A DNA stretch of 64,000 nt. It comes from a virus. The notes beneath the pieces are model-generated. The model was not told where the DNA came from, did no database searches, and saw only the letters and a list, made by a program, of their open reading frames with translations. The position numbers and the translations under genes are program-made. This document shows positions 1-64,000 of the stretch, one piece after another. Position 1 is the first letter of the stretch, and every line of letters begins with the position of its first letter. Location: positions 32,001 through 96,000 of IMG/VR virus record IMGVR_UViG_3300036834_000189. One strand, given 5' to 3'.

Positions 1-9827: not shown

Positions 9828-10373
9828 ATGACATCAGTGATGGCGCGAACATGTTCGTCGTGTACCCTGTGCTGTTGTCTCGTGCCGGTCAAAGAGATCG
9901 GGCTGCCGGCCTTCACACAATGTCCGCAGCTGCAGCCGATGCCCGCCGCGAAGCCGGGCTGCGGGATCTACGCGCAGCGCCCGCGCTCGTGCCGCAACTG
10001 GTCGTGCTTGTGGCTCAAAAATGTTGATTGGGATGACGAGCTGCGCCCCGACCGCTGCGGCGTCGTGTTCGACGAGGTGCCCGACATCATCCGCATCCAG
10101 GACAAGGAACATCCCTGCATGCAGGGCTGGGTGCGCCCCGGTATGCCTGAGGATTTCTGGCAGCGCCAGCCGGTCCTCGCGGTCGTGCTGGCAGCCCTCG
10201 ATCAGAAGCTCGCAATACTGTTCCGGCGCGGTCCGCACAGCGCCTTCGCGGTGTGGCGCGGTGCAACGGGCGAGCTGTGCTTCAGCCCCTCGGGTGAGCC
10301 GCGATCGATGGAGCCGGACGAGAGCCGGCTGCGACGGGCCAGCAAGATGATCGCAACCGCTGGAGGGGACTGA
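9828..10373 (+). CDS. CxxCxxCC (YkgJ-like) cysteine-cluster protein
   Basis: CSSCTLCC...C...CGIYAQRPRSCRNWSCLWL...RPDRCG. Confidence 0.7.
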   Translation: MTSVMARTCSSCTLCCCLVPVKEIGLPAFTQCPQLQPMPAAKPGCGIYAQRPRSCRNWSCLWLKNVDWDDELRPDRCGVVFDEVPDIIRIQDKEHPCMQGWVRPGMPEDFWQRQPVLAVVLAALDQKLAILFRRGPHSAFAVWRGATGELCFSPSGEPRSMEPDESRLRRASKMIATAGGD

Positions 10374-11335
10374 TGATCCGCTGGCGCGCGCTCCTCGACC
10401 ATTGCAACGTCGCGTGGCTCGACCGCGGGCGCAATCTGTCGCGCGGTTGGCTCGCGATCAAGTGTCCGTGGTGCGGACCCGCCGATCCCAGCGCCCATCT
10501 CGGGATCAACGAAGAGAGCGGAATCTACCACTGTCTGCGCAACAACGCGCATCGCGGCAAGTCGCCATATTACCTGCTCGCCGCGCTTGGGGTGCCGCGG
10601 CGCACGATCGACGATGTCCTCGTGGCCTATTCATCGGGTCTGCCGGTTCGTCCAGCTCCGCCGGTGGAGATCCCGCGATCGCGGTTTGCTCAGCGCTGGG
10701 CATCGTTCGCGCCTGCGGCGCACGACGCGCGGGCGCTCGAATACCTTCGAGCCCGTCATTTCTGGCATCCGCGGCGCACGGCCGAGACGTTTGATCTGCG
10801 GGTCGGCAGAGGCAATTACGCTGCGCGGCTGTGGTTCCCGCTGCTGGCGGGCGAGGATGAGGTCGTTGGGTTCACCGGGCGCGCGATGACCGACATCCAG
10901 CCGCGGTATTACACCGAGACCGCCACTCATGTGCTCTACATTCCGCGCGCTCCGCGCCCTAACGATCGGATAATCATCCTGGTCGAAGGGCCATTCGACG
11001 CGTTGCGGCTTGCCGATGCGACGATTGATCGTTATGATGTTTTTGTTGCCGCACTCTGTGGGGCAGCGCTGACAGAAACCAAGAAACGCCAAGTCCGTTG
11101 GCTGTCCGATACCATTCCCCGCTTGTTTCTCGTTCTCGACCGCATCTTGAGCGACGCGACAAAAACGCCGACTGAAATCAATGATGCTCAGATTACCGCC
11201 GTAGATGCCAATCGCTTGGTAAAAGAGCTGCACATCTCTACGGGTCAGCGCACTGAGCTGCCCGAGGGGATCAAGGATCCGGGGGAAATGACCAACCATG
11301 ACATTTACCAATGGTTGAACCGCCTCCTCGCCTGA
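10373..11335 (+). CDS. DNA primase (Zn finger plus TOPRIM)
   Basis: CPWC zinc finger, VVGFTGRA, ILVEGPFDAL and KDPGEM. Confidence 0.85.
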   Translation: MIRWRALLDHCNVAWLDRGRNLSRGWLAIKCPWCGPADPSAHLGINEESGIYHCLRNNAHRGKSPYYLLAALGVPRRTIDDVLVAYSSGLPVRPAPPVEIPRSRFAQRWASFAPAAHDARALEYLRARHFWHPRRTAETFDLRVGRGNYAARLWFPLLAGEDEVVGFTGRAMTDIQPRYYTETATHVLYIPRAPRPNDRIIILVEGPFDALRLADATIDRYDVFVAALCGAALTETKKRQVRWLSDTIPRLFLVLDRILSDATKTPTEINDAQITAVDANRLVKELHISTGQRTELPEGIKDPGEMTNHDIYQWLNRLLA

Positions 11336-11859
11336 CGCGTCCGCAGTATCAGCCGTTGTGGCAGGGACCTTTCGAGGCGTGGTCGCGGCAGTTTGTCGCC
11401 AAGAACCATTGGCGGGTCGCGGCGCTGTGTGAATTCGACGACGCAGTGCAGGAGTGCGCCGTGGTATTTGCGCGTTGCGCCAAATTGTACTACGGCAAGG
11501 TCGACAATGCGGCGTGGTTCATGGCGCTCTACAAGGCCGCGGTCGTCAACTATTTCAATACCTTGGCGAAGAAAAATAAAAAGGCTGCAGAGAGCAGCAA
11601 GACCGCGCCGCCGCGCTATGCTGACGGCGAGGCTGTCGACTGGTCGAGCGGGCCGCTATTGGCGCTGCTCAACCAAGCTTCCGTCGAGCTGCGGGAAGTG
11701 CTGATCGTCATCGCTGCCGCGCCGAGCGAATTGCTGACCCTGATGCTGGCGGGCTCGAAAAGCGACGCGGCGGCATGGTCGCGCGCCTTGTGCCGCTTGG
11801 CGCGGACCAGGCGGGTGCGCAACGACCTGCTCTTTGAGTTGCGCAACCTGCTCGAATGA
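11311..11859 (+). CDS. putative phage sigma-factor-like protein (sigma70 region 2-like)
   Basis: DDAVQE..VVF......Y....F.ALY..AV.NY pattern; weak. Confidence 0.5.
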   Translation: MVEPPPRLTRPQYQPLWQGPFEAWSRQFVAKNHWRVAALCEFDDAVQECAVVFARCAKLYYGKVDNAAWFMALYKAAVVNYFNTLAKKNKKAAESSKTAPPRYADGEAVDWSSGPLLALLNQASVELREVLIVIAAAPSELLTLMLAGSKSDAAAWSRALCRLARTRRVRNDLLFELRNLLE

Positions 11860-11890
11860 TTCAGTATATCCATGAAAGGGAGAAATCGGC

Positions 11891-12589
11891 GTGCCTACCG
11901 CATTCGAAGCTCTGCTAGCCACTGCGCGCAAAGCCAAAGCTCGGTTTTTGCCGCTCGGCAAAGACGAAGACGACGCGGCATACTTCAGCCGCCTGGCGCA
12001 GGCTGTGTCGGCGTCGACCAAAGAGGCGTTCGACGCGATGCCGGCTGCTGCGCAGACTTGGTTTGACGAGACTGCCGATGCGCTGTCGGAGGGGCGGCAG
12101 CTCATGCCGCCCGAGGGCTACAATCGTGATTTTTTTGCCCCCGTGAAAGAGCACAAGCCGGTAATGATGCGGCCGGTCGCCAACCGGCCGTCAGCTGCTG
12201 CGGCAGAAGCCGCGGAAACGGCAGCGGTGGAAACCGAGGCCGAAGCCGATGAGCCTGCGGTTGATGAAGATGAGCCCGAGACGGTAGTAGACGAACCGCC
12301 GAAGGCGGCGCGAAAAAGGGTGGCGCGCGGCGTCGCGGCGGCGCCTGTCCCGACACGCGGACGCGTGCGCAAGGCGGCGAGCCCGCCGGTTGTGGACGGG
12401 CCGGTTTCGATCGCGACTCGGACCCGCCAGCTCGTCATCGCCAATGAGAAGGCGTCGCCGGACGAGATCCTCAAAATGCTGCGCGACGAGGGCATCGACA
12501 TGACCGAGCGGCGTCAGACGGTCACGGCGGTTCGCTATGTCACGCTGCTGACCCTAAGACTCGCGCGGGAAGCGGGCAAGATGCGTTAG
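11891..12589 (+). CDS. hypothetical protein
   Basis: GGGAGA RBS and GTG start; acidic low-complexity linker. Confidence 0.6.
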   Translation: MPTAFEALLATARKAKARFLPLGKDEDDAAYFSRLAQAVSASTKEAFDAMPAAAQTWFDETADALSEGRQLMPPEGYNRDFFAPVKEHKPVMMRPVANRPSAAAAEAAETAAVETEAEADEPAVDEDEPETVVDEPPKAARKRVARGVAAAPVPTRGRVRKAASPPVVDGPVSIATRTRQLVIANEKASPDEILKMLRDEGIDMTERRQTVTAVRYVTLLTLRLAREAGKMR

Positions 12590-12593
12590 GGCG

Positions 12594-13571
12594 ATGATTT
12601 TATGTACGTCTGACTTGCATTTAACAGATCGCGCCGAAGATGACTACCGGTGGGCGGTCTTCGACGCGATCGCCGCGAGCCTCGATCGCTATCCAAGCAT
12701 CACGGCGATCTACATCCTCGGCGACGCCTGGGACCGCCGCGACCGCCACAGCGCGGTGCTGGTCAACCGCACGGTGACGGAATTCACCAGGATTGCCGAG
12801 CGCGTGCCGCTGACCGTGCTGCGCGGCAACCACGACACGCCATTGCGCGACCCGGCATTCTGGCAATTCCTCAACGAGTTCAGAGACCTCGATTATGTCA
12901 CTGAGCCGACCGTTCGCCAACGCCTGCTGCTCGCGCCGTTCACCGCGACCCCGAAGCAGACGTGGCACGGCATCCGCTTTCGCGACCATGCGGCGCTGTT
13001 CATGCATGCGACAGTCTCGGGGGCGGTGTTTGAGAACGGCACGGTCATGGAGCACGCCGATTTTCCGCTCCTCCCGCGCAGCCTCAAGGTTTACAGCGGC
13101 GATGTCCACGTCCCGCAGCAAATCGGCGGCATCACCTATGTCGGCGCGCCGCATCCGATCCGCTTTGGCGACCGGTATAAGTGTCGTATGTTGGTGCTCG
13201 ACGACCATTTCGATATCGCGCACGAGATCATCCTGCATCCACAGCAGAAGATCATGGCCGACATCACCAGCCTCGCCGACTTGATTTATTTGGGAGCTGC
13301 ACCCGGGGATCAAGTGAAGATCCGGTTTGCCGCCTCGCCTGCCGATGTCGAGAACTGGGGACAGATCGAGGCCGCGCTGGCGAGCTGGGCCGTCGACAAT
13401 CGAGTCACCATTACCGGCACTGAGGTTGCGTTGACTGCTCCCCGACCCGGCGGCGCATTGGAGGTCCTGGGGACACCCGAACAGATTTTGCGCGATTTTG
13501 CGGCGCACGAGCGGCTCACCGAAGAGCTGTTGACCACGGGATTGAGCTTGCTCACAGAGGTTCAAGGGTGA
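12594..13571 (+). CDS. metallophosphoesterase, SbcD/Mre11 (T4 gp47)-like nuclease
   Basis: SDLH, GD.WD, GNHD, H and GDVH calcineurin-like motifs. Confidence 0.85.
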   Translation: MILCTSDLHLTDRAEDDYRWAVFDAIAASLDRYPSITAIYILGDAWDRRDRHSAVLVNRTVTEFTRIAERVPLTVLRGNHDTPLRDPAFWQFLNEFRDLDYVTEPTVRQRLLLAPFTATPKQTWHGIRFRDHAALFMHATVSGAVFENGTVMEHADFPLLPRSLKVYSGDVHVPQQIGGITYVGAPHPIRFGDRYKCRMLVLDDHFDIAHEIILHPQQKIMADITSLADLIYLGAAPGDQVKIRFAASPADVENWGQIEAALASWAVDNRVTITGTEVALTAPRPGGALEVLGTPEQILRDFAAHERLTEELLTTGLSLLTEVQG

Positions 13572-13578
13572 CAGTCGA

Positions 13579-15312
13579 ATGACTGTACAAATTCTCGTTG
13601 GGCACGTTCTTTCGCGTCTCAGAGAATTGCCTGACGAGAGCGTGCACTGCGTCGTCACCTCGCCGCCATACTACGGCCTTAGATCCTACGGCGTAGAGCC
13701 GCAGGTATGGGGCGGCGGTAAGGATTGTCGACACGATTTTCAAATGGAGGAGATCGGCACCGAGATCGGAAAAGGCAACTGGACACAAGCGACGGGCGGT
13801 TCTGACTGGGCCGCCGGTGTGCGTAACAAGGTGACGGCCGAGCATCGCGAACCGATTCGCGAGGTCAAAGAGCGTGGCTTCTGCCGCCGCTGTGGCGCCT
13901 GGCGCGGCGACCTGGGGCTGGAGCCGACAGTCGAGTTGTACATCGCCCATCTGGTCGAGGTGTTTCGCGAGGTCCGCCGGGTGCTGTGCAAGGACGGCAC
14001 GCTGTGGGTGAATCTGGGCGATTCTTACGCTGGCGGCGGTGGGTTTTCGGCTGGAGCGCCATCATCGGAGCATAGCAAATCCGGGAAGTACGGCACGCTT
14101 GGCGCATTGAAGAGCGGCGGCATTAAACCAAGCGGTACGATCAAGCCGAAGGATCTGTTGCTAATGCCGGCGCAGCTGGCGCTGGCGCTGCGGGCCGATG
14201 GGTGGGTGCTGAGATCGGAGATTGTGTGGGCGAAGGCTGCGCCTATGCCAGAAAGCGTGACCGATCGGGCCACGTGCGCGCATGAGAAAATCTTTATGCT
14301 CGCGAAATCGAATCAAACGACATTCTGGACGCACCGCGACCACGCAGGATCGAGGACGAAGCCGGCGCCGGATTATCGTTGGGTCGACCACGACAACGAT
14401 GATACGGAGACGGACATCGAGCCACCAAACTGGCGCACGGAGCCTGCCGCAGTCAAAGTGCCGGCACACCCAAAGAATTCGTTCAGCTCGGATACTGACG
14501 ACTCCAATAGAGCGCCAGGCATGTCGTGGGCTGGGCATTTCCGCAAGCGCTGGTCACGCATCAACCTCTGGGCCGCGCACGATTATTTCTTCGACAACGA
14601 GGCGGTGAAGGAAGAGGCGGAATATCCGAATGGGCCGAATGCACCCGACGCCATCAAGTCGCCCTATGGGCAGGGGTTTATGCGCCGGGCGCCGCTGATC
14701 AGCGAGAACCGCAAGGATCTGAGATCGGATATTGAGAGCCGTCACCGATCGTCAATCGATGGCGGCCAATCGCTACAGGTCAAACCGGACGGCAAGCGCA
14801 ACATGCGCAACGTCTGGCACCTCGGCCCCGAGCCCTTCCCCGAGGCGCACTTCGCAACATACCCGACCGAGATCCCGCGCCGCGCGATCCTCGCCGGCAC
14901 CAGCGCTAAGGGTGTCTGCCCGAAATGCGGGGCGCCTTGGGTGAGGGTGGTTGAGAAGAAATCATTCGCTCGCGCGATGGATCGGCTTTACGGCGGAACG
15001 CTCGGTCACAATCCGAGCGGTACGGTTCCCGGCAGTAATACGCGCGGCTGCCCAGATCCGGAGACGCAGACCATTGGCTGGCGCCCCTCCTGCTCCTGCG
15101 ATGCGGGCGATCCGCAACCGGCCACAGTGCTCGACCCGTTTCTCGGCAGCGGCACTACTGCGATGGTCGCCAATTGGTTTGGTCGTGATTGCATCGGCAT
15201 CGAATTGAACGAGGAGTATGCGGTAATGGCTGAATACCGCTCCCGTGGAGAGCCGCCGCCGCCGTCCGAATTGGCTGTTCCGACCGCGTTCGGCGCGCTG
15301 CTGCATTGGTGA
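13579..15312 (+). CDS. N4-cytosine/N6-adenine DNA methyltransferase (beta class) with large insertions
   Basis: VVTSPPYY catalytic motif, HFATYP, and VLDPFLGSGTT SAM-binding motif. Confidence 0.9.
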   Translation: MTVQILVGHVLSRLRELPDESVHCVVTSPPYYGLRSYGVEPQVWGGGKDCRHDFQMEEIGTEIGKGNWTQATGGSDWAAGVRNKVTAEHREPIREVKERGFCRRCGAWRGDLGLEPTVELYIAHLVEVFREVRRVLCKDGTLWVNLGDSYAGGGGFSAGAPSSEHSKSGKYGTLGALKSGGIKPSGTIKPKDLLLMPAQLALALRADGWVLRSEIVWAKAAPMPESVTDRATCAHEKIFMLAKSNQTTFWTHRDHAGSRTKPAPDYRWVDHDNDDTETDIEPPNWRTEPAAVKVPAHPKNSFSSDTDDSNRAPGMSWAGHFRKRWSRINLWAAHDYFFDNEAVKEEAEYPNGPNAPDAIKSPYGQGFMRRAPLISENRKDLRSDIESRHRSSIDGGQSLQVKPDGKRNMRNVWHLGPEPFPEAHFATYPTEIPRRAILAGTSAKGVCPKCGAPWVRVVEKKSFARAMDRLYGGTLGHNPSGTVPGSNTRGCPDPETQTIGWRPSCSCDAGDPQPATVLDPFLGSGTTAMVANWFGRDCIGIELNEEYAVMAEYRSRGEPPPPSELAVPTAFGALLHW

Positions 15313-15316
15313 AACT

Positions 15317-16447
15317 GTGAAAGCGCGCGACCTACATCGCGACCTCGATCTGTTTCGCCTGCTGGTCAGCCGCAACGCGATGTCACCGGCGTACCGCGCG
15401 CTGGTCCTGGCCAAGGACCATGTCCGCGGCTGCGCGCCGTTCGGCGCGATGCGCTGCGCCGCGGCGCTGGGGTTTGCCGACGAAGTCTGGGTCGACGGCG
15501 ACGACTTTCTCAAGGTTATCGCGTCCTTGCCGGACAAAGAGTTCACCGCCGAGATCCGCGACCACGCGCTGCACTGGGAATGCCTCGAAGATGCGCATGA
15601 AGGTCGAGCGCAGCGCGTGCTGATCCGCGGGCATCTGGCTTTGATGACCGAGCAGCTCGACGTGCCGCCGCCGGTTTACGACCATGACTTGTCGAGCGAT
15701 CCGGTCTCCGAGCATTTTGGTGCCGGGCTCGAATTAGGATCATTGTCGTGCGGGCCGATAGCGATGCGCACGCTCGGGCTCTATGGCGTGCAGATCAAGA
15801 ATGTCGGCGACCGGGCTTATGCCTATGCCAGCGACGACACGACAATGTCGGGATGCTCGCTCGGCGGCCCGCTGTTCACCAGCGATGGAGCGCCCGGCAT
15901 CATCACGTTGTCGCTCAACGCCACGGCGCTGCTGGCAGCGGTGGTCAAGCGCGACAAGACCGCTTATCTGGCGGCTGACAACGCGTCGCTCTACTGCCTG
16001 ACCGAGAACGGTGGCGTGCTGGCGACCGAGCTGCTGCTCAACCAAGCCGATTCGCTGCGCGGCGACATCGGTGCGCTGCTCGCCCGGTTTGCCGGTTCGC
16101 AGCACGCGCTGCGCCTGCATCGCGACGCGGTGGCGGCGTTTCTCCGCCGGGCCGAGGCATTGGCCGAGCAGCAGCGCGACGCGGTTGTCGAATTCTCCGT
16201 GGTCGATGGTGAAACCCGTTTGGCATTTAACGAGCTGACCGGGTCGACCGAAGAATACCATGTGGTCCCCGACAGCGACCCCGATCTCAACATCCCCCCG
16301 GTACGGGTGGATGCCGACCGCATCGCCAAGGCGCTCGGTCACGCCGACCGGATGGTGTTTGATTATGCCGTCAGCGACAAGATTCTGATCCTCCGCGGGG
16401 ACCACGATTTTGCTTTTGCCATCTTTGGCAGGCGCGATCGTGAATAG
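15317..16447 (+). CDS. hypothetical protein, possibly a sliding-clamp (beta-clamp-like) subunit
   Basis: About 376 aa with an alpha/beta pattern, in a replication module that also has a clamp loader. No diagnostic motif. Confidence 0.35.
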   Translation: MKARDLHRDLDLFRLLVSRNAMSPAYRALVLAKDHVRGCAPFGAMRCAAALGFADEVWVDGDDFLKVIASLPDKEFTAEIRDHALHWECLEDAHEGRAQRVLIRGHLALMTEQLDVPPPVYDHDLSSDPVSEHFGAGLELGSLSCGPIAMRTLGLYGVQIKNVGDRAYAYASDDTTMSGCSLGGPLFTSDGAPGIITLSLNATALLAAVVKRDKTAYLAADNASLYCLTENGGVLATELLLNQADSLRGDIGALLARFAGSQHALRLHRDAVAAFLRRAEALAEQQRDAVVEFSVVDGETRLAFNELTGSTEEYHVVPDSDPDLNIPPVRVDADRIAKALGHADRMVFDYAVSDKILILRGDHDFAFAIFGRRDRE

Positions 16448-16561
16448 CCGTAGAAATCGCCGCCCGCGCCCGCTGAGCCGCCTCTCTGACGGGAGCGCGG
16501 CATACATGGCTCAGCCCGCCTCGTGCCTCCCAGCGTCAGGAGAACGGCTTGTAGAGCATTT

Positions 16562-16758
16562 TGTCGGTAATTTTTACAGGGTGGAAACAGCCGGCTTGCG
16601 CGAATGGTGTGCCGGCGCAACGGCTCGGTGTTCAAGCACCCGATTCGTGCCCGATTCGTTCTGTAAAAAGATTTTACACTCGCGTTTAACGAGTGCCCGG
16701 CACAACCCGGAAAATCCCAGCAAATCGGTCATTTTTCGCAAATGGCATAGAGCTTGCT
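16562..16758 (+). promoter_or_regulatory. sigma54 promoter with two TGT-N11-ACA enhancer-like sites
   Basis: TGGCATAGAGCTTGCT (-24 GG/-12 GC) at 16743-16758; TGTCGGTAATTTTTACA at 16562; TGTAAAAAGATTTTACA at 16662. Confidence 0.75.
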
Positions 16759-16826
16759 CTAAAGGCTTGCAGGGGTTGTTCCGTGCTCTATTGTGGGGCG
16801 CGTGAGACAATGAAACAGAGGATGTC

Positions 16827-17546
16827 ATGAAAAATCTGTTGCTCGCGGGTGCGGTTGTTACCAGCGTTTGCGCCGCCGGGTCATCCGCTCGCGCTAGTGA
16901 GATCTTTTTCGGCTCGTTTCCAACGCCGGGCGGGTGCGGCGCGATCGTTGCCGGCGACCAAGGCGCGGTTTGCCCCTCGGGATTGCAATTTGCCGGCGGC
17001 ACCGCGGGCACCTTGACAGTCAGCGGGACTCTTGGCAATCCCAACACCAGCGCTGTGGCTTTCACGACGTTCAAGGGTACGCAGAATGCGCTCGACGAGC
17101 AGGGCATCGGCGAGAACAACCTAGGTCCCCCGGCCCCGTGCAACACCACCGACTGCGAGATCGGCGGCGGCGCTTCGGTGGTGGTCGCTGCGGGCATGCC
17201 GCTCAGTCAGGTCGATGTTATCGTCAGTTCGGTGCAGGGCTTCGAGTCGTTCAACGTCTGGGCGGGCAATTCTCGGGGCTCTTTGGTCGAAATCGCAAGC
17301 GGGCTGAACGCCAGCAATTGCGTTTTGTTCCCTGGTCAGACCGACGTGTGTGTAGTCGATCTGACGACACCGGCCACGACGATCGCGATCGAGTCGAACA
17401 ATTCGCTCGTGGCCGCAGCTGACGTGCTGTTGGCGGCGGTCTCGACCGCGGCACCGACCGGCGTCTCCGAGCCCGGCTCGCTGGCGATCCTTGGCGGCGC
17501 GTTACTGTCTCTCGGCTGGATGATTCGACGGCGCTGGCAGTCGTAG
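16827..17546 (+). CDS. PEP-CTERM sorting-domain protein
   Basis: N-terminal signal peptide; C-terminal VSEPGSLAILGGALLSLGWMIRRR. Confidence 0.85.
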   Translation: MKNLLLAGAVVTSVCAAGSSARASEIFFGSFPTPGGCGAIVAGDQGAVCPSGLQFAGGTAGTLTVSGTLGNPNTSAVAFTTFKGTQNALDEQGIGENNLGPPAPCNTTDCEIGGGASVVVAAGMPLSQVDVIVSSVQGFESFNVWAGNSRGSLVEIASGLNASNCVLFPGQTDVCVVDLTTPATTIAIESNNSLVAAADVLLAAVSTAAPTGVSEPGSLAILGGALLSLGWMIRRRWQS

Positions 17547-17600
17547 GCTGCGGCAGCGCTTCTTTATGTGCTACGCCTCGATTGGGGCGCGGATTGAAAC

Positions 17601-17682
17601 CACTAAGCCACGAGCGGTGAGAGAACCATAGTAGGCGAGCGAGCCAACAAGGCGGAGGGCACCACTGAGCCAGAGCGAGCCA
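17601..17682 (+). repeat. TIGR-like dual-repeat mini-array 2 (2 units)
   Basis: (cactaagcca) cgagcggt GAGAGAACCA tagtaggc GAGCGAGCCA acaaggcg GAGGGCACCA ctgagcca GAGCGAGCCA. Confidence 0.8.
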
Positions 17683-17699
17683 CGAGGGGGGCTTTTAAC

Positions 17700-17915
17700 A
17701 TGCGTTGGACGATGCGCCGCAAAGCCAACGTGATCGAGGCGATCGAGGAAGGCCGGATCGACGAGGCAACGGCGCTGCGGCAGTATGAGCTTTCTCGGGA
17801 AGAACTGGCCGAGTGGCGGAGGTATTACGACCCGCATGGTGTGACGGGACTAAGGGCGACGTGGACGCAGCGCTACCGCCTGGCAGACACCAAGCGGCGC
17901 AATGGCGAATCCTAA
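17700..17915 (+). CDS. sciP: SciP-like CtrA inhibitor (DUF1153)
   Basis: RWTMRRKANVIEAIEEG......A...Y.LS.EE..EW......HG..GLR.T..Q.YR matches the SciP/DUF1153 pattern. Confidence 0.85.
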   Translation: MRWTMRRKANVIEAIEEGRIDEATALRQYELSREELAEWRRYYDPHGVTGLRATWTQRYRLADTKRRNGES

Positions 17916-18174
17916 GCCGCGCGTGGTCGTTGACGAGACCGCTTTTCGCGACCTTGTCGACGGCCGCGCGGTCGCCCTGACCCTCAGCGACGGAACCAAG
18001 TTCGACATGATCCTGTCCGACATCGGCTGGGCGCGCATGCTGCTGACGATCGATGATGCTCGCGGTCTTCCCCGCAATATCGTGAGCCTTGATCCAGAAG
18101 ACGACGATGACTGAAGCGCATTGCCGATGGTACTGCTACCCCAGTCATGGTCCTCCTGTACAAAAGCGGGCAAT

Positions 18175-18250
18175 GCCCAGGTAGCTCAGCTGGTAGAGCA
18201 CCGGATCTGTAATCCGCGAGGCGTCGGTTCAAATCCGGCCCTGGGCGCCA
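18175..18250 (+). tRNA. tRNA-Thr(TGT), atypical
   Basis: 76 nt. Acceptor stem GCCCAGG/CCTGGGC, D arm GCTC/GAGC, anticodon loop TCTGTAA, T loop TTCAAAT, encoded CCA. Confidence 0.85.
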
Positions 18251-19363
18251 AGCTGTCTTTTAGGCCACCTGTTTTACGTCAAGCGCTGACGCATCATGTC
18301 CGCGAAGTCGAGGTAATGCCTGCTCATCTCCAAGAACAGATCGCAGAGTTCATCGGGCTGCTCGTTGTTCTTGGACATTCTCGCCAAGCCCGCCATGTCG
18401 CGGGCGGCCTCCTGACAGTGCTCTATCCAACTCAGCACCTCGGGGGAAGTGCTGACTTTTCTTAATTCGATGGCAGTGCAAATGAGCAGCTTGATCATCG
18501 CATCGATACTGTCGATCAACTGATCTTCCGCCGCTCTGTCTGATTTCCTGCTCATTTGCACGCGGGGCTCCTAAACTTTTGAACGAGGCAGATCTTCGAG
18601 CTTGACTGGGTTTACGCACGACCCGGTCGCATGCGCACCTCGGCGGTCGGGGCCAGCCGGTTGATTTCATCCACGCGTAACGGCTTTCTCCAATGCATGG
18701 CCACTGCGGCCATAGCAAGCACGGCAGTCAGCTGCTCTTCAATCCATGGGTCTGCGGTGCCGAGACCGTAAGCTATCCGGTCACGTGCCGCTTCAGCCTT
18801 GCGCAGTGCGGCCCGGCTCCAACGGAGCACGGGAATCGGCGGCTGACCCCGATGACCCCACAGCGCGATGCTGAGATGGTATAGCGGCCGACCGCCGGCA
18901 TAAACACTTCATTCTTGTCCTATATTGCAGGTCAGCACAAAGCTCAGCCGGTCTTCCCGCCAACCGTGGTCGCGAGTGATGTCACGGTCTGGGTCGTAGA
19001 CCGGGTGCGCCAGAGCGTAGGCTACGTGACTGTTCATCTGGCAAATCCTTTTCGATTTCGTCTGCCATCCTGCGGAGCAACGCCGGCAAACTTAGTGTCG
19101 TGGCCTTGTCTGCCTGGACACTGAAACCGCTGCCGTGTCTCCCGTTGAAAACGATAACGATCACCCCTTCTGCGTTTGTGTTTTCGCGAACGGTCGTGGC
19201 GAAATCGTCGTACTTCCCTGGTCCTTGGGCCAATGTTTGTCAACTCCTCCTCGTGGCCGGGGGGGTAAGGAACGGCAGCTGCCGCCATCGTAAATCGATT
19301 CAGTAGGTTCTGTACAGAGGTGCAGTTTGAAACGTGTATAAGTAGGTGGTTGGGAGGGGACCG

Positions 19364-21904
19364 ATGGGATTCTTTTTTCCTGAGGGGATTGCGGTTCCGC
19401 AGCGCGTCGAGCGGCGTGAGCGCATGGTCAAGTTCAGAAGCAACGAGCCCTCTGCCCGGGGCTGCGACGCCTGCACATTGCAGAAGACTTGGGTGCAGCT
19501 GACCACGCCGCAGATGCCGATCGACGGGGCAGAGCGCAGCGATATTCTGGTCGTCGGCGAGGGTCCCGGCGAAGAGGAAGACTTCCGGGGCCGACCGTTT
19601 GTCGGTCGAGCCGGTGCGCTGCTTCGCAGAGTCATGCCGATGCGCCAGAGCGAGCGGATCGCGATGACCAACGCCGTGCGCTGCCGCCCGATGACCGCCA
19701 GCCGCGACAACCGCGTTCCGACTGCCCGCGAAGTCGAGGCCTGCTCGATCCATCTCGAAAACGACATTGCCGCCGGTAATTACACCGCGATTTTGGGGCT
19801 GGGCGGCGCCCCGCTGGCGCGGTTTTTCACTGAAGCGACGATCACCCAGTCGCATGGGCTCAAGTTTCCGGTCGCGATCGGCGGCAAGGTATTGTGGTAT
19901 TATCCAACCTTGCATCCCTCCTTTGTCAATCGCACCGGCGGCGACAAGTCGCCGATGCTCCCGGTGTTCGAGAACGACATCAAGACGTTTTTTCGCGATG
20001 TCGACCATTGGCCGAAGCCGGTCATCGAGAACGTCACTGCCAAATCCGTGACGTGCGCCTATGACGAGGACGAGGCCGCCGCGCTCTGTCGGCGGATGCT
20101 CGCCGCTGGAAAGCCGATCGGGTTCGACATCGAGACCAACGATCTGCGCCCCAACGTCAAGGGCGCGGCGATCATGACCGCGGCGGTTTCCGATGGCGCG
20201 GCCACGGTGGCTTGGCCGGTCAGCCACCCCGAACTGCCCAATGATTGGGGACTTCCGCTCGCGCTCAACATGACGCAGCGCTTGCGCTGGGTGGCGCATC
20301 ATGCCGGGTTCGAGCTGGCGTGGCTGACCGAGCACGCCCGCCGCCAGTCGATCCCCTGGGAGCCGGCAGCCGGGTTTGACGATTCGATGGTCGCGGCGCG
20401 CCTGTATCAGCGCCGCGCGTCGTGCCTCAATCTCGGGGTCTTGACCCGATTGTACTGCGGTGTCAACGTCAAGCGCCTCTCCGACATCAACCCGAACAAG
20501 ATCGCCGAGACCCCGCTGTCGGAAGTGCTGCCGTACAACGGACTGGATGCGTGGGGCTCGTGGCAGATCCTCGACCGGCTCGGCGACCGCGTCGACCCCG
20601 ACAATTACCGATCGATCATCGAGACGATCCAATCGGTCACCGAGATGCAATTGCTCGGTCTCGATGTCGACCGCGCCGCGGCGACGGAATTGCTCGGCGA
20701 GTGGCAGGGACGGGCGCAAGCCGCAGCGTTGCGTGCGATGACGGTGTACGAGGTCAAGCGCTATACCAAGGATCGCGAGTTCAACATCGGGTCCAACGAG
20801 CAGGTCGGCGAAGCCCTGGTGACCTATGGCCGGGTGACCTTGCCCAAGACGCCGGGCGGGCAATACTCGACCGACGACAAAACATTGACCGATGCCGCGC
20901 CCGACAACCCGCTGGTCAAGGACGTGCTGGAATACCGCCATGCCAAGAAGATGGAGTCGACTTATGTCCTCCCGGTCCTCGCCGCCGCCGAGCGGTTTGT
21001 CGACGGGCGGCTGCACCCGGTCTACAGCACCAGCTTGACCCATACCCTTCGGTTATCGTCCGAGGACGTGAACATTCAGAATTTTCCAAAGCGCAAAGAC
21101 CACGAGCTGCGCCGCCCGGTCGTCCCGCCGAAGGGCTGTCTGTGGGCATCGGCGGATTGGGGGCAGTTGGAAGCCCGAGTCTATGGGATGGCGTCGAAAG
21201 ACCCCGCGCTGTGCGATTCGATCATCGCCGACGAGGACATTCACAGCTACTGGCTCAATGTTATCCTCGAAGCCTATCCGCCCTACTTCGACCGGCTCGC
21301 CAGCAAGGTCACGCCCAACGACACCGAAGCCCAGATCCGCAAGGGCGGTCGCGACATCATCAAAAGCGACTTTGTCTTCGCCACGTTTTTTGGGACTACG
21401 GCGCGCAACGTCAGCGAACGCACCGGCATCCCCCCAGACATCGCCACCGAGGTCCTGGGATTGTTTTGGCGACGCTATGCCGCCGCTCATCGGTGGCTCA
21501 AAGGCCAGCGTTCAGGCTATCGCGACAACGCGGCGGTGCGCAATCTGTGTGGGGTCGAGCGCTACGGGATCATGCTCGGAAACGAGCCGATCAATCACCC
21601 GATCCAGTCGACTGCGGCGCGCCTCGTCCTCGAAGCACAGAACGAGGTGTTCGGTCTGGCGAAGCGGCACGGCGATCTTCACTTCATGCCGCGGATCAAT
21701 ATTCACGATGATCTCGTCTTTGCGTTGCCCGACGACAGCGACCTGATGATCACCTACATCAAAGAGATCTCCAAGGTGTTGACCAAGGTCCGGTTCGACT
21801 GGCAGATCGTACCGCTGAAGGTTGAGTGGAAGGTCGGGGCGAATTGGGCCGATCTCGAAGCGGTCCACGAGTTCACCGGCGACTACCGCCGCAAAGCGCG
21901 ATAA
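19364..21904 (+). CDS. family A DNA polymerase with N-terminal family-4 uracil-DNA glycosylase domain and 3'-5' exonuclease
   Basis: UDG motifs GEGPG..ED..GRPFVGRAG, TNAVRCRP and HPS. Exonuclease FDIET. Polymerase motif A DWGQLEAR, motif B RDIIKSDFVFATFFG and motif C IHDD. Confidence 0.93.
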   Translation: MGFFFPEGIAVPQRVERRERMVKFRSNEPSARGCDACTLQKTWVQLTTPQMPIDGAERSDILVVGEGPGEEEDFRGRPFVGRAGALLRRVMPMRQSERIAMTNAVRCRPMTASRDNRVPTAREVEACSIHLENDIAAGNYTAILGLGGAPLARFFTEATITQSHGLKFPVAIGGKVLWYYPTLHPSFVNRTGGDKSPMLPVFENDIKTFFRDVDHWPKPVIENVTAKSVTCAYDEDEAAALCRRMLAAGKPIGFDIETNDLRPNVKGAAIMTAAVSDGAATVAWPVSHPELPNDWGLPLALNMTQRLRWVAHHAGFELAWLTEHARRQSIPWEPAAGFDDSMVAARLYQRRASCLNLGVLTRLYCGVNVKRLSDINPNKIAETPLSEVLPYNGLDAWGSWQILDRLGDRVDPDNYRSIIETIQSVTEMQLLGLDVDRAAATELLGEWQGRAQAAALRAMTVYEVKRYTKDREFNIGSNEQVGEALVTYGRVTLPKTPGGQYSTDDKTLTDAAPDNPLVKDVLEYRHAKKMESTYVLPVLAAAERFVDGRLHPVYSTSLTHTLRLSSEDVNIQNFPKRKDHELRRPVVPPKGCLWASADWGQLEARVYGMASKDPALCDSIIADEDIHSYWLNVILEAYPPYFDRLASKVTPNDTEAQIRKGGRDIIKSDFVFATFFGTTARNVSERTGIPPDIATEVLGLFWRRYAAAHRWLKGQRSGYRDNAAVRNLCGVERYGIMLGNEPINHPIQSTAARLVLEAQNEVFGLAKRHGDLHFMPRINIHDDLVFALPDDSDLMITYIKEISKVLTKVRFDWQIVPLKVEWKVGANWADLEAVHEFTGDYRRKAR

Positions 21905-22049
21905 AGCGATGTATAATTAAAATGCCAAGCGGAGCCATGGAATGGGATTTGGATCACCGACTTTGAGCGAAGCCGGGCCTGGCGGTGCCCCACTTGGCGC
22001 GCGGATCCCGCGCCTTGTGGGGCACTCACGTGAGCAGCGGAAATAAACC

Positions 22050-23000
22050 ATGCAGACCGACGGCGCCGCGCAACCGCTCATCGTGCGTCACCGCCCTGCC
22101 ACGTTTGACGGGGTGTGGGGCCACAAAGCCATCGTCGACGCGCTGCAGCGGCGGATTACCGGTGATGGGCGTCCACACGCCTACCTGTTCACCGGGAAGT
22201 CCGGGGTCGGCAAGACCACCCTGGCGCGGATCATCGCCCATACCCTGAACTCCGAGATCCTCGAAATCGACGCGGCGTCGAACAACGGGGTCGATGCGAT
22301 GCGCGCGCTGGTCGACATCGGGTACTACATGTCGCCCGGTGCCGGCTCGCGGATGATCATCCTCGACGAATGTCACATGTTGTCGCGCTCGGCCTGGAAT
22401 GCGGCGCTCAAGGTCTTGGAGGAGCCGCCCAGCCATCTCTATCTGGCGTTGTGCACGACCGAACTGTATCGTGTCCCGGAGACCGTCGTCACGCGCTCGT
22501 ACCATGTCAAGCTCGACCGGCTCAGTGATCTCGACATCGAGGACTACCTGATCGACATCCTCATCAAAGAAGAGTGGGATGTCGACAAGGACGTTTTCCG
22601 CCTCGTCGTCAAAGAGGCCGAAGGCAGCCCGCGATTGGCGCTCGCGCTCCTGCAGGAATGCTACGACGCGCCGAACGAAGCCGAGGCCAAGCGGATCATC
22701 GCGACCGCCGGATCGAGCGCCCCGTTGCTGCAGATCATCGATCTGGTGATGCGGGGCGACGGGAATTGGAAGGAGCACATTCAGCCGCTGCTCGGGCAAA
22801 TCCCGGACGACGATTTTTCCGAGGCGGGGATCACCGGGGCGTGTCGCCGGATCATCGGCTGGATCAGAAATGCCGAGACCGAGAACCAGGCGCGGCGCTA
22901 TTGGAGTTTTCTGGCCTATCTGACTTATCCGGCGCACTCCTACGATCCCAAAAGTTTGTTTTATACCGCGCTTGGGCGGATGCTGTGGAGTAATGAATGA
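22050..23000 (+). CDS. clamp-loader ATPase (DnaX gamma/tau-like)
   Basis: RHRPATFD, Walker A GKSGVGKTT, EIDAASNNGVD and LDECHMLS...NAALKVLEEPP. Confidence 0.9.
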   Translation: MQTDGAAQPLIVRHRPATFDGVWGHKAIVDALQRRITGDGRPHAYLFTGKSGVGKTTLARIIAHTLNSEILEIDAASNNGVDAMRALVDIGYYMSPGAGSRMIILDECHMLSRSAWNAALKVLEEPPSHLYLALCTTELYRVPETVVTRSYHVKLDRLSDLDIEDYLIDILIKEEWDVDKDVFRLVVKEAEGSPRLALALLQECYDAPNEAEAKRIIATAGSSAPLLQIIDLVMRGDGNWKEHIQPLLGQIPDDDFSEAGITGACRRIIGWIRNAETENQARRYWSFLAYLTYPAHSYDPKSLFYTALGRMLWSNE

Positions 23001-23034
23001 TTATCGGAGTGCTCGGCGGCATGGGATGCGTGAC

Positions 23035-23550
23035 ATGACCGAACCGCGCGACTCATCGCTCAGCGCATGCATGCAAAAATATTACGAGTTGCGGCGCCAC
23101 CTCGGGATCGATCTCCTCGAACTCGACCATGCCTTTATGGTCACGCCGACAATTTTGCAGAGCGCCGGGGAGCTGGCGGCGGAGGCGGACCGCGACGAAG
23201 CCGTGGCCAAGCACAACTTCGACATCGCCAAGGGCGAAGCCGGCGAGCGGCTGCGCGCGGTGCGCGCCGGGATTTCGGAAGCCCGGCTGGCGACCTTGGT
23301 GCCGCTCGACAACGAGGTCAAAAGCGCCCGCAAAGCCGTCGAACTCGCGACTTTCGAGTCGTCGATCTGCACGTCGCTGTATAAAGCGTTTGACGCACAA
23401 TGGCGGATGGTGAATAAAGCAGTCGACATGATCGCGGCCGGATATGTCAACCCCGAGCAAGCCCATCTGCAGCGGCGGGCCGAGATCAATCGTGCGCGAC
23501 GAGCGGCGCAGACCGACGCTCCGATGAAACCACTTGTCCGGCCTAGCTGA
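23035..23550 (+). CDS. hypothetical coiled-coil protein (possible UvsY-like mediator)
   Basis: Helical protein located between the clamp loader and SSB; start uncertain. Confidence 0.35.
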   Translation: MTEPRDSSLSACMQKYYELRRHLGIDLLELDHAFMVTPTILQSAGELAAEADRDEAVAKHNFDIAKGEAGERLRAVRAGISEARLATLVPLDNEVKSARKAVELATFESSICTSLYKAFDAQWRMVNKAVDMIAAGYVNPEQAHLQRRAEINRARRAAQTDAPMKPLVRPS

Positions 23551-24015
23551 TGCATAGCCCGATTGACGATACAGTTGTTCGTGCGCTGACCGACACCAGC
23601 CGGGTGCTGCAGCAGGTCAGTCTCGCGATCGACGGCGGCATGGAACGGTTGGATCTCGTGTTGGACACGGCACCGGCGCTGTCTCGCCCAATTCTCGAAA
23701 CGCTTATGCGCGCGCTCGGCGACTGCAACGACGGAGTGGGTCAAGCCGCCAAGACGTTCCGCAGTGCTCTGGAGCAGGTGCAGCTGCTTGCGTTTCCGCC
23801 CGACGGCCATGCTTGACATCGCGCGCTACGCAGTCGCCGCAGTCGTCGCGCTGCTGGTGTTTTACGTTCTGCTCAGAGTCGGTACTCTGGCGATCCTCCG
23901 CTCGATCGCCGAGTTTCGCGCCGCGGAAAATGCGCAAAAATCTTCCCCGATCAAACGCAAAGTCGAAGAAAAACCGGTATAATCTATTAGACTGTTCCGA
24001 ACCGGAGGAGTTCCG

Positions 24016-25107
24016 ATGCCTGCATTCAAATACCGGGTACGCTCGCGCGAGGATATGGATAAACGCGCCAATCAAAGCGGCAGTGATTTCGAGGGTTGGC
24101 TGAAGGACGAATATCGGATGTATACCCCGACCAAAGGGGAGAACTGCATTCGGATACTGCCGCCTTCGCCGGCTTGGGATGAGACGCATTACAGCATGGA
24201 CGTTTGGGTGCACTTTAGCGTCGGTCCCGAACGCGCATCGGTCATTTGTCTGTGGAAGATGAATGGTCAGCCTTGTCCGGTCTGCGAAGAGCGCGCACGC
24301 GCCGAACGGGCGCGCGACGAGGAGACCGCCAAGCCGCTCAAACCCTCGCGACGGGTGTTGATGTTTCTGATCAACCGCAAGGACGAGGCACAGGGTGTGC
24401 TGGCCTGGGGCATGCCGTTTACCCTGGACCGTGACATTGTCAAAGCGTCGAAGGATCGCTCGACCGGTGAATACTTTTTTATCGACGAGCCCGAGCAGGG
24501 ATACGACATTTATTTTGACAAAGAGGGCGAGCAGCTGATGACCAAATATACCGGTGTCGCACGCGCGCAGCGCGCCAGCTCGATCAATCCCAAGCATCTC
24601 GATTGGCTGGCCGACAATCCGCTTCCCGAGGCCTTGCGATGGCGTGATTACGACGAGGTCAAGCGTCTGTACGAGGGGGCCGGGCGCGGTGAGGCGCGTC
24701 CGCAAGAGTCGGCGCGCCCGCAAGAGTCGGGGCGTTCACAAGAGCGCCCGCAAGAGTCGGGGCGTCCGCAGTCGGGACGTTCGCAGTCGGAGCGTCCGCA
24801 AGCATCGGCGCGTCCGCAAGCGCGTCCGCAAGCTCGGGACGAAGACGACGAGGACATCGACGACAGCATAGACGACAACGATTACCGCGGCGCTGCCGGG
24901 CACTCTGGTACGGTAGCCGAGCCGCCGCCGCGCGACGAGCCGTTCGCGCGGACCGCGCCTCTCCGGCGCCCCAGCGCAGCCAAGCCGCAAGCCGAGGATG
25001 CTCCGCCATTCGAACCGGGGCCAAAGCCGCGCGACAATGGCGCTGGGAAGTCGACATCCGGGGTCTCGCGCGCGGATGAGTTGCGCGCCAAATTCCGTTC
25101 CGGGTAG
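24016..25107 (+). CDS. single-stranded DNA-binding protein (T4 gp32-like)
   Basis: IRILPP motif, H...C.....CPVCE zinc ligands, disordered acidic tail, GGAGGAG RBS. Confidence 0.75.
   Translation: MPAFKYRVRSREDMDKRANQSGSDFEGWLKDEYRMYTPTKGENCIRILPPSPAWDETHYSMDVWVHFSVGPERASVICLWKMNGQPCPVCEERARAERARDEETAKPLKPSRRVLMFLINRKDEAQGVLAWGMPFTLDRDIVKASKDRSTGEYFFIDEPEQGYDIYFDKEGEQLMTKYTGVARAQRASSINPKHLDWLADNPLPEALRWRDYDEVKRLYEGAGRGEARPQESARPQESGRSQERPQESGRPQSGRSQSERPQASARPQARPQARDEDDEDIDDSIDDNDYRGAAGHSGTVAEPPPRDEPFARTAPLRRPSAAKPQAEDAPPFEPGPKPRDNGAGKSTSGVSRADELRAKFRSG
24694..24832 (+). repeat. coding tandem repeat (RPQES/RPQA units) in the SSB tail
   Basis: Degenerate GCGCGTCCGCAAGAGTCG units. Confidence 0.75.
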
Positions 25108-25118
25108 GAGGCGACCAA

Positions 25119-25517
25119 ATGAGCGACATCACACGCCGGTATCACCGTGATAATCCGCAGAGCGCGGCGGCCAACAAGCGCGCCAACAAGTACAAGTATC
25201 AAGCCCTCATCGTGTGGTTTCTCAAATCACGAGGTTGGCGCGGCGCGACTTGTGACGAGGCGATAATGGCGATCGACCCGCAAAAGCATCAGAGCATCTC
25301 GCCGCGCTTTACCGAGCTGAAGCAGGACGAGGTGATCGTTCCGAAAATCATTTGGGGTGAAGGCCGCGACGCAGTCCCGGAAACGCGCCCGACGCGGACC
25401 GGAAGTGACGCGGTGGTGTATGTTCTGGCGCCCGGGCTCGAACCGCCGGACCACTGGACGGTAGAGGACATCCAGAAATGGCTGATGTCGTGCCCGCGGC
25501 GTCGACACAGTGCGTGA
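25119..25517 (+). CDS. hypothetical winged-HTH-like protein
   Basis: GATCDE....HQSISPRFTEL...R.TRTG..A.V pattern. Confidence 0.5.
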   Translation: MSDITRRYHRDNPQSAAANKRANKYKYQALIVWFLKSRGWRGATCDEAIMAIDPQKHQSISPRFTELKQDEVIVPKIIWGEGRDAVPETRPTRTGSDAVVYVLAPGLEPPDHWTVEDIQKWLMSCPRRRHSA

Positions 25518-25893
25518 CATGGCACTGAAACCTGATCGCCACGACCGGCCCAGGAAACGGCACGGGATGACAGTCATTCCGCTGTCGATGGTCGAGCGCA
25601 ATCTGCAGACCATCAATCAGGCGATCGACGAGCTTGGCGGCTATCCAGATCCGTTCCGTAGCTCAGACGATGAGTATCGCGCGTATCACGATCGAGTGAA
25701 GCAGATCGTCGATTGGCAGTCGGCTGGAATGCATGAGGCGCTGGAACGCCGGTCTACCGATCTACTGGCTGATACGCGAGCCCTGATGTGCGAGCTGGTG
25801 TTGTATCTGGTCCTGGAATCAAAATTTCACCAGTCACAAGCAGCTGAACATGCGGCCGAGCTTGATTTCCGTGATGGTAATTTGTAAACCCTA

Positions 25894-26880
25894 ATGCCCG
25901 TCACCCGCATGACCCGCCCCGCGGCGCCGCCGCCGCGCGTGTTCCCGACCGGCTCGACTTTGCTCGATCTGCAGAACGGCGGTGGCTGGGCGCTGGGCCG
26001 TGTGGTCAACGTGGTCGGCGATTCGTCGTCCGGCAAAACTCTGCTGGCGATCGAGGCGTGCGCCAATTTCGATCGGCTCTACGGGGTCGAGGCGATCCGC
26101 TATGTCGAGAGCGAGTCGGCGTTCGACCAGGATTATGCGCTGACCCTGGGATTGCCGCCCGGCATCGCGGTGATCAGCGACCAGATCCATACCGTCGAGG
26201 ATTTCGGCGACGATCTCAGTGATTTTCTCAAGCGGGTCGATGGCCCCGCCGCGCTCTACTGCCTCGATTCGGCGGATGCATTGTCGAGCAACGCCGAGGT
26301 CGAGCGAAAGATCGGCACCGCGACTTACGGAGCCGACAAAGCCAAGGCCTTCTCGGAGATCTTCCGCCGCCACATCGCCGAGGTTGGCAAGAAGAATTGT
26401 TGTTTGTTCATCATCAGCCAGACCCGCGACAACATCGGCAACATGTTTGTCCCGAAGACCCGCTCGGGGGGAAAAGCCCTGCGGTTCTACGCCAGTCAGG
26501 AAGTCTGGCTGCACGAAGTGCAGAAGGAGCGGCGGCAGGCATTGGGCGGGGTCGAACGCGTGGTCGGCATCCATGTCCGGGCGCAGAACAAGAAGAACAA
26601 GATCAGCCTGCCGTTCTACGAAATCGACTTCCTGCTGCTATTCGGCTATGGCGTCGACGACGAATTGTCGATGGTCAGCTGGTTGAAAAAGAACAAGGCC
26701 GACTCCCGCGATCTCTCCGAGCCGTTGGAGCGCTATGGTCTGGCGATCCGCAAAGCCCGCGACCGGCGGGATCTGGCGGTGTTGTCCGAGTATGCCGGGG
26801 AATTGCGTGCGGCGACGCGCGCCCGCTGGCTGGAAATCGAGGAGGCGTTCAAACCGCCGATCGCCAAGTATGCCAGATGA
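25894..26880 (+). CDS. RecA/UvsX-like recombinase
   Basis: PTGS..LD....GGW..GR, Walker A GDSSSGKT, LDS, ISQTRDNIG and SGGKALRFYAS. Confidence 0.9.
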   Translation: MPVTRMTRPAAPPPRVFPTGSTLLDLQNGGGWALGRVVNVVGDSSSGKTLLAIEACANFDRLYGVEAIRYVESESAFDQDYALTLGLPPGIAVISDQIHTVEDFGDDLSDFLKRVDGPAALYCLDSADALSSNAEVERKIGTATYGADKAKAFSEIFRRHIAEVGKKNCCLFIISQTRDNIGNMFVPKTRSGGKALRFYASQEVWLHEVQKERRQALGGVERVVGIHVRAQNKKNKISLPFYEIDFLLLFGYGVDDELSMVSWLKKNKADSRDLSEPLERYGLAIRKARDRRDLAVLSEYAGELRAATRARWLEIEEAFKPPIAKYAR

Positions 26881-27070
26881 CCCGCGTCTGGCTAAGGGGA
26901 TACCGATGCAAATCCGCCGATTTGGGACCATTACCACGGGGTTGGGTGTTTCTTACGATCGGGCGTTGGACGCTCTCATTGTACTGGGTGCGAGAAAAAG
27001 GTGCTCGGCGCGAACCAACCCCCGACTACGATTCAATTCCGTGAGGACGGCCCGAATACCACGGTGACAC

Positions 27071-27523
27071 ATGATCCTACCGGCGCAAACCATCCGTACC
27101 CTCGGCATCCTCACCCCGTGTTGTGAACGGACTCGCCTACACGGGGTCACCTACGGCCTGGGACCGGCGGGTTACGACCTGCGCACCGCCGAGGACATCA
27201 CCCTGTGGCCGAGCAGCTCCGCCCGCGTCGACGCCATCGAGCGCTTCGACATGCCAAACGATGTCATGGGGTTACTCTACTCGAAGTCGACCTGGGCACG
27301 CCTCCACATCGAGCACGCGGCCACCGTCATCGAACCGGGCTGGCGCGGAACCCTGCGGCTGGAGGTCAACATGCACTATGGCGACAAACCGATCACGATC
27401 CGCCGGGGGACGGGGATCGTGCAGGCCGTCTTTTTTCGTCTGGAGAGCGCGACCGAACAACCCTACGAAGGCAAGTTCCAGGCCCAGGGACCGGGACAAG
27501 ACGCCATCTTCGACCCGCCATGA
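27071..27523 (+). CDS. dcd: dCTP deaminase (dUTPase-fold)
   Basis: [27 protein letters not shown] and YEGKFQ.Q. Confidence 0.8.
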
Positions 27524-27780
27524 CGACGCTGTACTGCAACTTTTGCGGCAAGTCGCAGCACGAGGTCGCCCCGATGGTGTACATCTGCGACGCGTGCGTC
27601 GACCTGTGCCACGCCATTGCGCATCCGCCGGATGCGGCAACGACCGACAAGCAGCCGATACCGCCGCCGCTCGACGAGGGGCTGCGGCTGGCCAAGATAG
27701 CGATAGAAACGCTGTGCGATCTCTGTGACTGGATGCGCGAGCATCAGAAGCATTGGACGACACCGGAGGACGAGGATTGA
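27520..27780 (+). CDS. ClpX C4-type zinc-finger domain protein (stand-alone)
   Basis: [27 protein letters not shown]; ATG overlaps the dcd stop. Confidence 0.8.
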
Positions 27781-29302
27781 ACCGTTGAAGCTGTGCAAGG
27801 ATTGTAAATGGGCACTGAACCGGGGAGCGGAGCTGGGCACCCCTCGCCCCTACGACTGGAGTTGTCGGCACCCGGCTGCGCTGCAGCCCCCGCTCGCCGA
27901 TTATGTCACCGGAACCCCGCAGCAGCCGCACCCGCGCGACTGCCTCGGGATGCGCGACGATCCCGACCTGTGCGGTCCCGAGGGGCGCTACTGGGAAGCG
28001 GCGATTTCGGAGGTCGAGGAATTGGACGCGCGGCGATGAGACAGCTTACCCCGGCAGCCAGGCTGACCCTCGCGTTGCGTGAAGCCGGTGCGCCGCAGGA
28101 CATGATCGACCGCGCCGCCACCGGGTATTACGGCGATTTCACGTCACCGCTGCCGTTCCCGATCAGTCGATTGGTCAAGGATGCCAGAGCCGCCGGGCTC
28201 GACGCGATCGCGCGCCGCGCGATGGATGGCGAGTTCGACGGCTGACCGGAGAGCAAATGATGCTCACGACTGACAATATCCTCGATTTGCTGCGTAAGAT
28301 GCCTGACAGCCTGAAGCCGCTCATGGATGGGCTCGGCTGCGGCATAGCGCCGATTGCTCGCATAACTTTGCGCGACACAGACCTGCACGGCAACAAGCTG
28401 CGCCTTGTTTGCGGCGTCGAGTTCATTGAGGACGATGAAGCCGTCGAGGACGATGAAAACGGCGACATGCCTGATAGCGATTGGGAAACCCAGAATGCCG
28501 ACGATCAAGCAGAAAGCCGATCATGTCCGTGCCGCGCAGCAGACGCGGACCCATGAATGTCACTGGCCGGGATGCGACCGGCAGGTACCCCCGGCGAAAT
28601 GGGGATGTCTGCGTCATTGGCGGATGCTGCCGCGGTCTCTGCAGCAGCGGATCTGGCGGGCGTACCAGCCGGGGCAGGAAACGACGCTGACCCCGAGCCG
28701 GGAATATGTCGAAGCGGCCCGCGCGGTGCAGGAGTGGATTCGCGATGGGCGCCGTGTATAGTGAGCAAAACCGCCATTTTTGGAGGATTTTATGATCGTC
28801 GACCGCCTGCCCTTTGGTCCCGTTCCGATCGAGCCGATGGCCGAGATCACCACCCGCTTCGAGGTCGCGACCGACGGCAAGATCACCCTCGGCGAGCGCG
28901 ACGCCGACCACCCGCTGATCGAGGCCGAAACCGACGAGATCGCGCTGAGCGTGAGCTACAGCGAGATCGCCGAGCATGTCGGCGGCGACCGCGTCGACTG
29001 GTGCTGGCTGCGGCTGACGACGCAGGGCGCCAGCGCCGACACCGGGCGAGCCTTCGAGGCGTGCCTGGAAGCCTGTCTGCCGTGGACCCAGCTGCGCCAG
29101 CTGCACGCCTATCTCGGGTTCCTGCTCGCTCAGGTCGAAAAAGGCGACCGGCGCGAAGCGAAGCCGCGCGAGGACATGCCGTGACCAATCGTTGACCCGG
29201 TTGGGCAATCTTGGTGTGCAACCTTGGATTGCGTTATCCATCCGGTGTGCATTCTCCGGTCGATGCTCGATTCCGCCATTCGGACACCACATCTATGTCG
29301 TG

Positions 29303-29809
29303 ATGAAGGGCCATCTCAAAGGCAGCGCCTTCGAGCGTCTGTTGTGCCGTAAATTGTCGTTGTGGCTGTCGCACGGCGAGCGTTCCGATCTGCTGTGGCG
29401 ATCCTCGATGTCGGGCGGCCGAGCCACGTTGCAGCTCGCCAAGGACGAGGTCAATCGGGCGCAGAGCGGCGATCTCACCGCGATTGCCCGCGACGCCTAC
29501 CGGTTCTGCGACCGGACGTTTATCGAGGCCAAGCACTACCGTGATCTGGCCATTGCGCGGGGTCTGCTGTGCGACACCGGCCGGCTGGCGGGGTTCTGGA
29601 AAAACACCGTGGCCGCCGCCGCCAAGTACGACAAGACACCGCTGCTGATCGCCCGGCAGAACCGCTATCCGATCATCGCGATCACCGGCGCCACGGTGTT
29701 CGCCTGCCCGCCGGTGCTGACACTGCACGGCTGGAGTGCGCAGCTGTACCTGCTCGACGATGCGCTCAACGAGCCGGCGGTGACCATGCTGCGCCGCCCG
29801 CGCCACTGA
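29303..29809 (+). CDS. Holliday junction resolvase (PD-(D/E)xK, Hjc-like)
   Basis: KGSAFER, RS..SGG, GDL and FIEAKHY motifs. Confidence 0.75.
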   Translation: MKGHLKGSAFERLLCRKLSLWLSHGERSDLLWRSSMSGGRATLQLAKDEVNRAQSGDLTAIARDAYRFCDRTFIEAKHYRDLAIARGLLCDTGRLAGFWKNTVAAAAKYDKTPLLIARQNRYPIIAITGATVFACPPVLTLHGWSAQLYLLDDALNEPAVTMLRRPRH

Positions 29810-29936
29810 CACCGCCAAAAAAGCCGGATAAAAAACGCTTGGCAAGCCCGCCATCTGCTGCTAATGGGAAAACCGCTGCCGGGGGAACGACGCTCAGCCT
29901 TGGTGCGGTAGCCGTGAAGCGCTGACGACACGACAG

Positions 29937-30839
29937 ATGCCGCAGTCCCGCTCGATCAACAACTACAAGCCGGCCATACCCTACGACTACATCGGTCTGC
30001 AGCCGTCGCACAAGCGGCTGGTCGACGAGTATCTGGTCGATTTGAACATTGCGCAGGCGGCGCAGCGCTGCAACATCAACCTGACGACCGCCGAGCACAT
30101 CATCCGGCGTGACGACGTGCAGCGCGCGGTCAAGGAGCGCCGCACCTTTCTCGACAGTGGGCGTGCCCTCAAAGGCGCCAAGTTTGTGCTCGACAAGCTG
30201 TGGGAGGTGGCCACCGCCGACCCGCGCGATCTGGTGCAGATCTGGAAATTGCCGTGCCGCTTCTGCTGGGGATTGAACGGGCGCTACCAATTCACCAAAG
30301 CGGAGTTCGACCGGTTGTTGAAGGCGCATGAATACGGCTTGAGCGACCGCCCGTTCGACGCGTTGTGGCCGCGCTCCGACGCCGACCGCGCCGCCTGGGT
30401 GTGCGGCAAGAACCGGCTTGGTCTGGACACGCTCGGCGGCGACGGCTACACGACGCGCCGCGACCCCAACCCGAATTGCACCGAGTGCGCCGGTCAGGGG
30501 GTGACAATCAACGTGACCGCGGACACCCGCAAACTGTCCAAGGGCGCCCAGGCGCTGTATCGCGGCGTCAAGCTCGACAAGCAGGGCCGGATCGAGGTCC
30601 TGATGGCCAACGCCGATATCGCCAACGGTTTGTTGGCCAAGCACTATGGGATCATCGACAAGCACAAGGCCGGGTCCGGGGAGAGCATGACGATCGATCC
30701 GTCGACCTTGTCCGAGGAAGAACTGGCGCAGGCGATCACTCATCTGGAGCAGATGGTCGACGGCGAGTTCACGGTGATCGAGTCGGGTGCGCCGGTCGAG
30801 CAGATCGCACCACGCAAGCTCACTCGGCCGGTCGGATGA
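29937..30839 (+). CDS. terS: terminase small subunit
   Basis: VDEYLVDLNIAQAA N-terminus; CRFCWG...PNPNCTECAGQG; located upstream of TerL. Confidence 0.8.
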   Translation: MPQSRSINNYKPAIPYDYIGLQPSHKRLVDEYLVDLNIAQAAQRCNINLTTAEHIIRRDDVQRAVKERRTFLDSGRALKGAKFVLDKLWEVATADPRDLVQIWKLPCRFCWGLNGRYQFTKAEFDRLLKAHEYGLSDRPFDALWPRSDADRAAWVCGKNRLGLDTLGGDGYTTRRDPNPNCTECAGQGVTINVTADTRKLSKGAQALYRGVKLDKQGRIEVLMANADIANGLLAKHYGIIDKHKAGSGESMTIDPSTLSEEELAQAITHLEQMVDGEFTVIESGAPVEQIAPRKLTRPVG

Positions 30840-31050
30840 CCGACAGCAAGCTCGTCGAGCTTGACGGCAATCTCGATGTCGAGCGCCCGACCGCGCTGGC
30901 TTACCGGTTCTACGACGGGCGGGTGCACGTCTGGCTGCCGAAGTCGCTGTGCACATGGACGCCGGATCACGGGGCGGTCGACGAACTTGAAGGCGAATGC
31001 GGTACGATGGAAGTGCCGGAGTGGCTCGCCCTCAGGGCGGGGCTTTTGTG

Positions 31051-31257
31051 ATGCCTGACGATCCCGTCTCAGAGCCGCTGCTGCAATTCTTCCGCTACGA
31101 GCACCTGCGCCCGGAATTGCAGTCGATCAGCAAGGTGTTCGGCGATCTGGCGCACGACCTCGTCGTCGCGTTGCCGCGCAACCCCGAGCGCACGGTCTGC
31201 TTGCGCAAGCTATTAGAGGCAAAGGACTGCGCGGTGCGCGCCTTGCTGTTCAAGTAA
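31051..31257 (+). CDS. small helical-hairpin protein, possibly an Acb2/Tad1-like signal sponge
   Basis: FFRYEHL...LP.NPERTVCLRKLLEAKDCAVRA resembles the Tad1/Acb2 C-terminal helix pattern. Confidence 0.45.
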   Translation: MPDDPVSEPLLQFFRYEHLRPELQSISKVFGDLAHDLVVALPRNPERTVCLRKLLEAKDCAVRALLFK

Positions 31258-31295
31258 GTCGAGTCGATCTGCCCCCGCATGCTCAGCGCCAGTGA

Positions 31296-31505
31296 GTGAC
31301 TCGCATGCCTGTTCCCCCCGACGGTTCGAAGAACCACCCGCTCTACGTGGTCACCACCACGGCTCCGGGCACCGCTCCGACAGTCCCGCCCGACGGGACA
31401 GCAGGCAACCCGCTGTATGTCGTGACCGTGGCCGCCCCGGCGGTTGCCGCCACGGCGCCTCCCGACGGCACCGCGGGCAACCCGCTGAATGTGACGCCGG
31501 GCTGA
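31296..31505 (+). CDS. small protein of three PPDG..xNPL.V repeats
   Basis: Three internal repeats visible in the translation. Confidence 0.5.
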   Translation: MTRMPVPPDGSKNHPLYVVTTTAPGTAPTVPPDGTAGNPLYVVTVAAPAVAATAPPDGTAGNPLNVTPG

Positions 31506-31755
31506 TGTCGGCACCGCGCATTGATACATAACAATCCAGAGACGCGCGTGGGGAGTTAGCCTGGGACAAGCCGCGGGGCGCGGTCGTAGTTGCCCGCGCG
31601 GCCCGAGGCCCCGCAGGTCTCCCTGCGCGCTGCGGCGAAGGCCGCCCGATGGCCCTTTCGGCTTTGGCCGGGGTTATCTAGCCCTCGGGGCTCCACGCGT
31701 GCCTACGGGCTTCTACGGGGTTTTTGACGGCACAACAATAGATCGGGAGGGGCCG

Positions 31756-32202
31756 ATGCCGATGCCGCTGCGGGCGCTGTTGGGGCTGTGCATGCTGGCG
31801 GGGGTGACATTGACCTACTGCAGCGCGCAGGCGGTTCCCCACCAGCCGCCGTGCGGCCATGGGCACCAACCACCCTGCCCACAACCACCACCCCCGCCAC
31901 CCCCGCCACCCCCGCCGCCGCCGACGCCGACGCTGACCCTGACCTTTGCGCCACAGATGCCGGCGATCCCGGCGGACACGCCGCTGGGCACCACCGTCGC
32001 CACGGTCACCGCGGCGTGGAGCGACGGCTCGGCGTTTACCGGAACCCTGATGTTCGCCGCACCTTATGCCGATGACGGCGGCACCTTCGCGCTCAGCTGC
32101 ATGCAGTGCGCGACCGCCAATATCATCGTCAGCCCGCTGGGGTTGGGGCTGAGCGGGGACGGCGGCACGGTGCAGTACCTCACCGTGTCCGCCACGCCGT
32201 GA
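31756..32202 (+). CDS. secreted or membrane Pro-rich protein
   Basis: Signal-peptide-like N-terminus, poly-Pro linker and a beta-rich domain. Confidence 0.5.
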   Translation: MPMPLRALLGLCMLAGVTLTYCSAQAVPHQPPCGHGHQPPCPQPPPPPPPPPPPPPTPTLTLTFAPQMPAIPADTPLGTTVATVTAAWSDGSAFTGTLMFAAPYADDGGTFALSCMQCATANIIVSPLGLGLSGDGGTVQYLTVSATP

Positions 32203-32345
32203 GAGGGATCAGGGAGGGCCGAGCCATGACGGACGGGGACGAGGCGGTTTTCGCCAATGGCGGACGCCGCCTATTGGGCGAAACCGGTTGCCCCTGTGCC
32301 GGTGGCTGGGGAGCGGCTTTCGCGCATCAGCGGGCTCCGTAGAGG

Positions 32346-33932
32346 ATGCCCATGGAACGCCCCGCCGCCGAGCGTTATCTGCTGACCCTGCAGGACCGTG
32401 TCTATCGCGACGCGCTCGGCGCGCGCCGAGCGCAGCCGCGCGCCGAGGATTGGGCGTACGACTACAGCGGTCGACCGACCGCGTTTCTCGGCGAGCTGAT
32501 CGGGCCGCAGTGGCACGACGACGACTGGCTGGCGTGGCGGACCTTTATCAAGGCGGTGTTTGTCGAGCCGCTGACCACAGCCGGCGAGCATCGCATCTTC
32601 CAGCGCTGCACAAACCTGTCGACCCCGCCGACGACCAGACCGCCTTCGGTGTGGATGCCGATCGGTCGACGCGGCGGCAAGAGCCGCATCCTCGCCGCGA
32701 TCGCGGTCTATCTGGCGATGTGCTTCGACTGGTCGCATTACCTCGACCCCGGCGAGATCGGCGTCATCCCGGTACTGGCGATGGACCGCCGCCAGGCGCG
32801 TACGATCATGAGCTATGTCAAGGCGTTTGTGGCGCACGACAAATTGAAGGCGCGAGTGGTCGCCGAGTCGGCCGAGAGCATCGTGCTCAAAGGCAATCTG
32901 CTGATCGAGGTCGTCACGGCGTCGTTCCGCGCCGTGCGGTCGCGCACCGTGCTCGCCGCCTTGTGCGACGAGCTGGCGTTCTGGCGGAGCGAAGAGAGCA
33001 GCCTCAACCCGGATCGCGAGATCATCGCGGCGCTCGAACCGGCGATGGCGACAATCCCCAACGCTCTCCTGCTCGGCGCGTCGTCGCCTTATGCCCGGCG
33101 CGGCGTGTTGTGGGAGAATTACGACCGGTACTATGGCAGGACCGGCGGCCCGCTGATCTGGAAGGCCGCGACACGGGTCATGAACCCGACCGTGCCGCAA
33201 GCCTTCATCGACGCGAAATACGCCGAGGACCCGGTCGCGGCGCGCGCCGAATACGGCGCCGAGTTCCGTGTCGATGTCGACGCCTTCCTGACCCGCGAGG
33301 TCCTCGACGACGCGGTCGTGCGCGAGGTCCGCGAGCTGCCGCCCATGCCGCAGACCATCAAGTACCGGGCATTTGTCGACCCCAGCGGCGGATCGAGCGA
33401 CTCGATGACCTTGGCGATCGGTCATGTCGACAAGGAATCGAAGCGCGGGGTCGTCGATGTGGTCCGCGAGCGCCGCCCGCCGTTCTCGCCCGAGGCGGTC
33501 GTCACCGAGTTCGCCGAGCTGCTGCGCCTGTACCGGGTGTTTCGCGTCAAGGGCGACCATTACGGCGGCGAGTGGCCGCGCGAGCGCTTCCGCATCGCCG
33601 GCATCGATTACCAGGTCGCCGACAAGCGCAAATCCGACATCTATCTGGAGTTCCTGCCGCTGCTCAACGCCGGCCGTGTGCAGTTGATCGACGACCGCCG
33701 GCTCTACGACCAATTGCTCACGCTGGAGCGGCGCACCGCGCGCGGCGGGCACGAATCGATCGACCACCCGCCGCACGCGCACGACGATCTGGCCAATGTC
33801 GTCGCCGGGGTCATCGTCGACTTGCTCGCCAAGCGTCAGATGCTCGATGTCGACCCGTCGGTGCTGGCGCGGTCCCTGGTGTTCAATCGGCCATCGCTGG
33901 ACCGGCTCGCCGAGCCGGGTCCGCGATGGTAG
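32346..33932 (+). CDS. terL: terminase large subunit
   Basis: Walker A IGRRGGKS, Walker B LCDELAF, nuclease motifs VDPSGG and HDDLAN. Confidence 0.92.
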   Translation: MPMERPAAERYLLTLQDRVYRDALGARRAQPRAEDWAYDYSGRPTAFLGELIGPQWHDDDWLAWRTFIKAVFVEPLTTAGEHRIFQRCTNLSTPPTTRPPSVWMPIGRRGGKSRILAAIAVYLAMCFDWSHYLDPGEIGVIPVLAMDRRQARTIMSYVKAFVAHDKLKARVVAESAESIVLKGNLLIEVVTASFRAVRSRTVLAALCDELAFWRSEESSLNPDREIIAALEPAMATIPNALLLGASSPYARRGVLWENYDRYYGRTGGPLIWKAATRVMNPTVPQAFIDAKYAEDPVAARAEYGAEFRVDVDAFLTREVLDDAVVREVRELPPMPQTIKYRAFVDPSGGSSDSMTLAIGHVDKESKRGVVDVVRERRPPFSPEAVVTEFAELLRLYRVFRVKGDHYGGEWPRERFRIAGIDYQVADKRKSDIYLEFLPLLNAGRVQLIDDRRLYDQLLTLERRTARGGHESIDHPPHAHDDLANVVAGVIVDLLAKRQMLDVDPSVLARSLVFNRPSLDRLAEPGPRW

Positions 33933-34632
33933 CAGGGAGGCGGCGGCATGTGGGGAGAAAGCCGGTACCAGGAGCTGGTCGACACTGTCAGGACACTGCT
34001 CCCGCTGCTCGAAGAGCGGTTGCGGGAGGGCGTGAAGGAGCGCCCGCTGCCGTTCGCGCTGCGTTTGCAATTGGAAGAACTGAGCGCTCTGGTGGGGACG
34101 CCGGGCATGCGGTTGTGAGCTTCACCGATCGGGGCATGATCGTCGCCACCCAATGAGTAGGGCGCCGTGGCGCGCCTCTGGCGTTCCGGGCATCTATATC
34201 GTGCCTGCCGGGGTGCACGTGCCTGAGCGATTTGCCGTCGGCTGCATGGTACACGGCGTCTGGACCCTGCTCGGGATTTTTCGCAATTGGGATGTTGCCG
34301 TGAGGGTGCGCCGCGCCACCCTGGACGAGTATCCGGGCAAAAAGGGACGCGGTTGCGTTTCTCGTGCGCGCGGCCTGACAAGGCCCTACCGGGCGTTTCT
34401 GCCGGGTGGAACGGCCCTTGGCTTCTTCACCACCGAGTGGCGCGCTCGGCGGGCCATTCGGGAATGCATCGAAGATCCAGCGGCAATCGCCAAGTATCGG
34501 CACAATCACCGCGGGCCACGGCTGGCCGGGCACTTCTGTCCCGCGTGCGGCAACCGGGATAGGGAGGAGGACGGCGCGGTCGGTATTGGACCCAGTACGT
34601 CGGGCATTGCCAGTGGGTGAACCAAGCGCGCT

Positions 34633-36570
34633 TCACTGCCGGGTGGTCAGCAGATCCATGAACCGACCTTCGAACATCATGGCGGGCGGCTGCGGCCGGC
34701 GGCGCAATTCGCGGATCCTGCCCTTGTAGTCGCGCACCGTGTCGAAGCTGGCGAACAAGCTGCCGGTGCGGTCGCCGACGGTGATCTGGTAGCCCTCGGT
34801 GCGGCGGTCCTTGAGGAAGCCGCCGGTGCCCTCGCGCTGTGCGCGCTCGGCCTCCTCGGACTCGACCGTAGCCATCCAGCACGCCGTGATGACCGCGTAG
34901 CGCACCGCCTGGACCTTGACCAGCAGCGCGCGGAACAGCGCCATGGTGAGATCCTTCTCGAAGCCGCCGCCCAGCTGGATCGACTTGGGGTCGACGACGC
35001 TGGTCGCGCCGTCCGCGCCGTCCATGACGAACAGCGGCGGCAGATCCTTGCCCGCCGCCACTTTCCCGATCGCGCCTTGCAGATGGCGGCAATGAATTTC
35101 GAGATACTGCTCCAGCGAGGGCTCGGTCATCAGAGGTCGTCCATCACAGTGGTTTCCTCGTGTCGTGCGGCGTGCTGCTGCCGTCGGCGGCGCATACGAC
35201 CATGACCTTGTGCTCGTCCATTTGCTGGCAACCCAGAGCGGTCGGCTCGGTCATTTCGCCCTCGCTGCCCGCTTGCGGAATTCGTAGATCGCACTTTCGA
35301 GCGAGCGTCGGGCGTCGCCCTCGGCGTAACCCTCTTCCCACGCGTCGACGACGGCAAGGTAACGATCCGCCGCCCGGGCGAGATATTCGCCGAACTCGAT
35401 CGCGTAATCCTTCGAGGTGCGCTCGGGAGTACGTGCGTCGTGCGTCATGGCTTTGGGTTTCCTGGCCGTGCGGGTTCACTATAACTTGTCGATCTGCGCC
35501 GCGGCACGCTCCAGGATCCGCGCAATCCTGCTCCACACCCGGTGTGGGTCGCGATCCTGCCACGCGCTCTGCAGCACGCCAGCGCTCTCGTAATACTGCT
35601 CTGCGGCATGACGCAGGACCGCCGCGACCTTGTCCGGCGCGTCAACGTCGAGATCCAGGCTTTTCATAGCTGTTTCACTTCCAGATTTTGGGTCCATCAC
35701 ATTTGCCCCTTATCAATACTCGCTGGGCAGCAGGATGGTGCCGCCAGTGAACCACAGAGTAATTCCTCCCTCCGGGAAGTCGGTGTAGTCGATCCGTTTC
35801 GACCACACCTTGTTGTCGTTGCCATCCTCGACAAACAGTTTGGCGGTACCGTTTTCCGCGACGACGAGTTTCCACACCTGGAATTCTTCACGGCGGATCT
35901 TTGGGCGGTGCTGGCCAAAGGCGATCTCGTCCAAGAGCCAGTAGGCGCCGGCCGTCTCGGCGACGTACTGCACGCCCTCGGTGTAGAGGACGTTGCGCGC
36001 GAGACCGTGGCGGAACCATTGCTCGGTGCCGGTGAATTGACCCAGCACGACCGGGTCGAGTTTGTGGTTGGTCATTTCGGTCTCCGTGGAAGAGAGGGGC
36101 GCCTAGCGCGCCCCGTAGTGCAGTCGAATGCCGCGCGCGATCGCCGATTGGGTCGCGGCGTTCCATTGGTAGGCGCGGGCGTCCTGGACCATGTTGCGCA
36201 TCGCGTCGTGCAGGCCTTCGTTGCCGAGCGTGCCGAGGAAGTTCTCGACGGCGATCTTGCGGACGCCTTTGCGGGTCGCGAGCTGCTCGATTTGTTCACT
36301 AGTGATCATCGGTTCTCTCCGTGGATCAAGAGGGGATTAATAAAAGCACACGCCTTTGTCCCCGATGCTGACCGTGAGACCGCGCAGCGCCGCTTCCTGG
36401 TCGATGCCCTGCGTCGCAACGGTATCGCACCCTGCCGGCCAACGATCGATGAACCGGATGTAGATCCCGTCCCGCTCCTTACCCTCGACCCATACGGTCA
36501 TGGGTTCGTGCCGAATATTGCGGGCAGTCAGCCAGAAGTCGAAGCTGCTCAACCTGGTGGGCGTCGTCAT
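34633..36570 (-). other. minus-strand island of small hypothetical genes (34633-35130, 35251-35448, 35479-35700, 35713-36075, 36103-36309, 36337-36570)
   Basis: Consecutive short ORFs, several with GGAGA-type RBSs, downstream of the hairpin promoter at 36589-36644. Confidence 0.7.
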
Positions 36571-36588
36571 CGGTTCTCTCCGGTCGGT

Positions 36589-36644
36589 GGTGGGGCTCGA
36601 TTGCCCTACCCCTGCTTATATAGCGTGATTGACGAAAAAGTCAA
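36589..36644 (-). promoter_or_regulatory. promoter plus conserved leader hairpin (copy 3)
   Basis: TTGACT-16bp-TATATA, then GGTAGGGC-AATCGA-GCCCCACC. Confidence 0.75.
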
Positions 36645-36652
36645 GCACTAAA

Positions 36653-39600
36653 ATGAGCGACACCAAAATCACCAATCTGCAGGAAGTCGCACGGACCGAG
36701 AAGCCGATCTCGCGGATTCTCGACAGCGTCGTGGAGCACAGCGCGCGCAAGCCGCAGCCGTTCTCGGCGTACGACTTTGATCGTCTCAACCGGCTCTTTC
36801 CGCCGGTTGTCGAGAAGGCGGTACGCGACGCCGGCATCCCGACTCTGGCGCAAGACCAGACGGTCATGGGCACGTATGGCTGGGCGGCGCAGGATGTCAT
36901 CTACTCGGCGTTCGCCGAGGGCGTGGTCTTCCTCGGCTACAGCTATCTCGCGACCTTGGCGCAGCGCGCCGAGTACCGCGTCGTCACCGAGACGATCGCG
37001 GGCGAGATGACCCGCGAATGGATCGAACTCAAAGCCGCCAGCGGCGACGACAGCAAGCACGACCGGATCAAGGCGATCGAGGACCGGCTCGACGCGCTCG
37101 ACGCCCGCAACTGCTTTCGCAAATGCGCCGAGAGCGACGGGTTCTTCGGCCGCGGGCATCTGTACCTCGACACCGGGATGACCGACGATTCCGAGGAACT
37201 GCTCAGCGATCTCGGCAGCGGCCGGTCGGTGATGAGCCAGACCAAGATCGGCCCCGACAAGAACCAGAAGCTGATCGGACTGCAGCCGGTCGAGGCGACC
37301 TGGGCGTACCCGACGCATTACGAGTCGGTGGACCCGCTCAAGCGCGATTGGTACAGCCCGACGACCTGGTACATCATGAGCCGCGAAATCCACAAATCGC
37401 GATTATTGACATTTGTCAGCCGTGAAGTCCCCGACATCCTCAAGCCCGCCTACGCGTTTGGCGGATTGTCAATGTCGCAAATGCTCAAGCCCTACGTAGA
37501 CAATTGGTTGAGGACCCGCCAGTCAGTCTCTGATCTGATCCAGAATTTCAGCCACAACGTGCTGCACACCAACATGGACGCCACGACCGCGGTCGGCGGC
37601 GACAACATGTTCGCCCGCGTGGCGCTGTTCAACAACATCAAGAACAACCAGGGCACCATCCTGGTCGACAAGGACGCCGAGGACTGGAGCAATGTCAGCG
37701 TGCCGCTCGGCGGGCTCGATCACCTGCAGGCGCAGGCGCAGGAGCACATGGCGGCGATCGCCCGCATCCCGCTGGTCAAACTGCTCGGCATCCAGCCGGC
37801 CGGTCTCAACGCCTCGTCGGAGGGCGAGCTGATCTCGTTCGAGGACTGGATCGCCGCGTTGCAGGAACTGCTGTTCCGCAAGCCGCTGACCTCGGTCATC
37901 GACTTTGTCCAGTTGTCGATGTGGGGCTTTATCGACCACGACATCACGTTCGACTTCGTGCCGCTGCGCCAGCTCAAGCCGCAAGAGCAGGCAGAATTGA
38001 GTTCGACGGTCGCGCAGACCCGTGAACTCTACATGAACATGGGCGCGGTCGACGGCCAAGAGGTCCGTGAGGCGCTGGCGCAGGACGACGATGCGCCGTT
38101 CGCCGGTCTCGATTTGTCGCAGCCGCTGCCGCAGCCGCCGATGCCGCCGGGTGGAATGGGGGGACCCGGCGGCCCGGGTGGTCCTCCAGGCGGCGCGAAG
38201 CCCAATGGCGCGGGCGGCCCGCCGATGCAGCCGCCGATGGGGGATACAAGGTCGCCCGCGCTGCCGTTTCCGACCGGTGCGCGCGATGTTGGGATAGCAC
38301 GCGGGTTCGCGCACGACGCCGCGCTGCTGTCGCATGCGAGTGTCGCGTTCGAGCACCCGGCGCAAGGGGTCGACCACTGTGCGCAGTGCGGGCATTACCT
38401 CGGCGTCGACGACTGCGAGCTGGTGCGCCCGCCGGTCAAGCCGGCGGATTGGTGCGACCGGTTCACCGATGCCGAGGTCGAGGACGATGTCGAGGACGAC
38501 GACTTCGCCGAGGACGCCGACTGGGATCCGCAGGAGCATCCGCAAAGCGCGAAGACCGGCCAGTTTATCGCGAAGGGCACCAGTGAAGGCGGTGGCGCGA
38601 TCCCGGAGCCGCCGCAGATCCAGTCGCAGCACGCCGCGAACATCGGCAAGCAGAAGCACCTGGACGCATTGCACGCGCACGCCAAGGCGGGCGACTGGAG
38701 CAAGGTCGCGGCGTACCCGACACCGGGCACCAACACCTACGCGAAGAAGGTCCAGAAGTACAAGGCCGACCTGCTGAAGCTCGCGCCCAAAGGCGAGGGC
38801 GCGCCCAAAAGCGAGGAAGAAGCCGAAGCTTATAAACCCGAAGTGCCGGATTTTTACAAAAAGGATCTCGGCAAGCAGGGGTTCGGGTTTATGGGTGAGG
38901 GGTCGGGCGGCAGTCAGCTGTTCCAGGAACCAGCGACCCAGATTTCTGTGAAGGTCGAGCCCCCGGCGGCAGAGTCGGGCAACGCGACATGGTCGATCTT
39001 CGATAAAGCAGGCAAGGTAATCCAGGAGGGCGAGGCCGCTGGGCATCTGGAGTTCGCGGTTAAAAAGCACCTCGCCGCCGCCAAATCCGCTGGGCCGTCG
39101 CCCGAGCCCGCAGCCGCGCCTGAAGCCGCCAAAGTCACCTCCATGGAGGTGACCAAAACAGCCCAAGGCATGGGGTTTGAGGTAGCCGGTTACGGTGAAA
39201 TGGTCAACCCGGCCACCGGTCATGTTCTCAAGGTGGACCCCGGCGGTAAATGGACGATCAAGGAGAAGAACGGCGATCTCGAAGCAAAGGGCGACAGCTT
39301 TGCAGAACTGAAGAGTGCCCTTGAATTTGGTGCGGTAAACGGTCCTGTCACTTGGGGATCACCAAAACTTGAAGCCGAAACCGAGGCTGCGACTAAAGAA
39401 GCCGCGTCCGTGGTCAAGCCCAAGGGCGCCAGCAAGATTTACTCGCACGAGACCGCCACGAAATGGGCCGCCGACCCGAAAGCCGTCTCCGAGCCCGCGC
39501 TTCGCTACTCGAATGGCGACGCCACAAACGAGACCGAGACCTTGGTCATCGGTACCGGCGCCAAAAACCAGGGCAAGTGGCAGATCTGGAAGAAGGGCGA

Positions 39601-41524
39601 GGGGGTTGTCGCCAAGGGTTCTGGTCAGGACGAGCTGAACGCCGCGTTCGAGGAGTTGCACCCGCGCGGGCCGGGCGGCAAGTTCGCCAAGAAGTCCAGC
39701 GAGGTCGAGCACTGGACCGCCAGCAGCCCGATGCCGGACGAGCTGAACGGTGTCGCGTTCAAGCCGTTCAACGCGCCCACCACTACCGCGGGCTGGAACA
39801 AGGTCGCCGGGCAGAAGCCCGATCTCGTCGAGCCGGATATAGAGGTTCCTCCCGGCAAGCATGTGAGCGCCGGGCTATTGATCCAGGAACCGGATGGTCG
39901 CGTGTGGCTGGTCAAGCCGAAGGGTGGTTATGGCGATTACAACTACACATACCCGAAGGGGACGCAGGACCCGGGACTGTCGTTGCAGGCGACCGCGATC
40001 AAGGAAGCGTTCGAGGAGTCGGGTCTGCACGGCGAGATCACCGGGCTGGCGGGTGACTACCTCGGCGAGACCAGCATCACGCGGTATTATCTCGCCAAGC
40101 GGATCGGCGGCTCGCCGACCCAGTTCGAAAAGGAGAGCGAAGGCGTCAGTCTGGTCCCGCCCGAGAAGCTGCACGACTTCCTGAACAAGGAGCGCGACCG
40201 GAATATTGCGACCAACCACTTCATCGCGCCGCCCAAGCCGGTCATCGGCAAGACGGTCGATACCGGCGCGATGAAAAAGGTCGGCGGGAAACTCGGCAGC
40301 AACCCCGGAGCGCAGTACGAGGACGACGAGGGCAACAAGTATTACGCCAAGTTCCTCAAGTCGCCCGATCACGCCAAGAACGAGTTGCTGGCTGCCGCGC
40401 TCTACAATGCGGTGGGCTCGCCGACCCTCAACTATCACCCCGACAAAGACCCCAAGAATGTCGTCACCGACTGGCAGGAGCCCGACAAGAAAGGCGGCGT
40501 GAAGAATTTCACCCCGGACGAGAAGCGCGAGGCGCAGAAGCATTTCGCAACGCATGCGTGGCTGGCGAACTGGGATGCCGCTGGTTTGGGCGGCGACAAT
40601 CAGCAGATCATCGGCGGCAAGCCGATGACCGTCGATGTCGGCGGTGCATTACTCTACCGCGCGCAGGGCGATTCCAAAGGGTCGGCGTTCAACACCGCGG
40701 CGAGCGAGTGGGAGACGATGCGCGACGCCAAGACCAACAAGGATTCGGCGGATCTGTTTGGCGGCATGACGCCCGCGATGCTGAAAAACTCGGCCGACCG
40801 GCTGGGACAGATCACCGATTCGCAGATCCGCAACCTGGTCGACGTGCACGGGCCGGGCTCGACAGTCGAGAAATCGGCGCTCGCCGCGATGCTGATCAAG
40901 CGCAAGGAGAACATCCTGGCCAAGGCGGTCCCGCCCGCGCCGCCAAAGCCCGCCGAGCCGCAGCATCATCCCACCGGTTATGCGCTGCCGACCACGAATT
41001 CTCCCGGCGCCGCGATGCCGGCGCTGAACGACGCGGCGCCGCCGACGGCATCGGGGGTGCAGCGCACCGCGATCAAGAATTACACCGATCACCATTACCG
41101 TGAGATCAACCAGCAGCTGCGCTATGGACTGGTCAGCGAGCACGGCCAATACGGCAAGACCATCTCTCAGCTGACCGACTGGCTCGACAAGGCGGACTTC
41201 CCCGAGGACCGCGTCTTGACCCGCGGCGTCGATGGTTCATACGCCGAATTTCTCAAGGGGCTGCACATCGGCTCCGAGTTTCGCGATGTCGGGTTTGTAT
41301 CGATGAGCGTCAAGAAAGACCCGCCGATGGGGTCTCATACGATCATGGAAGTGCGGGTGCCCAAGGGTTCGAAAGCCGCCTCGGCGCATCATATCAGCGA
41401 TCACCATACCGAGTACGAAGTCATCGGCCAGCGCGGCAGCTACCTGCGTCTGGTTGGCAAGATGCCGAATGGCCGATTGATTGTTGACTTGTTGCCGCCA
41501 ACATATGAACCGAAGAAGAAGTGA
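36653..41524 (+). CDS. portal protein (DUF1073-like) fused to Cys-cluster, NUDIX, HipA/PI3K-like kinase and ADP-ribosyltransferase domains
   Basis: Portal motifs IPLVKLLGIQPAGLNASSEGE and IHKSRLL; Nudix box PKG........TAIKEAFEESG; kinase-like GSNPG/YAK/NE/WLANWD/VDVGG; ART R...SMS...EYE. Confidence 0.85.
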   Translation: MSDTKITNLQEVARTEKPISRILDSVVEHSARKPQPFSAYDFDRLNRLFPPVVEKAVRDAGIPTLAQDQTVMGTYGWAAQDVIYSAFAEGVVFLGYSYLATLAQRAEYRVVTETIAGEMTREWIELKAASGDDSKHDRIKAIEDRLDALDARNCFRKCAESDGFFGRGHLYLDTGMTDDSEELLSDLGSGRSVMSQTKIGPDKNQKLIGLQPVEATWAYPTHYESVDPLKRDWYSPTTWYIMSREIHKSRLLTFVSREVPDILKPAYAFGGLSMSQMLKPYVDNWLRTRQSVSDLIQNFSHNVLHTNMDATTAVGGDNMFARVALFNNIKNNQGTILVDKDAEDWSNVSVPLGGLDHLQAQAQEHMAAIARIPLVKLLGIQPAGLNASSEGELISFEDWIAALQELLFRKPLTSVIDFVQLSMWGFIDHDITFDFVPLRQLKPQEQAELSSTVAQTRELYMNMGAVDGQEVREALAQDDDAPFAGLDLSQPLPQPPMPPGGMGGPGGPGGPPGGAKPNGAGGPPMQPPMGDTRSPALPFPTGARDVGIARGFAHDAALLSHASVAFEHPAQGVDHCAQCGHYLGVDDCELVRPPVKPADWCDRFTDAEVEDDVEDDDFAEDADWDPQEHPQSAKTGQFIAKGTSEGGGAIPEPPQIQSQHAANIGKQKHLDALHAHAKAGDWSKVAAYPTPGTNTYAKKVQKYKADLLKLAPKGEGAPKSEEEAEAYKPEVPDFYKKDLGKQGFGFMGEGSGGSQLFQEPATQISVKVEPPAAESGNATWSIFDKAGKVIQEGEAAGHLEFAVKKHLAAAKSAGPSPEPAAAPEAAKVTSMEVTKTAQGMGFEVAGYGEMVNPATGHVLKVDPGGKWTIKEKNGDLEAKGDSFAELKSALEFGAVNGPVTWGSPKLEAETEAATKEAASVVKPKGASKIYSHETATKWAADPKAVSEPALRYSNGDATNETETLVIGTGAKNQGKWQIWKKGEGVVAKGSGQDELNAAFEELHPRGPGGKFAKKSSEVEHWTASSPMPDELNGVAFKPFNAPTTTAGWNKVAGQKPDLVEPDIEVPPGKHVSAGLLIQEPDGRVWLVKPKGGYGDYNYTYPKGTQDPGLSLQATAIKEAFEESGLHGEITGLAGDYLGETSITRYYLAKRIGGSPTQFEKESEGVSLVPPEKLHDFLNKERDRNIATNHFIAPPKPVIGKTVDTGAMKKVGGKLGSNPGAQYEDDEGNKYYAKFLKSPDHAKNELLAAALYNAVGSPTLNYHPDKDPKNVVTDWQEPDKKGGVKNFTPDEKREAQKHFATHAWLANWDAAGLGGDNQQIIGGKPMTVDVGGALLYRAQGDSKGSAFNTAASEWETMRDAKTNKDSADLFGGMTPAMLKNSADRLGQITDSQIRNLVDVHGPGSTVEKSALAAMLIKRKENILAKAVPPAPPKPAEPQHHPTGYALPTTNSPGAAMPALNDAAPPTASGVQRTAIKNYTDHHYREINQQLRYGLVSEHGQYGKTISQLTDWLDKADFPEDRVLTRGVDGSYAEFLKGLHIGSEFRDVGFVSMSVKKDPPMGSHTIMEVRVPKGSKAASAHHISDHHTEYEVIGQRGSYLRLVGKMPNGRLIVDLLPPTYEPKKK

Positions 41525-41535
41525 GGAGAACCGCG

Positions 41536-41718
41536 ATGAGCGACGACAAGCAAAGCGATCGTGACGACAAATTTACCTACAAGCAAGGCGACCTCGAATT
41601 GGTGTACGAGCCGACAACCGGTCCAAAGGTCGGTGACACGATCGTCGACCTGTCGCAGCCGGGCGAAGGCGCAGGCGAGGAATCCGAGGAAGCCGAGGAA
41701 TCCGAAGAGTCGGAGTAA
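41536..41718 (+). CDS. small acidic protein (candidate immunity or partner of the ART)
   Basis: GAGGAG RBS directly after the ART domain; highly acidic. Confidence 0.5.
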   Translation: MSDDKQSDRDDKFTYKQGDLELVYEPTTGPKVGDTIVDLSQPGEGAGEESEEAEESEESE

Positions 41719-41985
41719 GCAGGAGGATCACGAAAATGTCGGATCTCGACAAATTGTGGGTGATGTTTCATCGCTACGAACCGATGCTTGCCGAGCAGTA
41801 CGCCGCGTGGCTGGCGCAGCAAACGCCGCCCGCCGAGCCGGCGTCCGAGGAAGCCGAGCCGGCGCCCGATGAAGAGCCGGGCGGCGAAGAGCCGGGAACC
41901 GGGCATCTCACCCGGCCTACCGGCGACCCGCGGACCACGACTCGACACACCACGACGACCACGACTCGCACGTGATGGCGAAACG

Positions 41986-43248
41986 ATGCCCGCCGATCAG
42001 AACGGTGCGCAGTTCCTCGGGCAGTTGAAGACCGCCGTCCGCGGACTTCTGGCGTGGCTGAGCGAGGAAGCGGACGAGCCCGAGCACCCGTCAGCACAAG
42101 CCGGGATGATGCCCAGGGGGCGTCTGCCTAGCCCTGGGGGCGGTGCCGGGGGCGATGCCGGGGGCGATGCCGGCAGCCCGACTACGGCGAGCCCAGCCGG
42201 CCCGCAGGGCACCACGGGGGGTGGTGTAAAGGGCGGCGGCACCAAGGACACCTCGCTCAACGCACCAGCCTCGCTCGAAGCGGGATCGTTCCGCGAGCCG
42301 CACCTGACCGAAGCCGGCAACCCGCGTGTGCCGCTGCAGGACTGCGGCGACGCGACAAACAATGGCGGTTGGGGCTCGCCGCCGATCAAGCCGCGTCCCT
42401 CGGTCGACGCGCGCAGCGGCGGGCGTACCGGCTGGCGTTCACCGTCGTTTGATCTGGCGCCGTCTCAGTCTCGGTTTACGGCTCCAGGACGGCGGAACAA
42501 TGTCGCGACCGATCCGCCGGTCTCGGAGGCGCAGCGCCGCGCGATGGGTGCGGCGAAGAGCGGGCGGTCCAATCTCGGGATCCCGCAATCGGTTGGCAAG
42601 GAGTTCATCGAGGCCGACCCCGGCGGCAAATTGCCGGCGACCACTGACCAGCGCGGCGCGATCTCGACCGATCCGATCCACGCGCAAGCATTGCGCAGCG
42701 CCCCGGTGAGCAGCCAGGTGCTCAACCCGCCGGTGGCGACACCGCGCGCCGCTGATCAGCCCGAGCTGCGCGAGGCGCACCAGGGGTCGACGGTCGACCC
42801 GGCCAAAGCCTACCATCTGAACCAGTTCAAGCAGAAAGAGCACCTATACAATTCGATGAAGGGTCAGCAGGTGCCGACGGTGTTTGCCGACAAGCATTTG
42901 AAGGATCTCGACAACCTGCAAAAACAAATGCTGGAGCATGCGCAGCACGGCGGGTTCGCGCACGGCCAGCAGTCGCCGGGGGCCGAGGGCGACCATGGGA
43001 TGACCGGCACGGCGGGAACCGCCAACTGGCAGTCGCCGATGTTCCCGTCGACTGACGCCGGCACTCCCGAGGGTGCGCGCAAAGCGGCGCAGACCCGCGC
43101 CGGTGGTGCCGGTGGTGCAGCTCTGCGCTCGCAGATGGGGAAGGGGCCATCTCCCCTAAAGCCGTATAAGCCTAGCGGTGCCGAGTCGCGAGCCAAAAGG
43201 CGCGAAGCCGGATCGCCGTACCGCCCGCCGACTGGTGGTTGGTCGTAA
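41986..43248 (+). CDS. low-complexity putative head-internal protein
   Basis: Between portal and protease; repeated WxSP and xTD motifs; VSEAQRRAM.AA..G.S.LGIP..VGKEF module. Confidence 0.55.
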   Translation: MPADQNGAQFLGQLKTAVRGLLAWLSEEADEPEHPSAQAGMMPRGRLPSPGGGAGGDAGGDAGSPTTASPAGPQGTTGGGVKGGGTKDTSLNAPASLEAGSFREPHLTEAGNPRVPLQDCGDATNNGGWGSPPIKPRPSVDARSGGRTGWRSPSFDLAPSQSRFTAPGRRNNVATDPPVSEAQRRAMGAAKSGRSNLGIPQSVGKEFIEADPGGKLPATTDQRGAISTDPIHAQALRSAPVSSQVLNPPVATPRAADQPELREAHQGSTVDPAKAYHLNQFKQKEHLYNSMKGQQVPTVFADKHLKDLDNLQKQMLEHAQHGGFAHGQQSPGAEGDHGMTGTAGTANWQSPMFPSTDAGTPEGARKAAQTRAGGAGGAALRSQMGKGPSPLKPYKPSGAESRAKRREAGSPYRPPTGGWS

Positions 43249-43261
43249 GAGGGTACTGAAC

Positions 43262-44152
43262 ATGTGGTCTTCACCGCGGTTCCCGGTCATGGCATTGGAC
43301 GCCGTGAAACACGATCCGCATACCGGCCAATTCACCAGCGGTGGCGGTGGTGGTGCGCCCACTGGCAAGTTTACCGCATCCCATCTCGATCAGCTGCGCA
43401 GTCAGATGAGCGGGATCAAGCGCATCGATCCGTCATCGCCGTCTTACAAAAAGATGACCGCGCATCTCGACTCATTGAACCCGGCGCAGTTGAAACAGAT
43501 ACACGAAGCCAAGATCCCGTTCTTGAGCAATCTGGCTCATAACCGAATCATCCGCGCCGCCAATAAGCCCCCAGCGACCGACGCCGGCACCAGCGAGGGC
43601 GCGCGCAAAGCCGCCGCGACTCGTGCGTCTGGGGGAGGCGGTGGTGATCCCAAAGCCGAGCACCGAACCGCTCACGCCTATCACAAGGCCCAGGGCATCG
43701 CCGGGAAAGAAGGTCATGGAGCCGCGGCGGCGCTGCATCAGCACGCGTTTCATATGCATACGAACATAAACCCGATGGTGCGCAGCAAGGCTGGAGAGGC
43801 GTCGCAAAAGGCTTGGGCAGCTTCTGAGAAGCTCGGTTACAAGCCCCCAGCGACCGACGCCGGCACTAGCGAAGGGGCGCGCAAAGCGGCTGCGACGCGC
43901 GCAGCAGGAGGCGCCGCTCCCGCCAAAAAAATAGCTGAATCTGGAGGCCAGAAGTGGATTTCCTCTGGTGGTGGGGCATATAAACCAATCGGTAAGTTTT
44001 CTGTTCACAAATACGAAGAAAATAGTGAACCAAGTTTACATAATATGGTTCACCATACTAATAGTGAGCAGGAGGCTAATAAGAAAGCTAGTAATCTTTG
44101 GCAGAAGACTGGTATTCCACATATTACTAGACATACTCAATATTTACGATGA
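43262..44152 (+). CDS. putative head-internal modular protein
   Basis: Leader WSSPRFPVMALDA, then HDPHTGQFTSGGGG and two TDAGTSEGARKAAATRA repeats. Confidence 0.6.
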   Translation: MWSSPRFPVMALDAVKHDPHTGQFTSGGGGGAPTGKFTASHLDQLRSQMSGIKRIDPSSPSYKKMTAHLDSLNPAQLKQIHEAKIPFLSNLAHNRIIRAANKPPATDAGTSEGARKAAATRASGGGGGDPKAEHRTAHAYHKAQGIAGKEGHGAAAALHQHAFHMHTNINPMVRSKAGEASQKAWAASEKLGYKPPATDAGTSEGARKAAATRAAGGAAPAKKIAESGGQKWISSGGGAYKPIGKFSVHKYEENSEPSLHNMVHHTNSEQEANKKASNLWQKTGIPHITRHTQYLR

Positions 44153-44377
44153 ATCCGGGGTAAGAAGCCCGACGACGCCGCGGTGAAGGCGCGTGTATGA
44201 AGACGGTGTACCGGTGGGTCCGGATGCTCCTGGTCGACGCCGGTATGTGGTATTTGAGGTGGGTGGTGCCGCGCGATCAGCGGCTGGTGATCACAATCGA
44301 TCCGGTTGAAGAGCCGGACTTCACCTGGCTGATCGACAAGCCAAAAACCAAGATCGATGAGGACGCTTAGATCCGGC

Positions 44378-46045
44378 ATGTTCGAGCATCTGGCGCTTGA
44401 TCAAGCGACTGTGCGCAGCCGCAGTGAAGACGGGCATCTGCACGTCGGCCAGTCGAACATCTCGAAAGCCACGGTCAACCCCTATTGGGGCCGCGAGATA
44501 CCAGGCTACGACGAACTCGGTCTGGACCCCGACAAGAAGTACCTGCTGTGGCGGCACCCCGGCGAGCTGGCGAAGGGGGCCAAGACCTTCAACAACCTGC
44601 CGATCATGGCGGACCACGTCCCGATCAGCGCCGACAAGCACCGCCCCGATCTGGTGATCGGCTCGACCGGGACCGACGCGCAGTTCGCCGATCCCTACCT
44701 CAGAAACTCGCTGGTGTTCTGGACCAAGCCGGCGATCGACGCGATCGAGAGCAACGAGCAAAAAGAGCTTAGCGCCGCTTATCACTATGTCCCGGTGATG
44801 ACCCCGGGTGTCACGCCCGACGGTCAGCGCTACGACGGCATCATGACCCAGCTACGCGGCAATCACGTTGCTTTGGTGGAAGACGGACGCGCTGGGAAGG
44901 ATGTCGTCGTTGGCGATTCTGCTTTTGACCCGACCGCTGCAAGCGGCATTGCAAGGAGTACCCAAATGGCAAAACTAGCGCCTGCTGGCTTGGTAGCGCG
45001 CAGTGCTCTGTTCACCTACCTGTCGCCGCGGCTGGCGGCCGACCAGTCGATCGATCTCAACAGTCTGGTCGCCGGGATCACCTCGAAGAACTATGCGGCG
45101 CGGCGCGGTGCATTGAAAGACAAGGTAACCGCCGCGGCGCGTGGCAAGCTCGCGATGGACGCCGATCTGCGGGATCTGGCGAACCTGCTCGACGCGTTGT
45201 CGCCCGACGCCGAAAGCGCCGACCAGCTGACGACCGCGCCGTCAGCCGGTCCGCCGATGGGCGCCGTGGGGGGCGGCGCTGCCCCACCGATGGACGCCGA
45301 GCCACACGACACTCTGGCGAAGATCAAGGCGTTTCTCGAAGAGCAGGGGGTCAGCCCCGAGATCATCAACAATCTCGACGCCTTCGCCGCCAGCGCCGGG
45401 CAGCCGCCAAATGGCGCTGGCGGCAACGGACCAGCGCCCCCGCCGCCGCCTCCGGGACCCGGCGACCGGCGCACCGCGGGCGATCAGGGTCCGGCGAATG
45501 CCGGCATGTTCGCCAAGGAGAAGACCGGTGCGGACGAGGGCATGGAGACGCGCGGCGAGGAGGGCGAGGGGGAGCCGAGCGAGCTGTCCATCGACCAGGA
45601 GGAAGCCTGTGACGAGGACGAGACCGAGGAAGAGCGGAAAAAGCGAGAGGCGGAGGACGAAGTGATACCCAACAAGCAGGACGACGTGGATGGCGTGGTC
45701 ACCAAGAGCGCCATGGACCGGGCGATCAAGATCGCCCAGGACCGCGCGATCCGCAATCAGCGGGCGGTGCGCGACGCCGAGCGTTTTGTGCGCCCGTGGG
45801 TCGGCGATCTCGCGATGGACGCGATGCACCCGGCCGATATTTACCGGACCGCATTGAAGTCGCTCGGGGTGCGCGGTGCCGACACAATGCACAACGACGC
45901 GCTGCGCCCGGTGCTCGAAGCGCAGCCGCGACCGTCGCGGACGACGGGCCGGGTTGGTGTGCCGCGCGATATGGCGGCCGACGCCAAGCCGCAGCAGAGC
46001 TTTTTGGAGCGGTTTCCGGAAGTGAAGGGCGTTCGGCTGCAGTAA
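44378..46045 (+). CDS. prohead protease/scaffold (DUF2213 family)
   Basis: DGHLHV..SNISKA.VNPY.GREIP, KELSAAY and [17 protein letters not shown]; disordered scaffold-like C-terminus. Confidence 0.85.
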
Positions 46046-46321
46046 GAGGTGAGTGAGCCCTACAGTAGGCTGTAGGTTGTAAGGCTCATTCAAAAAAGCC
46101 CGCGGAGCCCCGCTAGAGCCCCTTAGAGCCGGGGAGCTGTCGCACTACCGGCCGACCCGCTTCACGCGCTCAGGCGGGCACGGGCGCGGCTCTGTCGGGG
46201 GGTTCATACCGCTCAACGCGGCCTCTATCTCGCGAATGACGCGGTCGATCTCCGGGAGCCGCATGCCGAGCGTGGGGCGCGCGCGTTCCTGCTGCCAGGC
46301 GCGGAGTCGGTCTCTGAGTCG

Positions 46322-46512
46322 TGGCTCGCTCACCATCGTTGGTGCTCTCCCCTCCTCTATGGCTCGCTCTCTCGCTTTGGTTCAACTCTCAGTCAGTGGC
46401 TCGCTCCCTTTTCCTGGTGCTCTCTAGCCTCATGGCTCGCGCCCGTTGGTTCAACTCAGCGGATATGGCTCGCTCGTCGCCCTTGGTTCGACTCAAGTCC
46501 CTTGGCTCGCGC
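46322..46512 (-). repeat. TIGR-like dual-repeat array 3 (5 units)
   Basis: On the + strand TGGCTCGCTC alternates with TGGTGCTCTC/TGGTTCAACTC/TGGTTCGACTC. Spacers are mostly 8 nt (one 10, one 4). Confidence 0.88.
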
Positions 46513-46653
46513 TGACCATCTGAGTTTATCTCTCAGCAAACAAGTAAAAAGTCTCCCGAGACTCGCACTAAGATGGTCGCGGCTTGGGAAGCTCGTAGAG
46601 CAAAGTTCGGACCATCTGGTCGTAAACCCAAGTCATCAAAGGAGGATTAGGAA

Positions 46654-47625
46654 ATGGCCCTCGGGTTTCAAGCGCAAGTATTCCCCCAGCCAGCACCGGG
46701 AGTCGAAGGCGATTTTTGTGACCACAACCCGCGCGCCACGGTGGATGCCGGTCCCGGCGGATTAGTGGCCGGGGTCAACGGCGTGACCGTCGGTCATTTC
46801 GCGTGGCTCGACGCATCGCTGATCGACCCCAACAATGCGCCGACCGTCGTGCAGTCCTTTGCCACACCGGGCGCCCTCAACGTGGCGGGGTTTGTCCACC
46901 GCGAGCAGCAGGGCCTGATCACCAACTGGCTGGGTGGCGCGTCGATGCAGGTGATGGGCGGGTTCCCGGTCACGCTGATGAACGAAGGCGGGTTCTTTGT
47001 CCGCAACAACGGCGTGACCTATTGCCAGCTCGGGCAGAAGGCGTTTGCCCGCACGAGCGACGGCGCGGTGCTGTTTGGCGCCGCCGGGTCGAGTCAGGGC
47101 GCGGTGACCGGCGCCACCGGCGCGATCGCCGCTGGTCCCGCCGTAGCGCTGACTGGCGGGATTCAAGGCAATGTACTCACTGCTACTGCGGTCGCCACGG
47201 GTCCGGTCGTCCCCGGCACCACGATCGCCGGCACCGGCATCCCGGCCGGCACTCAGATCATCTCGCAGCTCAGCGGGACGCCGGGCGGGGTCGGCACCTA
47301 CGCTGTCACACCTGTCGCCGAACTCAATGTCGCCCCCGGCACGGCTATTACCGGCACCTACGGCATCCTCACGGTCACCGTTGCGCCAACCACCGGGGCT
47401 TTTGGTGTCGGCACTGTGCTCACCGGCACCGGGGTGGCGGCGGGCACGGTCATTACAGCGCTCGGCACCGGCACTGGCGGGCTCGGCACGTACTACGTCA
47501 ACAACAACACGGTCGTCGCCTCGACCGCCCTCACCGGCGGCGGTGCGGTCGAGACCAAATGGTACGCGACCAGCGCCGGGGCACCCGGCGAGATCGTCAA
47601 AATGTCGTCATGGCCGCTGGGCTGA
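46654..47625 (+). CDS. head decoration/cement protein with Gly/Thr-rich insertion
   Basis: GFQ.QV..QPAPGVEGDF...NPR, GFVHREQQGLIT and ETKW; immediately upstream of the major capsid gene. Confidence 0.7.
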   Translation: MALGFQAQVFPQPAPGVEGDFCDHNPRATVDAGPGGLVAGVNGVTVGHFAWLDASLIDPNNAPTVVQSFATPGALNVAGFVHREQQGLITNWLGGASMQVMGGFPVTLMNEGGFFVRNNGVTYCQLGQKAFARTSDGAVLFGAAGSSQGAVTGATGAIAAGPAVALTGGIQGNVLTATAVATGPVVPGTTIAGTGIPAGTQIISQLSGTPGGVGTYAVTPVAELNVAPGTAITGTYGILTVTVAPTTGAFGVGTVLTGTGVAAGTVITALGTGTGGLGTYYVNNNTVVASTALTGGGAVETKWYATSAGAPGEIVKMSSWPLG

Positions 47626-47649
47626 TCGGTTAACGGAAAGGAGACTAGC

Positions 47650-48810
47650 ATGGAAAATTTCAGCAGTGCACGGGCCGCCTGGCAGTCCGACCGCGCCGAG
47701 TGGGAAGCAAAGGGTGTCGTTCTCCCTGGGGTGACCAGCTATCTGCCCACCGAGTGGAAGAACAACAGCAAGCTCGCGATGGACGAGATGGACCGGATGG
47801 CGCAGGACATGATGCCGTACGGCTACGGTCACAACTCGATGGCGATGGATGCGCCGCCGCTGCTCTACACTCAGCCGAACTCGGCGGTGCCGGCGCTCCT
47901 CACCACGACAATCGACCCCGATGTCTTCCGCATCCTGTTCAGCCCGAACAAGGCGGCGGAAGCGCTCGACGGCGAGGTCAAGCGCGGCACCTGGCTCGAC
48001 GATGTGATCTTCTTCCCGGTGGTCGAGGCGACCGGCGAAGTATCGTCATACGGCGATTACAGTGAACAAGGCAATGCCGGGGTCAATGTCAACTGGCCCT
48101 CCAGACAAAACTACCTCTTTCAAGTCATCAAGGAATATGGTGAAAGAGAAGTCGAGCGCGGTGGCCTTGCGAGAATTAACTGGGTCAGCGAGATCGACCG
48201 CGCCGCGGCATTGACGATTGCCAAGTTTCTCAACATGGCGTATCTCTTTGGAGTCGCCGGCCTGCAGAATTTCGGGCTCGCCAATGATCCGAACCTGTCG
48301 GCGGCGCTGACCCCGGGACCCAAGATCGCGGGCGGCACGCGGTGGGTCATCAACGGTGTGGTCAACGGCAGCGCCAACGAGATCTATCTCGACATCGAAT
48401 CGCTGTACTACCAGCTGGTGGTCCAGACCGGTGGTCTGGTCGAGCTGGACTCGGATTTGAAGCTCCTGATGTCGCCCGGCTCCTCGGTGGCGATGACCGC
48501 GACCAACTCGTACGGCGTCAATGTCGGCGACCTGATCACCAAGAACTTCCCCAATCTGGAGGTCATCACGATCCCGCAATACGCGGCGCGGTCCAGTGTC
48601 ATGCCGCAGGGGGTCGCGGCCGGCGAGTTTGTCCAGATGATCACGATGGCGGTCGAAGGGCAGAAGACGGCGTTTCCGGCCTACTCAGAAAAAATGCGAG
48701 CGCATCCAGTAATTCGGGCACGCTCTTCTTTCAGCCAAAAAGTTTCCGCCGGGACCTGGGGTACCGTCATGCGCATGCCAGCTGCGGTCTCCAGCATGGT
48801 TGGCGTTTGA
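47650..48810 (+). CDS. major capsid protein (DUF2184-like)
   Basis: VEATGEVSSYGDYS, GL.NDPNL, EKMRAHPV and QKVSAGTWG; position after protease and decoration genes. Confidence 0.88.
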   Translation: MENFSSARAAWQSDRAEWEAKGVVLPGVTSYLPTEWKNNSKLAMDEMDRMAQDMMPYGYGHNSMAMDAPPLLYTQPNSAVPALLTTTIDPDVFRILFSPNKAAEALDGEVKRGTWLDDVIFFPVVEATGEVSSYGDYSEQGNAGVNVNWPSRQNYLFQVIKEYGEREVERGGLARINWVSEIDRAAALTIAKFLNMAYLFGVAGLQNFGLANDPNLSAALTPGPKIAGGTRWVINGVVNGSANEIYLDIESLYYQLVVQTGGLVELDSDLKLLMSPGSSVAMTATNSYGVNVGDLITKNFPNLEVITIPQYAARSSVMPQGVAAGEFVQMITMAVEGQKTAFPAYSEKMRAHPVIRARSSFSQKVSAGTWGTVMRMPAAVSSMVGV

Positions 48811-48925
48811 TTTCAATCACTTAGCCGGATAGGCAGCATCCGCAACTAAGATACCTGCTACTATTGCCATAGCGGCGCGGTCTGGCATGTGCGGGACATC
48901 CAGAAGCGCCGCACCTGGGCATGGG

Positions 48926-48931
48926 TATAAT
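48926..48931 (+). promoter_or_regulatory. -10 box immediately upstream of array 4
   Basis: Perfect TATAAT a few nt before the first (degenerate) repeat. Confidence 0.55.
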
Positions 48932-48935
48932 TGAA

Positions 48936-58263: not shown

Positions 58264-59025
58264 ATGCAGTCGGCACGCGACCGTTTTGCCCGTGCCCGCC
58301 GCGCCGAGGTGCGTTACGGCATCCAACTGCGCCAGATCGCGCGGCAGATCAATGCCTTTGTGCACGGGATCTTCCACCCGCAGGACCCGGCCACCGCGTC
58401 GTACCTCGAACGCACATTGCACGACTACGAGGACACGATCCGACCGTGGGCCGAATCAGTCGGTCGGCGCATGCTGGTCGATGTCAGCCAACGCGACTTC
58501 ACGGCGTGGCTTGAGCACGGCAAAGCGATTGGCAGAGCCTTACGGGGGATTGTCGAGACCGCGCCGATCGGCAATGAGTTCCGCCAGTTGCAGGACACCC
58601 AGGTCGACCTGATCACCAGCATTCCGCGCGACGCCGCTCAACGGGTGCACGACCTCAGTCTGGAGCATCTGCTCCAAGGTCGGCGGTGGGAAGAAGTCGC
58701 GCGCGACATTCTCGACCAGGGCGATGTCAGCCGGTCAAAAGCCAATCTGATCGCGCGGACCGAGACCTCGCGCGCCGCTGGCCAGTTCACGATGGTCCGT
58801 GCGATGCACATGGGCAGCGAGGGGTACATCTGGCGGACCGTGCGCGATGCCGATGTTCGGCTCGAACACCGCAAGCTGGAGGGCACGTTTCAGCGTTGGG
58901 ACAGCCCGCCGGTCGCCGGTTATGGGCGCGGGCACTCGGAGCAGCGGTATCATCCAGGGGGCGGGCCGAATTGCCGCTGTATGAGCGAGCCGGTAATGCC
59001 CGACGAGCCGCAAAAGGGCTATTAA
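58264..59025 (+). CDS. minor head protein (MuF / SPP1 gp7 family)
   Basis: LIARTET, YIWRT..D..VR..H..LEG and HPG...NCRC. Confidence 0.9.
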   Translation: MQSARDRFARARRAEVRYGIQLRQIARQINAFVHGIFHPQDPATASYLERTLHDYEDTIRPWAESVGRRMLVDVSQRDFTAWLEHGKAIGRALRGIVETAPIGNEFRQLQDTQVDLITSIPRDAAQRVHDLSLEHLLQGRRWEEVARDILDQGDVSRSKANLIARTETSRAAGQFTMVRAMHMGSEGYIWRTVRDADVRLEHRKLEGTFQRWDSPPVAGYGRGHSEQRYHPGGGPNCRCMSEPVMPDEPQKGY

Positions 59026-59043
59026 ATCAAGGCAGACTGAAAG

Positions 59044-59658
59044 ATGCCGACGACACCCGACAAACTCGCCCAAGCCTTGGCCGACCTGCAGCGCCGCCGT
59101 GTGCTGATCGGCATCCCCGCTGGCGAGCCGCGCGAAGGCGGGACGATCACCAATGCGGCGATCGGCTACATCAACGAATTCGGCTCGCCCGCCGCCAATA
59201 TCCCGGCGCGTCCGCATCTCGTCCCCGGGGTCCAAGCCGCATTGCCGGCGATCACCAAGTATCTTCAGGCTGCGGCGCGCGCCGCACTGACCGGGGCTGA
59301 CCCCAGTGTCGTCGACAGCTACTTCGAGCAAGCCGGGCAAAAGGGAGTCGACTCGGTCAAGGCGCTGATACGAGCCAAGCTCAAGCCGCAACTGGCCGAG
59401 TCGACTGTGAAGGCTAGGCGACTGCGTCGTCCCGATATTCATTATCGGGTTCGCATGCAGATTGTCGACGCAGTGGAAGCGGCGAAGGGGACGCCGCGCG
59501 GGTCGCCCGCCCGGCTGCTGCTCGCGCAATTGCGCGAGCGCTACAACCTGGGCAAGCAGGTTTATCTGCGCGCGGCGCAGACGCCGGAAGAGGCGACACC
59601 GTTGCTCGACACATCGAATTACATCAACTCTTTTACTGCGGTCGTCGTCAAGAAATAG
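59044..59658 (+). CDS. neck / tail-completion protein
   Basis: NAAIGYINEFGSP..NIPARP and PLLDT....NS. Confidence 0.7.
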   Translation: MPTTPDKLAQALADLQRRRVLIGIPAGEPREGGTITNAAIGYINEFGSPAANIPARPHLVPGVQAALPAITKYLQAAARAALTGADPSVVDSYFEQAGQKGVDSVKALIRAKLKPQLAESTVKARRLRRPDIHYRVRMQIVDAVEAAKGTPRGSPARLLLAQLRERYNLGKQVYLRAAQTPEEATPLLDTSNYINSFTAVVVKK

Positions 59659-59881
59659 CAAGCTTCGCTGGGGCACGTCGTTTCCTTGGCCGGCGTTCTC
59701 CGGACGAAGAGAGGAGGGGCCGTCGCCCCCTTGGGTTTAAACTGAGGATGAGGGTGACGGGCGGCGGCCTCTCTTTTCTAGGTTTGTTTGTGTGACACAC
59801 CTCGCTCCCTCTTTTCGGGTCTCTCTCGCCGCTCGGCAATGGTGTGTCGCACTTCTAATTTATACCACGGTTGAGATCAAA

Positions 59882-60295
59882 ATGCCGTTGCTCGATGTCT
59901 CCGAAGCCTTCGATGTGCTGTTCTGGGACGACATTACCGTGACCCGGCGGTCGACGACGATCTCGCAGTATGGGCGGGTAGCGACAATCAATACCCAGTT
60001 CACGATGCAGGCAGTGGTCACTGCCGCGTCGCCCGACGACCTCAGTCGCGTCCCGGATTACCAGCTGATGCACAAGACCATCTCGATCTACTCGATCACG
60101 CGGCTGCAGGGACCGGCAGACGACGGGTCGGGCAATCAGACGATGCCCGACCTCGTCCTGTGGCACGGCTCGACTTACGTGGTCCGGATGGTCGACGACT
60201 ACTCGGGCTATGGCCGTGGTTTTATCCACGCAGTCTGCGAAGGGGTTCAGGCAGTCGACCCGGCGCCGATGGCTGACCCGGTCGGCAGTGCCTGA
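59882..60295 (+). CDS. head-tail adaptor/closure protein
   Basis: MPLLDV...D.ITVTR...PDLVLWHG..Y.V..VDDYS.YG.GF; position in the neck module. Confidence 0.7.
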   Translation: MPLLDVSEAFDVLFWDDITVTRRSTTISQYGRVATINTQFTMQAVVTAASPDDLSRVPDYQLMHKTISIYSITRLQGPADDGSGNQTMPDLVLWHGSTYVVRMVDDYSGYGRGFIHAVCEGVQAVDPAPMADPVGSA

Positions 60296-60641
60296 GGCGT
60301 GGACATCATGCCGATCTCCGGGATCTTCTGGGTGCTGTTTGGGCTGTGGGTGGTGTTTGCGGTGCGGAACTATTGGTCGACAGCCGTAGGTCGCCAAACC
60401 GGCGCGAGCGGCTGGGGCGAGCGGCTGCTGCTGGCAGCCGCGCTATTGCTGCTCGGTCTGCGGGTGTTCGGGGTCGTCGAGTAATGGCTGATCCGGGGAA
60501 CCGTGCGGCTCATCGGCGTCATCGGCGGCCGAAGTCCAGCTCTCGCGAGTATCAGAACGCTTGGCGACGACGCGACTATGTGATGCGCCGCAAGCGTCTG
60601 GCCCAGCGCCTGCGGCGACTATGGCTGCGGCTTGGCAATCA

Positions 60642-60956
60642 GTGAAAGGGACGCGCAGTCAATTCCCCGGCACCTTCCGCAGCAGCCGCAATCGCTGGGG
60701 CATGAAGGTGTGGATCGACGGCGAGCTGCACTACCTCGGCACCTTGCCCGACCGCGCCGCGGCGGCCGACTACGTGCGCTTGGTCGAGAGCCGCTATCCG
60801 CAGCGCCTGCGCCGCCGCCGCGGCACCGTGTATCGGCAAAGAGGGCGCCGCAACTGGGTCGCCTTGGGGCCGCGCCCGCAGCGCCGCCGGCTGGGGAGCT
60901 TTGCAACCCGGTGGGCCGCCGAGCGCGCGCTCGCCGTCGATCGCTCAAGGAGCTGA
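60642..60956 (+). CDS. AP2-like DNA-binding domain protein
   Basis: Two W......G...YLG.F/L.....A AP2-like half-motifs. Confidence 0.45.
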   Translation: MKGTRSQFPGTFRSSRNRWGMKVWIDGELHYLGTLPDRAAAADYVRLVESRYPQRLRRRRGTVYRQRGRRNWVALGPRPQRRRLGSFATRWAAERALAVDRSRS

Positions 60957-61001
60957 CCAAATGCCGCTGTTGGATGTCGCCAGCCTGGACAGCCCGCCGC
61001 A

Positions 61002-61703
61002 ATGACGATCCCGAACCAGGCGCGTGACAGCAGCGAGCGCGGCTTTCTCCAGCCGGTCGCGCCGGTCCTGCCGCTCGACGACGATGCGCTGGAGGATTTC
61101 CTGCAGCAGTGGATGGCTGGGGTCGCCGGGGTGGACGGCACGATGGTGCGCCATCGTTGGCAACCGGAACCGCCGAATATCCCGGATTTTGGCACCGACT
61201 GGGTCGCCATCGGCATTACCCGCGTGGTCACCGAGACCTTCCCGTGGATCGGCGGCAACGACCCGCTGTACGACCAGATGCAGCGGCACCAGACGATCGA
61301 CGTGATGGCGAGCTTTTACGGTCCGCATTCCGCAAGCATTGCCGGGCGATTGCGCGACGGTCTGTTTGTGTCGCAGAACCGCGAGATCCTGCTGCTCAAC
61401 GAGATGGGGCTGGTCGAGGTCGGCGAGCAGCGGCGCGCCCCCGATTTGATCAAGAACCAGTGGGTCGACCGCGAGGATCTGACAGTCACGGTACGCCGCC
61501 GCATCGTGCGCCAGTACCCGGTGCGCAACATCATCGAGGCGCACGGCGTGGTGACGGCGCAGCCGCCGGGCGACGGCCTGTTGGTGTCGAGCACCTTCGA
61601 CGCGCGCCTGATGGCGGGTCGCATACGGATCGTGAGTTCGGCCGCCGGGGCATTGAGCACGGGGCCGGGCAAGGCCGATCTTGCGGGAGGAGAGGGGAGT
61701 TAA
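61002..61703 (+). CDS. tail terminator / neck protein
   Basis: VRHRWQPEPP, SFYGP and APDLIKNQWV.R.D; immediately before the sheath. Confidence 0.7.
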   Translation: MTIPNQARDSSERGFLQPVAPVLPLDDDALEDFLQQWMAGVAGVDGTMVRHRWQPEPPNIPDFGTDWVAIGITRVVTETFPWIGGNDPLYDQMQRHQTIDVMASFYGPHSASIAGRLRDGLFVSQNREILLLNEMGLVEVGEQRRAPDLIKNQWVDREDLTVTVRRRIVRQYPVRNIIEAHGVVTAQPPGDGLLVSSTFDARLMAGRIRIVSSAAGALSTGPGKADLAGGEGS

Positions 61704-61935
61704 ACCGATGCTGGTCATCCAAATCCTGTTCTGGGTTCTGCTGATCCTTTGTTTCGTCGTCGGGCCGCCGTGGGGGGCCTGGGGTCAAGCCGCGCCGGCT
61801 TGGTCGCCGCACGTCGTTTATCTGGTGTTGTTCATCTGTCTTGGTCTCGCCGTCTTCAGCGGCGGCGTTTTGATGCGCTGACCCTGTCGACCCGCTGACC
61901 ATCCACCCGTCGATATCCAATAGGAGGCTTTTGCC

Positions 61936-63432
61936 ATGGCGCTCGGCTTGCCGGTCTCCCGGCTGATCAATGTTACGGTAAACATCAACCCGGCGGCGAT
62001 CCCGTTTGCCAATTTCGACTCGCTGTTGGCGGTCGGCGACAGTCCGGTGATCGACACGCAGGAGCGTATCCGCGCCTACGGGTCGCTGGGGGAGGTGGCC
62101 GATGATTTCGGCACCGCCGCGCCTGAATATGCCGCGGCGAGCCTATTCTTCGGCCAAACTCCGCAGCCTGCCTCGCTGTTCATCGGGCGCTGGGCGCACA
62201 CCGCGACGAACGGTGAACTCTATTGCGGGCCGCTGACTGTCACCGAGCAGCAGATGGCCAACTGGACCAACATCACGAACGGCTCGTTCGAGATCTCGAT
62301 CGACGGCACGGCGCACGCGATCACCGCGCTGACTTTCTTGGGCACCAGCAATTTGAACGGGGTCGCGGCGGCGATCCAGACCGAGCTACACACGGCGGGG
62401 GCGACCACGGCCACGTGCATTTGGAACGGGTTGCAGTTTCAGTTTGGCTCGGGCACCACCGGGCCGGCTTCGACGGTCAGCTATCTGACCGCGGTCAGTC
62501 CGACCAGCGGTGTCGACATCAGCGCGCAGCTCAAAGGCACCGCGGCGCTGGCGCAGCGCAATGTCGCGGGCGCGCCCGCCGAGAGTGCGCTCGACGCGGT
62601 CATCGCGCTCGACGGCATCGGCACCTACTGGTACGGACTGACATTTGCGTCGCCGAATATCGTCGATGCCGATCGTGAGGCGATTGCCCAGTACATCGAA
62701 GGCGCCAACAACAAGCACGTCTTCGGGATCAACACCAACAATCCGGTGGCGCTGACCAATACCGACAACTCCAGCATCGGGTATGTGCTGAAGCAGGCCG
62801 GCTACCGTCGCAGCTTCTGCATGTACTCATCGACGAACCCTTATGCGGTGTCGGCGTTTTTTGGGCGCGCCTTCACAGTCGACTTCCTCGGCTCCAACAC
62901 CGCCATTACGATGATGTGGCAGGAGCTGGCCGGGATCACGCCGGAATATCTCGGGACCGCCCAGGCCGACGCGCTCGACACCAACAATTACAATTACCTT
63001 GCCGAGTTCAACAATCAGCGCGCCATCGTCATGAACGGCAAGATGTGCGCCGACTACTTCTTTGATGAAGTGTGGGGTTCCGACTGGCTGGCGGGTGGTA
63101 TCCAGACTGCGCTGTTCGATCTTCTGAGCACGATCCGCACCAAGGTGCCGCAGACCGATTCCGGCATCCACATGCTGACCAACATCTGCACGGCGACTTG
63201 TGCGCAGGCGGTGGTCAACGGCTATGTCGCGCCGGGGCAATGGAACGCCGCGGGGTTTGGGATACTGCAGACCGGCGAATACCTGGACAAGGGATTTTAC
63301 GTCTACGCGCCGCCAATGGCGACTCAGCCACAGCCCGACCGCGAGGCGCGCAAGAGCCCATTGATCCAGATCGCGGTCAAGCTGGCTGGCGCGATCCACA
63401 CGGTCGACGTGCTGATCAATGTGAACCGCTAA
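61936..63432 (+). CDS. tail sheath protein (DUF3383 family)
   Basis: LPVSRLINVTV, PEY.AA..FF.Q.PQP..L.IGRW, KVPQTD.G and KLAGAIH.VDV.INVNR. Confidence 0.9.
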   Translation: MALGLPVSRLINVTVNINPAAIPFANFDSLLAVGDSPVIDTQERIRAYGSLGEVADDFGTAAPEYAAASLFFGQTPQPASLFIGRWAHTATNGELYCGPLTVTEQQMANWTNITNGSFEISIDGTAHAITALTFLGTSNLNGVAAAIQTELHTAGATTATCIWNGLQFQFGSGTTGPASTVSYLTAVSPTSGVDISAQLKGTAALAQRNVAGAPAESALDAVIALDGIGTYWYGLTFASPNIVDADREAIAQYIEGANNKHVFGINTNNPVALTNTDNSSIGYVLKQAGYRRSFCMYSSTNPYAVSAFFGRAFTVDFLGSNTAITMMWQELAGITPEYLGTAQADALDTNNYNYLAEFNNQRAIVMNGKMCADYFFDEVWGSDWLAGGIQTALFDLLSTIRTKVPQTDSGIHMLTNICTATCAQAVVNGYVAPGQWNAAGFGILQTGEYLDKGFYVYAPPMATQPQPDREARKSPLIQIAVKLAGAIHTVDVLINVNR

Positions 63433-63447
63433 AGGAGGGCGGGGTAG

Positions 63448-63945
63448 ATGGCTACTTATTCGTTCACCGATGTTTCATGCACGATCAGTGGGCCGGCGGG
63501 GGCGGCTATTGTGTTGAACAATCTTGCGGCTGGCGCGACGACGCCGATGGGCTCCGGCTATGGGGCCGCGGAAGAGGGCATCACAGTCGAGATGACAGAA
63601 GACAAGGATACAATGACGTGGGGCGCCGACGGAAGTTTGATGCACTCATTGCACGCGGCGATTGCCGGTCGCATGACGGTGCGGCTGCTCAAGACTTCGC
63701 CAACCAATGCGCAATTGCAGACGATGTACACGGCGCAGCAGACCTCGGCGGCATTGTGGGGCAGCAACACGATCACCATCCAGGATCACGCGCGTGGTGA
63801 CAACATCACCGGCACGCAGATGGCTTTTATGAAGTTTCCCAATGTGGTGTACGCCAAAGACGGCAACATCATGGAATGGGTCTTTGGCGGGCGCGTGTCG
63901 CATGTCATTGGCGGCGGCATCGCAATTAACGCCACGAGCTTCTGA
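63448..63945 (+). CDS. tail tube protein (DUF3277-like)
   Basis: YSFTDV..TISGP...AEEGITV.M..DK.TMT.GADG..MHSLHA...LLKTSPTN; directly after the sheath. Confidence 0.85.
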   Translation: MATYSFTDVSCTISGPAGAAIVLNNLAAGATTPMGSGYGAAEEGITVEMTEDKDTMTWGADGSLMHSLHAAIAGRMTVRLLKTSPTNAQLQTMYTAQQTSAALWGSNTITIQDHARGDNITGTQMAFMKFPNVVYAKDGNIMEWVFGGRVSHVIGGGIAINATSF

Positions 63946-64000
63946 TGGCTGAGGTCGAGCTTGCGGAGCATACCTATCGGGTCGGGCGGCTGAACGCGAT

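Follow-up and report, generated by a model that had tools for sequence, protein, structure and literature searches.

A portal protein fused in frame to predicted HiPIP-like, NUDIX, kinase-fold and ADP-ribosyltransferase domains in an uncultured myovirus

The portal gene and its surroundings

The window analyzed, a stretch of 64,000 nucleotides, comes from an uncultured contractile-tailed phage (myovirus) known from a 116-kb metagenome assembly rated 87% complete. Genes of the head module are ordered TerS, TerL, portal-cargo, protease, minor head protein, major capsid protein, MuF, neck and sheath. Megablast of the 20 kb around the portal-cargo gene returned no match among cultured phages. The gene itself (36653-41524, plus strand) is a single open frame of 1623 codons with no internal stop, encoding 1623 aa from the ATG start or 1631 aa if translation begins at a TTG at 36629. 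GC3 was high throughout, at 0.87 in the portal part and 0.77-0.85 in the cargo, and the 4.9 kb run free of stop codons in DNA of 62% GC, with active-site residues intact. The open frame and the continuous high GC3 bear out the initial annotation, which had described one uninterrupted reading frame from portal to cargo.

Features of the portal-cargo gene and of neighboring genes in the window
Feature	Position	Strand	Residues and details	Evidence
Portal domain, PF06381/Phage_portal_3	36653..38122	+	aa 1-490	Pfam, phrog_146, cultured-phage portals, solved portals
Pro/Gly-rich flexible linker	38123..38287	+	aa ~490-545; G6 run at 38158	Translation
HiPIP-like four-cysteine domain	38288..38479	+	aa 546-609; C576, C579, C588, C601 (nt 38378-38455)	Profile and BLASTP
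Junction motif copy 1, degenerate	38516..38566	+	aa 622-638; W624..P626..H629-P-Q..G636-Q-F638	Motif scan, logo
Predicted helical hairpin	38630..38782	+	aa ~660-710; homologous in P0003 and L030	AlphaFold model, pLDDT ~68
Three tandem small alpha-beta5-alpha domains	38852..39658	+	aa 734-812, 830-895, 926-1002	AlphaFold, pLDDT ~80 in domains
Junction motif copy 2	39647..39685	+	aa 999-1011; F-E-E-L-H-P-R-G-P-G-G-K-F	Motif scan, logo
NUDIX domain	39857..40204	+	aa 1069-1184	Pfam, E 1.6e-10 (whole protein), 5.5e-12 (piece)
CtkA/HipA-like atypical protein-kinase-fold domain	40238..40933	+	aa 1196-1427	AlphaFold and structure comparison
VIP2/C3/Alt-type ADP-ribosyltransferase (ART)	41051..41524	+	ADPrib_exo_Tox aa 1467-1598, then stop codon	Pfam
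Small acidic ORF	41536..41718	+	60 aa; GAGGAG ribosome-binding site	ORF call
Prohead (head-maturation) protease, DUF2213/PF09979 type	44357..46045	+	Long C-terminal extension	phrog_2229, E 1e-111; Pfam, E 5e-45
MuF head-morphogenesis protein	58264..59025	+	253 aa; Phage_Mu_F aa 127-240; no cargo domain	phrog_324, E 4.5e-59; Pfam

The Phage_portal_3 match covers aa 97-456 (E 1.4e-70; 238 bits against a cut-off of 33.8) and takes in profile positions 2-354 of 357. The portal part also matched phrog_146 (E 4e-93), is 40-44% identical to portals of cultured phages, and is the sole portal match in the whole 116-kb record. Its residues 209-481 are related by sequence to gp19 of Pseudomonas phages E217 and Pa193 (E 3e-32). 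In the solved structures of gp19 (PDB 8fvh, 9b41) the C-terminal barrel faces the head interior, and residues 529-765 are invisible (PMC10329688, PMC11456595). Because the C-terminal barrel projects into the head in these solved relatives, twelve copies of the cargo, each of ~1,130 residues C-terminal to the portal, would be expected to occupy the capsid interior above the portal.

The prohead protease gene, 2.8 kb downstream of the portal-cargo gene, encodes a candidate processing enzyme. A sequence tag common to the cargo and the protease or scaffold protein was also considered and rejected, as only Pro/Gly low-complexity matches were obtained. MuF is bare, as the initial annotation had it. 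For the small acidic protein encoded just after the fusion, a role as partner or immunity factor found no support: the protein matched no family, and a conserved immunity or partner role was rejected because no homologue was present beside any of 80 related loci. PADLOC gave no defense-family match for the cargo.

Domains of the cargo

The first folded part of the cargo is a four-cysteine domain which, by its cysteine spacing and its similarities, is HiPIP-like (4Fe-4S type), with metal binding predicted. A profile of phage HiPIP-like copies plus the query matched PioC (6xyv, E 3.5e-11), 3h31 (2.7e-7) and 1hlq (2e-3), with all four cysteines aligned. Used alone, the query domain reached E 1.4e-5 against the NCBIfam Iro iron-oxidase (HiPIP) model, under the model cut-off, and E 5e-8 by BLASTP against P0090, a protein that is a member of Pfam HIPIP; it did not reach the Pfam HIPIP model (PF01355) itself. 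The domain recurs on portals and prohead proteases, and tblastn of one phage copy found none among cultured phages. The 2017 paper on polyvalent proteins (PMC5512222) makes no mention of it.

Two HP..G.F cores, at aa 629-638 and 1003-1011, are degenerate copies of a module-separating junction motif, [FW]xExxHPRx3-4GKF. A set of 132 proteins contains 130 occurrences of this motif where 9 would be expected, and of the 109 strict copies 97 fall outside the mapped domains. The first copy is found 42-78 aa past the portal end in 15 of 30 portal fusions. Copy 1 of the protein studied here is preceded by an acidic run and lacks E(-3) and R(+2); the columns of copy 2 are invariant in a multiple alignment. 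No clear junction motif was seen between the kinase domain and the ART in this protein. Neither the motif nor the HiPIP-like domain was found in the polyvalent-protein papers searched, and literature searches on the junction motif and on HiPIP in phages returned nothing relevant.

The region beyond copy 1 is predicted to form a helical hairpin and three small domains, the third of which is conserved in at least ten relatives. Comparison of the three with PDB structures gave nothing convincing (Foldseek E≥5e-3; best VIA Z 7.5), and the language-model atlas gave no usable match. The best of these scores belonged to a fragment of Mediator Med17, which was rejected as lying inside the noise band; frataxin, T3SS-chaperone and immunity-protein folds were rejected on scattered Z values of 5-6 only.

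The NUDIX domain scored 41.5-46.3 bits in Pfam against a cut-off of 21.1. Its Nudix box reads G1103-x5-L1109-x7-K1117-E1118-A-x-E1121-E1122-x-G-L and departs from the canonical GX5EX7REUXEEXGU at two positions, where the first E is replaced by L and R by K, while the E..EE core is kept. K-E-A-x-E-E is retained in at least 80% of 66 NUDIX family members, and the lysine is family-wide. The closest solved sequences were Ap4A hydrolase 3i7u (E 4.5e-6) and Ndx1, which places ApnA hydrolases, and not enzymes acting on ADP-ribose, nearest to this domain in sequence among solved proteins.

The adjoining domain was assigned by structure comparison. Residues 1190-1459 had no Pfam match at E≤10 (HipA_C, HipA_2 and PI3_PI4_kinase included), and neither the single sequence nor a profile matched PDB sequences; the language-model atlas gave weak leads to LepB_N, PI3_PI4 and HipA_2. 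The AlphaFold model of the domain (pLDDT 95.5) found H. pylori CtkA as its best Foldseek match (E 2.5e-7). VIA-align gave Z 15.2 for CtkA (rmsd 3.5 Å, 210 of 232 residues), Z ~11 for HipT/HipA and Z 10.8 for LepB. K1233, E1244, D1308, N1316 and D1328 are invariant in the alignment of homologues. The modeled fold is a bilobal, protein-kinase-like one of the CtkA/HipA branch, in which these residues probably correspond to the CtkA active site. A literature search on phage CtkA-like kinases with Nudix returned nothing relevant.

The C-terminal ART matched Pfam PF03496 with E 1e-13 for the whole protein and 8e-16 for the piece (51-58 bits against a cut-off of 23.4). Its motif residues are R1524, S1550-M-S1552 and E1587-Y-E1589, and the R, S-x-S/T and E-x-E positions are conserved in the family. 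Lmo0066 (8za7_B, E 4.7e-10) and VIP2 (1qs2) were the closest solved sequences. The domain is of the Arg-specific type (R-S-E) by these motifs, and activity is predicted. All three enzyme domains retain catalytic-type residues.

These results agree with the initial annotation in its portal, NUDIX and VIP2-like ART calls (Pfam) and in its "HipA/PI3K-like kinase pattern", which the AlphaFold model, Foldseek and VIA-align corroborate. It had also placed the cysteine cluster, the HP..G.F motifs and the ART residues where we find them, but had recognized neither a HiPIP-like domain in the cluster nor a widespread module-junction motif in the HP..G.F elements.

Distribution of the fusion and fate of the cargo

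Viral contigs yielded relatives when scanned with a profile; the NUDIX-kinase-ART region used as a single-protein query returned no match. The CtkA/HipA-like kinase and the NUDIX domain, nearly always paired as one unit, were the cargo unit of widest distribution: 376 IMG/VR contigs carried it, but only 20 cultured phage records did. INPHARED contains no cultured relative of the portal-cargo type. Among the 80 best IMG/VR kinase loci, the kinase domain was in frame with a portal of the same family in 30 and with a prohead protease in 11, and a portal or DUF2213 protease lay within 10 kb in 61. PF06381 was carried by 11 of 53 long cargo homologues. The same cargo domains were also found on MuF and protease anchors and as free genes. 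Their presence on MuF, protease and portal anchors is consistent with cargo that is packaged in the head and can be swapped between anchors. P0003, the cargo homologue nearest to the present one (53% identity), stands alone as a 992-aa protein with no portal.

We consider it probable that the gene encodes a portal-anchored "polyvalent" effector, the cargo of which would be packaged in the head, freed and injected. During head maturation the DUF2213-type prohead protease would free the cargo from the portal ring, and it may also part the modules at or near the junction motif. The freed enzymes would then exit with the DNA on infection and act before phage gene expression: the ART may ADP-ribosylate host proteins, the CtkA/HipA-like kinase may phosphorylate host proteins, and the NUDIX domain may hydrolyze a nucleoside-diphosphate-X compound such as ApnA, ADP-ribose or an NAD-derived molecule. 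The outcome would be host takeover, a blunting of host defense, or both. If this is correct, portal-anchored cargo would equip the phage to modify its host with pre-made enzymes as soon as its DNA enters, ahead of the reading of any phage gene. No experimental proof of cleavage or injection of a portal-fused cargo was found in the literature searched. The initial annotation had likewise proposed a cleaved and injected polyprotein, which would modify host proteins or counter NAD+/nucleotide-signal defenses; this goes further than the present evidence, in which the NUDIX domain is nearest to ApnA hydrolases. A more specific version, which we regard as rather doubtful, would make the HiPIP-like domain and the junction motif a conserved head-interior "hinge" of this phage lineage beside the portal or DUF2213 protease, possibly carrying a 4Fe-4S cluster, that marks or controls effector release; separately, the NUDIX-kinase pair would be a single, previously unnamed, pre-made counter-defense unit delivered with the DNA.

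The cargo might instead stay covalently bound to the portal and never be injected, either as an internal body or spacer that organizes or retains DNA in the head, or as enzymes that act late in the producing cell, before assembly. The chain carries no dedicated processing peptidase (no peptidase family, MPTase included, at E≤1 for the whole protein or E≤10 for pieces), and both of its junction motifs are degenerate. The 237-residue portal tail of E217 and Pa193 is merely disordered within the head, and some 500 non-enzymatic residues of the present protein (the linker, the HiPIP-like domain and the trio of small domains) appear structural. Conservation of the catalytic-type residues of the ART, kinase and NUDIX domains across many relatives is nevertheless difficult to square with a purely structural role. 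That the same enzymes are also encoded by free genes or joined to MuF or protease anchors is what would be expected of deliverable cargo, and a prohead protease is encoded close downstream. On this evidence we judge retention in the head, or action confined to the producing cell, to be unlikely.

Two products might also arise from the gene, through frame slippage on the linker's G6 run or through internal processing, so that most subunits would be plain portal and only a few of the twelve would bear cargo. A +1 shift at the G6 run meets a stop ~130 nt further on and would yield a portal of ~545 aa, and twelve cargos of 120 kDa around one channel may be crowded. However, no slippery heptamer or stimulatory structure was recognized and no observation requires two products, which we consider very unlikely. 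That the fusion is an artefact, whether an assembly or sequencing indel joining two genes or a decaying pseudogene, is barely credible: the contig is metagenome-assembled, a homopolymer lies in the junction region and P0003 lacks a portal, but a false join is unlikely because the same portal family is in frame with the same cargo domains in 30 independent IMG/VR loci, to which 11 database proteins may be added, and the coding-type GC3 that carries across the junction, the long stop-free frame and the intact active sites also argue against it.

Comparison with known systems

The solved portals of E217 and Pa193 offer a comparison for the anchor. Like the protein described here, their gp19 belongs to the same portal family, comes from myoviruses and continues past the barrel in a C-terminal extension inside the head. 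Their extension is 237 aa long, with no enzyme domains assigned in either paper, whereas the present one has ~1,130 aa and three enzymes.

T4 Alt shares with the fusion an ART of the VIP2/Alt family PF03496, late-gene surroundings and a predicted head location (background in PMC5512222). Alt, however, is a free protein with an N-terminal capsid-targeting sequence and is cut by gp21, whereas the ART described here closes a portal fusion in which no T4-like targeting sequence was identified. The kinase-fold domain resembles CtkA and HipA/HipT in fold and in its invariant Lys/Glu/Asp/Asn/Asp pattern; it differs from them in having no detectable sequence similarity, no HipB/HipS-type partner and a near-constant pairing with NUDIX. 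Similarly, the four cluster-binding cysteines and the flanking Y/W/G pattern of HiPIPs (PioC, Iro) align with the HiPIP-like domain. HiPIPs are periplasmic electron carriers, whereas the phage version lies within a virion protein that is made in the cytoplasm and has no signal peptide, and in the query copy the Gly that usually precedes W-C is missing.

Giant "ADP-ribosyltransferase" proteins with an adjacent NUDIX gene are encoded by cultured phages of ~90 kb, namely Jeremy and Dolphis of Pseudomonas, ST4 of Aeromonas and fHe-Yen8-01 of Yersinia. The kinase domain is the same (38-44% identity), as is the NUDIX family. In these phages, unlike the one described here, the portal does not carry the domains, NUDIX has a gene of its own and the neighborhood is not a head module.

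The closest known kind is that of the phage-type polyvalent proteins, which combine several enzyme domains in one polypeptide encoded by a head gene (Iyer, Burroughs, Anand, de Souza, Aravind 2017, PMC5512222). A later paper names ART and Nudix fusions to Portal explicitly (Iyer et al. 2022, PMC9503650), and head packaging and injection are predicted for such proteins (PMC5512222, PMC9503650). In proposing a chain of effectors packaged in the head, the initial annotation accords with these published predictions. The placement of cargo on the portal instead of on MuF, which it pointed out, is not unusual: portal fusions of ART, Nudix, 2H, PBECR and InPase have already been described, and such fusions are common in IMG/VR. 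The present protein has the several unrelated enzyme domains, the head-gene setting (terminase, protease and capsid genes) and the fusion to a head anchor that characterize polyvalent proteins. It differs in the presence of the HiPIP-like domain and in the absence of an MPTase, the zincin-like domain proposed as their processing enzyme, which is frequent but not universal (Iyer et al. 2017, PMC5512222). The 2017 paper also describes a "C-terminally truncated" kinase family in Verrucomicrobia and Bacteroidetes prophages, which may or may not be the same as the full CtkA/HipA-like kinase found here.

The kind is therefore already described, and the portal-cargo protein is a rich example of it, not a new system or class. 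What it adds is a clean architecture, the kinase-NUDIX pair as the most widespread cargo unit, and the previously untreated HiPIP-like domain and junction motif, which offer concrete mutation sites for tests of processing and release.

The portal-cargo gene and its recurrence

The portal-cargo gene at 36653-41524 (+) is a single open frame of 1623 codons counted from its ATG, and an in-frame TTG upstream at 36629 provides an alternative start (1631 codons). Third-position GC was coding-like along the whole ORF, 0.87 for the portal and 0.77-0.85 across the cargo. The portal part was matched only once in the source record, an IMG/VR virus record (116,206 bp, rated 87% complete) of which the window covers 32001-96000. 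Three Pfam families exceeded gathering scores in the protein, and head and tail genes lie around it as a module. This module runs from terminases to neck protein and tail sheath, and the phage is therefore a myovirus. An ORF at 35542-36651 (+) stops one base ahead of the portal ATG and has unusual codon-position GC (0.75/0.44/0.62); its residues 56-184 nevertheless had homologues in the related loci L030, L062 and L059, and the ORF is probably a genuine, unannotated head-module gene.

Head and tail genes (nucleotide positions) and Pfam domains of the portal-cargo protein (aa)
Feature	Position	Remarks
Small terminase	29937-30839	head module, first in order
Large terminase	32346-33932	head module, ahead of portal-cargo gene
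DUF2213-type head-maturation protease	44357-46045	after two low-complexity ORFs; minor head protein next
Major capsid protein	47650-48810	after minor head protein
MuF	58264-59025	253 aa, bare; neck protein next
Tail sheath	61936-63432	after neck protein
Phage_portal_3	aa 97-456	Pfam E 1.4e-70
NUDIX	aa 1069-1184	Pfam, exceeds gathering score
ADPrib_exo_Tox	aa 1467-1598	Pfam, exceeds gathering score

A search with the cargo (aa 540-1623) returned 53 long homologues, 11 of which carried the same portal family. Others carried MuF, prohead protease (PF04586) or additional Pfam domains, WGR and Zeta toxin among them; in some, no anchor was recognised. A kinase-domain profile scan of IMG/VR identified 376 contigs encoding the domain. 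Among the best 80 of these loci, 30 had the kinase in one open frame with a portal of the subject family and 11 had it in frame with a prohead protease; 61 had a portal or DUF2213 protease within 10 kb. The loci were assembled independently from many samples, so the portal-kinase fusion is a naturally recurring architecture, not one created by an indel. The chain of enzyme domains behind a portal, as read in the initial annotation, was thus borne out by the single open frame, its coding third-position GC and the recurrence of the fusion. The Pro/Gly linker does contain a G6 run (38158-38163), from which the +1 frame meets a stop approximately 130 nt on; slippage there, yielding a short portal of ~545 aa without cargo, is unlikely.

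Among cultured phages, the kinase domain was present in 20 of 50,697 records and on a portal in none of the 20; it belongs there to giant 'ADP-ribosyltransferase' proteins beside a NUDIX gene. In cultured phages of ~90 kb the domain forms the C-terminus of a 1,200-aa 'ADP-ribosyltransferase', as in Pseudomonas phage Jeremy (L001, 4087-9072) and Aeromonas phage ST4 (L002, 3692-8502), followed by a small ORF and then a NUDIX gene belonging to the family seen in the cargo; these genes lie away from the head module. The kinase domain is likewise present in eleven Gordonia phage records (113-122 kb). These cultured phages are usable experimental handles.

Kinase, NUDIX and ART domains

Residues 1196-1427 had no match among Pfam families or PDB sequences. 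The domain also exists as stand-alone homologues of about 229 aa, and an AlphaFold model built with an alignment of these reached pLDDT 95.5. Foldseek placed H. pylori CtkA first (E 2.5e-7), and VIA-align matched the model to CtkA with Z 15.2 and rmsd 3.5 Å over 210/232 residues, compared with Z ~11 for HipT/HipA, 10.8 for LepB and ~10 for Rio kinases. The earlier 'HipA/PI3K-like' call holds at the level of fold; by sequence, the domain is a separate family. K1233, E1244, D1308, N1316 and D1328 are invariant and fit a kinase active site, and we infer the assignment of each to a role. Some 406-aa proteins (P0059, P0060, P0085) join the kinase domain to a PTP/dual-specificity-phosphatase-type set (PF22784, PF05706, PF22785); they come from contigs of 77-263 kb, one of them with the bacterium Pseudogemmobacter blasticus as its recorded source.

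The Nudix box reads G-x5-L-x7-K-E-A-x-E-E-x-G-L, two positions off consensus; of 66 family members, at least 80% have its K-E-x-x-E-E core. The nearest solved sequences are Ap4A/Ap6A hydrolases, so an ADP-ribose- or NAD-specific role is not indicated by sequence. The ART, nearest among solved sequences to Listeria Lmo0066 and VIP2, carries an R-S-E signature (R1524, S1550-M-S1552, E1587-Y-E1589) at positions kept among relatives.

Junction motif, HiPIP-like domain and mid-chain region

The 'HPx..G(Q/K)F' motifs noted initially are part of a linear motif of ~20 residues, [FW]-x-E-x-x-H-P-R-x3-4-G-K-F-x-x-G-x-G-G. A loose pattern occurred 130 times in 132 related proteins versus ~9 times in shuffled sequences; 97 of 109 strict copies fell outside mapped domains, and E(-3) was kept in 88 of 92 distinct copies. 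The first copy lies 42-78 residues past the portal end in 15/30 portal fusions, and in some stand-alone kinase proteins the motif is close to the N-terminus. Both copies in the portal-cargo protein (aa 622-638 and 999-1011) are degenerate, and a variant, KHDPHTGQF, occurs early in downstream ORF B (43178-44152). Judged by where it lies, the motif may be a cleavage or docking site. A literature search found no paper describing it. In 71 NUDIX-kinase pairs the two domains adjoin in either order (median gap 39 residues), with the motif between them in just 2; NUDIX and kinase behave as a single unit.

The cysteine cluster C576-x2-C579-x8-C588-x12-C601 and its flanks align with copies in five related loci. 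The profile of this alignment matched HiPIPs in the PDB (PioC, E 3.5e-11; 3h31, E 2.7e-7; 1hlq, E 2e-3), with all four cluster-binding cysteines in register. By itself, the query domain matched NCBIfam Iro (HiPIP-type iron oxidase) at E 1.4e-5, under the model's cut-off, and its alignment to each of the two repeats in P0090, which belongs to Pfam HIPIP, was gap-free. The cluster is thus a HiPIP-like domain by sequence, with putative metal binding. The profile gave 4775 matches at E<=0.001 across the whole library, small proteins dominating among the matches listed. A Pfam scan of the 10 listed matches of at least 540 aa found DUF2213, the kind present in the phage's own prohead protease, in six; two carried ART, one of these also NUDIX, and one had no Pfam match. 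These 10 matches also include P0137 and P0231, an Acb1 anti-CBASS phosphodiesterase fusion (1306 aa) and an intein-interrupted portal of the query's portal family (1732 aa). In the query, two related loci (L005, L023) and a related protein (P0017), the junction motif follows the HiPIP-like domain within ~30 residues, so that the domain tends to sit ahead of the first junction, towards the anchor.

Residues 640-1010, modelled from 9 sequences (mean pLDDT 69.6, ~80 inside domains), form a helical hairpin followed by three alpha-beta5-alpha domains in tandem in the model, which had no match above noise in a PDB structure comparison. The third small domain and second junction motif are the most conserved part.

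Predicted topology and processing, and relation to polyvalent proteins

Among solved portals, gp19 of phages E217 and Pa193 comes closest (E 3e-32); its C-terminal helical barrel projects into the head and another 237 residues have no density (PMC10329688, PMC11456595). By homology to gp19, twelve copies of the 1,130-residue extension are expected within the capsid. To reach the host, the enzymes would have to be cut off the portal. The DUF2213 protease is the only protease in the head module, and Pfam searches of the whole protein and of pieces detected no MPTase-type peptidase in the chain. We infer cleavage, ejection and targets of the cargo.

ORF 41536-41718 encodes a 60-aa acidic protein with a good ribosome-binding site. 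Searches placed it in no family, and none of the 80 related loci had a homologue nearby, leaving its proposed role as an immunity or regulatory partner unsupported. The initial interpretation is supported in part. The stretch from the portal-cargo gene to the protease holds two low-complexity ORFs, 41788-43248 and ORF B (both +), which probably encode more head-internal proteins. The repeat TDAGT(S/P)EGARKAA(A/Q)TRA occurs once in the first and twice in ORF B. A ~40-aa segment of the first, SEAQRRAMGAA..GIPQSVGKEF, is kept in 8 related loci, and in L005 it shares an ORF with the HiPIP-like domain, kinase and protease.

In defining polyvalent proteins, Iyer et al. 2017 (PMC5512222) described portals joined to PBECR, 2H and InPase domains and counted ART and kinase domains among the usual components. 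HiPIP or iron-sulfur domains are not mentioned there, and a literature search for HiPIP and bacteriophage found nothing relevant. Portals joined to ART and Nudix are named in Iyer et al. 2022 (PMC9503650). The portal-anchored kind is thus already published, from computation only. To it we make three modest additions: the CtkA-like kinase fold with its NUDIX pairing, the HiPIP-like domain and the junction motif.
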